NCBI GenBank assembly: GCA_046290225.1
Contig: JBKAGE010000035.1
Span: 224,001-288,000 of the forward strand
Origin: Bradymonadia bacterium
Lineage (GTDB): Bacteria; Myxococcota_A; Bradymonadia; UBA7976; UBA1532
DNA length: 64,000 bases
Direction of reading: 5' to 3'
The notes under the pieces were generated by a model that saw only the letters and a program-made list of their open reading frames with translations, made no database searches and was not told the origin of the DNA. Numbering within the stretch: the stretch's first letter is position 1; each line of letters begins with the position of its first letter. Of the stretch, positions 1 to 64,000 are shown in pieces. The translations under genes and the position numbers were made by a program.

Positions 1-1226
<1,226 letters not shown>

Positions 1227-1259
1227 ATGCTGGTCTCTCCTCGAAGCGATGATGTTCGC

Positions 1260-3089
1260 TCAGGTGACGATCCCATAGTCACGGATCTTCTTGTACAGCG
1301 TGCTGCGATCGATGGCGAGCAGGGCTGCAGCTTGTGCTTTGTTCCCTCGAGTGTGGGCCAGAGCCCGCTCGATGGCCCGCTGCTCAGCCTGCTTGAGGGT
1401 GAGCAGCGGAGCCTCTGACGCCGGTGTGGGCATGTGATGCCCCATGGCGCTCGGTGGGGTGATCTGGGCCATCTCCTGGGTGCGGCTGTGGTTCTCCACG
1501 ACCTCCAGGGGCAGATCTTCCAGACGCAGAGTGGCGCCTTCGCCGAGCACCAGGGCCCGCTCGACGACGTTGCGCAGCTCTCGGATGTTGCCGGGCCACC
1601 GATAAGCCACCAGGGCATCGAGGGCCATGGGATCGACGGCCTGCACACGGCGGCTGGATCCTCGACGCAAGAAGTGATGCACCAACGCGGGGATGTCTTC
1701 GCGTCGATCCCGCAGTGGGGGCAACTTCAGCTGAAGCACCTGCAGCCGGTAATAGAGATCGGCGCGGAATCGCCCTTCGTGGGCCATGGCCTTGAGATCT
1801 CGGTTCGTCGCCGCCACCACCCGCACGTCCACGGTCACTGTTTTGGTGCCACCTACCCGCTCGAAGCGGCTCTCCTCGAGCACCCGCAGGAACCGCGCTT
1901 GGCTCGCCAGGGGCAGCTCGCCGATCTCGTCGAGGAACAAGGTGCCACCGTGGGCTTGCTCGAAGCGGCCCGCCTTCTGCGTCGTGGCCCCGGTGAAGGC
2001 GCCTTTCTCGTGACCAAAGAGCTCCGACTCGATGAGCGACTCGGCCAGGGCCGCGCAGTTCACCGCCACGAAGGGCTGCTCCGCCCGGCCACTCCCCTGA
2101 TGGATCGAGCGGGCCACCACCTCTTTCCCCGTACCCGATTCACCTGTGAGGAGGACCGTGCTCGGGGTGGGGGCCACTTTGCCGATGAACGAGATCACAG
2201 GTTGCAGCGCCGGCGCCTGCCCCACGAAGGCGTGACCACCGGAGAGCTCCGCCCTCAGCCGGGCATTCTCTGCCTTGAGCACCGTGGCGTGGGCCATGTT
2301 GTCCAGCGCGAGGCCTGCTTGCTGAGCCAGAGCCGTGAGCAGGCTCAAGTCGGCCTCGGTGAACCCCTGGCCGCTTTCGGTCATGGCGCCAGCGAGAGCC
2401 AGTAGACCCAGCGTGCGCCCCTTGCTCACCAACGGCGCCGCCATCACCGGCACCTCACCGAGGCCCTGCGAGATCACCGCAGTGACACTGTGGCCCCCCT
2501 GCATCACCCGAGCGCGGAGCGCTGGCCCCAGGGGCACCTGACCTCGGCTGGGGCGGGCCTCGTCGTCGGCGATCTCCATCTTCAGTCGGGTGCCCGGCAG
2601 CACCTCGGCCACGCCCACCTCGATGGCCGTACACAGCTCGGCCCGATCGATCGCGAGAGACAAACGCTCCGCAAAGCGGTACACCCCAGCGAGACGGCTG
2701 CGCTCTCCAGGGTGCACCTCCGTGAGGCCCTTGATCTCCAGCGTGATGGTCGATTGCTTGCGCTGACCGCCGAGGGTGGTCTCTTGACCGCCATGATCCA
2801 CGAAGGCGAGCGTGGTCACGCCGATGTGGATGCGATCCCCATCTTCGAGGGAATGAGATGCCGTCGGGGCGTCGTTCACCACCGTGCGGTTGCGGCTGCC
2901 CAAATCGACCAGCCGCCACCGGTTGCCCCCGGGCGCGCTCGGGTCGGGCACGATCTGAAAATGAGACCGGCTCACAGTGCGATCAGAGAGCTTGATCTGG
3001 CAGTCGTCCCCCCGGCCGACCACAGAGGGCCCGCTCAGGGTAAACGAGCTTCCGGCATCAGGTCCGGCGAGGATGATGAGGTGGGCCAT
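1260..3089 (-). CDS. FHA-GAF-AAA+ sigma-54 enhancer-binding protein with Fis-type HTH
   Basis: FHA motifs ([14 protein letters not shown]), GAF-like middle region, [23 protein letters not shown]-terminal [20 protein letters not shown]. Confidence 0.93.
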
Positions 3090-3105
3090 GGTGGAGTGGT
3101 ATAAG

Positions 3106-4071
3106 ATGCCGCCCCGCGCCGCGTCAACGGAGGGTGAGTTGCATCACCGAGACCAGAAATCACGCCTGCGCGCCCTCAGTGGCGCCTCTTTCGCAGCGAT
3201 CGCCATCGTCGGCGCGCCTGCTCTGATCTGCATGCTCGGCGGCACCGCCAGCGCCCAATCGGTCATCTCGCCACGGGCCGTGGGCATGGGCAACGCCGTG
3301 AGGGCTGATCCACGAAACAACAGCGCCCTCATCATCAACCCTGCGGGCATGAGCCGTGACTATGTCTATGCCGCCCAGTTCGGGTACGCCCGGAGCAACG
3401 CGTCGAAGGCCAACGTCGGGCAACTCAACGTCGTCGACTCCCGCACCCAGCCCGCTCTGGCCATGGGCGTGGCCTACGGGTACGGCTTCGCCGACAACAA
3501 CGCCCCTGTCGAAGAGGGCGGTCACGACGTGCGGGTGGGCTTCTCCACGGCCCCGAGCGATCGCGTCAGCATCGGTGTGGCGCTGCACTACCTCAGCCTC
3601 ACCCGCAAAGATCCGATCGAAGATCTCAACGCCTTCACCCTCGACGCGGGCCTGCTCATGCAGCTCACCGATCAGATCAACCTCGGTCTTGTGGGGCACA
3701 ACATCGCCCCCACCGATGATCCCGGGTTCCCCACCGAGGTGGGTGGTGGCCTCGCCTTCGTCGACCAGCGGTTCACCCTCGGCGTCGACGTGGTGGTCAA
3801 CGTCACCCCCGAGCGCCCTGAAGGCTCTGAAGAAGAGGAGTCGCCCAAGCCCCGCATCATGGCCGGGGCAGAGTTCCTGCTTCAGGACAGCGTGCCCCTG
3901 CGGGTGGGCTACGAGCGCGACCAGACCCAGGAGGCCGACTTCGTCACCGGCGGCCTCGGCTTCATCATGAGCGATAAGGGCGGCGGCGGTCAGATCAACA
4001 TCGGCTACCGTCACAACCTCACCGTGAGCGACGACTTCCAGCTCGTCGCCGGCATCACGTTGTTCCTCTGA
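3106..4071 (+). CDS. Putative outer-membrane beta-barrel protein (PorV/FadL-like); start uncertain
   Basis: Signal-peptide-like segment, RAVGMG and ALIINPAGM motifs typical of FadL/PorV-type barrels, amphipathic strands, hydrophobic C-terminus. Confidence 0.6.
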
Positions 4072-4367
4072 TGTCTTCCGAGCTGCCCTGGGAAGCGTGG
4101 CTGTACGGCAGCCTGCTCTTCATCTCGATCCACTTCGGGCCGCCGCTCTACGGCATTGTGCACTACACCGCCGACGGTCCCCTGCGCACCGCGCGGCTCA
4201 AAGGCATGGCCACTTTGTGCCTGGCCCTCGCCGTGCTCGGCATCGGCGGCGGGTTCTTGCTGTCGAAGATCCACCTCGGCCTCACCTTCGGCCTCGCCCT
4301 CGCCATACTCGCCGCGCCATACGCTGTTGTCTGGCAATATCGGCGCCTGGCGCTCACCGGCGGGTGA
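4071..4367 (+). CDS. Small integral membrane protein
   Basis: 98 aa with about three hydrophobic segments; TGATG overlap with upstream stop. Confidence 0.6.
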   Translation: MSSELPWEAWLYGSLLFISIHFGPPLYGIVHYTADGPLRTARLKGMATLCLALAVLGIGGGFLLSKIHLGLTFGLALAILAAPYAVVWQYRRLALTGG

Positions 4368-4428
4368 GGCGAACAATGGCGAAAAGCCATGACTTCTCGC
4401 GCTTCAGAAAAACACTTCAAGAAATCGC

Positions 4429-4466
4429 TTGACGCCTCGCGTCTCAACCCGATAGGTTTCCGCGCG
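4429..4466 (+). promoter_or_regulatory. Sigma-70-type promoter of the tRNA cluster
   Basis: TTGACG (4429-4434), 18 bp spacer, TAGGTT (4453-4458), then a GC-rich discriminator-like CCGCGCGC just upstream of tRNA-Pro. Confidence 0.6.
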
Positions 4467-4491
4467 CTCTGATGGGAGCCAAGCACTACAC

Positions 4492-4568
4492 CGGGGTGTA
4501 GCGCAGTCTGGTAGCGCACCAGTTTTGGGTACTGGTGGTCGGAGGTTCAAATCCTCTCACCCCGACCA
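4492..4568 (+). tRNA. tRNA-Pro(UGG)
   Basis: Cloverleaf; anticodon arm CCAGT-TTTGGGT-ACTGG; GTTCAAATC T-loop; encoded CCA. Confidence 0.97.
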
Positions 4569-4700
4569 TATCCCACCAGGGTCTTTGTTCACCCGTTGGG
4601 GTGATGTTCTTTGACAGGATCAACGTTGGTTTTGACCAGGTCTGATTTGGGGCCTGGCGAGTACCTGGCAAACAGCCTGGCAAGCCTCCCAGTTTTGTGG

Positions 4701-4773
4701 GCGCCTGTAGCTCAGTGGATAGAGCAGCGGCCTTCTAAGCCGACGGTCGCAGGTTCGAATCCTGCCAGGCGTG
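4701..4773 (+). tRNA. tRNA-Arg(UCU)
   Basis: GCGCCTG/CAGGCGT acceptor, anticodon loop CTTCTAA, GTTCGAATC; no encoded CCA. Confidence 0.95.
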
Positions 4774-4774
4774 C

Positions 4775-4851
<77 letters not shown>

Positions 4852-4863
4852 TTTTTTCTTTGT

Positions 4864-4937
4864 GCACCCGTAGCTCAGCTGGATAGAGCGTCGGACTTCG
4901 AATCCGCAGGTCGCAGGTTCGAATCCTGCCGGGTGTG
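4864..4937 (+). tRNA. tRNA-Arg(UCG)
   Basis: GCACCCG/CGGGTGT acceptor, loop CTTCGAA, GTTCGAATC. Confidence 0.93.
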
Positions 4938-4945
4938 CATCGTGT

Positions 4946-5017
4946 GGGCCATTAGCTCAATGGCAGAGCAACGGACTCTTAATCCGCAGGTTGTAGGTTC
5001 GACTCCTACATGGCCCA
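4946..5017 (+). tRNA. tRNA-Lys(CUU), copy 1
   Basis: GGGCCAT/ATGGCCC acceptor, loop CTCTTAA; followed by CTA rather than CCA. Confidence 0.95.
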
Positions 5018-5131
5018 CTACCCTTTCTTCTGGCCTTTTTCTCGCCTCACCCATGTGTGTTCTGTCTTTGGCAGGCGCACATCTTACCTCGGTCGATCCC
5101 CCGTCCACCGTCCTCGACGTTCATCTTGTGT

Positions 5132-5206
5132 GGGCCATTAGCTCAATGGCAGAGCAACGGACTCTTAATCCGCAGGTTGTAGGTTCGACTCCTACATGGC
5201 CCACCA
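5132..5206 (+). tRNA. tRNA-Lys(CUU), copy 2
   Basis: Same body as copy 1, with encoded CCA. Confidence 0.96.
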
Positions 5207-5260
5207 TTTTTTCCATCTGACCCTCGTCGTGGCAGCTGGAGATTTGACGTTGCGTCACGG

Positions 5261-5343
5261 GCGAGGGTGGCGGAACTGGTAGACGCGCTGGATTTAGGTT
5301 CCAGTGGTTTTTGACCGTGGGGGTTCAAGTCCCCCCCCTCGCA
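5261..5343 (+). tRNA. tRNA-Leu(UAG)
   Basis: Anticodon arm CTGGA-TTTAGGT-TCCAG, long variable arm, A73; tRNA-Leu upstream of tig is a common arrangement. Confidence 0.96.
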
Positions 5344-5409
5344 CATCATGCTCTTGCTTCGATGCATTTGCCCATCTATCCAACCCCCTGATCCTGGCAG
5401 TTTTTCATC

Positions 5410-6768
5410 ATGCAGGTCCAAATCCAGTCAGAGAGCGCCGTCCACCGGCGGGTCGAGATCACCGTCCCCGCCGCCGTGGTGAACAAGCAGGTCCAGGCGG
5501 CTTACAGCCGTCTCGCCAAGCGGGTCAACATCCCCGGTTTTCGTCGGGGCAAGGTGCCCATGAGCGTGCTGCGCAAGCGCTACCAGGGTCAGGTGGTCGC
5601 CGACGTCACCAACCAGATCGTCGACGATGCATGGCAGAGCGCCATGGAGCAGCACAACATCACCCCCGTGGCACGCCCCGAGTGGGAGGTGGGCCCCATC
5701 AAGCCTTCCGAAGAGTACAGCTTCACCGTGAAGGTGGAGGTTCCCCCCGACATCGAGCTGAAGCCCTTCGAAGAGCTCGCCATCGAGATGGACGAGTACA
5801 CCTTCGAGGACAGCCACATCGAGCATGAGCTCGAGCACCTGCTTGAGCAGGCCGTCGAGTGGCAGACCATCGAGGATCGCGACGTCGCCGAGACCGGTGA
5901 TCGCATCGTCTTCGATTTCAACGGCAGCATCGACGACGTGCCCTTCGAGGGCGGCACCGCTCAGGGCGTCACCCTCGAGCTCGGCAGCGGCCAGTTCATC
6001 CCTGGCTTCGAGGAGCAGGTCGTCGGCAAGAAGGTGGGCGAAGACTTCACCATCGACGTCACCTTCCCCGAGGACTACCACGCCGATCAGCTGGCCGGTC
6101 AGGCCGCTCAGTTCGCCTGCAAGATCCACGAGCTCAAGGGCAAGGTGACCCCCGAGCTCGACGACGAGCTGGCCAAGAAGTTCGGCGCCGAAGACGTGGA
6201 AGACCTGCGGACCAAGGTCCGCGACGGCTTCGCCAACCGTTGGGAGAACGTGGCCAAGCGCGACGTCTTCGACGAGCTGCGGGGCCTCGTGGGCAAGCAG
6301 TACGACTTCGAGCTGCCCCCCACCCTCTTCGAGCGTCGTATCGAAGAGCTCAAGCAGCAGCAGGCCCAGGCCGAAGCCCAAAAGGCTGCGCAGGGTGAAT
6401 CCGGCGAGGAGGGCGAGGCGTCTTCCGATGAGGCCAAGAGCGAGGAGCAGCTCAAAGCCGACGCCGAGATCGAGCTGCGTTGTGAACTGGTTCTGGACAC
6501 CATCGTGGATCAGAACAACATTGAAGCCGACGAGCGCGAGATCAACGCCGCCATCGAGGCCACTGTTCAGCAGATGCCCCAGATGGCGATGCAGCTCCGT
6601 CAGTACTTCCGTCGTCCGGAACAAAGGGCTGGAATCGCCCGTTCGATCCGTCACGACAAGGCGCTCGATCTCGTGCTATCGAAAGCCACTGTGACCCGGA
6701 ACCCCAAGGCGGTTCCTGAGCATAACCACGATCACGATCACGACGATCACGATCACGATAACGACTGA
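5410..6768 (+). CDS. tig: Trigger factor
   Basis: [10 protein letters not shown] ribosome-binding motif, FKBP domain ([18 protein letters not shown]), tig-clpP-clpX-lon synteny. Confidence 0.97.
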
Positions 6769-6817
6769 TTCGGGCACCGATGAGGGCTCGAATCTTCGGC
6801 GTTCAAGGAAGACACCG

Positions 6818-7468
<651 letters not shown>

Positions 7469-7763
7469 TCAGCATCTGCTCGGTGATCGAGCAGACACCC
7501 GCTCAAACCCGGCGACCTCAACCGTCCTGGCGTGTCTGACCCTTGGGGTTTATGCCCCAGTGTATTTTGGGACACTGCATTTTGGGACATTGTCTTCTGG
7601 GCCCACGTGCTTAGGGATGATCCGTTGGCGTCGGACTGAGAGGACCTCTGAAGGGTCAATCTCGACGAGCCCTTCAGGTCTCCCCCCCTCGGGACCGAAC
7701 ATACATCTTATAGCCCTATGCGGGTTCGACCGAGCGTCGAGCCCCGACCCATCGAGGTGATCG

Positions 7764-9020
<1,257 letters not shown>

Positions 9021-9102
9021 GCCCCAGGGCAAGCCTCTAAACTCGCCAACATTTTGACTCTTCTGATGTACCGACAGCGCTGATCACAGAGAGCAAAGCG
9101 AT

Positions 9103-11550
9103 ATGTCCATGTTCTTCAAGAGCGACGACCCCAATCAACAGACCCGTACACTCCCGCTGCTGCCGCTGCGGGACATCATCGTGTTTCCGCACATGGTGGT
9201 GCCACTCTTCGTGGGCCGGGAGAAGTCGATCAACAGCCTCGAAGAGGCCATGGCCACCGGTAAAGATCTGCTCCTCGCGGCGCAGAAGATGGCCAAGACG
9301 AACGACCCGAAGCCTGAAGACATCTTCAGCGTGGGTACGATCGGCACCATCATCCAGCTGCTGCGACTGCCCGACGGCACCGTGAAGGTGCTCATCGAGG
9401 GCAAGCGCCGGGCCCGCATCACGAACTATGTGGAGACCCAGGAGCTCTTCAAGGTCGAGGCGGAGGAGATCGAGGAGAAGATCTCCAAGAACGTGGAGCT
9501 CGAGGCGCTGATGCGTCAGGTGCACGCCACCTTCGAGAACTACGTCAAGCTCAACAAGCGGATCCCCCCGGAGATGCAGGTAGCGGTGTCGAGCATCGAC
9601 GATCCGGCGAAGCTCGCCGACTCCATCGTGGCTCACCTGAACCTGAAGCTCTCCGACAAGCAGGGCATTCTGGAGACCGAAGATCCTGCGGTGCGCCTCG
9701 AGAAGCTCTATGAGCTGATGCAGTCGGAGATCGAGATTTTGCAGGTCGAGAAGAAGATCCGCAGCCGGGTGAAGAAGCAGATGGAGAAGTCCCAGAAAGA
9801 GTACTACCTGAATGAGCAGATGCAGGCCATTCAGAAGGAGCTCGGGGACCGTGATGAGTTCAAGAACGAGCTGCAAGAGCTCGAAGAACGCATCAACAAC
9901 AAGAAGATGCCCAAAGAGGCAAACATCAAGATCCGCAAAGAGCTGAAGAAGCTCAAGATGATGAGCCCGATGAGCGCCGAGGCGACCGTCGTGCGCAACT
10001 ACATCGACTGGATCTTGTCCCTGCCTTGGTACAACACCAGCACCGACAAGGCCGACATCGAGGCCGCTGCGGAGATCCTCGACGCGGATCACTATGGGCT
10101 GCGCAAGCCCAAGGATCGCATCCTGGAGTACCTGGCTGTTTACGGCCTCGTAGAGAAGATGCAGGGCCCCGTGCTTTGCATGGTGGGCCCCCCCGGTGTG
10201 GGTAAGACCTCACTGGCCCGCTCCATCGCCCGCTGCACCGGCCGCGAGTTCGTGCGTCTGGCCCTTGGTGGTGTACGCGACGAGGCTGAGATCCGCGGTC
10301 ACCGCCGTACGTACATCGGCGCCATGCCCGGCAAGATCATCCAGAGCCTCAAGAAGGCCGGCACCAGCAACCCGGTCATCCTGCTCGACGAGATCGACAA
10401 GATGAGCACCGACTTCCGTGGTGATCCGTCTTCGGCTCTGCTCGAGGTGCTCGATCCGGAGCAGAACGACAGCTTCAACGATCACTACCTCGATCTCGAC
10501 TACGACCTGTCACAGGTGATGTTCATCACCACGGCGAACAACATCCACGGCATCCCCCTGCCCCTGCAGGACCGCCTCGAGATCATCTCGCTCTCGGGCT
10601 ACACCGAGTACGAGAAGCTCAACATCTCCAAGCGCTACCTGGTGCCCAAGCAGATGGAGCGCAACGGCATCGAGAAGGCCAACGTGCAGTGGACCGACGC
10701 CTCGCTGCAGCTTCTCATCAACCGCTACACCCGCGAGAGCGGGGTGCGTAGCCTCGAGCGTGAGGTGGCGGGTGTTTGCCGCAAGGTGGCAAAGGATCTC
10801 CTGACCTTCCGCAACGACGGCAACGACGTGGAAGACTTCGAAATGAAGATCTCCACGCGGCAGGTGCAGAAGTACATGGGTCCGCCGAAGTTCAAGTTCG
10901 GCAAGACCGAGGGCCAGGACGAGATCGGCCTGGTGAATGGTCTGGCCTGGACCATGGTGGGCGGCAACATCCTGCACACCGAGGTCTCGATGATGCCCGG
11001 TAAGGGCAAGCTGATCATCACCGGCAAGCTCGGTGACGTGATGCAGGAGTCGGCTCAGGCGGCCATGAGCTACGTGCGCAGCCGCGCCGAGGCTCTGGGC
11101 CTTAAGGGCGACTTCTACCAGGACGTCGACCTGCACATTCACTTCCCCGAAGGCGCGATCCCCAAGGACGGCCCTTCGGCGGGCATCACCATGGCCACGG
11201 CCCTGGTGTCGGCCCTGTGCAAGCTCCCGGCCCGCCACGACGTGGCCATGACCGGTGAGATCACGCTCCGCGGTCGAGTGCTGCCCATCGGCGGCCTCAA
11301 GGAGAAGGTGCTGGCGGCCCACCGCGGTGGCATCCGCACGGTCATCATCCCCAAGGAGAACAAGAAGGACATCAAGGACATCCCGCAGCGGGTGCGCAAC
11401 GTGATGCGCATCGTGCTGGCGGAGCACGCCGATGAGGTCCTGACTGAGGCGCTGCGCCACGAGGGCCAGCTCTGGAAGGGCACTGAGGCGGCGAAGATGG
11501 ACGAGGCTGCGAACCCGCCCATCGAGAAGGGTCAGGTGCCCTCGGTCTGA
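9103..11550 (+). CDS. lon: Lon protease
   Basis: LPLRD N-domain, [26 protein letters not shown] catalytic Ser, GGLKEK. Confidence 0.98.
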
Positions 11551-11679
11551 GCGGACGACCGTGCCTTCGGCACCGTCTGTAGCGGACGGCCGTGCTGCGC
11601 ACCGCCTGTAGCGGACGCCTCGCCTTCGGCGAGAGCTGTAGCGGACGCCGAGTCTGCCTTCGGCAGCCTGAGCTGTAGC
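11546..11679 (+). repeat. REP/BIME-like tandem array of four hairpin units
   Basis: CTG(T)AGCGGACG at 11547, 11577, 11606 and 11636, partial at 11673; each unit is followed by a short stem-loop, three with CTTCGG. Confidence 0.8.
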
Positions 11680-11726
11680 TTTTTAAGAGAGTTGAGGGGG
11701 TGTTGAGCCCCCACCTGCCTTGTTCT

Positions 11727-12248
11727 TCAGTTCAGCCTTATCTTCAGATTCATCTCCTGCTTCATGTGCAGCAGCGCCTCGGCGTTGCCCCGCGCGTCGT
11801 CCACCGGATGGTGGGTGTGCTTTGTTTTGCGCAGGTGCTTGAAGGTCTTGAAGGTGTCACCCACGAGACCTTTGTAGAGCGAGCCCAGGTTCTGGGAGCT
11901 GAAGCCGAAAGGGTTGTGGCCCAGGAAGTGGTGGAAGTACCAGTTCACGAAGCCCCAATCGAAGCCGTTGTTGTCGGAGATGAAGAGCTTGCGCCCTCGA
12001 CACTCAGCTTCGAGCCATTCGGCAAACTGCGCCATGACAGCAGCAGGCTCGGGGAATGCCAGGGTCTGCTCCCGGGTGAAGCCGCTCACGGCGAGGGCCT
12101 CGGGGATCCATCGATCCGAGATGGGCTGTAGCTGACCATAGAAGGTCCGGCTGAGCCCAGGCTCGACGATCACCGCGCCAAAGCACACCATGGAGTAGTC
12201 ACCGGGAATCGGACCGTCCGATTCGATATCGACCATTACGTAACTCAT
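11727..12248 (-). CDS. DEDDh 3'-5' exo(ribo)nuclease, RNase AS/Rv2179c-like
   Basis: Start reassigned to MSYVMVDIESDGP (ATG at 12248); DIE, FD and HHPVDDA catalytic pattern. Confidence 0.85.
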   Translation of the reverse strand: MSYVMVDIESDGPIPGDYSMVCFGAVIVEPGLSRTFYGQLQPISDRWIPEALAVSGFTREQTLAFPEPAAVMAQFAEWLEAECRGRKLFISDNNGFDWGFVNWYFHHFLGHNPFGFSSQNLGSLYKGLVGDTFKTFKHLRKTKHTHHPVDDARGNAEALLHMKQEMNLKIRLN

Positions 12249-12278
12249 GGCTGCATTGGGCCACAGGGGGAGCGCGCA

Positions 12279-13301
12279 GTGCCAGGACACGATCTCGGAC
12301 ATGGTCCGCCGACGGGCCTCGACTGGAAGCAGTACGTGAGCCACTTCGTCGCCGAGGCAGGTGGGTGGGCGGCTCTGGCGGATACTTTCGTGGACCGCGC
12401 GGCTGGTGTGGTCGACACCCCGCTGGACATTCAGTCTGTAGAGAAGGGTCTGCGTCGACTGGCGGCGAGGGCGCACCGCCCAGGTGGCCAGTACGGGCGC
12501 TGGATGCTGCGCTTCTTCGGCGTGCCGTCAGAGGCCGAGATCTGGGCCCGCTGGCTCGCTCAGTATCACGGCCGGTTTGCCGACTTGCCCACGTCAGTTC
12601 GACTCGAGCAGCTGCGGCAGTGGGATCGACCGCCGGTGTCGGAGTCGCCGGTGGCGGCCTGGGTTCACGTGGGGATGGCGTCGGTGCACCATCGCATGCG
12701 GGATCTCGACGCGTGCACTGGGAGATTGGCAGCAGCCATGCGCGTGGCTCGCAACGCGGGGGCTGCTGCGCAATCGGAGATCAAACTGCTGCAGGCTCGC
12801 ATCGCCACCGACGGCCGGGATCGCGACGTGGCTTGCCAGCTCTTCGACGAGGTCGATGCGCTCATTGGCAACGACACGCTCACGGCGACTGATCGTCTCT
12901 GTTACCGCGCCCGGCTCAACGGCCAGCGCGCCTACCACCTCACCAGGCCTTTGCCGGGTGACACGGCTGACTATGCAGGCGCCATCGAGCTGTTCGAGGC
13001 CATCGAAGAAGATCCGATGGTGCCCTTTGCGTGTTTCAGGCGAAATTCAGGGCTCGCGTGGTGCACCTGGAAGCTCGGAGACGCCGCTGAAGGTGCCCGG
13101 CTTGCACAGATCGCAGCAGAATATGCCGGGGATGGGGGCTTCATCCGGTTTCGGATCATGGCCCTCAACATGCTGAGTCAGATGGTGACCCCAAAAGAGG
13201 GCCGCGAGATCACTCAGAGAGCGACGCGGCTGGCCAAAATGCTCGAAGACGACGACCTGCTGGCTCGGGTGGCTCATCGAATTCGAGCGTTGGGGCGCTG
13301 A
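12279..13301 (+). CDS. Hypothetical protein with alpha-helical TPR-like C-terminus
   Basis: 340 aa ORF with GGGGAG RBS and an Ala-rich helical-repeat pattern. Confidence 0.65.
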   Translation: MPGHDLGHGPPTGLDWKQYVSHFVAEAGGWAALADTFVDRAAGVVDTPLDIQSVEKGLRRLAARAHRPGGQYGRWMLRFFGVPSEAEIWARWLAQYHGRFADLPTSVRLEQLRQWDRPPVSESPVAAWVHVGMASVHHRMRDLDACTGRLAAAMRVARNAGAAAQSEIKLLQARIATDGRDRDVACQLFDEVDALIGNDTLTATDRLCYRARLNGQRAYHLTRPLPGDTADYAGAIELFEAIEEDPMVPFACFRRNSGLAWCTWKLGDAAEGARLAQIAAEYAGDGGFIRFRIMALNMLSQMVTPKEGREITQRATRLAKMLEDDDLLARVAHRIRALGR

Positions 13302-13318
13302 GCGCACACATGCACGTG

Positions 13319-13818
13319 ATGGCTGAGATCTTTGTAGGCAGTCGTCGCTGCGCTCCGCCTGCGTAGGCAGCTGCCGACGGCCGGCCTTCGGCCCGCCTTG
13401 GAGCTGCGTACACGTCGCCACGCTCGCTGGCGCGAGCAGGCCCCCGGGTAGGCAGGGTCGCTCAATGCTGACGCATTGATTGTTCGCTCCCCTGCGTAAA
13501 AAGTCAGATCTGGTGTGGCTTTGAGGGCACCCCCAATGCTGTTGGGGCTTACGCCGAGCCTTGGGACTCTGAGGATTGCAGGTTCGCGGCAGGTCGAATC
13601 CCAGCGGGCATGAGCAACAAGATACAGAAGAAGCTCTTTACGCAGGGGAGCGAGCGAACAGGGCGAAGCCCTGAGCGACCCTGCCTACCCGGAAGGGTGT
13701 CCGCGTAAGCGGATGCCCGAACGTGTACGCGCCAGACGAGGCGGTCCGCAGGACTGGCGAAGGCCTGGCGCCTACGCAGACGGAGCGAAGCGACGACTGC
13801 CTACAAGGGTTCAGCCAT
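13319..13818. mobile_element. Nested palindromic non-coding element, copy A (REPIN/MITE-like)
   Basis: Imperfect inverted arms (ATGGCTGA...TGTAGGCAGTCG / CGACTGCCTACA...TCAGCCAT) around a ~136 bp core; related copy at 60807-61391; lies between convergent genes. Confidence 0.8.
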
Positions 13819-13841
13819 AGCCTTCTTCACAGTCCAGCCCA

Positions 13842-21780: not shown

Positions 21781-22770
21781 ATGAAGAGCAGGTATGCGCT
21801 GTGGGTGTTGTTGGCGGCCTTCACGTGGGGTTGCGGAGGGGATGACGACGGCGACACAGGTACAGGCAACCCCGCTGGCGAGTCGGGCATGGGCGGCTCA
21901 ACCATGGGCGGCGCTCCGGAGACCGCCACTGCAGAGGCCGCTCGGGGCTTGACTGTTCAAGAGCAGTCTCAAGCGGCTCATGGCGACGGCATTCAGCTGG
22001 GGGTCGAGGCCGCCATCGCCGCCAGCGTGCTCGGGGCCAATGGAGAGCAACTCGTGACGACGGGCACGCTCAGACAGGAAGGCGACCAGCTCGTCTATGA
22101 CGCGAGCCCGAACGACCGCCTTTTGGTCGTGCTCGGCGACAACACCTTCACGTATCAAATCAGAGTGCTCGACGGTGACTTTGCCGCCGATACGATCGAG
22201 GACTTCCTCAGCAGAGCCCACACCGTCGATCTGTCGATGAGCGCCAACAACGGCACTGTAGACGCCACCCTGCTGTCTCAAAACCAGGGTGTGGATGAGC
22301 TGCGGGTGATCCAGGGGCAGTTTCGCGGCCTCGATGGCGTGCAGTACACCGCAGATCTACGCTACGAAGGTCGCCGCAGTGTCGATGTGGCCACCAACAG
22401 CGCCGCCTATGAGGCCGATCGCGTGCTCACGGGCACCATCACCGCCGAGGGCTTCAGCCTCGAGGCCCGCGTAGAAGAAAACTACGAGGCGGTGCTCTTC
22501 GACAACTATGTCGAGAACCGCGCCCGCACGTACATCAGCCGCTGGACCGCCGACGGCTCGACCTACACCACCGACGGTGTGCTGCTCCGCACGGCCCACA
22601 GCAATGGCAACCCCACCGACTACGATTTCTGGCGCGGCGAAGGCCGGGTGCTCCGTGACGGCAACGTCGTCGCCGAGCTCGGCCTCCGGCAGGAGGCGGG
22701 TCGGTGGGTGATCTTCGCCACCAGCGCCGAGGGCGAAGAGATCGTCGAGACCTACCCCCTCTCTCAGTGA
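21781..22770 (+). CDS. Putative lipoprotein
   Basis: GGAGGAG RBS, lipobox-like TWGC, Gly/Asp linker, beta-rich body. Confidence 0.7.
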   Translation: MKSRYALWVLLAAFTWGCGGDDDGDTGTGNPAGESGMGGSTMGGAPETATAEAARGLTVQEQSQAAHGDGIQLGVEAAIAASVLGANGEQLVTTGTLRQEGDQLVYDASPNDRLLVVLGDNTFTYQIRVLDGDFAADTIEDFLSRAHTVDLSMSANNGTVDATLLSQNQGVDELRVIQGQFRGLDGVQYTADLRYEGRRSVDVATNSAAYEADRVLTGTITAEGFSLEARVEENYEAVLFDNYVENRARTYISRWTADGSTYTTDGVLLRTAHSNGNPTDYDFWRGEGRVLRDGNVVAELGLRQEAGRWVIFATSAEGEEIVETYPLSQ

Positions 22771-22875
22771 GAGGTCCTCACGATCTGGCTGAGAAAATGA
22801 TGCCCGCCGTTGCATGAATCCCGTATATCGCTCGTTCACTGGCCACATGTTGTCTCACGACCCCTTGGAGGACCA

Positions 22876-23745
22876 ATGTCTGCACGTTGGGTGCTCGCCC
22901 TGGCGCTGGCTCTACTGACCACCACCGCCCACGCCAACAACTACAACAGCTTCGATGCCGACTTCGGCGCCGACGCCAAAACCGCGACACCCTATCGGGC
23001 CTCGTACCTCGCCGCGGGCTTGTCCAACGCGATCTACGAGCAGAAGAAAAAGCGCCAGAAAGCATGGCGCACGCTTGGGGTCACCGAGAAGGCCTTCATC
23101 AAGGTCAAAAAGACCGGGGCCGAGGCCGCCATCGTCACCACCGACAACTACATCTTCCTGGTGGCCCGGGGCAGCAAGGGCATCCTCGACTTCACGCAAG
23201 ATGCCCGCATCACCAAGTCGAAGTGGAGCAAGGACAAGATCAAGGTGCACGACGGTTTCAAGGACCAGGCCGGCAGCATCTACACCTGGGCCAGGGACAA
23301 CCTGAACCGCCACAAGGGCAACCGCAAGGTCTGGATCGTGGGCCACAGCCTCGGCGCCGCCGTAGCCCACTTGGTGGCCTACCGCCTGAAGCGAGACGAC
23401 AAGGTGGGCATCGACGGGGTGATGACCTTCGGCACCCCCCGCAGCGGTGGCGATCCCTGGAAGAATAAGTACAACGCCTTGCTGGGCAACATGAGCTGGT
23501 GGTGGTCGAACAACCACGATCCCGTGACCCACATGCCCAGCGGCAAGGCCTGGCGCACTCAGGGCACCCGCTACGTGATCCGCGACGGTCACAAGATCAA
23601 GTTCGACAAGGGGAAGCTGCCCAAGGGGAACATCGCCGAGTTTGGTAAGGACCACCGGGCCCCGCGCTACATCACCACGCTGTGGAAGGGGATGCCCAAG
23701 CGCCTGCGGGGCAGCATGCCCAAGCCCAAGAAGCTCGACTTCTGA
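22876..23745 (+). CDS. Secreted class 3 lipase
   Basis: GGAGG RBS, signal peptide, ARGS, KVHDGF, GHSLG nucleophile elbow, TFGTPR, DPV. Confidence 0.9.
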   Translation: MSARWVLALALALLTTTAHANNYNSFDADFGADAKTATPYRASYLAAGLSNAIYEQKKKRQKAWRTLGVTEKAFIKVKKTGAEAAIVTTDNYIFLVARGSKGILDFTQDARITKSKWSKDKIKVHDGFKDQAGSIYTWARDNLNRHKGNRKVWIVGHSLGAAVAHLVAYRLKRDDKVGIDGVMTFGTPRSGGDPWKNKYNALLGNMSWWWSNNHDPVTHMPSGKAWRTQGTRYVIRDGHKIKFDKGKLPKGNIAEFGKDHRAPRYITTLWKGMPKRLRGSMPKPKKLDF

Positions 23746-23785
23746 GCGGACGACCGTGCCTTTGGTCCGTCAGTTACGGACGCCC
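23741..23785 (+). repeat. Further REP-like unit related to the 11546 array
   Basis: TCTGAGCGGACGACCGTGCCTT (22 nt) is identical to 11546-11567. Confidence 0.7.
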
Positions 23786-23791
23786 ACACAC

Positions 23792-25153
23792 TCATTTCTT
23801 TCGGGTCTTCAGCCCCTTCAACCGCTTCTTCACCACCGCATTGCCCGGGCGCGCCTTCAACGACGCTTTGTAGTGGACCACCGCCTCCGCGGCCTTGCCT
23901 TCTTCTTCAGCCACTCGGCCCAGGTTGAACCTCAGCGCACCGATCCGCTCACCCCCTTTGGCCAATGTGAGGGCCTTCTCCAGGACAGCGCGGGCCTCTG
24001 TGTAGCGCTTCACCTTGAAGAGTGCCCACCCCTGCTCTCCGAGCAGCCCCGGATCATCGGGGGTGAGCGTCACGGCGAGGGTGAAGAGATCGACGGCGTC
24101 GTAGTATTCGCCAGCCTTCATCATCACCCGAGCGCCTCGTTTGAGCACGGTGAGATCGGCACGTGGCACGTCTCGCCCTCGGGCTTCAGGCCCGGTGATC
24201 CAGGACACGCCGAGCAGAGATCCGGCGGGGACCCTGGCCACGTGCTTGATGGCGCCATCGGGCCCTCTGGTCTCGATGCCTGATTGGGTCACGCGTACCG
24301 CACCACACCCACCATCGATCCAGCCATCGGAGTCAGGCACGAGGCCCTTCAAGAACTCGGGGCGCTCGGGCAGATCCACCGAGACGGTGAAACGATTGTG
24401 GTTTTCGGCCCACGTACAACAGAAGAGGTCCGACTCGAGGTGCAGACCAGTCTGCGTGGGCTGCAGCACGGCGCCCTTGAGATCGAGCCACTTGATGGGC
24501 AAGTCGTCGCTGACCTGCTCTTTCTCGTACTGGTCGTGGGCATAAGCCCGGGCAGCCTTCACGTTGGCGTCGCCCAGCAGGCTGCCCACGTGCACTTCTT
24601 TCAGCTCTGGCCCCGCGGCGAAGACCCAGTCGGTCGTGTCGTCGAAGCCATGGGCGCCCCCGCCATAGCCCCCTGAGCTGGTGTGGCCAGAGAGGTAGGT
24701 GCCGAAGACGCCTCTGACCGAGATGCGGTGGTCTTCGTCGAGATCGAGGGCCTGATCGGGCTCGTTCGGATCGACCTCGAAGCCCAGAGGCTTGCCCATC
24801 ACTGTCTCGAACAGCGGCTCGCCCTCGAGGCGGTGTTGCAGCTCGGACCATGCCTCGTCCACGGTGATCGACATCTTGGCGGAGACGTTGAGCGGGGTGC
24901 TTGTTTTACGGGTCAGCCGCACCACTCGATATTCGTGGAGCTTGCCGTCGATGGCCACAGCCACGGCGCCGTCGTAGAGCGAGCGCACCAGGGTGCCTTT
25001 GCCCACATCGATCACGTGGGGCTGTGGCACGAGGCCCGCCTCAGGATCTCTGGCTTCGAGGTTGACCACCACCGAGCATTGCTCTGGAGCAGCTTCAACG
25101 GCAGAGGTGAGCAGGATTGCGGGGAGAGCGGCGAGGGAGAGCGTGCGTTTCAT
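23792..25153 (-). CDS. Secreted protein with C-terminal TPR repeats
   Basis: Signal peptide; YGGGAHG motif; TPR consensus (GWALF..EARAVLEKAL, FNLGRV..EAVVHYKASLKARP). Confidence 0.75.
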   Translation of the reverse strand: MKRTLSLAALPAILLTSAVEAAPEQCSVVVNLEARDPEAGLVPQPHVIDVGKGTLVRSLYDGAVAVAIDGKLHEYRVVRLTRKTSTPLNVSAKMSITVDEAWSELQHRLEGEPLFETVMGKPLGFEVDPNEPDQALDLDEDHRISVRGVFGTYLSGHTSSGGYGGGAHGFDDTTDWVFAAGPELKEVHVGSLLGDANVKAARAYAHDQYEKEQVSDDLPIKWLDLKGAVLQPTQTGLHLESDLFCCTWAENHNRFTVSVDLPERPEFLKGLVPDSDGWIDGGCGAVRVTQSGIETRGPDGAIKHVARVPAGSLLGVSWITGPEARGRDVPRADLTVLKRGARVMMKAGEYYDAVDLFTLAVTLTPDDPGLLGEQGWALFKVKRYTEARAVLEKALTLAKGGERIGALRFNLGRVAEEEGKAAEAVVHYKASLKARPGNAVVKKRLKGLKTRKK

Positions 25154-25178
25154 GCGCCCGGCTCCAGGGCAGGGCGCC

Positions 25179-26318
25179 TCAGTTGAGGCGCTGGTAGGTG
25201 TAGTCGGCCTTGCCTTCGATCGTCACCGGCTCGGCGCCTTCTTTCCCGGGCACCGTAATCGAGTAATCGCTGGTGTGCTTGTAACTGAAGGGCTTGGCGA
25301 AGCGCTCGGCCACGGTCCTCTCGATCCAACTGAGGTTCTTCAGCTCGTCTTTCACCTCTTTGAGCTCGCCGGCTTTCACCGAAGCGGTGAGGCCTTCGCC
25401 CTTGGCAGGCTTGAGGGCCAGCGTCTGGGGCACGCTGTAGCCGCTCTTCTTGTGCTTCTCCCACTCGGCAGCCTCGAGGGCCAGCATGGGGGCGTAGGCC
25501 TCGATGGTGTCGTTGTTGGCCTTGAGAGCGAAGCCCGAGCTGTTGCCGCCGAGATCTTCCGTGAGGGTCACGCCCCAGATGTGCACCGTCTGATCGGCGG
25601 AGATGTCTTGCAGCGTGAAGAACCGGCGCCCCAGATGGTGGGGGGCCACGTTGGTCCGGCGGATCTCCATGTGGCCACCGCCGGTGAACTCGATCTTCTC
25701 GCCGTTCTTGAGGGTGACCGTGCCTTCGATCTTGCCGTGGGGGATCATCAGGATCGCCTGGTAGAAGCTCTCGCCACCCACGAGGGCGTTGGGCGGGATC
25801 GGCTGCAGGGGCTTGTGGGTGCTGGTGACCTTGAGTGACAGGGTACGGCCATCTTTCTCGGCCTCAGCCTCGAAGTGACCCACGCCCCCCGTGACCTTGG
25901 CCCCCTTGAGATCAGCCATCAGGCCGTCGTTGCCCCACTTCCACTTGCGATCGTCCCGGCGCAGCCAGAAGGAGTGGCGCGTCTCGTCAGGCATCGTCAC
26001 GTGGCAGGTGAACGCTGCCCGGCCGTCTGCAGAGGGGCCGAAGTTGGTCACCCGCAGGCGGGTGTAGATCGTGCCGCCGTTGTCGAGCTTGCCCCGGAGC
26101 ACGTACATCTCCGAGAAGTCGTCGTGATCACGGTTCTTCTCCTGAGCGAACCCCAGGATCAGATCCTGCTCGGTCACCTCCACCATCTTCACGTCGCCGG
26201 CACCACCGGCGGTGGGCTTCGGCGGCGCAGGCGAGCAGCCGCAGCCCCAAGTGCTCAGGGCGAGGAGCGTGGTGAGGGTGGGGGCCACGAAGGCAGGCTT
26301 CTTGAAGACGTGGCGCAT
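25179..26318 (-). CDS. Lipoprotein, possible AttH/lipocalin-like beta fold
   Basis: Start MRHVFKK (ATG at 26318, AGGAG RBS), WGCGC lipobox, beta-rich with GTV..G..I.F.G.GH.E pattern. Confidence 0.6.
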   Translation of the reverse strand: MRHVFKKPAFVAPTLTTLLALSTWGCGCSPAPPKPTAGGAGDVKMVEVTEQDLILGFAQEKNRDHDDFSEMYVLRGKLDNGGTIYTRLRVTNFGPSADGRAAFTCHVTMPDETRHSFWLRRDDRKWKWGNDGLMADLKGAKVTGGVGHFEAEAEKDGRTLSLKVTSTHKPLQPIPPNALVGGESFYQAILMIPHGKIEGTVTLKNGEKIEFTGGGHMEIRRTNVAPHHLGRRFFTLQDISADQTVHIWGVTLTEDLGGNSSGFALKANNDTIEAYAPMLALEAAEWEKHKKSGYSVPQTLALKPAKGEGLTASVKAGELKEVKDELKNLSWIERTVAERFAKPFSYKHTSDYSITVPGKEGAEPVTIEGKADYTYQRLN

Positions 26319-26326
26319 ACGGTCTC

Positions 26327-27313
26327 CTACAGGAACGACGCCGCCAGGGCGCTGAAGAGCTGATGATCGGCGTGGCGCCGAACGTAGTCGGGGTTGATCT
26401 GAGGCACGATCTTCTTGGTGCGCACCGAAGCATACCAGTGCACCACCCGGGTGCGCTCGGTCATGACCTCGTCGGGGGCCGGGGCTCGACCGATGACAGG
26501 CCACGAAGCCTTGGGCAGAACCGTGCGGAACCAGTGCTCCGAGATCTCCGGCCCCAGAGGGTAGAAGACCTCGGGGGGATGCACCACCATGTCAGCGCCG
26601 CTGTAGGCTTTGAGCTGCTGTTGCAGCAGGTGTGTGCCCAGGGCGAAGCGCACGGTCTGCCGGGCCTCGGGCAGATCGATCATGGCCTGCAACAGCCCGC
26701 TCACGAAGGGGTGCTCGGGGGTCGACGCCAGCACCGCGTTGTTCGCCGCCACGGGGTAGGCCTCTTCGATGCGGCGAAAGGCCCGCCAGCCCTCGGGGGC
26801 CCGACGCATGAGATCCCGCATGGTGGTCTGGGCATAGGCTCGGGCCTGCACCAGAGGGTTCTTCGAGCGCTTCACGTGCTCGGGGAACACCACCCGCTCG
26901 ACGCCGCAAAACGCTGTGGATTGACGCCGCAGAGGGGTCAGATCGGCCACGGTGATGGTGTCGGTATCGAGGTAGACCCCACCCTCGCTGTAGAGCAGCG
27001 CGGCGCGGACCATGTTGGCCCGGGCTGCAGGCTGGGTGAGCTTCTCGAAGAGTTTGACCAGGGCCGGACCGTGGGGCCCCGCGGCGCCGAGGATCGCCTC
27101 AGGATCGAGGGGCCGCAGCGTCAGCTCACCGCGCGCCTGGGCTGCGGCGAGGGTGGGCCACGCCGGCGCCGGGGTCAGATCGTCTGCGTGGTGCAAGATG
27201 ACCTCGTCGAACCCTCCGCGGCGGGCCGCGGAGATCATCGAGAGGGCGTGCACCCAGTGCAGGCCGGTGCCGAACCAGATGAAATGCGCCTTCGCAGGGA
27301 TCTCGGTGCTCAC
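26327..27313 (-). CDS. GT32-type (Och1/Sur1/A4GALT-like) DXD glycosyltransferase
   Basis: GTG at 27313 overlaps the upstream stop; IPAKAHFIWFG, ANMVRAALLYSEGGVYLDTD, NNAVLASTPEHPF, FYP. Confidence 0.85.
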   Translation of the reverse strand: MSTEIPAKAHFIWFGTGLHWVHALSMISAARRGGFDEVILHHADDLTPAPAWPTLAAAQARGELTLRPLDPEAILGAAGPHGPALVKLFEKLTQPAARANMVRAALLYSEGGVYLDTDTITVADLTPLRRQSTAFCGVERVVFPEHVKRSKNPLVQARAYAQTTMRDLMRRAPEGWRAFRRIEEAYPVAANNAVLASTPEHPFVSGLLQAMIDLPEARQTVRFALGTHLLQQQLKAYSGADMVVHPPEVFYPLGPEISEHWFRTVLPKASWPVIGRAPAPDEVMTERTRVVHWYASVRTKKIVPQINPDYVRRHADHQLFSALAASFL

Positions 27314-29754
27314 GCTGAGGTGCCCCCGCCAGACTTCAAGCGGCGATGCCGACCGATGGTGACGAAGGCCGCCGTGAGGCTGGTGGTGGTGACGTAGATC
27401 GCCGCGATGCCCACCACGGCCACCGAGCCGATGGACTGCAGACCCTCGCTGTTCACCATCAGCAAGCTGGCGAAGCCCACCGCCGTGGTGAGCGCCGCCA
27501 CCCCAGAGGCCACGCCGGTGGTGGCCAGGGCGGGCTTCACGGACCCTTCTTCTTCTTCCACGCGATAGAGCAGGTGGATGGCGGTGTCGACGCCGATGCC
27601 GAAGATGGTGGGCAACACCACGATGTTGAACAGGTTCAGGGGCACCTGCAGCCAGGCCAGGGCGCCGAGGAAGATCACGAAGCCAGTGATGAGCGGGATG
27701 TACGCCAGGGCGATGCGCCGGGGGCGACGCAGGTCGAGGGTGAGCAGCAGCAACACCACCAGGGCGGCGAGGCCCACGGCCACAGGACCTTCTTCTTTCA
27801 CCGTGGTGTACGCCGCCCCGGTGATCATCCACGGCGCCGTGGCGTAGTAGGTCTTGCCCTCGACATCGACCTCGCCGATGGCGTCCTGGATCTTGAGCAC
27901 GTGGGGCGCGTTCGACTTCGGCCCGTTGGGGTAGAGCAGCACATAGCGACCCAGGGTACCGTCGACGTCGGTGAACTTGGTCTTCACCCAGTCGGGCAGA
28001 CCGTCGACCCCGAAGCCACCCTCGGTGGGCTCGAGGTAGGGCATCAGCTTGTCGGCCTCGACTTTGTCCTCACCCTCAAGAATCCCGTATTTGCGCTTGA
28101 GCTTCTTGCGGGTCTTGTTGATGAGCCGCAGCTTCTCCTTCTGCCCCTCGGGGATGAAGGTGTAGATCGACACCACGTCGTCGAGCAGCGGCTCCGACTC
28201 GATGCGATCGGTGAACTGCGTGTGCACCGAGGCCGTGTGATCGAGGTTGTCGGTGATCACAAGGGCGGGGCTGGCGTTCCGGGTCTCGGCCTCTTTGCGG
28301 TACTTCTGCTTCAGGGCCGAGGACTTCTTCGTCGAGGGGGGCCGCATCTTGCGCATGTCGCCCTCGAACTCGATCTTCTGAATGCGGGTGGCCCCGATGG
28401 CCATGATCACCAGCAAGACGCCGATGCTCGCCTGGGACAACCGCACGCCCTTCTCTGTGGGCTGGCCGGCCTCGGCGTGATCACCGGCGCCGTCGGCCAC
28501 CACCCGGACCCCACCGATGACCGCGGCGAGGGGGGGCAGCACGAGGTACACCGCCAGCAGGCACAGGGCCACACCAGCGGCGGCGATGAAGCCGAACTGC
28601 GAGAAGCCCCGGAAGTCGAAGAACATCAGGGCCCCGAAGGTGGCCATGGTGGTCAACATGGCCGCCACCATGGGCCGCCCGAGGCCCGTGAGGGCAGAGG
28701 CCAGCGCGTCTTCGAGGTTTTTGCCTTTTCGGGCCTCTTCGTTGACCCGGCTCATGGCGTGCACCGCGAAGTCGATGCCCAGGCCCACCAGGATGGCGAA
28801 GATGAAGGCGGTGATCAGGTTGAGGTAGCCCACCGTCAGGCGGGCGAAGGCCATGGTCCAGGCGAGGCCCACCAGCAGAGGCACCACGATCAAGAAGATG
28901 GCCCGGATGCGCCGGAACGAGAACGCCAGGATCAGCGCCACGATGCCCAGGGCCACGGAGCTCGACGAGGCGAGATCTTTTCTGATCTGATCGACGGCGG
29001 CGGACAGCTGCGTGTAGTCGCCCTCGATGGTGGTCTTCAGGCCCGGGTAGGTCTTCTCGACCTCGGCGATGGCGGTGTTCACCTTCTCCATCAGCGCCCG
29101 GGTCTTCGTCTCGTCCGAAGGCTTGAAGTTGGGGTAGGCCTTCACCGAGAGCACCTGGCCATCGGGGCTCTCGAAGTACTCCCGCAGATCTTCGCCGCGG
29201 TTCTCTTTCTTGAGCTCGTCGATGTCCGGGAGAGACTCCTCTTCGTTGCGCTCGTTCTCTGCCGACGGGGGCGGCGGGGGGTCGTCTTCGTCGAGGCCCA
29301 GGCTGAGCTTCTTCTTCACCGCCTTTTTGATGGCCCCCGTCACCCCGTCGTACATCTTCTGCACGTCTTCGATGGGCAGGTAGAGCAGGGCGTTCTTCTC
29401 GAAGAAGTCCACGTCCCGGCGGTACTCCACCTCGGTGATCAGATCAGTGTGGGCCGCGAGCTTCTCCGCGAGCACCGCAGCGGCGGCGCGGTTCGTCTCC
29501 TGATTGTCGGACCCGATGAGGATCTGCAAATCAGAGGGCGTGCGGAGGATCTCCCGGGCTTTACGGGCCCGGACCACCTGGGGGGTGTCCTCGGGGAAGA
29601 GGTCTTCCATGTCCGAGCGGATCTGGATCTGCGTGCCCCACCAGCCGGCGAGGCCGGTGAAGGCGAAGAGCACCACCAGGGCCACCCACTTGTGGGCCAC
29701 GAGGCCCCGAATCACCCGCTCGATGGTGTGCTGAATCTGCTCTGTGAAGCTCAT
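27310..29754 (-). CDS. MMPL/RND-family lipid transporter
   Basis: Duplicated transmembrane clusters, GLGIDFAVH and GIGVDTAIH motifs, two large periplasmic loops. Confidence 0.92.
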   Translation of the reverse strand: MSFTEQIQHTIERVIRGLVAHKWVALVVLFAFTGLAGWWGTQIQIRSDMEDLFPEDTPQVVRARKAREILRTPSDLQILIGSDNQETNRAAAAVLAEKLAAHTDLITEVEYRRDVDFFEKNALLYLPIEDVQKMYDGVTGAIKKAVKKKLSLGLDEDDPPPPPSAENERNEEESLPDIDELKKENRGEDLREYFESPDGQVLSVKAYPNFKPSDETKTRALMEKVNTAIAEVEKTYPGLKTTIEGDYTQLSAAVDQIRKDLASSSSVALGIVALILAFSFRRIRAIFLIVVPLLVGLAWTMAFARLTVGYLNLITAFIFAILVGLGIDFAVHAMSRVNEEARKGKNLEDALASALTGLGRPMVAAMLTTMATFGALMFFDFRGFSQFGFIAAAGVALCLLAVYLVLPPLAAVIGGVRVVADGAGDHAEAGQPTEKGVRLSQASIGVLLVIMAIGATRIQKIEFEGDMRKMRPPSTKKSSALKQKYRKEAETRNASPALVITDNLDHTASVHTQFTDRIESEPLLDDVVSIYTFIPEGQKEKLRLINKTRKKLKRKYGILEGEDKVEADKLMPYLEPTEGGFGVDGLPDWVKTKFTDVDGTLGRYVLLYPNGPKSNAPHVLKIQDAIGEVDVEGKTYYATAPWMITGAAYTTVKEEGPVAVGLAALVVLLLLTLDLRRPRRIALAYIPLITGFVIFLGALAWLQVPLNLFNIVVLPTIFGIGVDTAIHLLYRVEEEEGSVKPALATTGVASGVAALTTAVGFASLLMVNSEGLQSIGSVAVVGIAAIYVTTTSLTAAFVTIGRHRRLKSGGGTSA

Positions 29755-30920
29755 GAACGGCGCTCCGCGACGAGGGTGCTGTAGAACTCGAAAAGCTCGG
29801 CGAAATGGTCGGCCATGGTGCCGATGCGCTCGGCGGCCATGGTGGCGGCTCCGGCCTTGAGGGCCACGGGATCACGATCGAGCATGCGCAGCAAGGCCTT
29901 CGCGGCCTCTCCGGCATCCCCCGTGGGGTAGACCTCGGCATGATCAGGCCCCGCGAGATCAGCAGCCCCGCCGATGTCGGGGACCACGATGGGCAGACCC
30001 GAGCACAAGGCCTCGGCCACCACCAGCCCGTAGGTCTCTGCCGCTGATCCGTGGAACATGGCGTCGGCACTCGCCAACGCCTGGGCCAGCTCGTGACGAT
30101 CTTTGGTGAAGCCCGCCACGTAGATCCCAGGGACCTTCGCGGCGAGCCTTCTGATCTGTTTACGCATGGGGCCGTCACCATAAATCACCCACCCCATGGG
30201 TCGCACCTTGCTCGCCTGCTCGAAAGCCTTGATCAAGGTGCCCAGGCGCTTCTCGGGGTGAAACCGGCTGATGGTGACGACGAGCGAGGCATCTGAAGGC
30301 ACACCACACTCGGCGAGCAATCGCGCTCTCAGCTCGGCGCTGGCGTGATCGGGAGAGAAGCGCTGCTTGTCGATGCCGAAGGGCACCGCCTGAGGCCGGT
30401 TGATGCCGAACCGCCCGAGCTTTCGGGCGAGCCAGTGACCGCTCACCACCGTGGAGTCGAAGCGCGTGCTCAACGTGCGCAGGTAGCCCCAGTACCAACC
30501 GAAGAGTCGATCGACGCGATCTGTGCCCACCCGGTTGCCGAGGAAGGTCTGTGGATACACCGCCACCGGATCCTGGTGAAAGATGAAGGTCTTCACCGCA
30601 GGGCCCTTCCACCGGGCGGCGAACCAGCCGCCGGTCCAGGGCGACGACCCCTCGACGACGTCGGGACGCTCGGCGTCGAGCACGCGATGTACGGCGCGCT
30701 CGTTCCACAACACGGTGTAGCGTGGGTCGAAGGGCATGGGTGGGCCCTTCACCCAGATCACTCTGCCGCCGTTGCGCTCTTCTTCACCGGGCTCGGTCCC
30801 TGGCGCCACCACCACGATCTCATGGCCCGCTTCGGCGCCGGCCTTGAGCTTCTGGTTGATGTAGGTCTTCACCCCGCCGCCTTCGTCGGCGTAGAACTCG
30901 GCGACGTCTACGATCTTCAC
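29751..30920 (-). CDS. GT4-family glycosyltransferase
   Basis: GGVKTY, RFHPEK, GDGP, ETYGLVVAEALCSGLP. Confidence 0.9.
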   Translation of the reverse strand: MKIVDVAEFYADEGGGVKTYINQKLKAGAEAGHEIVVVAPGTEPGEEERNGGRVIWVKGPPMPFDPRYTVLWNERAVHRVLDAERPDVVEGSSPWTGGWFAARWKGPAVKTFIFHQDPVAVYPQTFLGNRVGTDRVDRLFGWYWGYLRTLSTRFDSTVVSGHWLARKLGRFGINRPQAVPFGIDKQRFSPDHASAELRARLLAECGVPSDASLVVTISRFHPEKRLGTLIKAFEQASKVRPMGWVIYGDGPMRKQIRRLAAKVPGIYVAGFTKDRHELAQALASADAMFHGSAAETYGLVVAEALCSGLPIVVPDIGGAADLAGPDHAEVYPTGDAGEAAKALLRMLDRDPVALKAGAATMAAERIGTMADHFAELFEFYSTLVAERRS

Positions 30921-31165
30921 AAAGTGCCTCTCACAGTGTGTCCTTCAAGGCGGCTCGGGTGCCGGGCATCCGAGCGGGCCGTAGACGACCCATGCGCACA
31001 GATCTTCTCTAGTCTTCAACGTCGCATTGGTGCCCGACCGCGGCAGGGGCTGCAAGGGGGTTGCCGGGAAGTTGTCGGCTGTGGTGCGTCATTCGACCCG
31101 TGATTTGAATCGATCGCCCAGGCTCTACGTGTAAGGGCCCACCCCCTCTCACTCGAGGTGACACA

Positions 31166-32347
31166 TTGGGCCGACTCTCAACATTGTTTCTGCCTCTGAC
31201 GGCTTTGATGCTGCTCGCCGCCCAGGCCCACGGTCGCGACTGCAGCCCGCTGCTCGAACAAAACCTGCGCTATGCCCAGGATCCAGTGTTCAACCTGTAC
31301 GACCTCCAGCGTCTGGAGCGGTACACCGACACCATCACCGAGCATGCCGACCGTGTCTTCATCGAACCTGATCAAGCCGTGCGGGTCACCACCTCACTGA
31401 CGCTGGGCACGCATCTCATGCTGGGTTTTCGGAAGTGCACTCAGGGTGCGGAGATCGACGGTGACGTGGGCGCGGCGCAGAGCGGCGCCGGCGGGCTGAT
31501 CGCCGTGGACTATGCCCCCCTCGATCTGGGCCTGACGATCTTCACCACGGGACGCCTCGTAGGCGGACGCTTCGACGATCTCGTGACAGAAATCGAGCCC
31601 AAACAGGGGGCCTACCCCTACTTTCTCGCTCAGGGACTCCTCGGCGGCCGGGTGCAAATCACCCGCTGGCTCGAGGTGGGTTACGCCGAGACGGGCGCCT
31701 CCTCGACACAAGGTGATCCGGATCACCCTCTGCGGGACGAGGTGGCCCTCATCGAGACCCCCACAGACCGCTACTACAGCCTCGGTGTGCCTGCCCTGGG
31801 GCTGCGGCTGTGGTTCACCGAAGATAACATCGTCGACGTGCGCGCCTTCGAGCTCACCGACCTGCAACTCACCGAGACCCTCGAGGCTGATCTGCAGGTG
31901 CGCCGACTGCTCGTGGAAGATCGCGTCGTGGTGACCCCGAAGCTGCTGTGGTGGCTCAATGACCGGGAGACGATGCGCTACGCCGCTGGCGTAGAGATGG
32001 CGGTGGAGAGTGATCCGCTGTCGATGCGCCACGTGAGCCTCGTCTTCGAGAACCTGATGGCGAGCTGGGAGGTGAAGTCACGTACGTCCTACTCCCGCAT
32101 TGGGGTGCGCATCGAACAGAGCGCCGCGCTGTCGGTTCACCGCGGGCAGACCATGCGCCAGGAGAGCGACGCCTCGATGGCCGTGGGGGCCCGCTACGAG
32201 AGCCGCGTGGGGCTGCAGTCGAGCTACGTGTACTTCTTCTTCAACTTCGGGATGAGCTTCAACGACCCGGAGATGCTCGATTTACTGCCCCACCTGATCA
32301 ACCACGGCATGCTCGACGTAGGCATGAACATCGCCAGTCGGCTGTGA
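31166..32347 (+). CDS. Exported hypothetical protein, possible beta-barrel
   Basis: GAGGT RBS, TTG start, signal peptide ending AHG, alternating hydrophobic strands. Confidence 0.6.
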   Translation: MGRLSTLFLPLTALMLLAAQAHGRDCSPLLEQNLRYAQDPVFNLYDLQRLERYTDTITEHADRVFIEPDQAVRVTTSLTLGTHLMLGFRKCTQGAEIDGDVGAAQSGAGGLIAVDYAPLDLGLTIFTTGRLVGGRFDDLVTEIEPKQGAYPYFLAQGLLGGRVQITRWLEVGYAETGASSTQGDPDHPLRDEVALIETPTDRYYSLGVPALGLRLWFTEDNIVDVRAFELTDLQLTETLEADLQVRRLLVEDRVVVTPKLLWWLNDRETMRYAAGVEMAVESDPLSMRHVSLVFENLMASWEVKSRTSYSRIGVRIEQSAALSVHRGQTMRQESDASMAVGARYESRVGLQSSYVYFFFNFGMSFNDPEMLDLLPHLINHGMLDVGMNIASRL

Positions 32348-32375
32348 TTCCACTGCACCGCAGCAGCGGAATACA

Positions 32376-32424
32376 TGGAGTATGGCTACTCCACCTGACA
32401 CAAATGTGGAGTACGCGTACTCCA
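32376..32424. promoter_or_regulatory. Two tandem palindromic operator-like sites TGGAGTA-N4-TACTCCA
   Basis: Copies at 32376-32393 and 32407-32424 in the intergenic region upstream of the GT-SDR-FAAL-PKS genes. Confidence 0.55.
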
Positions 32425-32693
32425 CCCCGAGGTCCGCTGACCGGCCTTCTGAAACATTCAAAGAGAATTCATAGCAAATACAGACACTTAACCTCTACCC
32501 CAGAGTCCCACAGCCTGTGGATAAACTCTACCCCACCCCCTGACAACCCAGGGAAAATCCACCGAAATCTGCCATCGACTGCGTACCGGATCGGGTCGAT
32601 CTCGAGCTCAGATCGCAGATTTGGGCCGATTTGATCTGGATCGGACCTTGCAGAGAGGGGCTGCCAACACGAATCGCCCCCAAGGAGGTCGAC

Positions 32694-34100
32694 ATGCGCG
32701 TCGGCATCATGACTGAGTATCCTTCCGTTGCCGTGCAGTCCGGGCCTGCCCTGCACACTCGCTTCTTGTACGAGCAGATGAAGGGTCGGGGGCACAGCGT
32801 GGTGCTCATGGGGCCGGACACCGGCAGTGAAGATCCTATCGACGCTTCCGAGGTTCAGCTTTACAAAGGCCGCCCCTACCCCACGCACCCGAAGGTGAAG
32901 ATCCCCATGCCGGCCAGCTTCGGCCACATGTGGAACGCCCCCGACGTGGACGTCATCCACTCCCAGACCAACACCCACATGGTGCATTACGCGGTCTGGA
33001 TGCGGCGCATGAACCGGGTGCCGGTGCTCAACACTCACACGGTGCACCTGCCCACCCACTCGCACTTCGTCATCTCGGACAAGATGTGGCAGAAGCCCGC
33101 GGTGCGGCGGTTCCTGATGAACAGCGCCTCGAAGCTCGAGCGCAACTTCGCCAAGCTCTACAACCAGGGCGACTACCTGATCGTGCAGAGCAAGCACTTC
33201 GTGCAGTACTGGAAGGACCGCGGCGTCACCATCCCCATCGAGGTGGTGGGCCGCCCCATCGACCCGGCGAAGTTCTCCAAGACCCCGGGCCGTGATCCGT
33301 TCCCCAAGGGCTTCACCAAGGGCAAGCGACTGCTGGTGGTCTGCCGCCACGACCGGGAGAAGAGCCTCGATCACCTGATCAAGATCTTCGCCGAGCATCT
33401 GGCGCCTTCTGATCCCGACATCACCCTCACCCTCGTCGGTGACGGCCACGATCACGTGAACCTCGTGAACCTCGCTTCACGGACGGGCTACGCCAACCGG
33501 ATTCACTTCCCCGGGGAGATGAAGCACGGCGAGCTCGTCGACTGGTACGCCCACAGCGACGTCTTCACCTACACCTCGATCTCCGAGACCTTCGGCAACG
33601 TGGTGAACGAGGCTCTGTGGTGCCGCCAGCCCGTGGTGGCCCTCAACGACAACATGGGCGTGGCCCATCAGGTCGAGGACGGCGTGAACGGGTTCCTCGT
33701 CGAGCCCAAGCAGGCCGACACCGACGTGCTCTTCGCGAAGCGCGTGATGCAGCTCGTCAACGACGACGCGCTCCGGGCCAGGATGGCGGAGACCGCCGCC
33801 GAGATGAGCCGGGCCCGCAGCCACCCCGACGTGGTGGTGAGCCGCTTCGAGAAGATCTACGGCGAGGCCAAGCGCCACTGCGACGCCACCATCACCCGGC
33901 CCCTGAGCGAGGCCAGCACCTTCCGCCAGAAGGCGGCCCTGGCCAACCACCTGCAGAAGTGGCGCTGGTACAACGGCTGGCTGCTCACCATCGCCAAGGT
34001 GGCCACGGGCCTCGGCGCCGGCCGCAAGGTGCCCACCCAGGCCCTGCCGGCCCCCACTGTGCACCAGACCGGCGAAGCCCGCCGGATCACCATCAGCTGA
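32694..34100 (+). CDS. GT4-family glycosyltransferase (glycolipid synthase-like)
   Basis: AAGGAGG RBS; DVIHSQT, RHDREK, VGDG, SETFGNVVNEAL. Confidence 0.88.
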   Translation: MRVGIMTEYPSVAVQSGPALHTRFLYEQMKGRGHSVVLMGPDTGSEDPIDASEVQLYKGRPYPTHPKVKIPMPASFGHMWNAPDVDVIHSQTNTHMVHYAVWMRRMNRVPVLNTHTVHLPTHSHFVISDKMWQKPAVRRFLMNSASKLERNFAKLYNQGDYLIVQSKHFVQYWKDRGVTIPIEVVGRPIDPAKFSKTPGRDPFPKGFTKGKRLLVVCRHDREKSLDHLIKIFAEHLAPSDPDITLTLVGDGHDHVNLVNLASRTGYANRIHFPGEMKHGELVDWYAHSDVFTYTSISETFGNVVNEALWCRQPVVALNDNMGVAHQVEDGVNGFLVEPKQADTDVLFAKRVMQLVNDDALRARMAETAAEMSRARSHPDVVVSRFEKIYGEAKRHCDATITRPLSEASTFRQKAALANHLQKWRWYNGWLLTIAKVATGLGAGRKVPTQALPAPTVHQTGEARRITIS

Positions 34101-34109
34101 GTCGTCTAG

Positions 34110-35141
34110 ATGTCTGATCGCGGCCTCATCTTCGTCACCGGTGGCAACGGGTTCATCGGCAGCCGTGTCGTGCGCTTGCTCGTGGAGCAGGGCTACCGGG
34201 TGCGCTGCCTGTTGCGCCAGACCAGCAACACCGATCGCATCGATGATCTCGAGTTCGAGCGCTTCATCGGCGACGTGCGAGATCAAGCGTCCCTCACCGA
34301 GGGCATGCAGGGCGCTCAGGGGTGCATCCACCTCGCCTCGATCAGCGCCTGGGAGAAGATGGAGTCGGACGAGCTGGAAGACACGGTGATCTCCGGCACT
34401 GAATACGTGATGGAGGCCGCCCTCGCCGCGGGCAAGATCCGCACAGTCTTCGTCTCGTCGATCCTCGGCATCAACGGCACCACCGAGCCCCGGGAGATGA
34501 CCGAAGACGAGGTCTTCGGCCTCGAAGGCACCCCGCTGCGGTACGCCATCGCCAAGCACAAGGCCGAGGAGCGGGTCCGCCGCTACGTTGCGGAGCAGGG
34601 CCTGCCGGCGATCATCGTGAACCCCTGCGAGGTGTACGGCCCGGAAGACACCGGCCTGATCACCGCCTGCAACCTCATCGACTTCATCAATGGCTGGCCT
34701 GCCCTCACCCTGAAGGGGGGCACCGCCATCGTGCACGTGGACGACGTGGCTCAGGCCATGGTGGCCGCCCTCGAGAAGGGCGAGCCCGGCGAGCGCTACA
34801 TCCTCGGGGGGGACAACCTCACCCTCGACGCCCTCGCCCGCCTGACCCTCGACATCGCCGGCAAGCCCAACAAGACCGTGCTCCGCCTGCCGGTGGGGCC
34901 CGTCCGGGCTGTGGTCCGGGCCATGGCAGCCATCAAGCTGCCCACGCCCGTCGTGCCCCAGGTCCTCGATTACGCTCGTTATTACTACTTCGTCGATCAC
35001 ACCAAGGCCCGCGAGACGCTGGGGTTCGACCCCCGGCCCGCACGGGCGGTTCTGGAACCCACCATCGCCTGGCTCGCCGAGGCAGGGCACATCAAAGCCC
35101 TGCCCCAGAAGGCAGACGACTCCACCGCCCAGCGCGTGTGA
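34110..35141 (+). CDS. NAD-dependent epimerase/reductase (extended SDR, HpnA/DFR-like)
   Basis: VTGGNGFIG, YAIAK catalytic motif, VHVDDVA, GERYILGG. Confidence 0.9.
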   Translation: MSDRGLIFVTGGNGFIGSRVVRLLVEQGYRVRCLLRQTSNTDRIDDLEFERFIGDVRDQASLTEGMQGAQGCIHLASISAWEKMESDELEDTVISGTEYVMEAALAAGKIRTVFVSSILGINGTTEPREMTEDEVFGLEGTPLRYAIAKHKAEERVRRYVAEQGLPAIIVNPCEVYGPEDTGLITACNLIDFINGWPALTLKGGTAIVHVDDVAQAMVAALEKGEPGERYILGGDNLTLDALARLTLDIAGKPNKTVLRLPVGPVRAVVRAMAAIKLPTPVVPQVLDYARYYYFVDHTKARETLGFDPRPARAVLEPTIAWLAEAGHIKALPQKADDSTAQRV

Positions 35142-35152
35142 AGGAGACCGAG

Positions 35153-36985
35153 ATGAACGCACCCAACATCCAGTCCCCGCAGCCCCTCGTCGCTCCGACC
35201 CTCACCGAGGCCCTCGACCGGCTCCCGAGCATGCGCCCCAACGGCGGCTACACCTTCATCGACATGAAGGGCGAGCAGCGTCTCGTGACCTATGCCGAGA
35301 TGAACACCCGCACCCGCAGCTTCGCCGGGCACCTGTACGATCAAGGCCTGCAGGTGGGCGATCGGGTGGGCCTCATCGTCATCGAGCCCGAAGACTTCGT
35401 GGTGGCCTTCTTGGGGACGATCCGCGCCGGCATGGTGCCGGTGCCCCTCTACCCCCCCATGGCCCTCGGCGAGCTCGACGCCTACCTCGGCCGCCTCGGC
35501 CGCATCTTGACCAAGGGTGAGGTGAAGGCCCTGGTGGCCTCGAAGGCCCTAGACAAGATCGTGTGGGGTGTCATGGGCAAGGTGCCCTGCCTCAAGGGCG
35601 TGCTCACCGTGGAGAAGCTCGTGGCCCCCCGCGAGCCCGTGGCTGATCTGCCGGTGCCCAAGGCCGATGATCTGTGCTTCTTGCAGTACACCTCGGGGTC
35701 GACCTCTGATCCCAAGGGTGTGGTGGTTCAGCACCAGCACTTGGCGGCGAACAGCCAGGCCATCGTGGATCACCTCGAGATCGACCGGCACACCGACAAG
35801 GCCTTCGCCTGGCTGCCGCTGTACCACGACATGGGCCTCATCGGCTTCGTGATCACCGGCACCCTGCACGGCTTCGACATCGTGCTCATGCCCACTCTGC
35901 GGTTCCTCAAGCGCCCCAACGCGTGGCTGCAGGGCATCCACGACACCCGGAGCACCATCACCTTCTGCCCGCCCTTCGCCCTGAGCCTCGCCGCTCGTCG
36001 GGCCAAGGAGGCTCAGCTCTCGAAGTGGGACTTGTCCTGCCTGCGGCTGGTGGGTGTGGGCGCCGAGCCGATCCAGCCCGAGGGGGCGCGGCAGTTCACC
36101 GAGCTGTTCAACGATCGCTGCGGCATGCCCACCACGGTGGTGACCCCGGCCTACGGCATGGCCGAGGCCACCCTGGCCATGTCGATGAAGCTGCCCGATC
36201 GTGAGTTCTCCACCCGCGTGGTCGACGCCGCCACCTTCGAGGCCACAGGCTGCGCGGTGACCGCCGAGGCCGGCGCCGCGGTGCTTGAGCACGTCTCCTG
36301 CGGCCGCCCGCTGCGCCGCCACCAGGTCCGGGCCATCAGCGCCGAGGGCAAGTGGCTGCCCGAGGGCGTGCAGGGCGAGCTGTGCTTCCGGGGGCCCTCG
36401 GTCACCGCGGGTTACTTGAACCAGCCCGAGGCCACCTCGGCGGCCTTCAAGAACGGCTGGCTGCACACCGGTGATCTGGGCTACGTGCTCGACGGCGAGA
36501 TCTTCGTCACGGGGCGACTGAAGGATCTGATCATCCTCAACGGCCGCAACCTGCACCCCCAGTCCCTGGAGTGGACGGTGGGCACCATCGACGGTGTGCG
36601 CAAAGGCAACGTGGTCTGCTTCTCGGTGCCCGGTGACGGCACCGAGGCCCTGGTGGTGGCCCTCGAGGCCCAGATCGACGCCCCTGAGGATCTCGCCGAG
36701 ACCGTGCGGGATCGCCTGCGCAAGGCCGAGGGCGTGCCGGTGGATCACGTGGTGATTTTGCAGAAGGGCCAGCTGCCCAAGACGTCTTCGGGTAAACTGC
36801 AGCGCCGCAAGGCCCGCCAGCTGTTCATCGAGGGCACCCTCGAGGCTCAGGGCTCTCGTGCTCAGGGCCAGGGCCCGAGCAACATCGCCGGCAAGGCCAC
36901 CCTTGCCCGCCACGTGGCCCGGAGCACCTGGGCCCGCATGAAGCACCAGGCCCGTGGGGCCCTGGGCCGGGGAGCGTTCTCTTGA
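35153..36985 (+). CDS. Fatty acyl-AMP ligase (FAAL)
   Basis: LQYTSGSTSDPKGV, WLPLYHDMGLIG, YGMAEATL plus FAAL-type insertion, TGDLG, LPKTSSGK. Confidence 0.92.
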   Translation: MNAPNIQSPQPLVAPTLTEALDRLPSMRPNGGYTFIDMKGEQRLVTYAEMNTRTRSFAGHLYDQGLQVGDRVGLIVIEPEDFVVAFLGTIRAGMVPVPLYPPMALGELDAYLGRLGRILTKGEVKALVASKALDKIVWGVMGKVPCLKGVLTVEKLVAPREPVADLPVPKADDLCFLQYTSGSTSDPKGVVVQHQHLAANSQAIVDHLEIDRHTDKAFAWLPLYHDMGLIGFVITGTLHGFDIVLMPTLRFLKRPNAWLQGIHDTRSTITFCPPFALSLAARRAKEAQLSKWDLSCLRLVGVGAEPIQPEGARQFTELFNDRCGMPTTVVTPAYGMAEATLAMSMKLPDREFSTRVVDAATFEATGCAVTAEAGAAVLEHVSCGRPLRRHQVRAISAEGKWLPEGVQGELCFRGPSVTAGYLNQPEATSAAFKNGWLHTGDLGYVLDGEIFVTGRLKDLIILNGRNLHPQSLEWTVGTIDGVRKGNVVCFSVPGDGTEALVVALEAQIDAPEDLAETVRDRLRKAEGVPVDHVVILQKGQLPKTSSGKLQRRKARQLFIEGTLEAQGSRAQGQGPSNIAGKATLARHVARSTWARMKHQARGALGRGAFS

Positions 36986-37227
36986 CCGACGCCGAGATCC
37001 TCAACACCCTCAAAGAGGGCATCGCCGAGGTGGCGCCTCGCAAAGCCGCAGCCCTCACTGATCCTCAGCCCACCATGGCCCTCGCTGATCTGGGCCTCGA
37101 CTCGGTGTCGCTGATGGAGGTCTTCGGCTACCTCGAAGAGACCCTCGACCTGTACCTGCCCGAAGAGAAGCTCACCGAGCTGCGCACACTCGGTGACGTG
37201 ATCGCTCTGGTCCACGCGAGCCAGTAG
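36982..37227 (+). CDS. Acyl carrier protein
   Basis: DLGLDSV phosphopantetheine motif, acidic, 81 aa, overlaps FAAL stop. Confidence 0.9.
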   Translation: MTDAEILNTLKEGIAEVAPRKAAALTDPQPTMALADLGLDSVSLMEVFGYLEETLDLYLPEEKLTELRTLGDVIALVHASQ

Positions 37228-37240
37228 CTGCCAGCGGGCT

Positions 37241-37304
37241 CATCTCTGCTGAAGCCTGTCTCCACTGAAGCACATCTTCGCTGAAGCCTATCTCTGCTGA
37301 AGAA
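37241..37304 (+). repeat. Four imperfect 16 bp tandem repeats
   Basis: catctctgctgaagcc / tgtctccactgaagca / catcttcgctgaagcc / tatctctgctgaagaa. Confidence 0.75.
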
Positions 37305-37311
37305 AGCCCCT

Positions 37312-40300
37312 ATGCACACGACCACCCCCATCGCCATCGTCGGCATTGGCTGCCGCTTTGCGGGCGCTCAAGATCTGCACGCCTACGCTGATCAGATGCT
37401 CGCCGGCGTCGACGGCTTTGGTCCGATCCCCGCGGATCGCTGGACCCACGACGGCTTCTTCGATCGCAACCCCCGCAAGGCCGACAAGGCCTACACCACA
37501 CGGGGCGGGTTCATCGACGACATCAAGAGCTTCCCCGCGGTGGCGCTGCAGATCCCGCCGCGGCGCCTCGAAGTGATGGATCCACAGCAACGCTTGATCT
37601 TGGAGGTGAGCCTTCAAGCGGTGGCGGACGCTGGGATGCACACCTCGGCCTTGCCAAAGCGTACTGGGGTGTACGTGGGGGTGACGGCGGTGGAGTTCCG
37701 CACGCTCATGGCCTCACGGATTCTGGCCCAGATGATGGCTCAGGGTGATCTCGGCGACGGCATGGTGGACCCCTCGGCCCTGGCGGCGGCCATCGATCGC
37801 GTGATCCCGCCCCGGCCCTTCACGGCACCAGGCGTGCTCTCGAACATGATCGCCGCCACGGTGGCTCAGGAGCTGGGTCTGAAGGGCCCGGCCTTCACCA
37901 TGGACGCGGCGTGCGCCTCGTCTCTGCTGGCGGTGGCCCAGGCGGTGACGGGTCTTCGGGCGGGGCTCACCGACGTGGCCCTGGCAGGCGGGGTGTACCT
38001 CTGCCTGACCCCGGAGCATCACGTGGCGTTCTCCCGCATCGGGGCCATCAGCCCCTCGGGGCGCTGCCTGCCCTTCGACGCCCGGGCCGACGGCTTCGTG
38101 CAGGGTGACGGCGCTGGCATGGTGATGCTCAAGCGCCTCGATGACGCCGAGGCCGCCGGGGATCGCATCTACGGCATCATCGAAGGCATCGCCGTGAACA
38201 ACGACGGTGGCGGCGAGGGCCCCATGGCCCCGGTGCAGTCCGGCCAGATGGACGTGATCGAGATGGCCTGGGCCGACGCGGGGCTGAGCGCTTCGAATCT
38301 GGGCTACGTGGAGACCCACGGCACCGGCACCGCGGTGGGCGACAAGACCGAGTTCGCCGCCCTGATGCAGACCCTCGGCGGTGATGTTCAGCAGGCGGCC
38401 TTGGGCTCGGCAAAGGCCAATGTGGGCCACACGATGTCCGCCGCTGGAGTGGCGGGCCTGATCCGGGCCACGCTGGCGCTCTCTCGCGAGGTGGTGCCCC
38501 CCATGGCCCACTTCGAAGGGGCCAAGGCCGAGCTGGGCCTCGACGACTCGCCTTTCTTCGTACCCACAGCCCAGCAGGCGTGGTCTGGTGCCGATCGCCT
38601 CGCGGCGGTGAGCAGCTTCGGCTTCGGCGGTACCAACGTGCATGCCGTCGTCCGCTCAGCCAATGGCGGCTCGATGGCTGCGCATGGCGCGCCCGCGCCC
38701 ACACCCCAGCTCGAGCTGGTGTGCATCTCGGCCCCTGACGAGGTCAGCCTGCAGACCCTCGCCGGCCGCACCGCCGACGCTCTTGAGGCCGATCCGAGCC
38801 TCACCGTGGCTGGAGTGGCCCGAGCATGGCAGGTCCGCCGAGCCCAGCCCGCTCGCCTGGCCCTCGTGGCCGACAACCGGGAAACCCTCGTAGCCCAGCT
38901 GCGGGCGGCCCAGGCCGGCGAGCACGCAGACGGCACCACGGCAGCCCTCGCACCGGAGACGCCCCCAAAGATCGCAGGGCTCTACCCTGGCCAGGGCGCC
39001 CAGCAGATCGGCATGTTGCGGGCCCTCAAAGATCGCTTTCCGATCATCGCCGACGCCCTCGCCGAGGCCGACTCTGTGGCCAGCGAGGTGTGCACGCGCC
39101 CGATCTCGGAGCTGCTCTACCCCGAGCTCCGCGCCGAGACCATCGACGATGAAGCCGCTCAGGCCGAGCTGACCAACACCCGCAACGCTCAGCCTGCTCT
39201 CATCGCCGTGGGCCACGCCCTCACCGCTTTGTTGGATCAGGTGGGTGTGCAGCTCGACGTTGTGGCTGGTCACTCCGTCGGTGAGTTCACCGCCGCGGTC
39301 ACCGCCGAGGTCCTGCCCTTCGAATCAGGCCTGCGCTGGGTGGCGGCTCGGGGCGCCGCCATGGCCGATCACGAGGGTGATCCTGGGGCTATGGTGGCCC
39401 TGCACGTGCCCGCAGAGCGGGCCGAGGCCCTCCTCGTCGAAGTTCTGCCTGTGGGGCACGACCACCACGGTGAAGCCATCGTGGCCAACCACAACCACCC
39501 CCGACAGGTGGTGGTCTCCGGCACGACGCCTGCGGTGGCCGTCATCACCGAGGCCGCCAAAGCTGCGGGCATGCGGGCCACGCCGCTCCAGGTCTCTCAC
39601 GGATTCCACTCCCCAGTCTTCGCCGATCTTGATCTGAGCGCTGTCGTCGATGGTCTCCCCCTCGCTGATCCGCAGATCCCCCTGGCGTCGTGTATCCAGG
39701 ATCATCCCTACGCCGACGCCGACGAAGCCCGCGCGGTCTTCAAAGCCCACGCCACCTCGCCGGTGCGCTTCGTGGATACGCTGAAGCAGTGCCAGCAGGC
39801 CGGCGCCGAGTTGTTCCTGCAGGTGGGTGTCGGCGGCCCGCTGGCCTCGTTCACCCGAGGCACCCTCGAGGCGGGCAGCCACAAGGGCGTGCTCACCCTG
39901 AGCAGCCACAAAGAGCACCTCTCGGTGGGCGCCCTGCTGCTCACCTTGGGCAAGCTCTGGGTGGCGGGCGTGCCCGTGAACACGGCGCCCATCACCGGCT
40001 CGGCCCCCGTGGCCAGTGTGCCCCCGGAGGTGCTCCCCCGCACATGGCACTGGGGCGTGAAGCGCGAGGGCAATGGCCGCACCACCCTCGTGGGTCTGCA
40101 GAGTGAGGCTAAAGCCCAAACCACAGCTCAACCCAAGACGACGACCAGCAGCCTCGCCGCTGAGAAGCCAGCGGCGAGCCCGGCCACCGCGCCCGCACCG
40201 CAGGTCGACGTGCCCGCTGAGTCGTCTGCTCAGGCCGCCTCTGCCGAGTCCGTCATTCTTTCCACTGTGGCTCAGGTGAGCGCCTACCCGCTCGCCGCCC

Positions 40301-43300
40301 TCAAGGTGGAGATGCGGCTCATGGAGGATCTGGGCTTCGACTCGCTCATGCTCGTCGATCTCGGGGAGCAGCTGGTCAAGGCGATCGACGGCCTCGACGG
40401 GCTGCCTCAGGAGCTCTTCGTCAACCAGCCCAGGATCCAGGATCTCATTGATTACGTGACCGCTCAGGGCGACAGCAACGCCGAGGCGAACACCTCGACA
40501 GCAGACGAGGCGCCAGCGCACATCGATGATCACGATCCGCTGTCGCGGTTCCGACCCCACTGGGTCGAGGCGCCGCTCCCCACGTCGACCACCCCGTGGC
40601 CCGAAGGGCTGAAGGTGGCCATCGCCGGGCCCGGCGTCAGCGCCGCGGGGGTGCGGAGCGCTCTGCAGCAACGCGGCAACGCGCTGGTGAGCCCCTCCGA
40701 ATGCGATGTGCTCGTCTGGTGCGCAGACGGTGTCGATCAGCCGCACCTGGCCCTCGTCGTCGATGGTGACGATCCGGCCCCTGATCCTGCCGCAGCGCTG
40801 CTGTCGACCCTCAAGACCCTCGACAGCAACAGCCACCGACCCGACGTGATGGTCCTCCGCGACGCCGAGGACTTCTGGGCCGAGGGCCTCACCGGGGTGA
40901 TCCGCGCCCTGGCGCGAGAGTGGCCCGAGAGCCGCTGCCAGAGCCTGCGCTTCGACGCAGGCCTCAGCGCCGAAGCCCGCGTGGAGATCTTCACCCAGGC
41001 TGCAGTGAGCGCCGACGCCACCGTCGACGCCCTGTTCACGCCCACAGGGCGCTTCATCGCCGATCTGGCCCCAGCGCCGGAGACCGCAGAGCCGTTTGCA
41101 CCCACCAAATGGGGCTGGACGGTGATCACCGGGGGCATGCGGAGCGTGGGCCTCGCCATTGCCCAGCGGCTGCTCGATGCCGGCGGCATGGTGGCCCTCG
41201 TGGGCCGCAAGGGCCCCTCCAGCGAGGCAGAAGATCTGTGGCACACCCACGGCGAGCGGGTGGCCTTCGTCAAAGCCGACGTGCTCGACAAAAAAGGCAT
41301 CGCGCTGGCGCTGGAGAGGTGGCATGGCCGAGTGCACACCATGGTGCACTGTGCTGGTGTCCTCGCCGACGGCGCAGTAGGTCAGGTGAGCCTTGAGGCG
41401 GGTCGCAGTGTACGCGCGGTCAAGACTCAGGGCTGGCTCAACAGCCTCGCCGCCTGTGGCCGGGGGCTCAAGCGCACTGTGGCCATCGGCTCGTGGGCAG
41501 GTCGTTTCGGCAACCGGCACCAGTTGCACTACGCTGCAGCCAACGCCCAGATGGCCGCCATCGCCGAGCATCTGCCGATCCCTGCAGTGGTCTCCGAGTT
41601 CGGCCCCTGGACCGACAGCACCATGGGGCAGACCCTCTCTGAGGGGGTCAAGGCCACCATGCGAGCCAGCGGCGTCGACTTCGTGGGCACCGAGGCGGGC
41701 GTGAACGCCGTGCTCGCCGATCTCGCCGATCCCATCGGGGTGAGCCTGAGGGCCCGCCGCGTACCTCAGCGCGATCGCCGCGTGCAGCAACGCGTGCCGT
41801 TGTCGGTGGCCGCGCACCCGTACCTGCACGATCACGCCATCGGCGGTGTGCCGGTGCTGCCCATGGCCTCAGTGGTCGATCTCATCGCGTGGTCCAGCGC
41901 CGTGCAGGGGCCCTTCGAGGTCAGCAACGTGCGCTTGTTCCGAGGGGTGACGGTCACCGAAGACACCCACCTCACGGTGCAGGTCAACGGCGACGCCGCT
42001 CGAGTGACTGGTCCTGAAGACACCCTGCACTACACCGCCACGGTGCGGCCTGTGCTCGACCTGCCCACCTGGGCCGCCGTCGACGCCACTGGCCCCGTGG
42101 GGGTCGATCTCGACACCTTCTACCGCGACGTCACGTTCCACGGCCCCATGCTGCGCGGCCTCGTCGCTGCCGAAGGCGCTGGGCCCGACGTGATCCGTGG
42201 TCGAGTGAAGACCGGCCGCCCCAGCGACTGGATGCCCGACACCGCGCGAGATCGCTGGTCTGTCGATCCGCTGGCCCTCGACTCGGCCTTCCAGCTCGCA
42301 GCCGTGGCCGCCTGGGTGCAGTTCCAGCGTGGGGGCACCCCCATCGCTCTGGAGCGTCTGGTCCAGATCGCGCCGCTGCCCGCAGGTGAGATCTGGGCCG
42401 AGGTGCGGCTGAAGAGCCACACCGGCGACCAGTTCACTGCCGATGTGGCCCTGCTCGACGCCAGCGGCGCGCTGTTGCTGCTCGCCGAGGGCCTCAAAGC
42501 AGAGCTGCGGGCCATCGAGGCCCCTGATCAGGGCCACGATCCAGCGCCCCAGGCACCTGAGACCCCTGCAACTGAAGCCCCTGCCGCCGAGGCGATGGAG
42601 CTGAAGCCCGAGTGGACCGACTTCGCCGAGGCCCCAGAGTACAAAGACCTGCGCATGCGCCTCGATATGGTGGGCGCGCTGGGCTTGAAGAACCCCTACT
42701 TCGACGTGCACCAGGGCACCGCCCGCAGCCACAGCCTCATCGACGGCCGCGACTGCCTGAACTACAGCAGCTACAACTACCTCGGTTACTCTGGTGATCC
42801 CCGAGTGCTCGACGCCGTCGAGGCCGCCATGCGCACGTACGGCACCTCGGTGAGCGCCAGCCGGGTGGCCAGTGGGGAGCGGCCGTTCCACGGTGAGCTC
42901 GAGCGGGGCCTCGCCGCCGCTCAGAACGCCGACGCTGCCGTGGTCATGGGCTCGGGTCACGCCACCAACGTCACCACCATCGGTCACCTGTTCGGCTCGA
43001 AGGATCTCATCCTGCACGACGAGCTGATCCACGACTCGTGTCTGCAGGGCATCAAGCTCTCCGGAGCTGCCCGCCGGAGCTATCGTCACGAGGATCCTGA
43101 GCACCTCGAGTCTCAGCTCAAGATGCTGCGCCCGCACTACGAGCGCGTGCTCATCTTGACCGAGGGCGTGTACTCGATGGACGGCGACATCTCGAACACA
43201 CCGGCCTTTGTGGCGCTCAAGCGCAAATACGGCTGCTTGCTGATGGTCGACGAGGCCCACTCCTTCGGCACCGTAGGGGCCACGGGCCGGGGCGTCGGCG

Positions 43301-43824
43301 AGCATTGGGGCCTCGAGCGCGGTGATGTCGACATCTGGATGGGCACTCTGAGCAAGAGTCTGAGCGCCATGGGCGGCTGGATCGCCGGCAGCAACGCCCT
43401 GGTAGAGTACCTGCGTTACACCACCCCGGGCTTCGTCTTCGCCGCTGGCCTGCCCCCGACGCTGGGCGTGGCGGCGCTCACCTCGCTGCAGCTCATGGCC
43501 CAGGAGCCCGAGCGCGTGCAGCAGCTGCAGCGCAATGGCAAAACCTTCGTTCAGGCCCTCACCGAGCGGGGCATCGACGTGGGCCCCGCCCGAGGCGAGT
43601 CACCGGTGGTGCCGGTCATCACTGGCAACTCGCTGCATGCGATGCACCTCGCCGCCCGTCTGCTCGAAGACGGCATCAACGCCCGGCCCATCGTGTACCC
43701 CGCCGTGGCGGACGACGCAGCCCGGCTGCGGTTCTTCCTGTGCAACCTGCACACGCCCGAAGAGCTGGTCCACACCGCAGAGCGCGTAGCCCATCACCTG
43801 CAGCAAATCCGCAGCGAGATCTGA
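37312..43824 (+). CDS. Type I PKS (KS-AT-ACP-KR-DH) fused to a PLP-dependent alpha-oxoamine synthase
   Basis: KS: DAACASSL, HGTGT, NVGH; AT: GHSVG, HGFHS; ACP: GFDSL; KR: ITGG, YAAAN; DH: HPYLHDHAIGGVPVLP; oxoamine synthase: SYNYLG, SMDGD, DEAHS, GTLSKS. Confidence 0.93.
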   Translation: MHTTTPIAIVGIGCRFAGAQDLHAYADQMLAGVDGFGPIPADRWTHDGFFDRNPRKADKAYTTRGGFIDDIKSFPAVALQIPPRRLEVMDPQQRLILEVSLQAVADAGMHTSALPKRTGVYVGVTAVEFRTLMASRILAQMMAQGDLGDGMVDPSALAAAIDRVIPPRPFTAPGVLSNMIAATVAQELGLKGPAFTMDAACASSLLAVAQAVTGLRAGLTDVALAGGVYLCLTPEHHVAFSRIGAISPSGRCLPFDARADGFVQGDGAGMVMLKRLDDAEAAGDRIYGIIEGIAVNNDGGGEGPMAPVQSGQMDVIEMAWADAGLSASNLGYVETHGTGTAVGDKTEFAALMQTLGGDVQQAALGSAKANVGHTMSAAGVAGLIRATLALSREVVPPMAHFEGAKAELGLDDSPFFVPTAQQAWSGADRLAAVSSFGFGGTNVHAVVRSANGGSMAAHGAPAPTPQLELVCISAPDEVSLQTLAGRTADALEADPSLTVAGVARAWQVRRAQPARLALVADNRETLVAQLRAAQAGEHADGTTAALAPETPPKIAGLYPGQGAQQIGMLRALKDRFPIIADALAEADSVASEVCTRPISELLYPELRAETIDDEAAQAELTNTRNAQPALIAVGHALTALLDQVGVQLDVVAGHSVGEFTAAVTAEVLPFESGLRWVAARGAAMADHEGDPGAMVALHVPAERAEALLVEVLPVGHDHHGEAIVANHNHPRQVVVSGTTPAVAVITEAAKAAGMRATPLQVSHGFHSPVFADLDLSAVVDGLPLADPQIPLASCIQDHPYADADEARAVFKAHATSPVRFVDTLKQCQQAGAELFLQVGVGGPLASFTRGTLEAGSHKGVLTLSSHKEHLSVGALLLTLGKLWVAGVPVNTAPITGSAPVASVPPEVLPRTWHWGVKREGNGRTTLVGLQSEAKAQTTAQPKTTTSSLAAEKPAASPATAPAPQVDVPAESSAQAASAESVILSTVAQVSAYPLAALKVEMRLMEDLGFDSLMLVDLGEQLVKAIDGLDGLPQELFVNQPRIQDLIDYVTAQGDSNAEANTSTADEAPAHIDDHDPLSRFRPHWVEAPLPTSTTPWPEGLKVAIAGPGVSAAGVRSALQQRGNALVSPSECDVLVWCADGVDQPHLALVVDGDDPAPDPAAALLSTLKTLDSNSHRPDVMVLRDAEDFWAEGLTGVIRALAREWPESRCQSLRFDAGLSAEARVEIFTQAAVSADATVDALFTPTGRFIADLAPAPETAEPFAPTKWGWTVITGGMRSVGLAIAQRLLDAGGMVALVGRKGPSSEAEDLWHTHGERVAFVKADVLDKKGIALALERWHGRVHTMVHCAGVLADGAVGQVSLEAGRSVRAVKTQGWLNSLAACGRGLKRTVAIGSWAGRFGNRHQLHYAAANAQMAAIAEHLPIPAVVSEFGPWTDSTMGQTLSEGVKATMRASGVDFVGTEAGVNAVLADLADPIGVSLRARRVPQRDRRVQQRVPLSVAAHPYLHDHAIGGVPVLPMASVVDLIAWSSAVQGPFEVSNVRLFRGVTVTEDTHLTVQVNGDAARVTGPEDTLHYTATVRPVLDLPTWAAVDATGPVGVDLDTFYRDVTFHGPMLRGLVAAEGAGPDVIRGRVKTGRPSDWMPDTARDRWSVDPLALDSAFQLAAVAAWVQFQRGGTPIALERLVQIAPLPAGEIWAEVRLKSHTGDQFTADVALLDASGALLLLAEGLKAELRAIEAPDQGHDPAPQAPETPATEAPAAEAMELKPEWTDFAEAPEYKDLRMRLDMVGALGLKNPYFDVHQGTARSHSLIDGRDCLNYSSYNYLGYSGDPRVLDAVEAAMRTYGTSVSASRVASGERPFHGELERGLAAAQNADAAVVMGSGHATNVTTIGHLFGSKDLILHDELIHDSCLQGIKLSGAARRSYRHEDPEHLESQLKMLRPHYERVLILTEGVYSMDGDISNTPAFVALKRKYGCLLMVDEAHSFGTVGATGRGVGEHWGLERGDVDIWMGTLSKSLSAMGGWIAGSNALVEYLRYTTPGFVFAAGLPPTLGVAALTSLQLMAQEPERVQQLQRNGKTFVQALTERGIDVGPARGESPVVPVITGNSLHAMHLAARLLEDGINARPIVYPAVADDAARLRFFLCNLHTPEELVHTAERVAHHLQQIRSEI

Positions 43825-43828
43825 CCGC

Positions 43829-45121
43829 TCAGCGCGCCGTCAAACCTTCGAGGGTTCGGGCCAGGAGCCCGGCGGTGTGGGGCGCGGAGAACTGATCCAC
43901 GGCGTCCCCCTTAGGGGTCACCGCCGGCCTGCCCTCCACAGCAGCAGCGAGCACCTTCCGCAGCGCGTCGCACACCGCGGCCACGTCATCAGGGGCTGCC
44001 ACAAACCCCGTGCCTGTATCTTCCACCATGCCCCGCAGCTCGGAGCTGCCGGAGAGACACAGGATCGGCGCTCCAGACAAGAAGTAGTCGAAGGTCTTCG
44101 CCGGCACGTACAAGGTCTCGCCACCATAGGCCAGCAGCAGCTGAAGCGGAGCCTTCGCCAGGCGGGTGATGCCCTCGGCATAAGGCACGTACGGCTCCCA
44201 GTGCAGCATGGACTGCAGACCCAGATCAGCGAGCAGGTCCAAGTCGGTCTGCGCCGGACGCCCCAGGTTCACCAGCCGCAAGCGCTCCGCGCCTGGGCAC
44301 TGCTCATCTCGGAGACGGGCGACGGCTCGAATGACCGTCGCCAGCTTCCGGGGCCCATAACAATTGCCGAAGTGGATCAGATCGATGGGCCCGTCAGGGT
44401 CGATGTGCACCCCTCGCGGCGGCGCCAGCGCCGGATCGAAGCTGTTGTAGATGGTGCGGATGTGGCCCTCGGGCAAGCCTGGGTACAGCTGGCGGTAAGC
44501 CTCAGCGGCGTGCTCACACGTGAGCAGCACCTGATCAGCTGCGGCGAAGTAGCGTGACTCGAGGCGCGCCTCCACCGCCCGCGTCCAGTTGGGTTTACGC
44601 AGTTGGTTGAAGTTGAGCGACCACGGATCGCGCAGGTCGAGGCACACCGGCAGGCCGGTCATCTTCTTGGCGGCGATGCCCAGCCGCAGCATGTAGTAGG
44701 GGCTCGACGTAGAGAAGATGACCTCGGGCTGCCAGCGATCCACCGCCTCGCGGATCTGGCGCAACATCCAGCGCTGAATCCAGGCCTGAGAGTTCAGCGG
44801 CAGCTGAAACTGCCCCGTCACGGTCTTCACCAGTGACTTCTTCTGCTCCGGGCGATCGGTGGTGGGCTGAGCGGTCGTGCCATCGCTGGGCCGGCCCTTG
44901 GGCTCAGGCCACCACCCAGGCAGCAGGTTGCGCTGGAGCACCACCGAGTCGGGCAAGGGATGGGGCGTAGAGTCCGCCCGCTCCGGAGAGGGCTCCGGGC
45001 CGGTGATCACCACGGGGCGCCACCCATGCTCGGGCAGATACCGGGCAAACCGATAAGGCCGCTTCCCGCCCACCGCGAAGGAGGGGGGAAAGTGCTCTGC
45101 CAGCATCAATACGGTCCTCAT
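43829..45121 (-). CDS. GT-B (GT4-like) glycosyltransferase
   Basis: HFPP..GGKR, STSSPY, DLRDPW, PAKTFDY. Confidence 0.82.
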   Translation of the reverse strand: MRTVLMLAEHFPPSFAVGGKRPYRFARYLPEHGWRPVVITGPEPSPERADSTPHPLPDSVVLQRNLLPGWWPEPKGRPSDGTTAQPTTDRPEQKKSLVKTVTGQFQLPLNSQAWIQRWMLRQIREAVDRWQPEVIFSTSSPYYMLRLGIAAKKMTGLPVCLDLRDPWSLNFNQLRKPNWTRAVEARLESRYFAAADQVLLTCEHAAEAYRQLYPGLPEGHIRTIYNSFDPALAPPRGVHIDPDGPIDLIHFGNCYGPRKLATVIRAVARLRDEQCPGAERLRLVNLGRPAQTDLDLLADLGLQSMLHWEPYVPYAEGITRLAKAPLQLLLAYGGETLYVPAKTFDYFLSGAPILCLSGSSELRGMVEDTGTGFVAAPDDVAAVCDALRKVLAAAVEGRPAVTPKGDAVDQFSAPHTAGLLARTLEGLTAR

Positions 45122-45294
45122 GCGTATGCCTCTGCGCGCCTCTGTGATGTCGTCCGGCGCAGCTTGACGACTTTGAAGATTACGTACAACACGCTTGTCG
45201 ATCTCCCAGACCGCGCGGGCGGTTGCTCACACCAGACACGGTGCTTAGAGTGCCTCTCAACGCCAGCCCGCGCTCAAAGCTCCGAGGTCGTCCA

Positions 45295-46047
45295 GTGCCG
45301 CTCCCGCTCATCTCCGCCATCATCCCCATCCGCAACCGCAGCAGCGATCGACTGGAGAACTGCCTGAGGGCGCTCCGATGGCAGGATCTGCCAGACGATC
45401 AATACGAAGTGATATTGAGTGATTTTGGCTCCAGCCCCGAGGAGGCCCGCCTGCTCCTCGAGATGGCCGAGCGCCACGGCGCCAGAGTGGTGCGCACCGA
45501 CACCGACGAGGTCTGGAACCGCTCCCGGGCCCTGAACTACGGCATCCGCGCCGCCCGGGGCGACTTCGTGTTCTGCACGGACGCCGACATGATCTTCGCG
45601 CCGAACTTCCTGAGCACGCTCCTGAGCACGCAACAGGCGAACGCGGATCAGGCCTTCGTGGTGTGCCGCTGCCGGGATCTCCCCGAGTCAGTGCCGGAGC
45701 AGCCCTGGCGGTTCGAGGATTTTCCGGATCTGCTGAGCAAGGCGGACTTCAGAGAGAAGCTGGGCACTGGGGCCTGCCAGATGGCAAAACGCAGCTTCTT
45801 CAACGACATCCGCGGTTACGACGAAGGCTTCAAGTTCTGGGGCATGGAAGACAACGACATGAAGTTCCGCGCCACCCGCTCGGGGCTCTCACTGATCTGG
45901 GTGCACGAGCAGACGTCAATGCTGCACCAGTGGCACCCCTCGGATCGCGGCAAGCGCCCGTTCCGGAAGTTCCTCAACGACGTACGGTTCCACGTGAGCA
46001 AATACCGCCGTCGCAAGAACCTGGTGCGCTGGGGCGGCCAGCCATAG
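45295..46047 (+). CDS. GT2-family glycosyltransferase
   Basis: ISAIIPIRN, DFGS, SRALNYG, DADM (DXD), GYDEGF..WGMEDND, HQWH; GTG start at 45295 inferred from a GAGG RBS. Confidence 0.88.
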   Translation: MPLPLISAIIPIRNRSSDRLENCLRALRWQDLPDDQYEVILSDFGSSPEEARLLLEMAERHGARVVRTDTDEVWNRSRALNYGIRAARGDFVFCTDADMIFAPNFLSTLLSTQQANADQAFVVCRCRDLPESVPEQPWRFEDFPDLLSKADFREKLGTGACQMAKRSFFNDIRGYDEGFKFWGMEDNDMKFRATRSGLSLIWVHEQTSMLHQWHPSDRGKRPFRKFLNDVRFHVSKYRRRKNLVRWGGQP

Positions 46048-46065
46048 AGGCCCAGCCATTCCCCT

Positions 46066-47706
46066 TCAGCCCTGAGACTTCAAAAACTTCAACCGCACCC
46101 ACCCCAAACCAAAGGCCAGGTCAGCTGACGAAATCAGCCCCGTCACCCGGCCGATGAGGGTGAACATCGGGATGATGATGATCGCATAGGCCACCAGGCC
46201 CACCAGCGGGTGCAACAGATCAGCATTCTTGAGCAGCACCGCGGGGATCGCCGCCGCTGAAGCCGCCAGCACCACCTTGAGCCAGATGAAGACCGGGAAG
46301 GTGTGCGTAAAAGGCACCTTGAGGGCATCAGCGATGTAGTAGCAGTACACCGCCACCATGGGGATGAAGGCCAGCAGGGTGCCCAGAGCGGGGCCGATGA
46401 AGCCCAGCCAGAGGGCCAGGGGGATCGTGAGCACCAGGTTCGAAACCAGGGCGAAGGAAGACGCCTTGAACAGGAGCGGTGAGCGACCTGCGGCGAGGAT
46501 CAGCACCCCGAAGCTGGCCACCCGGCCCATCGTGTAGATCACGTAGATGCGGAACACCTGGGCCGCGCCCAGGTAGTCATCCGTGAAGGCCACCCGAATG
46601 AACTCCTCCGCGCCGACGACGAAGATCATGCAGATGGGGATGATGATGAGCGAGACCTTGTGGATCGACTCTCGCCAGAGGTCGATGACCGTCATCGGCT
46701 GCTCCGCTTTGATCAGCTCGACGAAGCGGGGCATGTAGACGTGGCCGACGCTGTAGGCGATGGCCGTGATGGGCAGCTGCCAGGCCCCGGCGCGGTACTC
46801 TGCGAACAGCTGCGCCGACATCAGCAGCAAGATGGCGTAGCGGTCGATGGCGGCGTTGAGGTTGTTGATGATGTCCGTCAGGCCCAGCGGGTAGGCGAAG
46901 CGGGCCATCTCGCCGAGGCTGACCTCCGAGGGCACGTGAGCCACCCCACGGTATTGCTGCATGAACACGCGGCCGATCCAGGCACCCTGGATCAGCGAGA
47001 ACAAGGTGAGCCCACCCACGATGCCCGGCACGCCCAGGCCCAGGGCCGCGGGGATCACCATGCCGGCGCTCATCCCGATGGCCCGCAGGACCCCGAAGGT
47101 GGCCGCCTTGCTGGCGCGGTTCTCGGCGATCAGGAAGTTCGGGAACACCCGGGCCAGCACGTCGAGCACGGGGAAGGCCACGAAATACTTCAAATAACTG
47201 AGATCAGCCCGCTCTCCCTGCGGATCATCCGAGACCCATTGCCCGAAGGCGTCGAGCACATCGTTCCCGACGAGGCCCACGACATAGAGCACCACCCCGA
47301 TGATCACCCCCAGGCCCATCACCGCGCCGAACAGTCGCCGGGAGATGGCGAAGCGCGCCTCTGCGTCGCGGCCCGCCAGGAAGAACAGGATGGCCGCGGG
47401 GAAGCCCGCGGTGAGCACCACCGAGAGGGTGGTGTAGATGAGCATCAGGCCCGTGAAGGCGCCGAAGTCGGCTTTGCCCAGCAAGCGCACAATGACGAAG
47501 GGCATGATGGCCTCTGCCACCATGGCCATGAACCGACCAAAGACCAGGATGCTCGCGTCGCGGACCTCATTGCGCTCCGAGGTGGGCTCTTGTTGCGCGT
47601 CTGGCTGATCTTCGGGCTGCTCTGCAGGCCGCTCTTCAGATGTGTCTTCTGGGGGGTTGGACATGAGGCGGGCCGAGCTCTGCGTGGGTCTTGGGGTGGC
47701 CATCAA
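46066..47706 (-). CDS. Wzx-like oligosaccharide flippase (MOP superfamily); start uncertain
   Basis: Many transmembrane helices; RLLGKADFG and ID..AI..L..A.Y patterns. Confidence 0.85.
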   Translation of the reverse strand: MMATPRPTQSSARLMSNPPEDTSEERPAEQPEDQPDAQQEPTSERNEVRDASILVFGRFMAMVAEAIMPFVIVRLLGKADFGAFTGLMLIYTTLSVVLTAGFPAAILFFLAGRDAEARFAISRRLFGAVMGLGVIIGVVLYVVGLVGNDVLDAFGQWVSDDPQGERADLSYLKYFVAFPVLDVLARVFPNFLIAENRASKAATFGVLRAIGMSAGMVIPAALGLGVPGIVGGLTLFSLIQGAWIGRVFMQQYRGVAHVPSEVSLGEMARFAYPLGLTDIINNLNAAIDRYAILLLMSAQLFAEYRAGAWQLPITAIAYSVGHVYMPRFVELIKAEQPMTVIDLWRESIHKVSLIIIPICMIFVVGAEEFIRVAFTDDYLGAAQVFRIYVIYTMGRVASFGVLILAAGRSPLLFKASSFALVSNLVLTIPLALWLGFIGPALGTLLAFIPMVAVYCYYIADALKVPFTHTFPVFIWLKVVLAASAAAIPAVLLKNADLLHPLVGLVAYAIIIIPMFTLIGRVTGLISSADLAFGLGWVRLKFLKSQG

Positions 47707-47803
47707 TGGCCCGAGTCGACCGCGGCGTCAAGGGGGCCAACCCGGGGCAATCGCCCTTTGATGGCTGTGATATGGTGAGTCTTCACCTTAATTTCAGAGC
47801 GCC

Positions 47804-48967
47804 ATGATCGACCCACGACCCATCATCGACGAGATCCACGAGCATCTGCGGGCGCTGGGCGCCAAAAAAGTGGTGCTCTATGGCTACACCCGACGCGATC
47901 ACACCCATCACTGGGTCATGGCCGCCATCCATCGCGCCTTCGAGCTGATCCTCGCCGACACACCGGAGATCTCTCTGCACTGGGTGGACAACCGCAGCCG
48001 CGGGCTGATGCGCACCCTCGAAGATGCCGTGGTCTTCGGCAACATCAACGCCGACAAGGTGCACTGGGCCATGCCCCTGGTGCCCAGCGCCCACTACATC
48101 CTGCACAACCACGCCCCCAAGGATCTCACCGTCGACCCCTTCGCCGAGTACATCGAGGCCGGTCGGTGCGTGTTCTACGACGTCTTCCGCGGGCGGCCCG
48201 AAGGTGACTATGTGCCGGTGGAGGGCGAGCCGTGTCACTACACCTCGCTCTCAGAGGCCAACCTCACGATCACCTGGGCCACCGATCTGCTCCCCGGCGA
48301 GATCGCCGAGAACGCTGAGCGGGTCAAAGGCCTGAGCAGCGACGCTGATCGCCGTGAGGTGGTGTTCGTGGGCTCACTCTGGCGAGCCAACGCCGACGAG
48401 ATGGTGGAGCTGGCCCAGCACACAGTCGATCGGGGCCTCGTGTTCACCCACTACGGCCGCCAGCTGCTCCAGGCCCCGTGGCCCGAGCACGCGGACGTCA
48501 AGGTGCACACCGGCTCGGTCTCCTTCGAGGAGAACATGCGGCTGGTCCGCGAGGGCAAGATCGCCCCTGCGCTCCAAGGGCTACATCAGCTGAAGAACCC
48601 CACCGAGGTGGGCAACTACGTGCCTTGCCGCATCTTCAAGAACATCAGCTACGGCGCCTGGGGGGTGAGCAACAACCCCACCGTCGCCACGCTCTTCGAT
48701 GACGAGCTGATCTGCGAGGCCGACATCGGCGCCATGCTCGACGCCGCCCTCACCGCCATCACCGACCGACCTCAGCGCACGGCGCTGCTGCCCATGATGG
48801 CCCACGTCGCCGCACACCACACCTACCTCAACCGCCTGCGCCTCATGCTCAGCTTCGCCCACGCACGGCGAGACTCGGTGGGCATGCGCACGCCCCCTGC
48901 ACCCAAAAAGGCCGACCAGCTGCGCTGGATGGGCAAGCACACTGTCTCTCGCATCTTGCGGCGCTGA
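47804..48967 (+). CDS. Glycosyltransferase-like protein (GT-B C-terminal domain)
   Basis: VVFVGS, CRIFKNISYG, HHTYLNRL; glycan gene context. Confidence 0.65.
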   Translation: MIDPRPIIDEIHEHLRALGAKKVVLYGYTRRDHTHHWVMAAIHRAFELILADTPEISLHWVDNRSRGLMRTLEDAVVFGNINADKVHWAMPLVPSAHYILHNHAPKDLTVDPFAEYIEAGRCVFYDVFRGRPEGDYVPVEGEPCHYTSLSEANLTITWATDLLPGEIAENAERVKGLSSDADRREVVFVGSLWRANADEMVELAQHTVDRGLVFTHYGRQLLQAPWPEHADVKVHTGSVSFEENMRLVREGKIAPALQGLHQLKNPTEVGNYVPCRIFKNISYGAWGVSNNPTVATLFDDELICEADIGAMLDAALTAITDRPQRTALLPMMAHVAAHHTYLNRLRLMLSFAHARRDSVGMRTPPAPKKADQLRWMGKHTVSRILRR

Positions 48968-49058
48968 TCTTCGCCACGTGACAGCGATTGATTGAGCCTC
49001 AAGAAGTTCGGCGCGCCACCCGATGGCAAAGCATTGCCCCGCCGGATAACGAAGGCAG

Positions 49059-50120
49059 ATGACGCGGATTTTGATCACAGGCGGCAGCGGCTTCATCGGG
49101 TCGAATTTTCTGAACCTGATGGTGCCTCGACATCCGGACGACGTCTTCCTCAACGTCGACGCGCTGACCTACGCCGGGAACCCCCAGAGCCTGTCGGCCC
49201 TCGAGGGCCGTGAGAACTATCACTTCACTCGGGCCGACATCGCCGACGCCGCCGCCGTGGAGTCGATCTTCACCGAGTTCCAGCCCGACTGGGTCTTCCA
49301 CTTCGCCGCCGAGAGCCACGTCGACCGCTCCATCACCGCCCCTGGCGCCTTCATCCAGACCAACATCGTGGGCACCTTCACCCTGCTCGACGCCTGTCGT
49401 CGCCATTGGCGTGATCTCACGGGCAAAGTGTTCCATCACGTGAGCACCGACGAGGTCTATGGATCCCTCGGCGCCGAAGGCCGGTTCGACGAAGACACCC
49501 CGTACGATCCCAGCAGCCCCTACTCCGCCTCGAAGGCCGGCAGCGATCACCTCGTCCGCGCGTGGCATCGCACGTATGGCTTGCCGATCCGCATCACCAA
49601 CTGCTCGAACAACTACGGGCCCTACCAGTTCCCCGAGAAGCTGATCCCGCTGATGGTGCTCAACGCCCTCGAGGGCAAGCCTCTGCCGGTCTACGGAGAC
49701 GGGGGCCACGTACGTGACTGGCTCTACGTGCTTGATCACTGCGAGGCGATCTGGGCGGTGGCCGAGCGGGGCCGCGACGGAGAGACCTACACCATCGGCG
49801 GCGACAGCGAGCGCACCAACCTGCAGGTGGTGCACGCCATCTGTGATGCCGTGGCCCGACACGCCATGGGGGATCCCGATGACTTCCGAGGGCTCGTCAC
49901 CTTCGTCGCCGATCGGCCGGGCCACGACTTCCGCTACGCCATCGACAGCGACAAGATCACAACCGAGCTGGGCTGGTCCCCCACGATGACTTTCGAAGAT
50001 GGCCTCGATCTCACAGTGGAGTGGTACCTGAGCAACGAGGCCTGGGTAGAACAGGTCCGCACCGGAGCGTATCGGGACTGGATCGAGCGCAACTACGCCA
50101 GGCGAGGCGACCGCCCATGA
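49059..50120 (+). CDS. rmlB: dTDP-glucose 4,6-dehydratase
   Basis: [50 protein letters not shown]. Confidence 0.97.
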
Positions 50121-50998
50121 GCAAGATTCAAAAGGGCATCGTGCTCGCCGGGGGATCAGGCACCCGCCTGCACCCCATCACGCTGGCGACGAGCAAGCAG
50201 CTGGTGCCGGTCTACAACAAGCCAATGATCTACTACCCGCTCACCACGCTGATGCTGGCGGGTCTGCGCGAGGTGTTGATCATCACCACCCCCCACGACC
50301 AGCAGGCCTTCCAGCGCCTGCTCGGTGACGGCCGCCAGTGGGGCATGCGCATCGAGTACGCTGTGCAGCCGAGCCCCGACGGCCTCGCCCAGGCGTTCAT
50401 CATCGGCGAAGACTTCATCGGCGGCGAAGGCTGCGCCCTGGTCCTCGGCGACAACATCTTCTACGGCCAGGGCCTCTCAGCCATGGTGCAGCGCGCCGCA
50501 GATCGACCAGAGGGAGCCACGGTCTTCGCCTATCCCGTGGAGAACCCCAGGGCATACGGCGTGGTGACCTTCGATACCTCTGGTCAGGCCATCGCCCTCG
50601 ACGAGAAGCCCGCCCAGCCCCGCTCGAAGTACGCCGTCACTGGGCTCTACTTCTACGACGACTCGGTGGTGCAGCTGGCCAGAACACTGCGGCCCTCTGA
50701 TCGAGGAGAGCTGGAGATCACTGATCTCAACCGCCTCTACCTCGAACGCAGGGCCCTCAACGTCGAGCAGCTCGGCCGAGGCTACGCATGGCTCGACACG
50801 GGATCACCCGAGGCGATGATGCTCGCCGCCCAGTTCGTGCAGTCGGTGGAGAGCCGCCAGGGCTTCTTGATCGCCAGCCCGGAAGAGATCGCCTGGCGAA
50901 AAGGCTGGATCTCCACGGCGCAGCTGGAGTCCCTGGCGATGCCATTGCTCAAGACGGATTACGGCAGAGCCCTCATGGCCCTGGCGGAGGGGGCCTGA
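50117..50998 (+). CDS. rmlA: Glucose-1-phosphate thymidylyltransferase
   Basis: [41 protein letters not shown] overlap at 50117. Confidence 0.97.
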
Positions 50999-51600
50999 TG
51001 CAGGTCAAGCCCATGCGTTTACCCGGTGTGCAGCTGATTGTACCCCGCATCTTCGGCGACGAGCGGGGCAGCTTCGCCGAGGTCTGGCACTCTGCTGGCT
51101 ACGGCAAGATGGGCGTGCCGGCCTCTGGCGAGTCCTTCGTGCAGGACAACCTCTCAGTCTCTCGCAAGGGGGTGCTCCGGGGTCTGCACCTGCAGCACCC
51201 GAACGGTCAGGGCAAGCTGGTGAGCGTGCTGAGCGGTCGCATCTTCGACGTCGTCGCCGACGTGCGCCTCGACTCACCGACGTACGGCGAGTGGCTGGGG
51301 GTGCACCTCGACGGCGTGAGCCGCCACCAGCTCTATGTGCCCTCGGGCTACGCCCACGGCTTCCTGGCCCTCGAGGACGACACGGTGGTGCAATACAAGT
51401 GCACGGCTTTTTACAGCCCCGGCGACGAGCTCTCGGTCATCTGGAATGATCCGACGCTGGGCATCGACTGGCCGATCTCTGATCCGATTCAGTCTGTGAA
51501 AGACGCTGCAGCCTCAAAGTTGACCGAGATCGACCCCGCCCGGCTGCCCACCCTGGCCAGCTCAGTGCCTCTCACGCCTGTAGAGCTTCAGACCGCCTGA
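50998..51600 (+). CDS. rmlC: dTDP-4-dehydrorhamnose 3,5-epimerase
   Basis: FGDERGSF, FVQDN, GVLRGLH, QGKLV, GYAHGF, WNDP. Confidence 0.96.
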   Translation: MQVKPMRLPGVQLIVPRIFGDERGSFAEVWHSAGYGKMGVPASGESFVQDNLSVSRKGVLRGLHLQHPNGQGKLVSVLSGRIFDVVADVRLDSPTYGEWLGVHLDGVSRHQLYVPSGYAHGFLALEDDTVVQYKCTAFYSPGDELSVIWNDPTLGIDWPISDPIQSVKDAAASKLTEIDPARLPTLASSVPLTPVELQTA

Positions 51601-52238
51601 TCGCCCACGAAGGGGTTCGTCTTCCGCTCGTGGCCGAAGGTCGAAGTGGGCCCGTGCCCGCAGATGAAGGTGATGTCGTCCCCCAGCGGGAACAGCCGAT
51701 CCCGAATACTCGACTTCAAGTCTTCGAAGTTCCCCCGAGGAAAGTCGGTGCGGCCGATGCTGCCCTTGAAGAGCACGTCGCCGACGACGGCCAGCTTCGC
51801 CTCGGGCTGCACGAAGACCACGTGCCCTGGGGTGTGCCCCGGGCAGTGGAACACCTGGAACTCCACCTCGCCGACCTGCACCGTGTCGCCCTGATCCAGC
51901 CACCGCGTCGGCGTAAAGGCCTCTGCGTGCCCAAAGCCAAAGCGGGAGGCCTGCATGGGCAGCAGATCGATCCAGAACTGGTCTTCTTTGTGAGGGCCGA
52001 TGACATCGACACCCGACTTGCGCTGCAGCTCGGCGGTGGCGCCGGCATGATCCAGGTGAGCGTGGGTGATCCAGATGGCGCTCAGCGTGCCACCCATCTC
52101 TTCGATGGCCGCCTCGACCCGGTCGAGATCGCCACCCGGGTCGATGACCACGCACTGGTTGGTGGCGGTGCACTGGATGACGCTGCAGTTTTGTTGAAAT
52201 GGGGTCACGGGGACGATGGCGAGTTTGAGTGCGGACAT
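51588..52238 (-). CDS. MBL-fold hydrolase (YcbL/GloC-like)
   Basis: THAHLDH, PGHTPGH, GDVLF, GRTDFP, GHG. Confidence 0.92.
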   Translation of the reverse strand: MSALKLAIVPVTPFQQNCSVIQCTATNQCVVIDPGGDLDRVEAAIEEMGGTLSAIWITHAHLDHAGATAELQRKSGVDVIGPHKEDQFWIDLLPMQASRFGFGHAEAFTPTRWLDQGDTVQVGEVEFQVFHCPGHTPGHVVFVQPEAKLAVVGDVLFKGSIGRTDFPRGNFEDLKSSIRDRLFPLGDDITFICGHGPTSTFGHERKTNPFVGDQAV

Positions 52239-52317
52239 GAGGGTGCTCGAAGATGGCCTGTTCAGGGGGGCATTCTCTCACACCACGCGTGTGCAGGCAC
52301 TTCGAGATATGGCTTGG

Positions 52318-54156
52318 TCAAAGTGCGCGACCCACGACCCCGCGGATAAGCCCTGACTTGTCACCGCAGTCATAACGCTCCGCCGCCATCAGCGTCGACA
52401 CCGACCGGTGAGGCTCTGCGTCGAGGGCCTGAGCCTTCAAGTGCCCGCAAATGCGCTCGTGCTCTGCCGCAATGATGTCGAACACCCGGCCCGCCAGCCG
52501 CCGTGAGAGTTCCACCTGTATCGCGCTGCGAGTGGGCATGCGCAGGGGATCACCTTCGACGTTGTATTGGGGCTCCGGGTCTACCTCTCGATCGCTGGCT
52601 TCGAACTGCACCCGTGCAGTGAGGGTATGAGGGTACAGGCCTTTAACCGTCACCTCTGCGGCGAGGCGGGCGCTCAAGCTCACGTGGCGGATCGCGTACA
52701 CGTGATCACGCCAGACCTCTTCCTGCAGCGTAGGGGGCACCGACGACAGGCCTGCGCCGCAATCAGAGAGCTTTCGGCTGCTGTTGCAGATGCTCGGGCG
52801 TCGACAGTAAGGCACAGAGCGGTTGTTGGCCCGGGCCTCGGCCTGGCGCGCTTCACAGCTGCGAAACGTCGTCATGTCATTGTCGTACTGGCGCTGGCAG
52901 CGCTCATAGTCCGAGGTGCTGTTCTGACAGCGGCGCTCAGCGTCGAGATAGGCGGGGTTGGGCACTTCACGGTGACCGGCGAGGTAGGTCGATCGGCCCT
53001 CGGTCATGTCTTCGCGGCGATCAGTGACCATATCGGCAGGGATGTGCACCTCGACGGCGAACCCTGGCTGGCTCACGGCCCTGCTGGATGCGCCCTTGCT
53101 CACCTCGACCCGAGCCCACTGGGCGATCTGGTCTGCTCGGCGTTTCACCGACTGTGACGTATGGAACACGAAGTCACCGAGGCTCTCCCGGCCCTTGATC
53201 TTCACGCTGACGGGAAGCGCAGGTGTGTCGCGCCTCTCTCTGGCGACGCGCGCTCTCGCTTTGCTGGTGATGGCCAGGTTGCCGTACAGCCGATCAACAG
53301 CCATGGCGAAGTGGCTGAGATCTGCGCCTTCGAGTCGGCCCCTTTCCAGGGTTTCGCCGACCCAGCGGTCGAGGTGGCGACGGGCGTGTACTCGGGCCAC
53401 GTCGCAGCTCTGAGCCACAGGGTGCTCAGCGGGCCAGCGGGCCTTGCGCACATAATCCATGCAGTCTGCGAGCGTGCTCACAGAGCGCGAGGAGGCACCC
53501 GCGAGACCATCGAGGGCGCGCCTCAGCGTGGCGACGGGGGCTTCGAGGGCTTTGTCGGGGCACCAGTTCGACGCCTTCTCCAGGGCGGTGAGCCCCGGGC
53601 GCAGGCGAGCAAAGCGAGGGGCCACATCACCATTGCTCGAATCACCCATGCCCGCAGGGGCTGCCTCGGCGAGGCGTCGATCCGCCGTGGTGGAGAAGTA
53701 GGTGCAGACCTGATCTTTCTGATCGCGAATCAACGCGCGCACGATGGGCAAGGCGCGATGAGCAAGGGCACGATGCAGACGCTCGGCTCTGCACCCAGCC
53801 TCGTCACCGCACTGGGCCGTCTCGGAGAGCGCTGCCACCTCGACGCGATATTGAGTCTTGCCTAGTGGGCAAGGCGGCACGGACTGGCTGGAGAGTACAC
53901 GGGCGGCACCCTGCAAATCGCCGGTGCTGATCAACCGCTCGACGCGTGCCTCGGTCTTCTTTTGAAGGGTGCCGCAAATCTCTCTGATGAAGGCGCGGCA
54001 GCCATCGTCATCTCGGTACCCGTCACACTCTTCGGCAGCATAGGCGTAGACATCAGGGGCCTTCGCCGAGCCCTGCACCAAGTCCTGGTAGGATGGCCCG
54101 CATGCAGTGAGCAGCCACAGCATCGCCACAGAAACAGCCATTCGAATGTGCATCAT
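52318..54156 (-). CDS. Cys-rich hypothetical lipoprotein
   Basis: LTAC lipobox, 612 aa ORF with many cysteines. Confidence 0.65.
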   Translation of the reverse strand: MMHIRMAVSVAMLWLLTACGPSYQDLVQGSAKAPDVYAYAAEECDGYRDDDGCRAFIREICGTLQKKTEARVERLISTGDLQGAARVLSSQSVPPCPLGKTQYRVEVAALSETAQCGDEAGCRAERLHRALAHRALPIVRALIRDQKDQVCTYFSTTADRRLAEAAPAGMGDSSNGDVAPRFARLRPGLTALEKASNWCPDKALEAPVATLRRALDGLAGASSRSVSTLADCMDYVRKARWPAEHPVAQSCDVARVHARRHLDRWVGETLERGRLEGADLSHFAMAVDRLYGNLAITSKARARVARERRDTPALPVSVKIKGRESLGDFVFHTSQSVKRRADQIAQWARVEVSKGASSRAVSQPGFAVEVHIPADMVTDRREDMTEGRSTYLAGHREVPNPAYLDAERRCQNSTSDYERCQRQYDNDMTTFRSCEARQAEARANNRSVPYCRRPSICNSSRKLSDCGAGLSSVPPTLQEEVWRDHVYAIRHVSLSARLAAEVTVKGLYPHTLTARVQFEASDREVDPEPQYNVEGDPLRMPTRSAIQVELSRRLAGRVFDIIAAEHERICGHLKAQALDAEPHRSVSTLMAAERYDCGDKSGLIRGVVGRAL

Positions 54157-54206
54157 CAGTGGTCCTGTTATCTTCCCTCTCCGGATACGTTCACCGGAGC
54201 CCCAAC

Positions 54207-55109
54207 ATGCAACCCATCCTCATCACAGGTGCACATGGCCAGCTCGGTTGGGCCTTGCAGAGCGCAGTGGCTCCGTTGGGACCCGTGGCAGCTCTCGACC
54301 GGCAGGGACTCGATCTATCAGACCATCGCGCCATCGCCGAGACCATCGCCGAGCTCAAACCCTCGGTGGTGCTCAACGCTGGTGCCTACACCGCTGTCGA
54401 CAAAGCCGAAGAGGCCCCTGCCCGGGCCATGGCCATCAACGGCACCGCCCCCGGCGTAATCGCCGAAGCCGCCAAGGCCGTTGATGCCGCCGTTGTGCAC
54501 TTCAGCACCGACTATGTCTTCAGCGGCACGGGCATCTCCGACCACAGCGGGGCCCTGCGACCCTATGTGGAGTCCGATCCCGTCGCGCCGATCAACACCT
54601 ATGGCCAGAGCAAGCTCGCCGGAGAGCTGGCCATCGATGCCGTAGGCGGGCGCTGGACCACACTGCGCCTCGCCTGGATATACGACGGCACCCGCGGACA
54701 AAACTTCTTGCGAACGATGCTGAGGCTGGGGGCCAGCCACCCTGAGCTGTCTGTGGTGGAAGACCAACGGGGCGCCCCCACCTGGGTTCGACCTGTGGCT
54801 GCCGCTGTAGCGCAGATCACCGCAGCGCATTTGCGCGGTGACGAGGCCGCTCAAGGGTTGTTCCACCTGCCAGCGGGTGGTCAAACCACCTGGTTCGAAT
54901 ATGCACAGCACATCTTCAAGCGTGCCGCCCCTCGGCTGATCGCCCAGTCGCCTGTGGTGAAGCCGGTCTCCAGCGAGGCCTGGCCCACGCCGGCGGCGCG
55001 TCCTCGTTACTCAGTGATGTCGGGCGATTTGCTCGCCGAACGGCTGGGCTTGCGATTGCCCCACTGGCAGGCCCAGCTCGACCTCGCCCTCGGGGAGATC
55101 ACAGGCTGA
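54207..55109 (+). CDS. rmlD: dTDP-4-dehydrorhamnose reductase
   Basis: ITGAHGQLG, AYTAVDKAE, STDYVF, YGQSK, DQRGAPT, AARPRYS. Confidence 0.95.
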   Translation: MQPILITGAHGQLGWALQSAVAPLGPVAALDRQGLDLSDHRAIAETIAELKPSVVLNAGAYTAVDKAEEAPARAMAINGTAPGVIAEAAKAVDAAVVHFSTDYVFSGTGISDHSGALRPYVESDPVAPINTYGQSKLAGELAIDAVGGRWTTLRLAWIYDGTRGQNFLRTMLRLGASHPELSVVEDQRGAPTWVRPVAAAVAQITAAHLRGDEAAQGLFHLPAGGQTTWFEYAQHIFKRAAPRLIAQSPVVKPVSSEAWPTPAARPRYSVMSGDLLAERLGLRLPHWQAQLDLALGEITG

Positions 55110-55174
55110 AGCCAGAGGGTCGAGCGCCTCTCTGACTTCAAGGCTGGCCACCGGGGTCGTTTTGTTGGAGTCTC

Positions 55175-56860
55175 GTGACGCCCGAGTGCGGAGTGAACAG
55201 GTTTATGCACGCGTACATTCGATCGTGGAGTGGGCTGCTTCTGAGCCTTGTGCTGGTGTGCAGCGCCCATGCTCAGAGCCCCACCGAGAGCCCGACACCA
55301 GCCGTGGAGACACCGCCAGAGACGGCTGTCGCAGCACCTGAGTCGAAGTCAGCTGAGTCAACGACACCTGAGGCGGCGCCATCTGAGTCGGGCTCACCTG
55401 ACACGCCACCGGCTGAAGGCCAGTCTGAGGCAACAGAGCCAACAACGGCGGCACCAGCGGAGGCATCTCCGCCGGCTCAGGCTGCAACGGTGGAGCGCAC
55501 CGAGGCGACCCCCGCGGCTGAAGAGAAGGCCGATCCGGCATCTGAGGTGGATCTCTCCGACGCCCCACCTGCAGATCAAGCGGGGGGCATCGCGGTGCCC
55601 GAAGATCACAGCGTACGGAACGGGCTGCTCTGGGTGCCCAGAGTGCTGCTGTTTCTGCCGAGGTGGGCGCTGGAGCTGGCTTTTGTGCCGCTCCGAGCCG
55701 TCGCCTGGGCCTTCGAGCGTCTCGACTACGTGGTCACCATCTTCACCGACTTCTTCTTCACTGAAGATCGGCGCTTCGGGGCCTACCCCACCGCCCTCTT
55801 CGAGACCGGCTTCGGTCTCAACATCGGCGCTCGGGTCGAGGGCAATGATCTCTTGGGCTATGGCGAAAAATACCGTCTGCGGGCGGGTTTCGGCGGTGAG
55901 TTCCGGCAGATCTATCAGTTCCGCTTCACCAGCGGGAGCCTGCTCGGCGATCGATTCAACCTCGAGCTGCAAGCCCGATACAACATCGCTCCGGGTCGGC
56001 CTTTCTACGGCATCGGCAACGGCGACATCACCGAGTTCGAGGCCGGTGATCCCGTGAGCGATCCTCTGGGTGGTGTGGCGATCAACACCCGCTACCGTGA
56101 GAACCGCCTGCGGTGGGGCGCCCTGTTGAGTGCTTCTGCAGGGCCCTTCAACTTCAGGTTGGGTCACATCTGGCAGATCAGGACCTTCGCCCAGACCCCC
56201 TCGGACACGGCCACGGTACTCACTGAAGCCTATGACCAGTCCCGACTCGTGGGGTACGCCGAGGAGCTCTTCAACGTTTATAACGAGCTGGCCATCACCT
56301 TCAGCACGCTGAAGCCCGCTCACCCCTGGATCTCCAGGGCCACCCCCTCGACGGGCTGGCAAATCACCACCTTCGCCGGCCACACCAAGGGGGTCACCGA
56401 CGATCCCTCGGATTACATCCGCACCGGCATCGACATCGAGCGCTACATCAACCTGGCCTTCGGTGATCGTGTCTTGCTGCTGCGGGGTTTCATCGACACC
56501 ACCATCGGCACTCGGGAGCACATCCCCTTCGACAGCTACCCCATGCTCGGGGGCGGGCAGTTCCTGAGAGGCTACCCCGTGGACCGGTTCCGAGATCGCG
56601 TCGCCGGCCAGCTGACCGCCGAGTACATGTACGCCCTCAACCAGAACCTCGCGACCTACCTGTTCACCGACATCGGGCGGGTCTGGGAAGAGCCCAGCGC
56701 CATGCAGTGGCAGAACATGCGGCAGACCTACGGCGGCGGGGTGCAGTTCCACTCTCTCGAGAGCTTCGTCTTCCGGTTCCAGGTGGCCGCCTCTGAGGAG
56801 GGTGACCTCTTCTTCGTGTTCAACATCAACCCCATCCAGCAGACCCGGGCGAGATTTTGA
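55175..56860 (+). CDS. Omp85 (BamA/TamA)-family outer-membrane protein; start uncertain
   Basis: Signal peptide, Pro/Ala/Glu linker, LGG..LRGY..RFRD lid motif, terminal Phe. Confidence 0.85.
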   Translation: MTPECGVNRFMHAYIRSWSGLLLSLVLVCSAHAQSPTESPTPAVETPPETAVAAPESKSAESTTPEAAPSESGSPDTPPAEGQSEATEPTTAAPAEASPPAQAATVERTEATPAAEEKADPASEVDLSDAPPADQAGGIAVPEDHSVRNGLLWVPRVLLFLPRWALELAFVPLRAVAWAFERLDYVVTIFTDFFFTEDRRFGAYPTALFETGFGLNIGARVEGNDLLGYGEKYRLRAGFGGEFRQIYQFRFTSGSLLGDRFNLELQARYNIAPGRPFYGIGNGDITEFEAGDPVSDPLGGVAINTRYRENRLRWGALLSASAGPFNFRLGHIWQIRTFAQTPSDTATVLTEAYDQSRLVGYAEELFNVYNELAITFSTLKPAHPWISRATPSTGWQITTFAGHTKGVTDDPSDYIRTGIDIERYINLAFGDRVLLLRGFIDTTIGTREHIPFDSYPMLGGGQFLRGYPVDRFRDRVAGQLTAEYMYALNQNLATYLFTDIGRVWEEPSAMQWQNMRQTYGGGVQFHSLESFVFRFQVAASEEGDLFFVFNINPIQQTRARF

Positions 56861-56874
56861 AGCAGGAGGCCAAC

Positions 56875-58566
56875 ATGCAATTCACACGTCTCGTAGTCAT
56901 GACGGGCCTGCTGTGGGGCCTCGTGGGATGTGGCGGCGCCGTGAGCGAGCTCCGCTTCGAAAACGCCCCGCCGGTCTGGCAGGTGAACGATCGCCTCGAC
57001 GTGCCCGAGAAGCCGCCCGAGCGTGAGTTCGCGCGCTATCAGTACTATCTCGACGCCTACCTCACCCGGAACCTGCCCCGGTACATGTCGGTCCCGGTGC
57101 CCACCCACGCCCTCGACGTGAACAGCTTCGACGAGGTGCCCGACTCGACATGGTTCGTGAACCGGGTGGGCGTGCGCGACGTGAGCCCCGACGAGATCAG
57201 GCAGGGGCCCAACACCGATGATCCCGAGCCGCCATGGGAGATCCTGAGCAGCAAGGTGGGGGGCAAGTCACTGGGCTTCTTGATCCGAGACGCCAGGGGC
57301 CGCCGCTACCTGCTCAAGTTCGATGCCCCTGGCCACCCCGAAGTGGAGACAGGGGCCGATGTCGTAGCCCAGCGCCTGTTCTGGGCCCTGGGCTATCACG
57401 TGCCTGAGGACTCGGTGGTGTTCTTCACCCCCGATCAGCTGACCTTGAAGAAGGGCGCCTACCAAAAAGACATCTTCGGCAACAAGTTGCCTCTCGAGCA
57501 GGCACAGATCGATCGACAAATGAACTCGCTGCCGGTGATGGCCGATGGCCGCCGCCGAGCCCTCGCGAGCAAGTTCCTCGATGGTGTCCCCATCGGCGGC
57601 TACGCCCAGGAAGGCGTGCGAGAGGAAGATCCCAACGACACGATCCCCCACGAAGATCGCCGCGTGATCCGGGGGCAGTACATCTTCTTCTCATGGCTGC
57701 GCCACACCGACATCAAGGAAGATAACTGGCTGGACATGTGGGCCGAGTCACCGGACGGGAAGAGCCACTACATCGTGCACTACCTGCTCGACTTCGGTAA
57801 GGCCCTCGGCGTGATGAGCCGCCAGAACCGCCAGCCCTTCGACGGCTACACCTACGTCGCCATGGACTACCCCCAGATCCTGGCCAGCTTCTTCAGCCTG
57901 GGCCTGTGGGTGCGCCCCTGGGAGGGCTGGACCGCCTACCGCCCCCACGGCGCCGGTGACTTCGACATCGAGCACTTCCACCCCGGCGAGTTCAAGGTGC
58001 GCCAGCCCTTCACCCCGTTCTTGCGGCGAGATCGGGCAGACGACTTCTGGGGCGCCAAGCTGCTCATGCGCCTCACCGAGCCGCAGATCCGCGCCGCCGT
58101 GGAGATGGGCCGCTACAGTCAGCAGGAGACCACGGACTACCTCGTGAAGACCCTCGTGGGCCGACAGCGCAAGATCGGCAGCTACTGGTTCCAGTTCATG
58201 GCCCCCCTCGATCAGTTCACCGTGAAGCAGGACACCTTCTGCTTCGATGATCTGCAGCTGCTCTACACGCTGCCGGCCTGGGATGAAGACGTAGATCTGA
58301 GCAAGACCCGCTACACCGCCCGCAGCTACGACTATGCCGGCGGGTCGACCTCGTGGTCCGCCGAGGCGACACCCAACGCCGAGGGCCACGCCTGCCTCAA
58401 GGGCCTCGAGGCCGCAAGCGACGACCACGATGGCTATACGATCCTGGAGATCACCACGACCCGCGGCGATGACACGATGCCCCCGGTCTTCGTCCACCTC
58501 GCCCGGCCCAAGGGTGAGGCAGAGCGACCCCTCTCGGTCATCGGCATTCGGCGAGAGAGCCGGTAA
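56875..58566 (+). CDS. Lipoprotein with atypical protein-kinase-like motifs
   Basis: AGGAGG RBS, LVGC lipobox; GGKS, YLLKFD, E, HTDIKEDN, LLDFG in kinase subdomain order. Confidence 0.65.
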   Translation: MQFTRLVVMTGLLWGLVGCGGAVSELRFENAPPVWQVNDRLDVPEKPPEREFARYQYYLDAYLTRNLPRYMSVPVPTHALDVNSFDEVPDSTWFVNRVGVRDVSPDEIRQGPNTDDPEPPWEILSSKVGGKSLGFLIRDARGRRYLLKFDAPGHPEVETGADVVAQRLFWALGYHVPEDSVVFFTPDQLTLKKGAYQKDIFGNKLPLEQAQIDRQMNSLPVMADGRRRALASKFLDGVPIGGYAQEGVREEDPNDTIPHEDRRVIRGQYIFFSWLRHTDIKEDNWLDMWAESPDGKSHYIVHYLLDFGKALGVMSRQNRQPFDGYTYVAMDYPQILASFFSLGLWVRPWEGWTAYRPHGAGDFDIEHFHPGEFKVRQPFTPFLRRDRADDFWGAKLLMRLTEPQIRAAVEMGRYSQQETTDYLVKTLVGRQRKIGSYWFQFMAPLDQFTVKQDTFCFDDLQLLYTLPAWDEDVDLSKTRYTARSYDYAGGSTSWSAEATPNAEGHACLKGLEAASDDHDGYTILEITTTRGDDTMPPVFVHLARPKGEAERPLSVIGIRRESR

Positions 58567-58570
58567 GGCC

Positions 58571-59629
58571 ATGCGAGCGCTCGTCATCCTCCTGCTGTTC
58601 AGCGCACTCTCCTGCCGCAGCAACATCAGGCAGAAGGTGGTCCCCGTCGATCCCGGCCAGATGACGAGCTTGTACGCACACCACGAAGGCAAAGAGCGTC
58701 TCGTCATCCTGAACTATGGCGACGCTGGTGATCCGTCCAACGGTGAGTACCAGCAGATGACCGCGAACTTGATGCACGCGATCTGCCAGGCCAAGCAGTG
58801 TGACTTCGCCCTGGTGAACGGCGACAACATCTACGAGCGTGGGGTCTCCTCAGAGGACGACGATGCGTTCCTGAGCCATTTCGAGAACATCTACGAGAAG
58901 TTCGGGCGCTTCGACTTCTGGTCCGTGCTTGGGAACCACGACTGGCGCCTGAGCGCTCAGGGCGAGGTGAACTACACGCTCAAGTCCACGCGCTGGCGTA
59001 TGCCCCACGCGTGGTTCGAGGTGCCCGCGTTGCCCGACTGGATCACGATCTTCGGCCTCGACACGACCATCATCCACACGCGGATCAAGCTCGACGACCC
59101 AAAACAGACCAATGAGTGGGAGGCCCGCGTCGCCGAGCAGCATGCATCTGCGAAGCGGGCGCTGTGCAATGGCAAGGGCGGCTGGAAGCTGATCTTCAGC
59201 CACCACTTCCACTACACGAGCAGCGTGAAACGGATCGGCGACAATAACCGGAACATGCACCAGCTCATCGATCCGCTGATCCGAGAGTGCGGCGTACAGG
59301 TGTTCTCGGCGGGACACGATCATCACCTCGAGTTGTTGCACGTCGACTCCAACGCGAGCGCGTTCGAAGAGCATGGCCCGTATGTGCAAATCATCAGTGG
59401 GGCAGGGGGCCGCAAAGTGCGCGAGCTTGTTCCTTCAGATGACCCGAGGGTGAAGGATCGCAAAGGGGTGCATCAGCGCTTCGCCCGGCAGCAATACGGG
59501 TTCAACCTGCTCATCTTCACCCCCGACACGCTCACCATCGAGTTCTACACAATCGACCAGCCTGATCAGACGCCGGTCCATACCGAGACCTACCACCTGT
59601 CCGACTTCGAAAAAGACACACTCCAATGA
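58571..59629 (+). CDS. Metallophosphoesterase lipoprotein (purple acid phosphatase-like)
   Basis: ALSC lipobox; GDAG, GDNIY, GNHD, SHH, GHDH. Confidence 0.9.
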   Translation: MRALVILLLFSALSCRSNIRQKVVPVDPGQMTSLYAHHEGKERLVILNYGDAGDPSNGEYQQMTANLMHAICQAKQCDFALVNGDNIYERGVSSEDDDAFLSHFENIYEKFGRFDFWSVLGNHDWRLSAQGEVNYTLKSTRWRMPHAWFEVPALPDWITIFGLDTTIIHTRIKLDDPKQTNEWEARVAEQHASAKRALCNGKGGWKLIFSHHFHYTSSVKRIGDNNRNMHQLIDPLIRECGVQVFSAGHDHHLELLHVDSNASAFEEHGPYVQIISGAGGRKVRELVPSDDPRVKDRKGVHQRFARQQYGFNLLIFTPDTLTIEFYTIDQPDQTPVHTETYHLSDFEKDTLQ

Positions 59630-60810
59630 CTCAGATCCCTGCCGGCTTCCGGCTCTCTGGCCTGCACTGCGGCATCAAAAAGAACGGCGCCCTCGATCTG
59701 GGGCTCATCGTTTGTGACTCGGGCACGATCTGCGCCGGCGTCTACACCACCAACCTCGTGGTGGCGGCTCCGGTGGTCCTGAGCCGAACGCGTCTGCAGG
59801 CGAGCGCCGAGGTGGGGGCGGTCATCGTCAACAGCGGCAACGCCAACGCCTGTACCGGCGATCAGGGCATGTCCGACGCAGAAGACATGACCGCCGCGGT
59901 GGGGGCGCTGCTCGATGTCGATCCGGCAGCAGTGCAGGTGTGCAGCACCGGCGTGATCGGCGCGCCCTTGCCCATGGCCGTGATCACCGAGGGGCTGCCC
60001 CAGGTGGTCGAGGCGGCGACGGCCGAGGGTTTGCCGGCCTTCGCCGAAGCCATCATGACCACGGATACCCGCCCCAAGCACCGTACGGTCTCGGGTGAGA
60101 TCGCCGGCCGCACGATCACCGTGGCGGGGACCTGCAAAGGGGCGGGCATGATCCACCCCAACATGGCCACGATGCTGGCGTTCCTGCTCACCGACGCGCC
60201 CATCGCCGCAGCTGATCTGCAATCGATCTGGGCTCGAGTGTGCACGCGCACCTTCAACGCCATCACGGTGGACGGCGACACCAGCACCAACGACACGGCG
60301 CTGCTGCTGGCGAGCGGCGCTGCAGGCGGTGAAGCCCTGACAGGTGCTGATCTCGAAGCCTTTGAGGCGCTGGTGGAGCCCATCGCCCGCGAGCTGGCTC
60401 TGGACATCATCCGCGACTCCGAAGGGGGCACGAAGACGGTGGCCATCACGGTCTCTGGTGCCGCATCGACCGCCGAGGCACGGCAGGCAGCGCAGACGAT
60501 CGCCCTGAGCCCGCTGGTGAAGACGGCCATCCACGGCGAAGATCCGAACTGGGGCCGCATCGTCGCCGCAGCAGGCCGCGCCGGCGTGCAGATCGCGCCT
60601 GATCGCGTGAGTGTGCGCATCGACGATGTGGTGATTTACGCGGAAGGGGTCTGGCAAGGCCCCGAATCAGAAGCCCGGGCCCACACGATCATGAAGACGC
60701 CGGAGTATCCGATTCAGATCGACCTGGGGGTGGGTGAGGCCAGCTCGACGGTGTTCACCTGCGATTTCAGCAAGGGGTACATCGACATCAACGCCTCTTA
60801 TCGATCCTAA
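59626..60810 (+). CDS. argJ: Ornithine acetyltransferase / N-acetylglutamate synthase
   Basis: NSGNANACTG, AIMTTDT, KGAGMIHPNMATML, DGDTSTND, DPNWGRI. Confidence 0.97.
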   Translation: MTQIPAGFRLSGLHCGIKKNGALDLGLIVCDSGTICAGVYTTNLVVAAPVVLSRTRLQASAEVGAVIVNSGNANACTGDQGMSDAEDMTAAVGALLDVDPAAVQVCSTGVIGAPLPMAVITEGLPQVVEAATAEGLPAFAEAIMTTDTRPKHRTVSGEIAGRTITVAGTCKGAGMIHPNMATMLAFLLTDAPIAAADLQSIWARVCTRTFNAITVDGDTSTNDTALLLASGAAGGEALTGADLEAFEALVEPIARELALDIIRDSEGGTKTVAITVSGAASTAEARQAAQTIALSPLVKTAIHGEDPNWGRIVAAAGRAGVQIAPDRVSVRIDDVVIYAEGVWQGPESEARAHTIMKTPEYPIQIDLGVGEASSTVFTCDFSKGYIDINASYRS

Positions 60811-61391
60811 AGAACTGACCGAGAGTCGAGTTGGCCAATCACGGAGGTGGTGGCTGAGCCCTTGTAGGCAGTCATCGCTTCGCTCTGCCTGCGTAGGCAG
60901 CTGCCGACGGCCGGCCTTCGGCCCGCCTTGGAGCTGCGTACACGTTCGGGCATCCGCTCGCGCGGACACCCTTTCGGGTAGGCAGGGTCGCTCAATGCTG
61001 ACGCATTGATTGCTCGCTCCCCTGCGTACAGAGCTTCTTCTGTATCTTGTTGCTGAACCCCGCCGGGATTCGACCTACCGCGAACCTGCAAGCTCCTGAG
61101 TCCCAACGCTTGGCGAAAGCCCCAACAGCATTGGGGGTGCCCTCAAAGCCACACCAGAACTGACTTTTTACGCAGGGGAGCGAGCGAGAAGGGCGTAGCC
61201 CTGAGCGACCCTGCCTACCCGGGAAGGTGCCTGCCTCAGCAGGTGCCTGAACGTGTACGCGACCGACGAGGTTGCCCGAAGGGCGACCGAAGGCCGGGCG
61301 CTTACGCAGGCAGAGCGAAGCGATGACTGCCTACAAGGGCTCAGCCACCACCTCCGCGACTGGCCTATTCGACTCTTGGTCAGATTTCTAG
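60807..61391. mobile_element. Nested palindromic non-coding element, copy B
   Basis: Arms match copy A at 13319-13818 with an extra ~45 bp outer inverted repeat (CTAAAGAACTGACC...GGTCAGATTTCTAG); core inverted relative to copy A; lies between convergent argJ and rlmH. Confidence 0.82.
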
Positions 61392-61424
61392 AGCACCATG
61401 AGGTTCCACCGCTCTGCAACGGCA

Positions 61425-61895
61425 TCAGCGGTGGTAAGGCGCCCCTGCCAGGATCATCCCCGCCCGATACAGCTGCTCTGCCAGAACCAGGCGAGCCATC
61501 TCGTGGGGCAGGGTGATGCGGCCCAAGCTCCAAATCTTGTTAGCGCGCTTGCGCACTGAAGGATCGAGGCCATCAGGGCCGCCGATGATGAAGGCCACCT
61601 CGGGCACCCCCTCATCTCGACGATCAGCGAGCCATCGGGCGAACCCCTGGGAATCCCAGGTGTGACCCCCTTCGTCGAGGGCCACCACCAAACCCGGTGA
61701 AGGCATCGCCGCCATCAAGGCTTTGGCCTCTTGTTGACGCCACCGATCGACAGAGCCACCGCCTCTGCGGTTGGGCTCTTTGACCTCGACGACACGATGA
61801 GGGAAGTGACGTCGTAGACGGGTGAAGTACTCGTCGCACCCGGCCTGGGTGAACGACATCTTCAGCTTGCCTACGGCAATGACTGAGAGCTTCAT
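61425..61895 (-). CDS. rlmH: 23S rRNA m3-pseudouridine-1915 methyltransferase
   Basis: IAVGK, ALDEGG, FIIGGPDGL, TLPHEMARLVLAEQLYRA, PYHR. Confidence 0.96.
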   Translation of the reverse strand: MKLSVIAVGKLKMSFTQAGCDEYFTRLRRHFPHRVVEVKEPNRRGGGSVDRWRQQEAKALMAAMPSPGLVVALDEGGHTWDSQGFARWLADRRDEGVPEVAFIIGGPDGLDPSVRKRANKIWSLGRITLPHEMARLVLAEQLYRAGMILAGAPYHR

Positions 61896-61957
61896 TGTCT
61901 TTTCGCGCCCGGCCCGAAGATCAACGCCTCGGGCCGAGCATCAGCGGGTGGTTGAGA

Positions 61958-62350
61958 TCAGTGGGCCAACGCGGTGAGGAAGCCCGGGGAGTACTCCGCA
62001 CCTTCGGGCTCGTAATCCACCCTCGGCGCGTCTTCCCACAGGCTCTCCAGATCGCGGTATGCCCGCTCCTCCTCTTGGAACACGTGCACCACCACGTCAC
62101 CGAAGTCGAGCAGGGCCCAGAGGCCCTCCCGAGCACCCTCGGTGCCCAGGGTGCGCACCCCGAGCTCCGAGCGGGCCGAGCGCTCCAGGTGATCGGCCAT
62201 GGCCGCCACCTGACGATCGCTGCGACCGCTGGCGATGACGAGATAGCTGGTGTAGCCCACCAGCGCCTCCACATCGAGAATGAGGATATCGACACCCTTC
62301 TTCTCGTTGAGGGCGTCCGCGAGGAACATTGCGAGTTCTTTGGCTTCCAT
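61958..62350 (-). CDS. rsfS: Ribosome silencing factor
   Basis: KKGVDI, VIASG.S.RQV, WALLDFGDVVVHVF, Y.LE.LW. Confidence 0.96.
   Translation of the reverse strand: MEAKELAMFLADALNEKKGVDILILDVEALVGYTSYLVIASGRSDRQVAAMADHLERSARSELGVRTLGTEGAREGLWALLDFGDVVVHVFQEEERAYRDLESLWEDAPRVDYEPEGAEYSPGFLTALAH

Positions 62351-64000: not shown

Follow-up and report, generated by a model that had tools for sequence, protein, structure and literature searches.

The question raised by this locus is what product leaves a type I polyketide synthase (PKS) that ends in a PLP-dependent oxoamine synthase. In the window (the whole stretch of 64,000 nucleotides analyzed), a single gene encodes such a fusion (Table 1), whose C-terminal PLP domain we abbreviate as AOS. 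Our favored reading, to which we assign a probability of roughly 55%, is that a FAAL-primed chain would be extended once to a 2E-enoyl chain and then condensed with serine, giving a 3-ketosphingosine-type base for a membrane lipid.

Table 1. Genes and domains of the locus, in window coordinates; residues are numbered along the fusion protein
Feature	Position	Strand	Remarks
MMPL/HpnN-like RND transporter	27310..29754	-	candidate lipid exporter, membership uncertain
Second GT4, divergent	29751..30920	-	system membership probable
GT4 glycosyltransferase, first operon gene	32694..34100	+	candidate headgroup transferase
Extended short-chain reductase (SDR), epimerase family	34110..35141	+	candidate 3-keto reductase; 28% identical to RedK
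Fatty acyl-AMP ligase (FAAL)	35138..36985	+	best NCBIfam model PRK09192, 471 bits, under cut-off 600
Free-standing ACP, 81 aa	36982..37227	+	TTG start overlaps FAAL stop; Pfam PP-binding E 1.3e-9
PKS-oxoamine synthase fusion	37312..43824	+	one ORF, 2170 aa, KS-AT-ACP-KR-DH-AOS
KS domain	37324..38661	+	C201, H336, H373; own clade in KS trees
AT domain	38968..39870	+	S655; HGFH at 39598
Internal ACP	40252..40458	+	S1011
KR, structural and catalytic subdomains	40468..41751	+	K1371, S1394, Y1407, N1411; D1353
DH domain	41779..42501	+	H1508, P1517, D1657, Q1661
PLP-dependent alpha-oxoamine synthase (AOS), WcbT/RkpG/SgaB/RedL clade	42592..43821	+	S1850, H1907, D1980, H1983, K2015, R2138

Pfam matches along the fusion fall in the order KS (residues 5-402), AT (557-852), ACP (981-1049), KR (1268-1434), DH (1490-1730), and Aminotran_1_2 (1814-2158). 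An earlier note on this DNA had read the same order in one open reading frame, and it recurred in all 40 related loci examined; the note had called the order unusual, and the architecture proved to belong to a widespread conserved family. The motifs it quoted were found in place: C201/H336/H373 in KS, S655 and HGFH (39598) in AT, GGMRSVG (41131) in KR, and DEAHS (43249) and TLSK with K2015 in AOS. The 13 Pfam matches to the fusion included no thioesterase family and, as the note had seen, no ER family. The internal ACP gave a weak match within the full protein (E 2.7e-4, still passing the cut-off) and E 3.6e-6 as an excised piece; a single internal ACP motif was present in 108 of 109 aligned proteins. 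Catalytic residues of the fusion were invariant in all 109 aligned full-length proteins. Detection of KR and DH, which the note had set as a test, succeeded with Pfam, and structural comparison agreed: an AlphaFold model of residues 1054-1760 (pLDDT 91, pTM 0.88; 28 sequences) matched PKS KR didomains best (E 8e-22), with a PKS DH at rank 50 (TM 0.73 by target).

The operon runs glycosyltransferase-reductase-FAAL-ACP-PKS; a scan for sigma-70 promoters returned no sites. A FAAL lies upstream of the fusion in 38 of the 40 related loci, and a free-standing ACP was detected in 32. PRK09192, the best model of the window FAAL, does exceed its cut-off in control searches on Caulobacter and E. coli. 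The likely role of the FAAL is to charge the free ACP with a fatty acid as starter. Both genes were absent from the earlier note, and they most likely serve fatty-acyl starter supply. A reductase of extended or classical type adjoins the fusion in only 10/40 loci and an MMPL-type match was found in 2/40 only. Orthologs of the first GT4 occur in only 10 of 65 clade-bearing genomes and in none of 15 family relatives without the AOS clade, and the second GT4 is paired with the first in 3 of the 10 ortholog loci. Lipid-tailoring neighbors across the loci comprise a CMAS methyltransferase (9/40) and a membrane desaturase (6/40). The PDB matches of the CMAS neighbors are cyclopropane and mycolic synthases; a weak search for kinship with fungal sphingolipid C9-methyltransferases gave no such name among the 120 matches listed of 157 longer homologs. 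The neighboring desaturase matched only generic FA_desaturase clusters, and we rejected it as a sphingolipid delta-4 desaturase.

In the favored pathway, a long-chain fatty acid would be adenylated by FAAL and loaded on the free ACP, as family and linkage suggest. The KS, its residues intact, would take over the acyl chain and condense it with a malonyl unit carried by the internal ACP; the choice of malonyl follows a motif rule, by which we take HGFH in the AT to be malonyl-type. The KR, presumably B-type by the rule for D1353, and the DH would then produce a trans-2-enoyl chain, one cycle being assumed, and the double bond would stay because there is no ER. The fused AOS would join this chain to L-serine with loss of CO2 and release a 3-keto-4E-sphingenine-type product; likeness to PfSgaB points to serine. 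Lastly, the reductase may reduce the 3-ketone, with an unlinked acyltransferase possibly N-acylating and the GT4s possibly glycosylating the product.

The layout of the fusion leaves room for more than one cycle. KR before DH without ER is a trait shared with enediyne PKSE and PfaA enzymes, and the enediyne-like order pointed out by the earlier note was confirmed on SgcE of C-1027, where the spacing is near-equal (KR 1203-1382, DH 1462-1726). The window KR scored 70 bits against SgcE and 46 bits against a WcbR-type PKS, and PfSgaA is described as iterative (PMC12134224). Because the layout equals that of iterative SgcE, several cycles are possible; serine would then be joined to a fatty-acyl-primed conjugated polyene, giving a pigment-like amino-lipid. 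We consider this outcome unlikely. In both KS trees (all trees are quick SH-aLRT trees), the window KS formed its own clade apart from SgcE and PfaA-like KS, a thin sampling of one row each with SgcE on a long branch; domain order alone is therefore no proof of iteration. The window KS is 33% identical to these enzymes, the PfaA model TIGR02813 scored 509 bits against a cut-off of 1010, and the fusion differs from them in being FAAL-primed and in its C-terminal AOS, the C terminus of SgcE being a PPTase. In addition, some loci recruit separate desaturases, and no thioesterase was seen among the scanned neighbors. The earlier interpretation is partly supported: reductive elongation without ER and amino-acid release by the PLP domain stand, and the KS trees give no backing to its link from domain order to iteration.

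The AOS has the hallmarks of an alpha-oxoamine synthase, being a fold-type I PLP domain in which the stacking His (H1907), the D1980/H1983 pair, and the catalytic K2015 are all invariant (109/109), and its best PDB match is the SPT 3a2b (E 1e-66). It belongs to a clade (SH-aLRT 100) that includes RedL enzymes and WcbT/RkpG-type enzymes, the latter sitting beside WcbR/RkpA PKSs, and that excludes BioF, Kbl, and Bacteroidetes-type SPT. WcbT was its sister with support 86 in one tree, and a second tree gave no settled sister. The AOS shares 51% identity with a Pseudomonas WcbT-type AOS and 46% with the RedL OAS; the values were 40% for an SPT-like protein and 33% for both BioF and Kbl of the same genome. 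The AOS stayed under the cut-offs for canonical bacterial SPT (NCBIfam 283/640, 260/500, and 207/670 bits, score/cut-off) and lay outside the SPT-like clade. Membership of the SgaB/WcbT clade was judged with WcbT/RkpG stand-ins in the trees and from a by-eye match to PfSgaB, with which the AOS agrees at 70 of 102 core positions (Fig. S6 of PMC12134224). The closest characterized PLP enzyme is PfSgaB, whose preference for L-serine is near-exclusive (PMC12134224), and not RedL, the comparison chosen in the earlier note.

V79 of ThAOS is a selectivity determinant (PMC11906848): SPT and AONS carry Ser there, ALAS carries Thr, and Kbl carries Val. S1850 aligns with it; all 109 proteins have Ser at this position, three aligned RedL proteins have Thr, and the genome's own Kbl has Val. 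Amino-acid specificity is not fixed by first-shell residues alone (PMC13692747). We infer L-serine as the AOS substrate, with which S1850 and the likeness to PfSgaB are consistent. Were glycine or alanine used instead with the same chain chemistry, the product would be a 1-deoxy-sphingoid base or a RedL/RedK-like pyrrole/pyrrolidine alkaloid. We regard this version as quite unlikely, even though the glycine-using RedL OAS shares the clade at 46% identity, the FAAL-ACP-KS-AT-ACP-AOS order with an extended SDR (28% identical to RedK) parallels redL-redK, and alanine-using BioF likewise has Ser at the equivalent of 1850. The specificity site is Ser-Arg in the window protein, in PfSgaB, and in 109/109 proteins, but Thr-Pro in the three RedL rows, and the RedL KS falls in a different clade. 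KR and DH would, moreover, remove the beta-ketone used in RedL cyclization (pathway in PMC11188435; the need for the ketone is our deduction), and the scanned window genes included no redH-type ligase.

The KR cofactor loop GGMRSVG is non-consensus. The Gly replacement pointed out earlier is real: position 1278 is Ser in the window protein alone and Gly in 105/109, and this copy, its loop unique among 109, may have an impaired KR. If the DH, or the KR in this genome, were idle in the productive cycle, a 5-hydroxy or 3,5-diketo base or simply an impaired copy would result. The lower mean identity of the DH to its homologs (43%, versus 61% for KS and 66% for AOS) fits such a loss, but none of the KR and DH catalytic residues varies among the 109 proteins, the window protein has them all, its frame is unbroken, and the AlphaFold model is of high confidence; we hold it to be improbable. 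A role of the PLP domain as BioF, forming 8-amino-7-oxononanoate for biotin, is barely credible: bioF is the top NCBIfam model among PLP families for the fusion, but its 320 bits fall short of the 426 cut-off of TIGR00858, the genome has another bioF (421 bits) elsewhere, close to bioD, and the trees, as the earlier note had asked, split the domain from BioF. A Kbl function was likewise rejected from NCBIfam scores, trees, and a separate kbl beside tdh elsewhere in the genome.

Favoring the serine-based pathway, we view the fusion as likely a variant of the SgaAB/RedL logic, that is, of the recently described polyketide route to sphingolipids. In PfSgaA/SgaB/SgaC of Pseudomonas fluorescens MYb115 (PMC12134224), WcbR/WcbT, and RkpA/RkpG, a PLP oxoamine synthase from the AOS clade of the fusion likewise releases the chain built by a type I PKS, with a reductase nearby. 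Two separate genes encode SgaA and SgaB, whose products are saturated C24-C28 sphinganines (PMC12134224). The fusion differs in its fused AOS, the absence of ER, ACP before KR-DH, a KS of another clade, and FAAL plus ACP as starter supply; it therefore lacks the separate, fully reducing, ER-bearing PKS of the SgaAB type, as judged on a WcbR-type stand-in (KS-AT-DH-ER-KR-ACP). RedL/RedK of undecylprodigiosin biosynthesis in Streptomyces share the FAAL-ACP-KS-AT-ACP-AOS logic and the adjoining extended SDR, and the AOS of RedL, also fused at the terminus, falls in the same clade. RedL carries all these domains in one chain, within the red cluster and with the Thr-Pro site, and uses glycine, whereas the window FAAL and first ACP are separate proteins; the absence of KR and DH, claimed earlier for RedL, was confirmed on a RedL-type protein. 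The rhodobacterial sphingolipid module AasR-AcpR-SPT-epimerase (PMC9386255) similarly unites a dedicated acyl-ACP synthetase, an ACP, an AOS, and an epimerase-family reductase in a single locus, and the best model of the window FAAL also matches in Caulobacter. Unlike the window system, it has no PKS extension and its SPT is of another family (window NF047603 207 bits, cut-off 670); the window FAAL is also under the family cut-off.

Sphingosine normally gains its 4E double bond at a late step, through an oxygen-dependent desaturase. If our reading is true, the PKS route would set this bond before the backbone exists, and many mostly uncultured bacteria would join the sphingolipid producers overlooked by SPT-based surveys. 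One AOS clade spans a series from FAAL-ACP-AOS (no extension; Planctomycetes) through the RedL type (beta-keto) and the KR-DH type (predicted enoyl) to ER-containing types (saturated). With this series, three or four genes would suffice for a direct test of how domain content relates to lipid backbone.

Among 401 genomes of the phylum, presumably Myxococcota, 67 carry the AOS clade, 52 of them in frames of at least 2000 aa. Bacteroidetes-type SPT occurs in 94 genomes but in none of the 52 with long frames. Only one of the 67 AOS-clade genomes has this SPT (15.7 expected), and its clade member is stand-alone. This exclusivity is weakened by kinship among the genomes: 241 have neither enzyme, and 2 of 70 families, counted by hand, contain both enzyme types against about 4.5 expected. 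On our favored reading, the fusion would stand in for ordinary SPT in lineages without it. More tentatively, and with the odds somewhat against it, a single polypeptide might make 3-ketosphingosine directly, PKS dehydration setting 4E before serine coupling in an O2-independent, desaturase-free manner, and take over the housekeeping role of ordinary SPT in roughly one of every six Myxococcota genomes.

A candidate N-acyltransferase of the 2-oxoacid_dh family is enriched with the system and not diagnostic of it. At E <=1e-50, with nine weaker matches dropped beforehand, it was found in 50 of 66 genomes with the AOS clade, 60 of 94 with SPT, and 63 of 241 with neither, and at 1e-30 in 9 of 17 family relatives without the PKS. 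It adjoins the PKS in some loci and SPT in two others (L155 and L164).

PKS-AOS, a 2,170-aa polyketide synthase (PKS) ending in a PLP-dependent alpha-oxoamine synthase (AOS), is a real and conserved, apparently uncharacterised variant of polyketide-based sphingoid synthesis. Its Pfam matches run in the order KS, AT, ACP, KR, DH and class I/II aminotransferase; neither an ER nor a thioesterase is among the domains detected. This bears out the order without ER proposed in an earlier note, and every sequence motif cited there was found in the ORF. The KR and DH it had read are likewise detected by Pfam, and a confident structure model of residues 1054–1760 (pLDDT 91) resembles the KR didomains of PKSs as well as a PKS DH. 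When the PLP part was searched against proteins of 1193–3798 aa, 119 homologs were listed at 61%–71% identity, each carrying KR and aminotransferase families; where a source was named, it was mostly a Myxococcota or Deltaproteobacteria MAG. When 109 of the matches listed (1950–2400 aa, window protein included) were aligned, the catalytic residues of KS, AT, ACP, KR, DH and AOS were invariant. The replaced glycine in the KR cofactor loop (position 1278) is real: Ser is unique to the window protein, and Gly is present in 105 of the 109. The B-type Asp is present in the KR and the His/Asp dyad in the DH, which together predict a trans double bond.

PKS-AOS is the last gene of a tightly packed run, with a second GT4 gene and an MMPL transporter gene lying divergently upstream. 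The polysaccharide block that follows is a neighbour by position.

Features of the window around the PKS-AOS gene
Feature	Coordinates	Remarks
TROVE (Ro60-like) gene and DUF4132 gene	16803-21682	
393-aa protein, apparent signal peptide	31166-32347	between two GT4 genes; no Pfam or NCBIfam match
GT4 glycosyltransferase	32694-34100	first gene of PKS run
Extended SDR	34110-35141	between GT4 and FAAL
FAAL	35138-36985	precedes ACP
Free-standing ACP, 81 aa	36982-37227	directly before PKS
PKS-AOS	37312-43824	last gene of PKS run
Surface-polysaccharide block	43829-55109	directly after PKS; GT4, GT2, Wzx-like flippase, further glycosyltransferase, rmlB, rmlA, rmlC, rmlD

We compared loci from 40 of the 66 other genomes of the phylum bearing an AOS of this clade, picked for contig context. 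KS-AT-ACP-KR-DH-AOS was present in 40/40. Hand counts from tblastn, with some queries drawn from those same loci, gave 38 loci with FAAL, 32 with ACP, 10 with a reductase, 9 with a CMAS methyltransferase and 6 with a membrane desaturase. On these counts FAAL, ACP and PKS-AOS form the conserved core, and lipid-tailoring genes are optional. The first GT4 has orthologs in 10/65 clade genomes versus 0/15 family relatives; in the loci inspected they lie at a distance from the PKS, paired with the second GT4 in 3/10 and with the same desaturase family in 2/10.

In two quick trees BioF, Kbl and SPT-like proteins fall outside the clade that holds the PLP domain, so the grouping with BioF that would have refuted the earlier note's reading was not seen. 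The trees argue against a BioF or Kbl function, and the genome has a separate bioF near bioD and a separate kbl beside tdh. The domain's clade has support 100 and also holds WcbT/RkpG-type AOSs, FAAL-ACP-AOS fusions from Planctomycetes and Streptomyces KS-(AT)-ACP-AOS proteins, joined in the second tree by RedL, the undecylprodigiosin PKS-AOS (reference identified by genomic context and a RedH neighbour above cut-off); no sister group was stable across the two trees. PfSgaB, the oxoamine synthase of Pseudomonas fluorescens, was shown to condense acyl-CoAs almost exclusively with L-serine (PMC12134224), and the window AOS equals it at 70 of 102 core-block positions compared by eye. The amino-acid selectivity position described in PMC11906848 corresponds, via the ThAOS alignment, to S1850; the window protein has Ser there, as do PfSgaB, SPT and BioF, whereas RedL has Thr and Kbl has Val. 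Judged from this residue, Ser argues against glycine and would be compatible with both serine and alanine; first-shell residues alone are reported not to fix AOS specificity (PMC13692747).

The domain anatomy, the intact catalytic residues, the gene linkage and the AOS clade are observed; from them we infer which substrates are used, how many rounds are run, what is made and what happens afterwards. A fatty acid would be taken up by the FAAL and then loaded on the ACP, the KS would extend the acyl chain with malonyl, KR and then DH would give a 2E-enoyl-ACP, and the AOS would condense the 2E-enoyl chain with L-serine to a 3-keto-4E-sphingenine-type base. An SDR step, then N-acylation and glycosylation, may follow base release. 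Chain release by amino-acid condensation is highly probable and a serine-derived base is probable; the full reading (FAAL start, one KS-KR-DH round, serine release) we put at 0.55. If true, the sphingosine double bond would be formed directly, without a desaturase.

PKS-AOS may instead extend its chain iteratively, since its domain layout equals that of SgcE, the enediyne PKS of C-1027. The enediyne/PfaA likeness drawn earlier extends to this layout. In thinly sampled trees the KS falls in a separate clade (support 95–96) shared with the KS of Streptomyces KS-(AT)-ACP-AOS proteins, its nearest outgroup, and no grouping with WcbR/RkpA, RedL, SgcE or a PfaA-like KS was seen. A single round would be slightly more in keeping than a polyene with a starter loaded by FAAL, a lone internal ACP and desaturases encoded separately.

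Among known systems, SgaAB, the separate PKS and oxoamine synthase of P. fluorescens, resembles PKS-AOS in release chemistry, but PKS-AOS has no ER and a different KS. RedL (chemistry as in PMC11188435) resembles it in starter loading and fusion, whereas PKS-AOS has KR-DH and Ser-Arg at the specificity site. A fused PKS-AOS as such is already known from RedL and an ER-containing Planktothrix fusion, and Spt-like proteins are reported from many phyla, some as matches within longer proteins (PMC11334938). By title or abstract, no description of a KS-AT-ACP-KR-DH-AOS fusion was found in open-licence PMC or bioRxiv literature.

Across 401 genomes of the phylum (Myxococcota, judging by how the nearest relatives are named), 67 gave a strong AOS match, one each (E 7e-114 or better; next 1e-98). 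Fifty-two matches lie within frames of at least 2000 aa; the 15 in shorter frames include one truncated by a contig end (G032) and a stand-alone AOS (G230). Its absence from all 24 family relatives suggests that the cluster was either acquired by transfer or lost in a patchy manner; together with the GC content of FAAL and PKS (68%–69% versus 64% for the genome), it makes acquisition by transfer possible. SPT of the Bacteroidetes type, which PMC9386255 reports from Myxococcus, Stigmatella and Sorangium, was matched at E 1e-110 or better in 94/401 genomes, 0 above the curated cut-off. Only G230 has both, versus 15.7 genomes expected, and 241 have neither; a family-level hand count gave 15 with the fused type, 21 with SPT and 2 with both, versus ~4.5 expected among 70. 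That the two avoid each other is suggestive only, as kin genomes are not independent.

Related genes were seen elsewhere. FAAL-ACP-AOS fusions of the same AOS clade (~1150 aa) occur across Planctomycetes at many loci (L029-L103; e.g., L041:7772-11239) and are likely a one-gene route to 3-ketosphinganine-type bases; cyanobacteria carry this clade as FAAL plus a separate AOS. Streptomyces loci (L066, L075, L101, L105, L227-L230) encode two forms: KS-AT-ACP-AOS proteins of ~1600 aa next to MMPL genes, and KS-ACP-AOS proteins of ~1130 aa that follow an epimerase-type SDR. A Planktothrix plasmid (L107:5605-13203) encodes a fully reducing KS-AT-DH-ER-KR-ACP-AOS fusion with FAAL and GT39 genes nearby. 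The genome of the window has a second amino-lipid-type pair (L020:4897-10499, G000:C78), in which an AOS-GNAT acetyltransferase fusion of 848 aa, scoring best with model PRK07505, precedes a FAAL-ACP protein of 1020 aa. It also has a stand-alone 2-oxoacid_dh-family acyltransferase (L175:8162-9043, G000:C77), 3 kb from an MMPL gene, with Glu at the usual catalytic His position; homologs adjoin PKS or SPT in some genomes, making it a candidate N-acyltransferase. A 3856-aa PfaA-like synthase in this genome (L023:6823-18390, G000:C70) contains two KS-type stretches.
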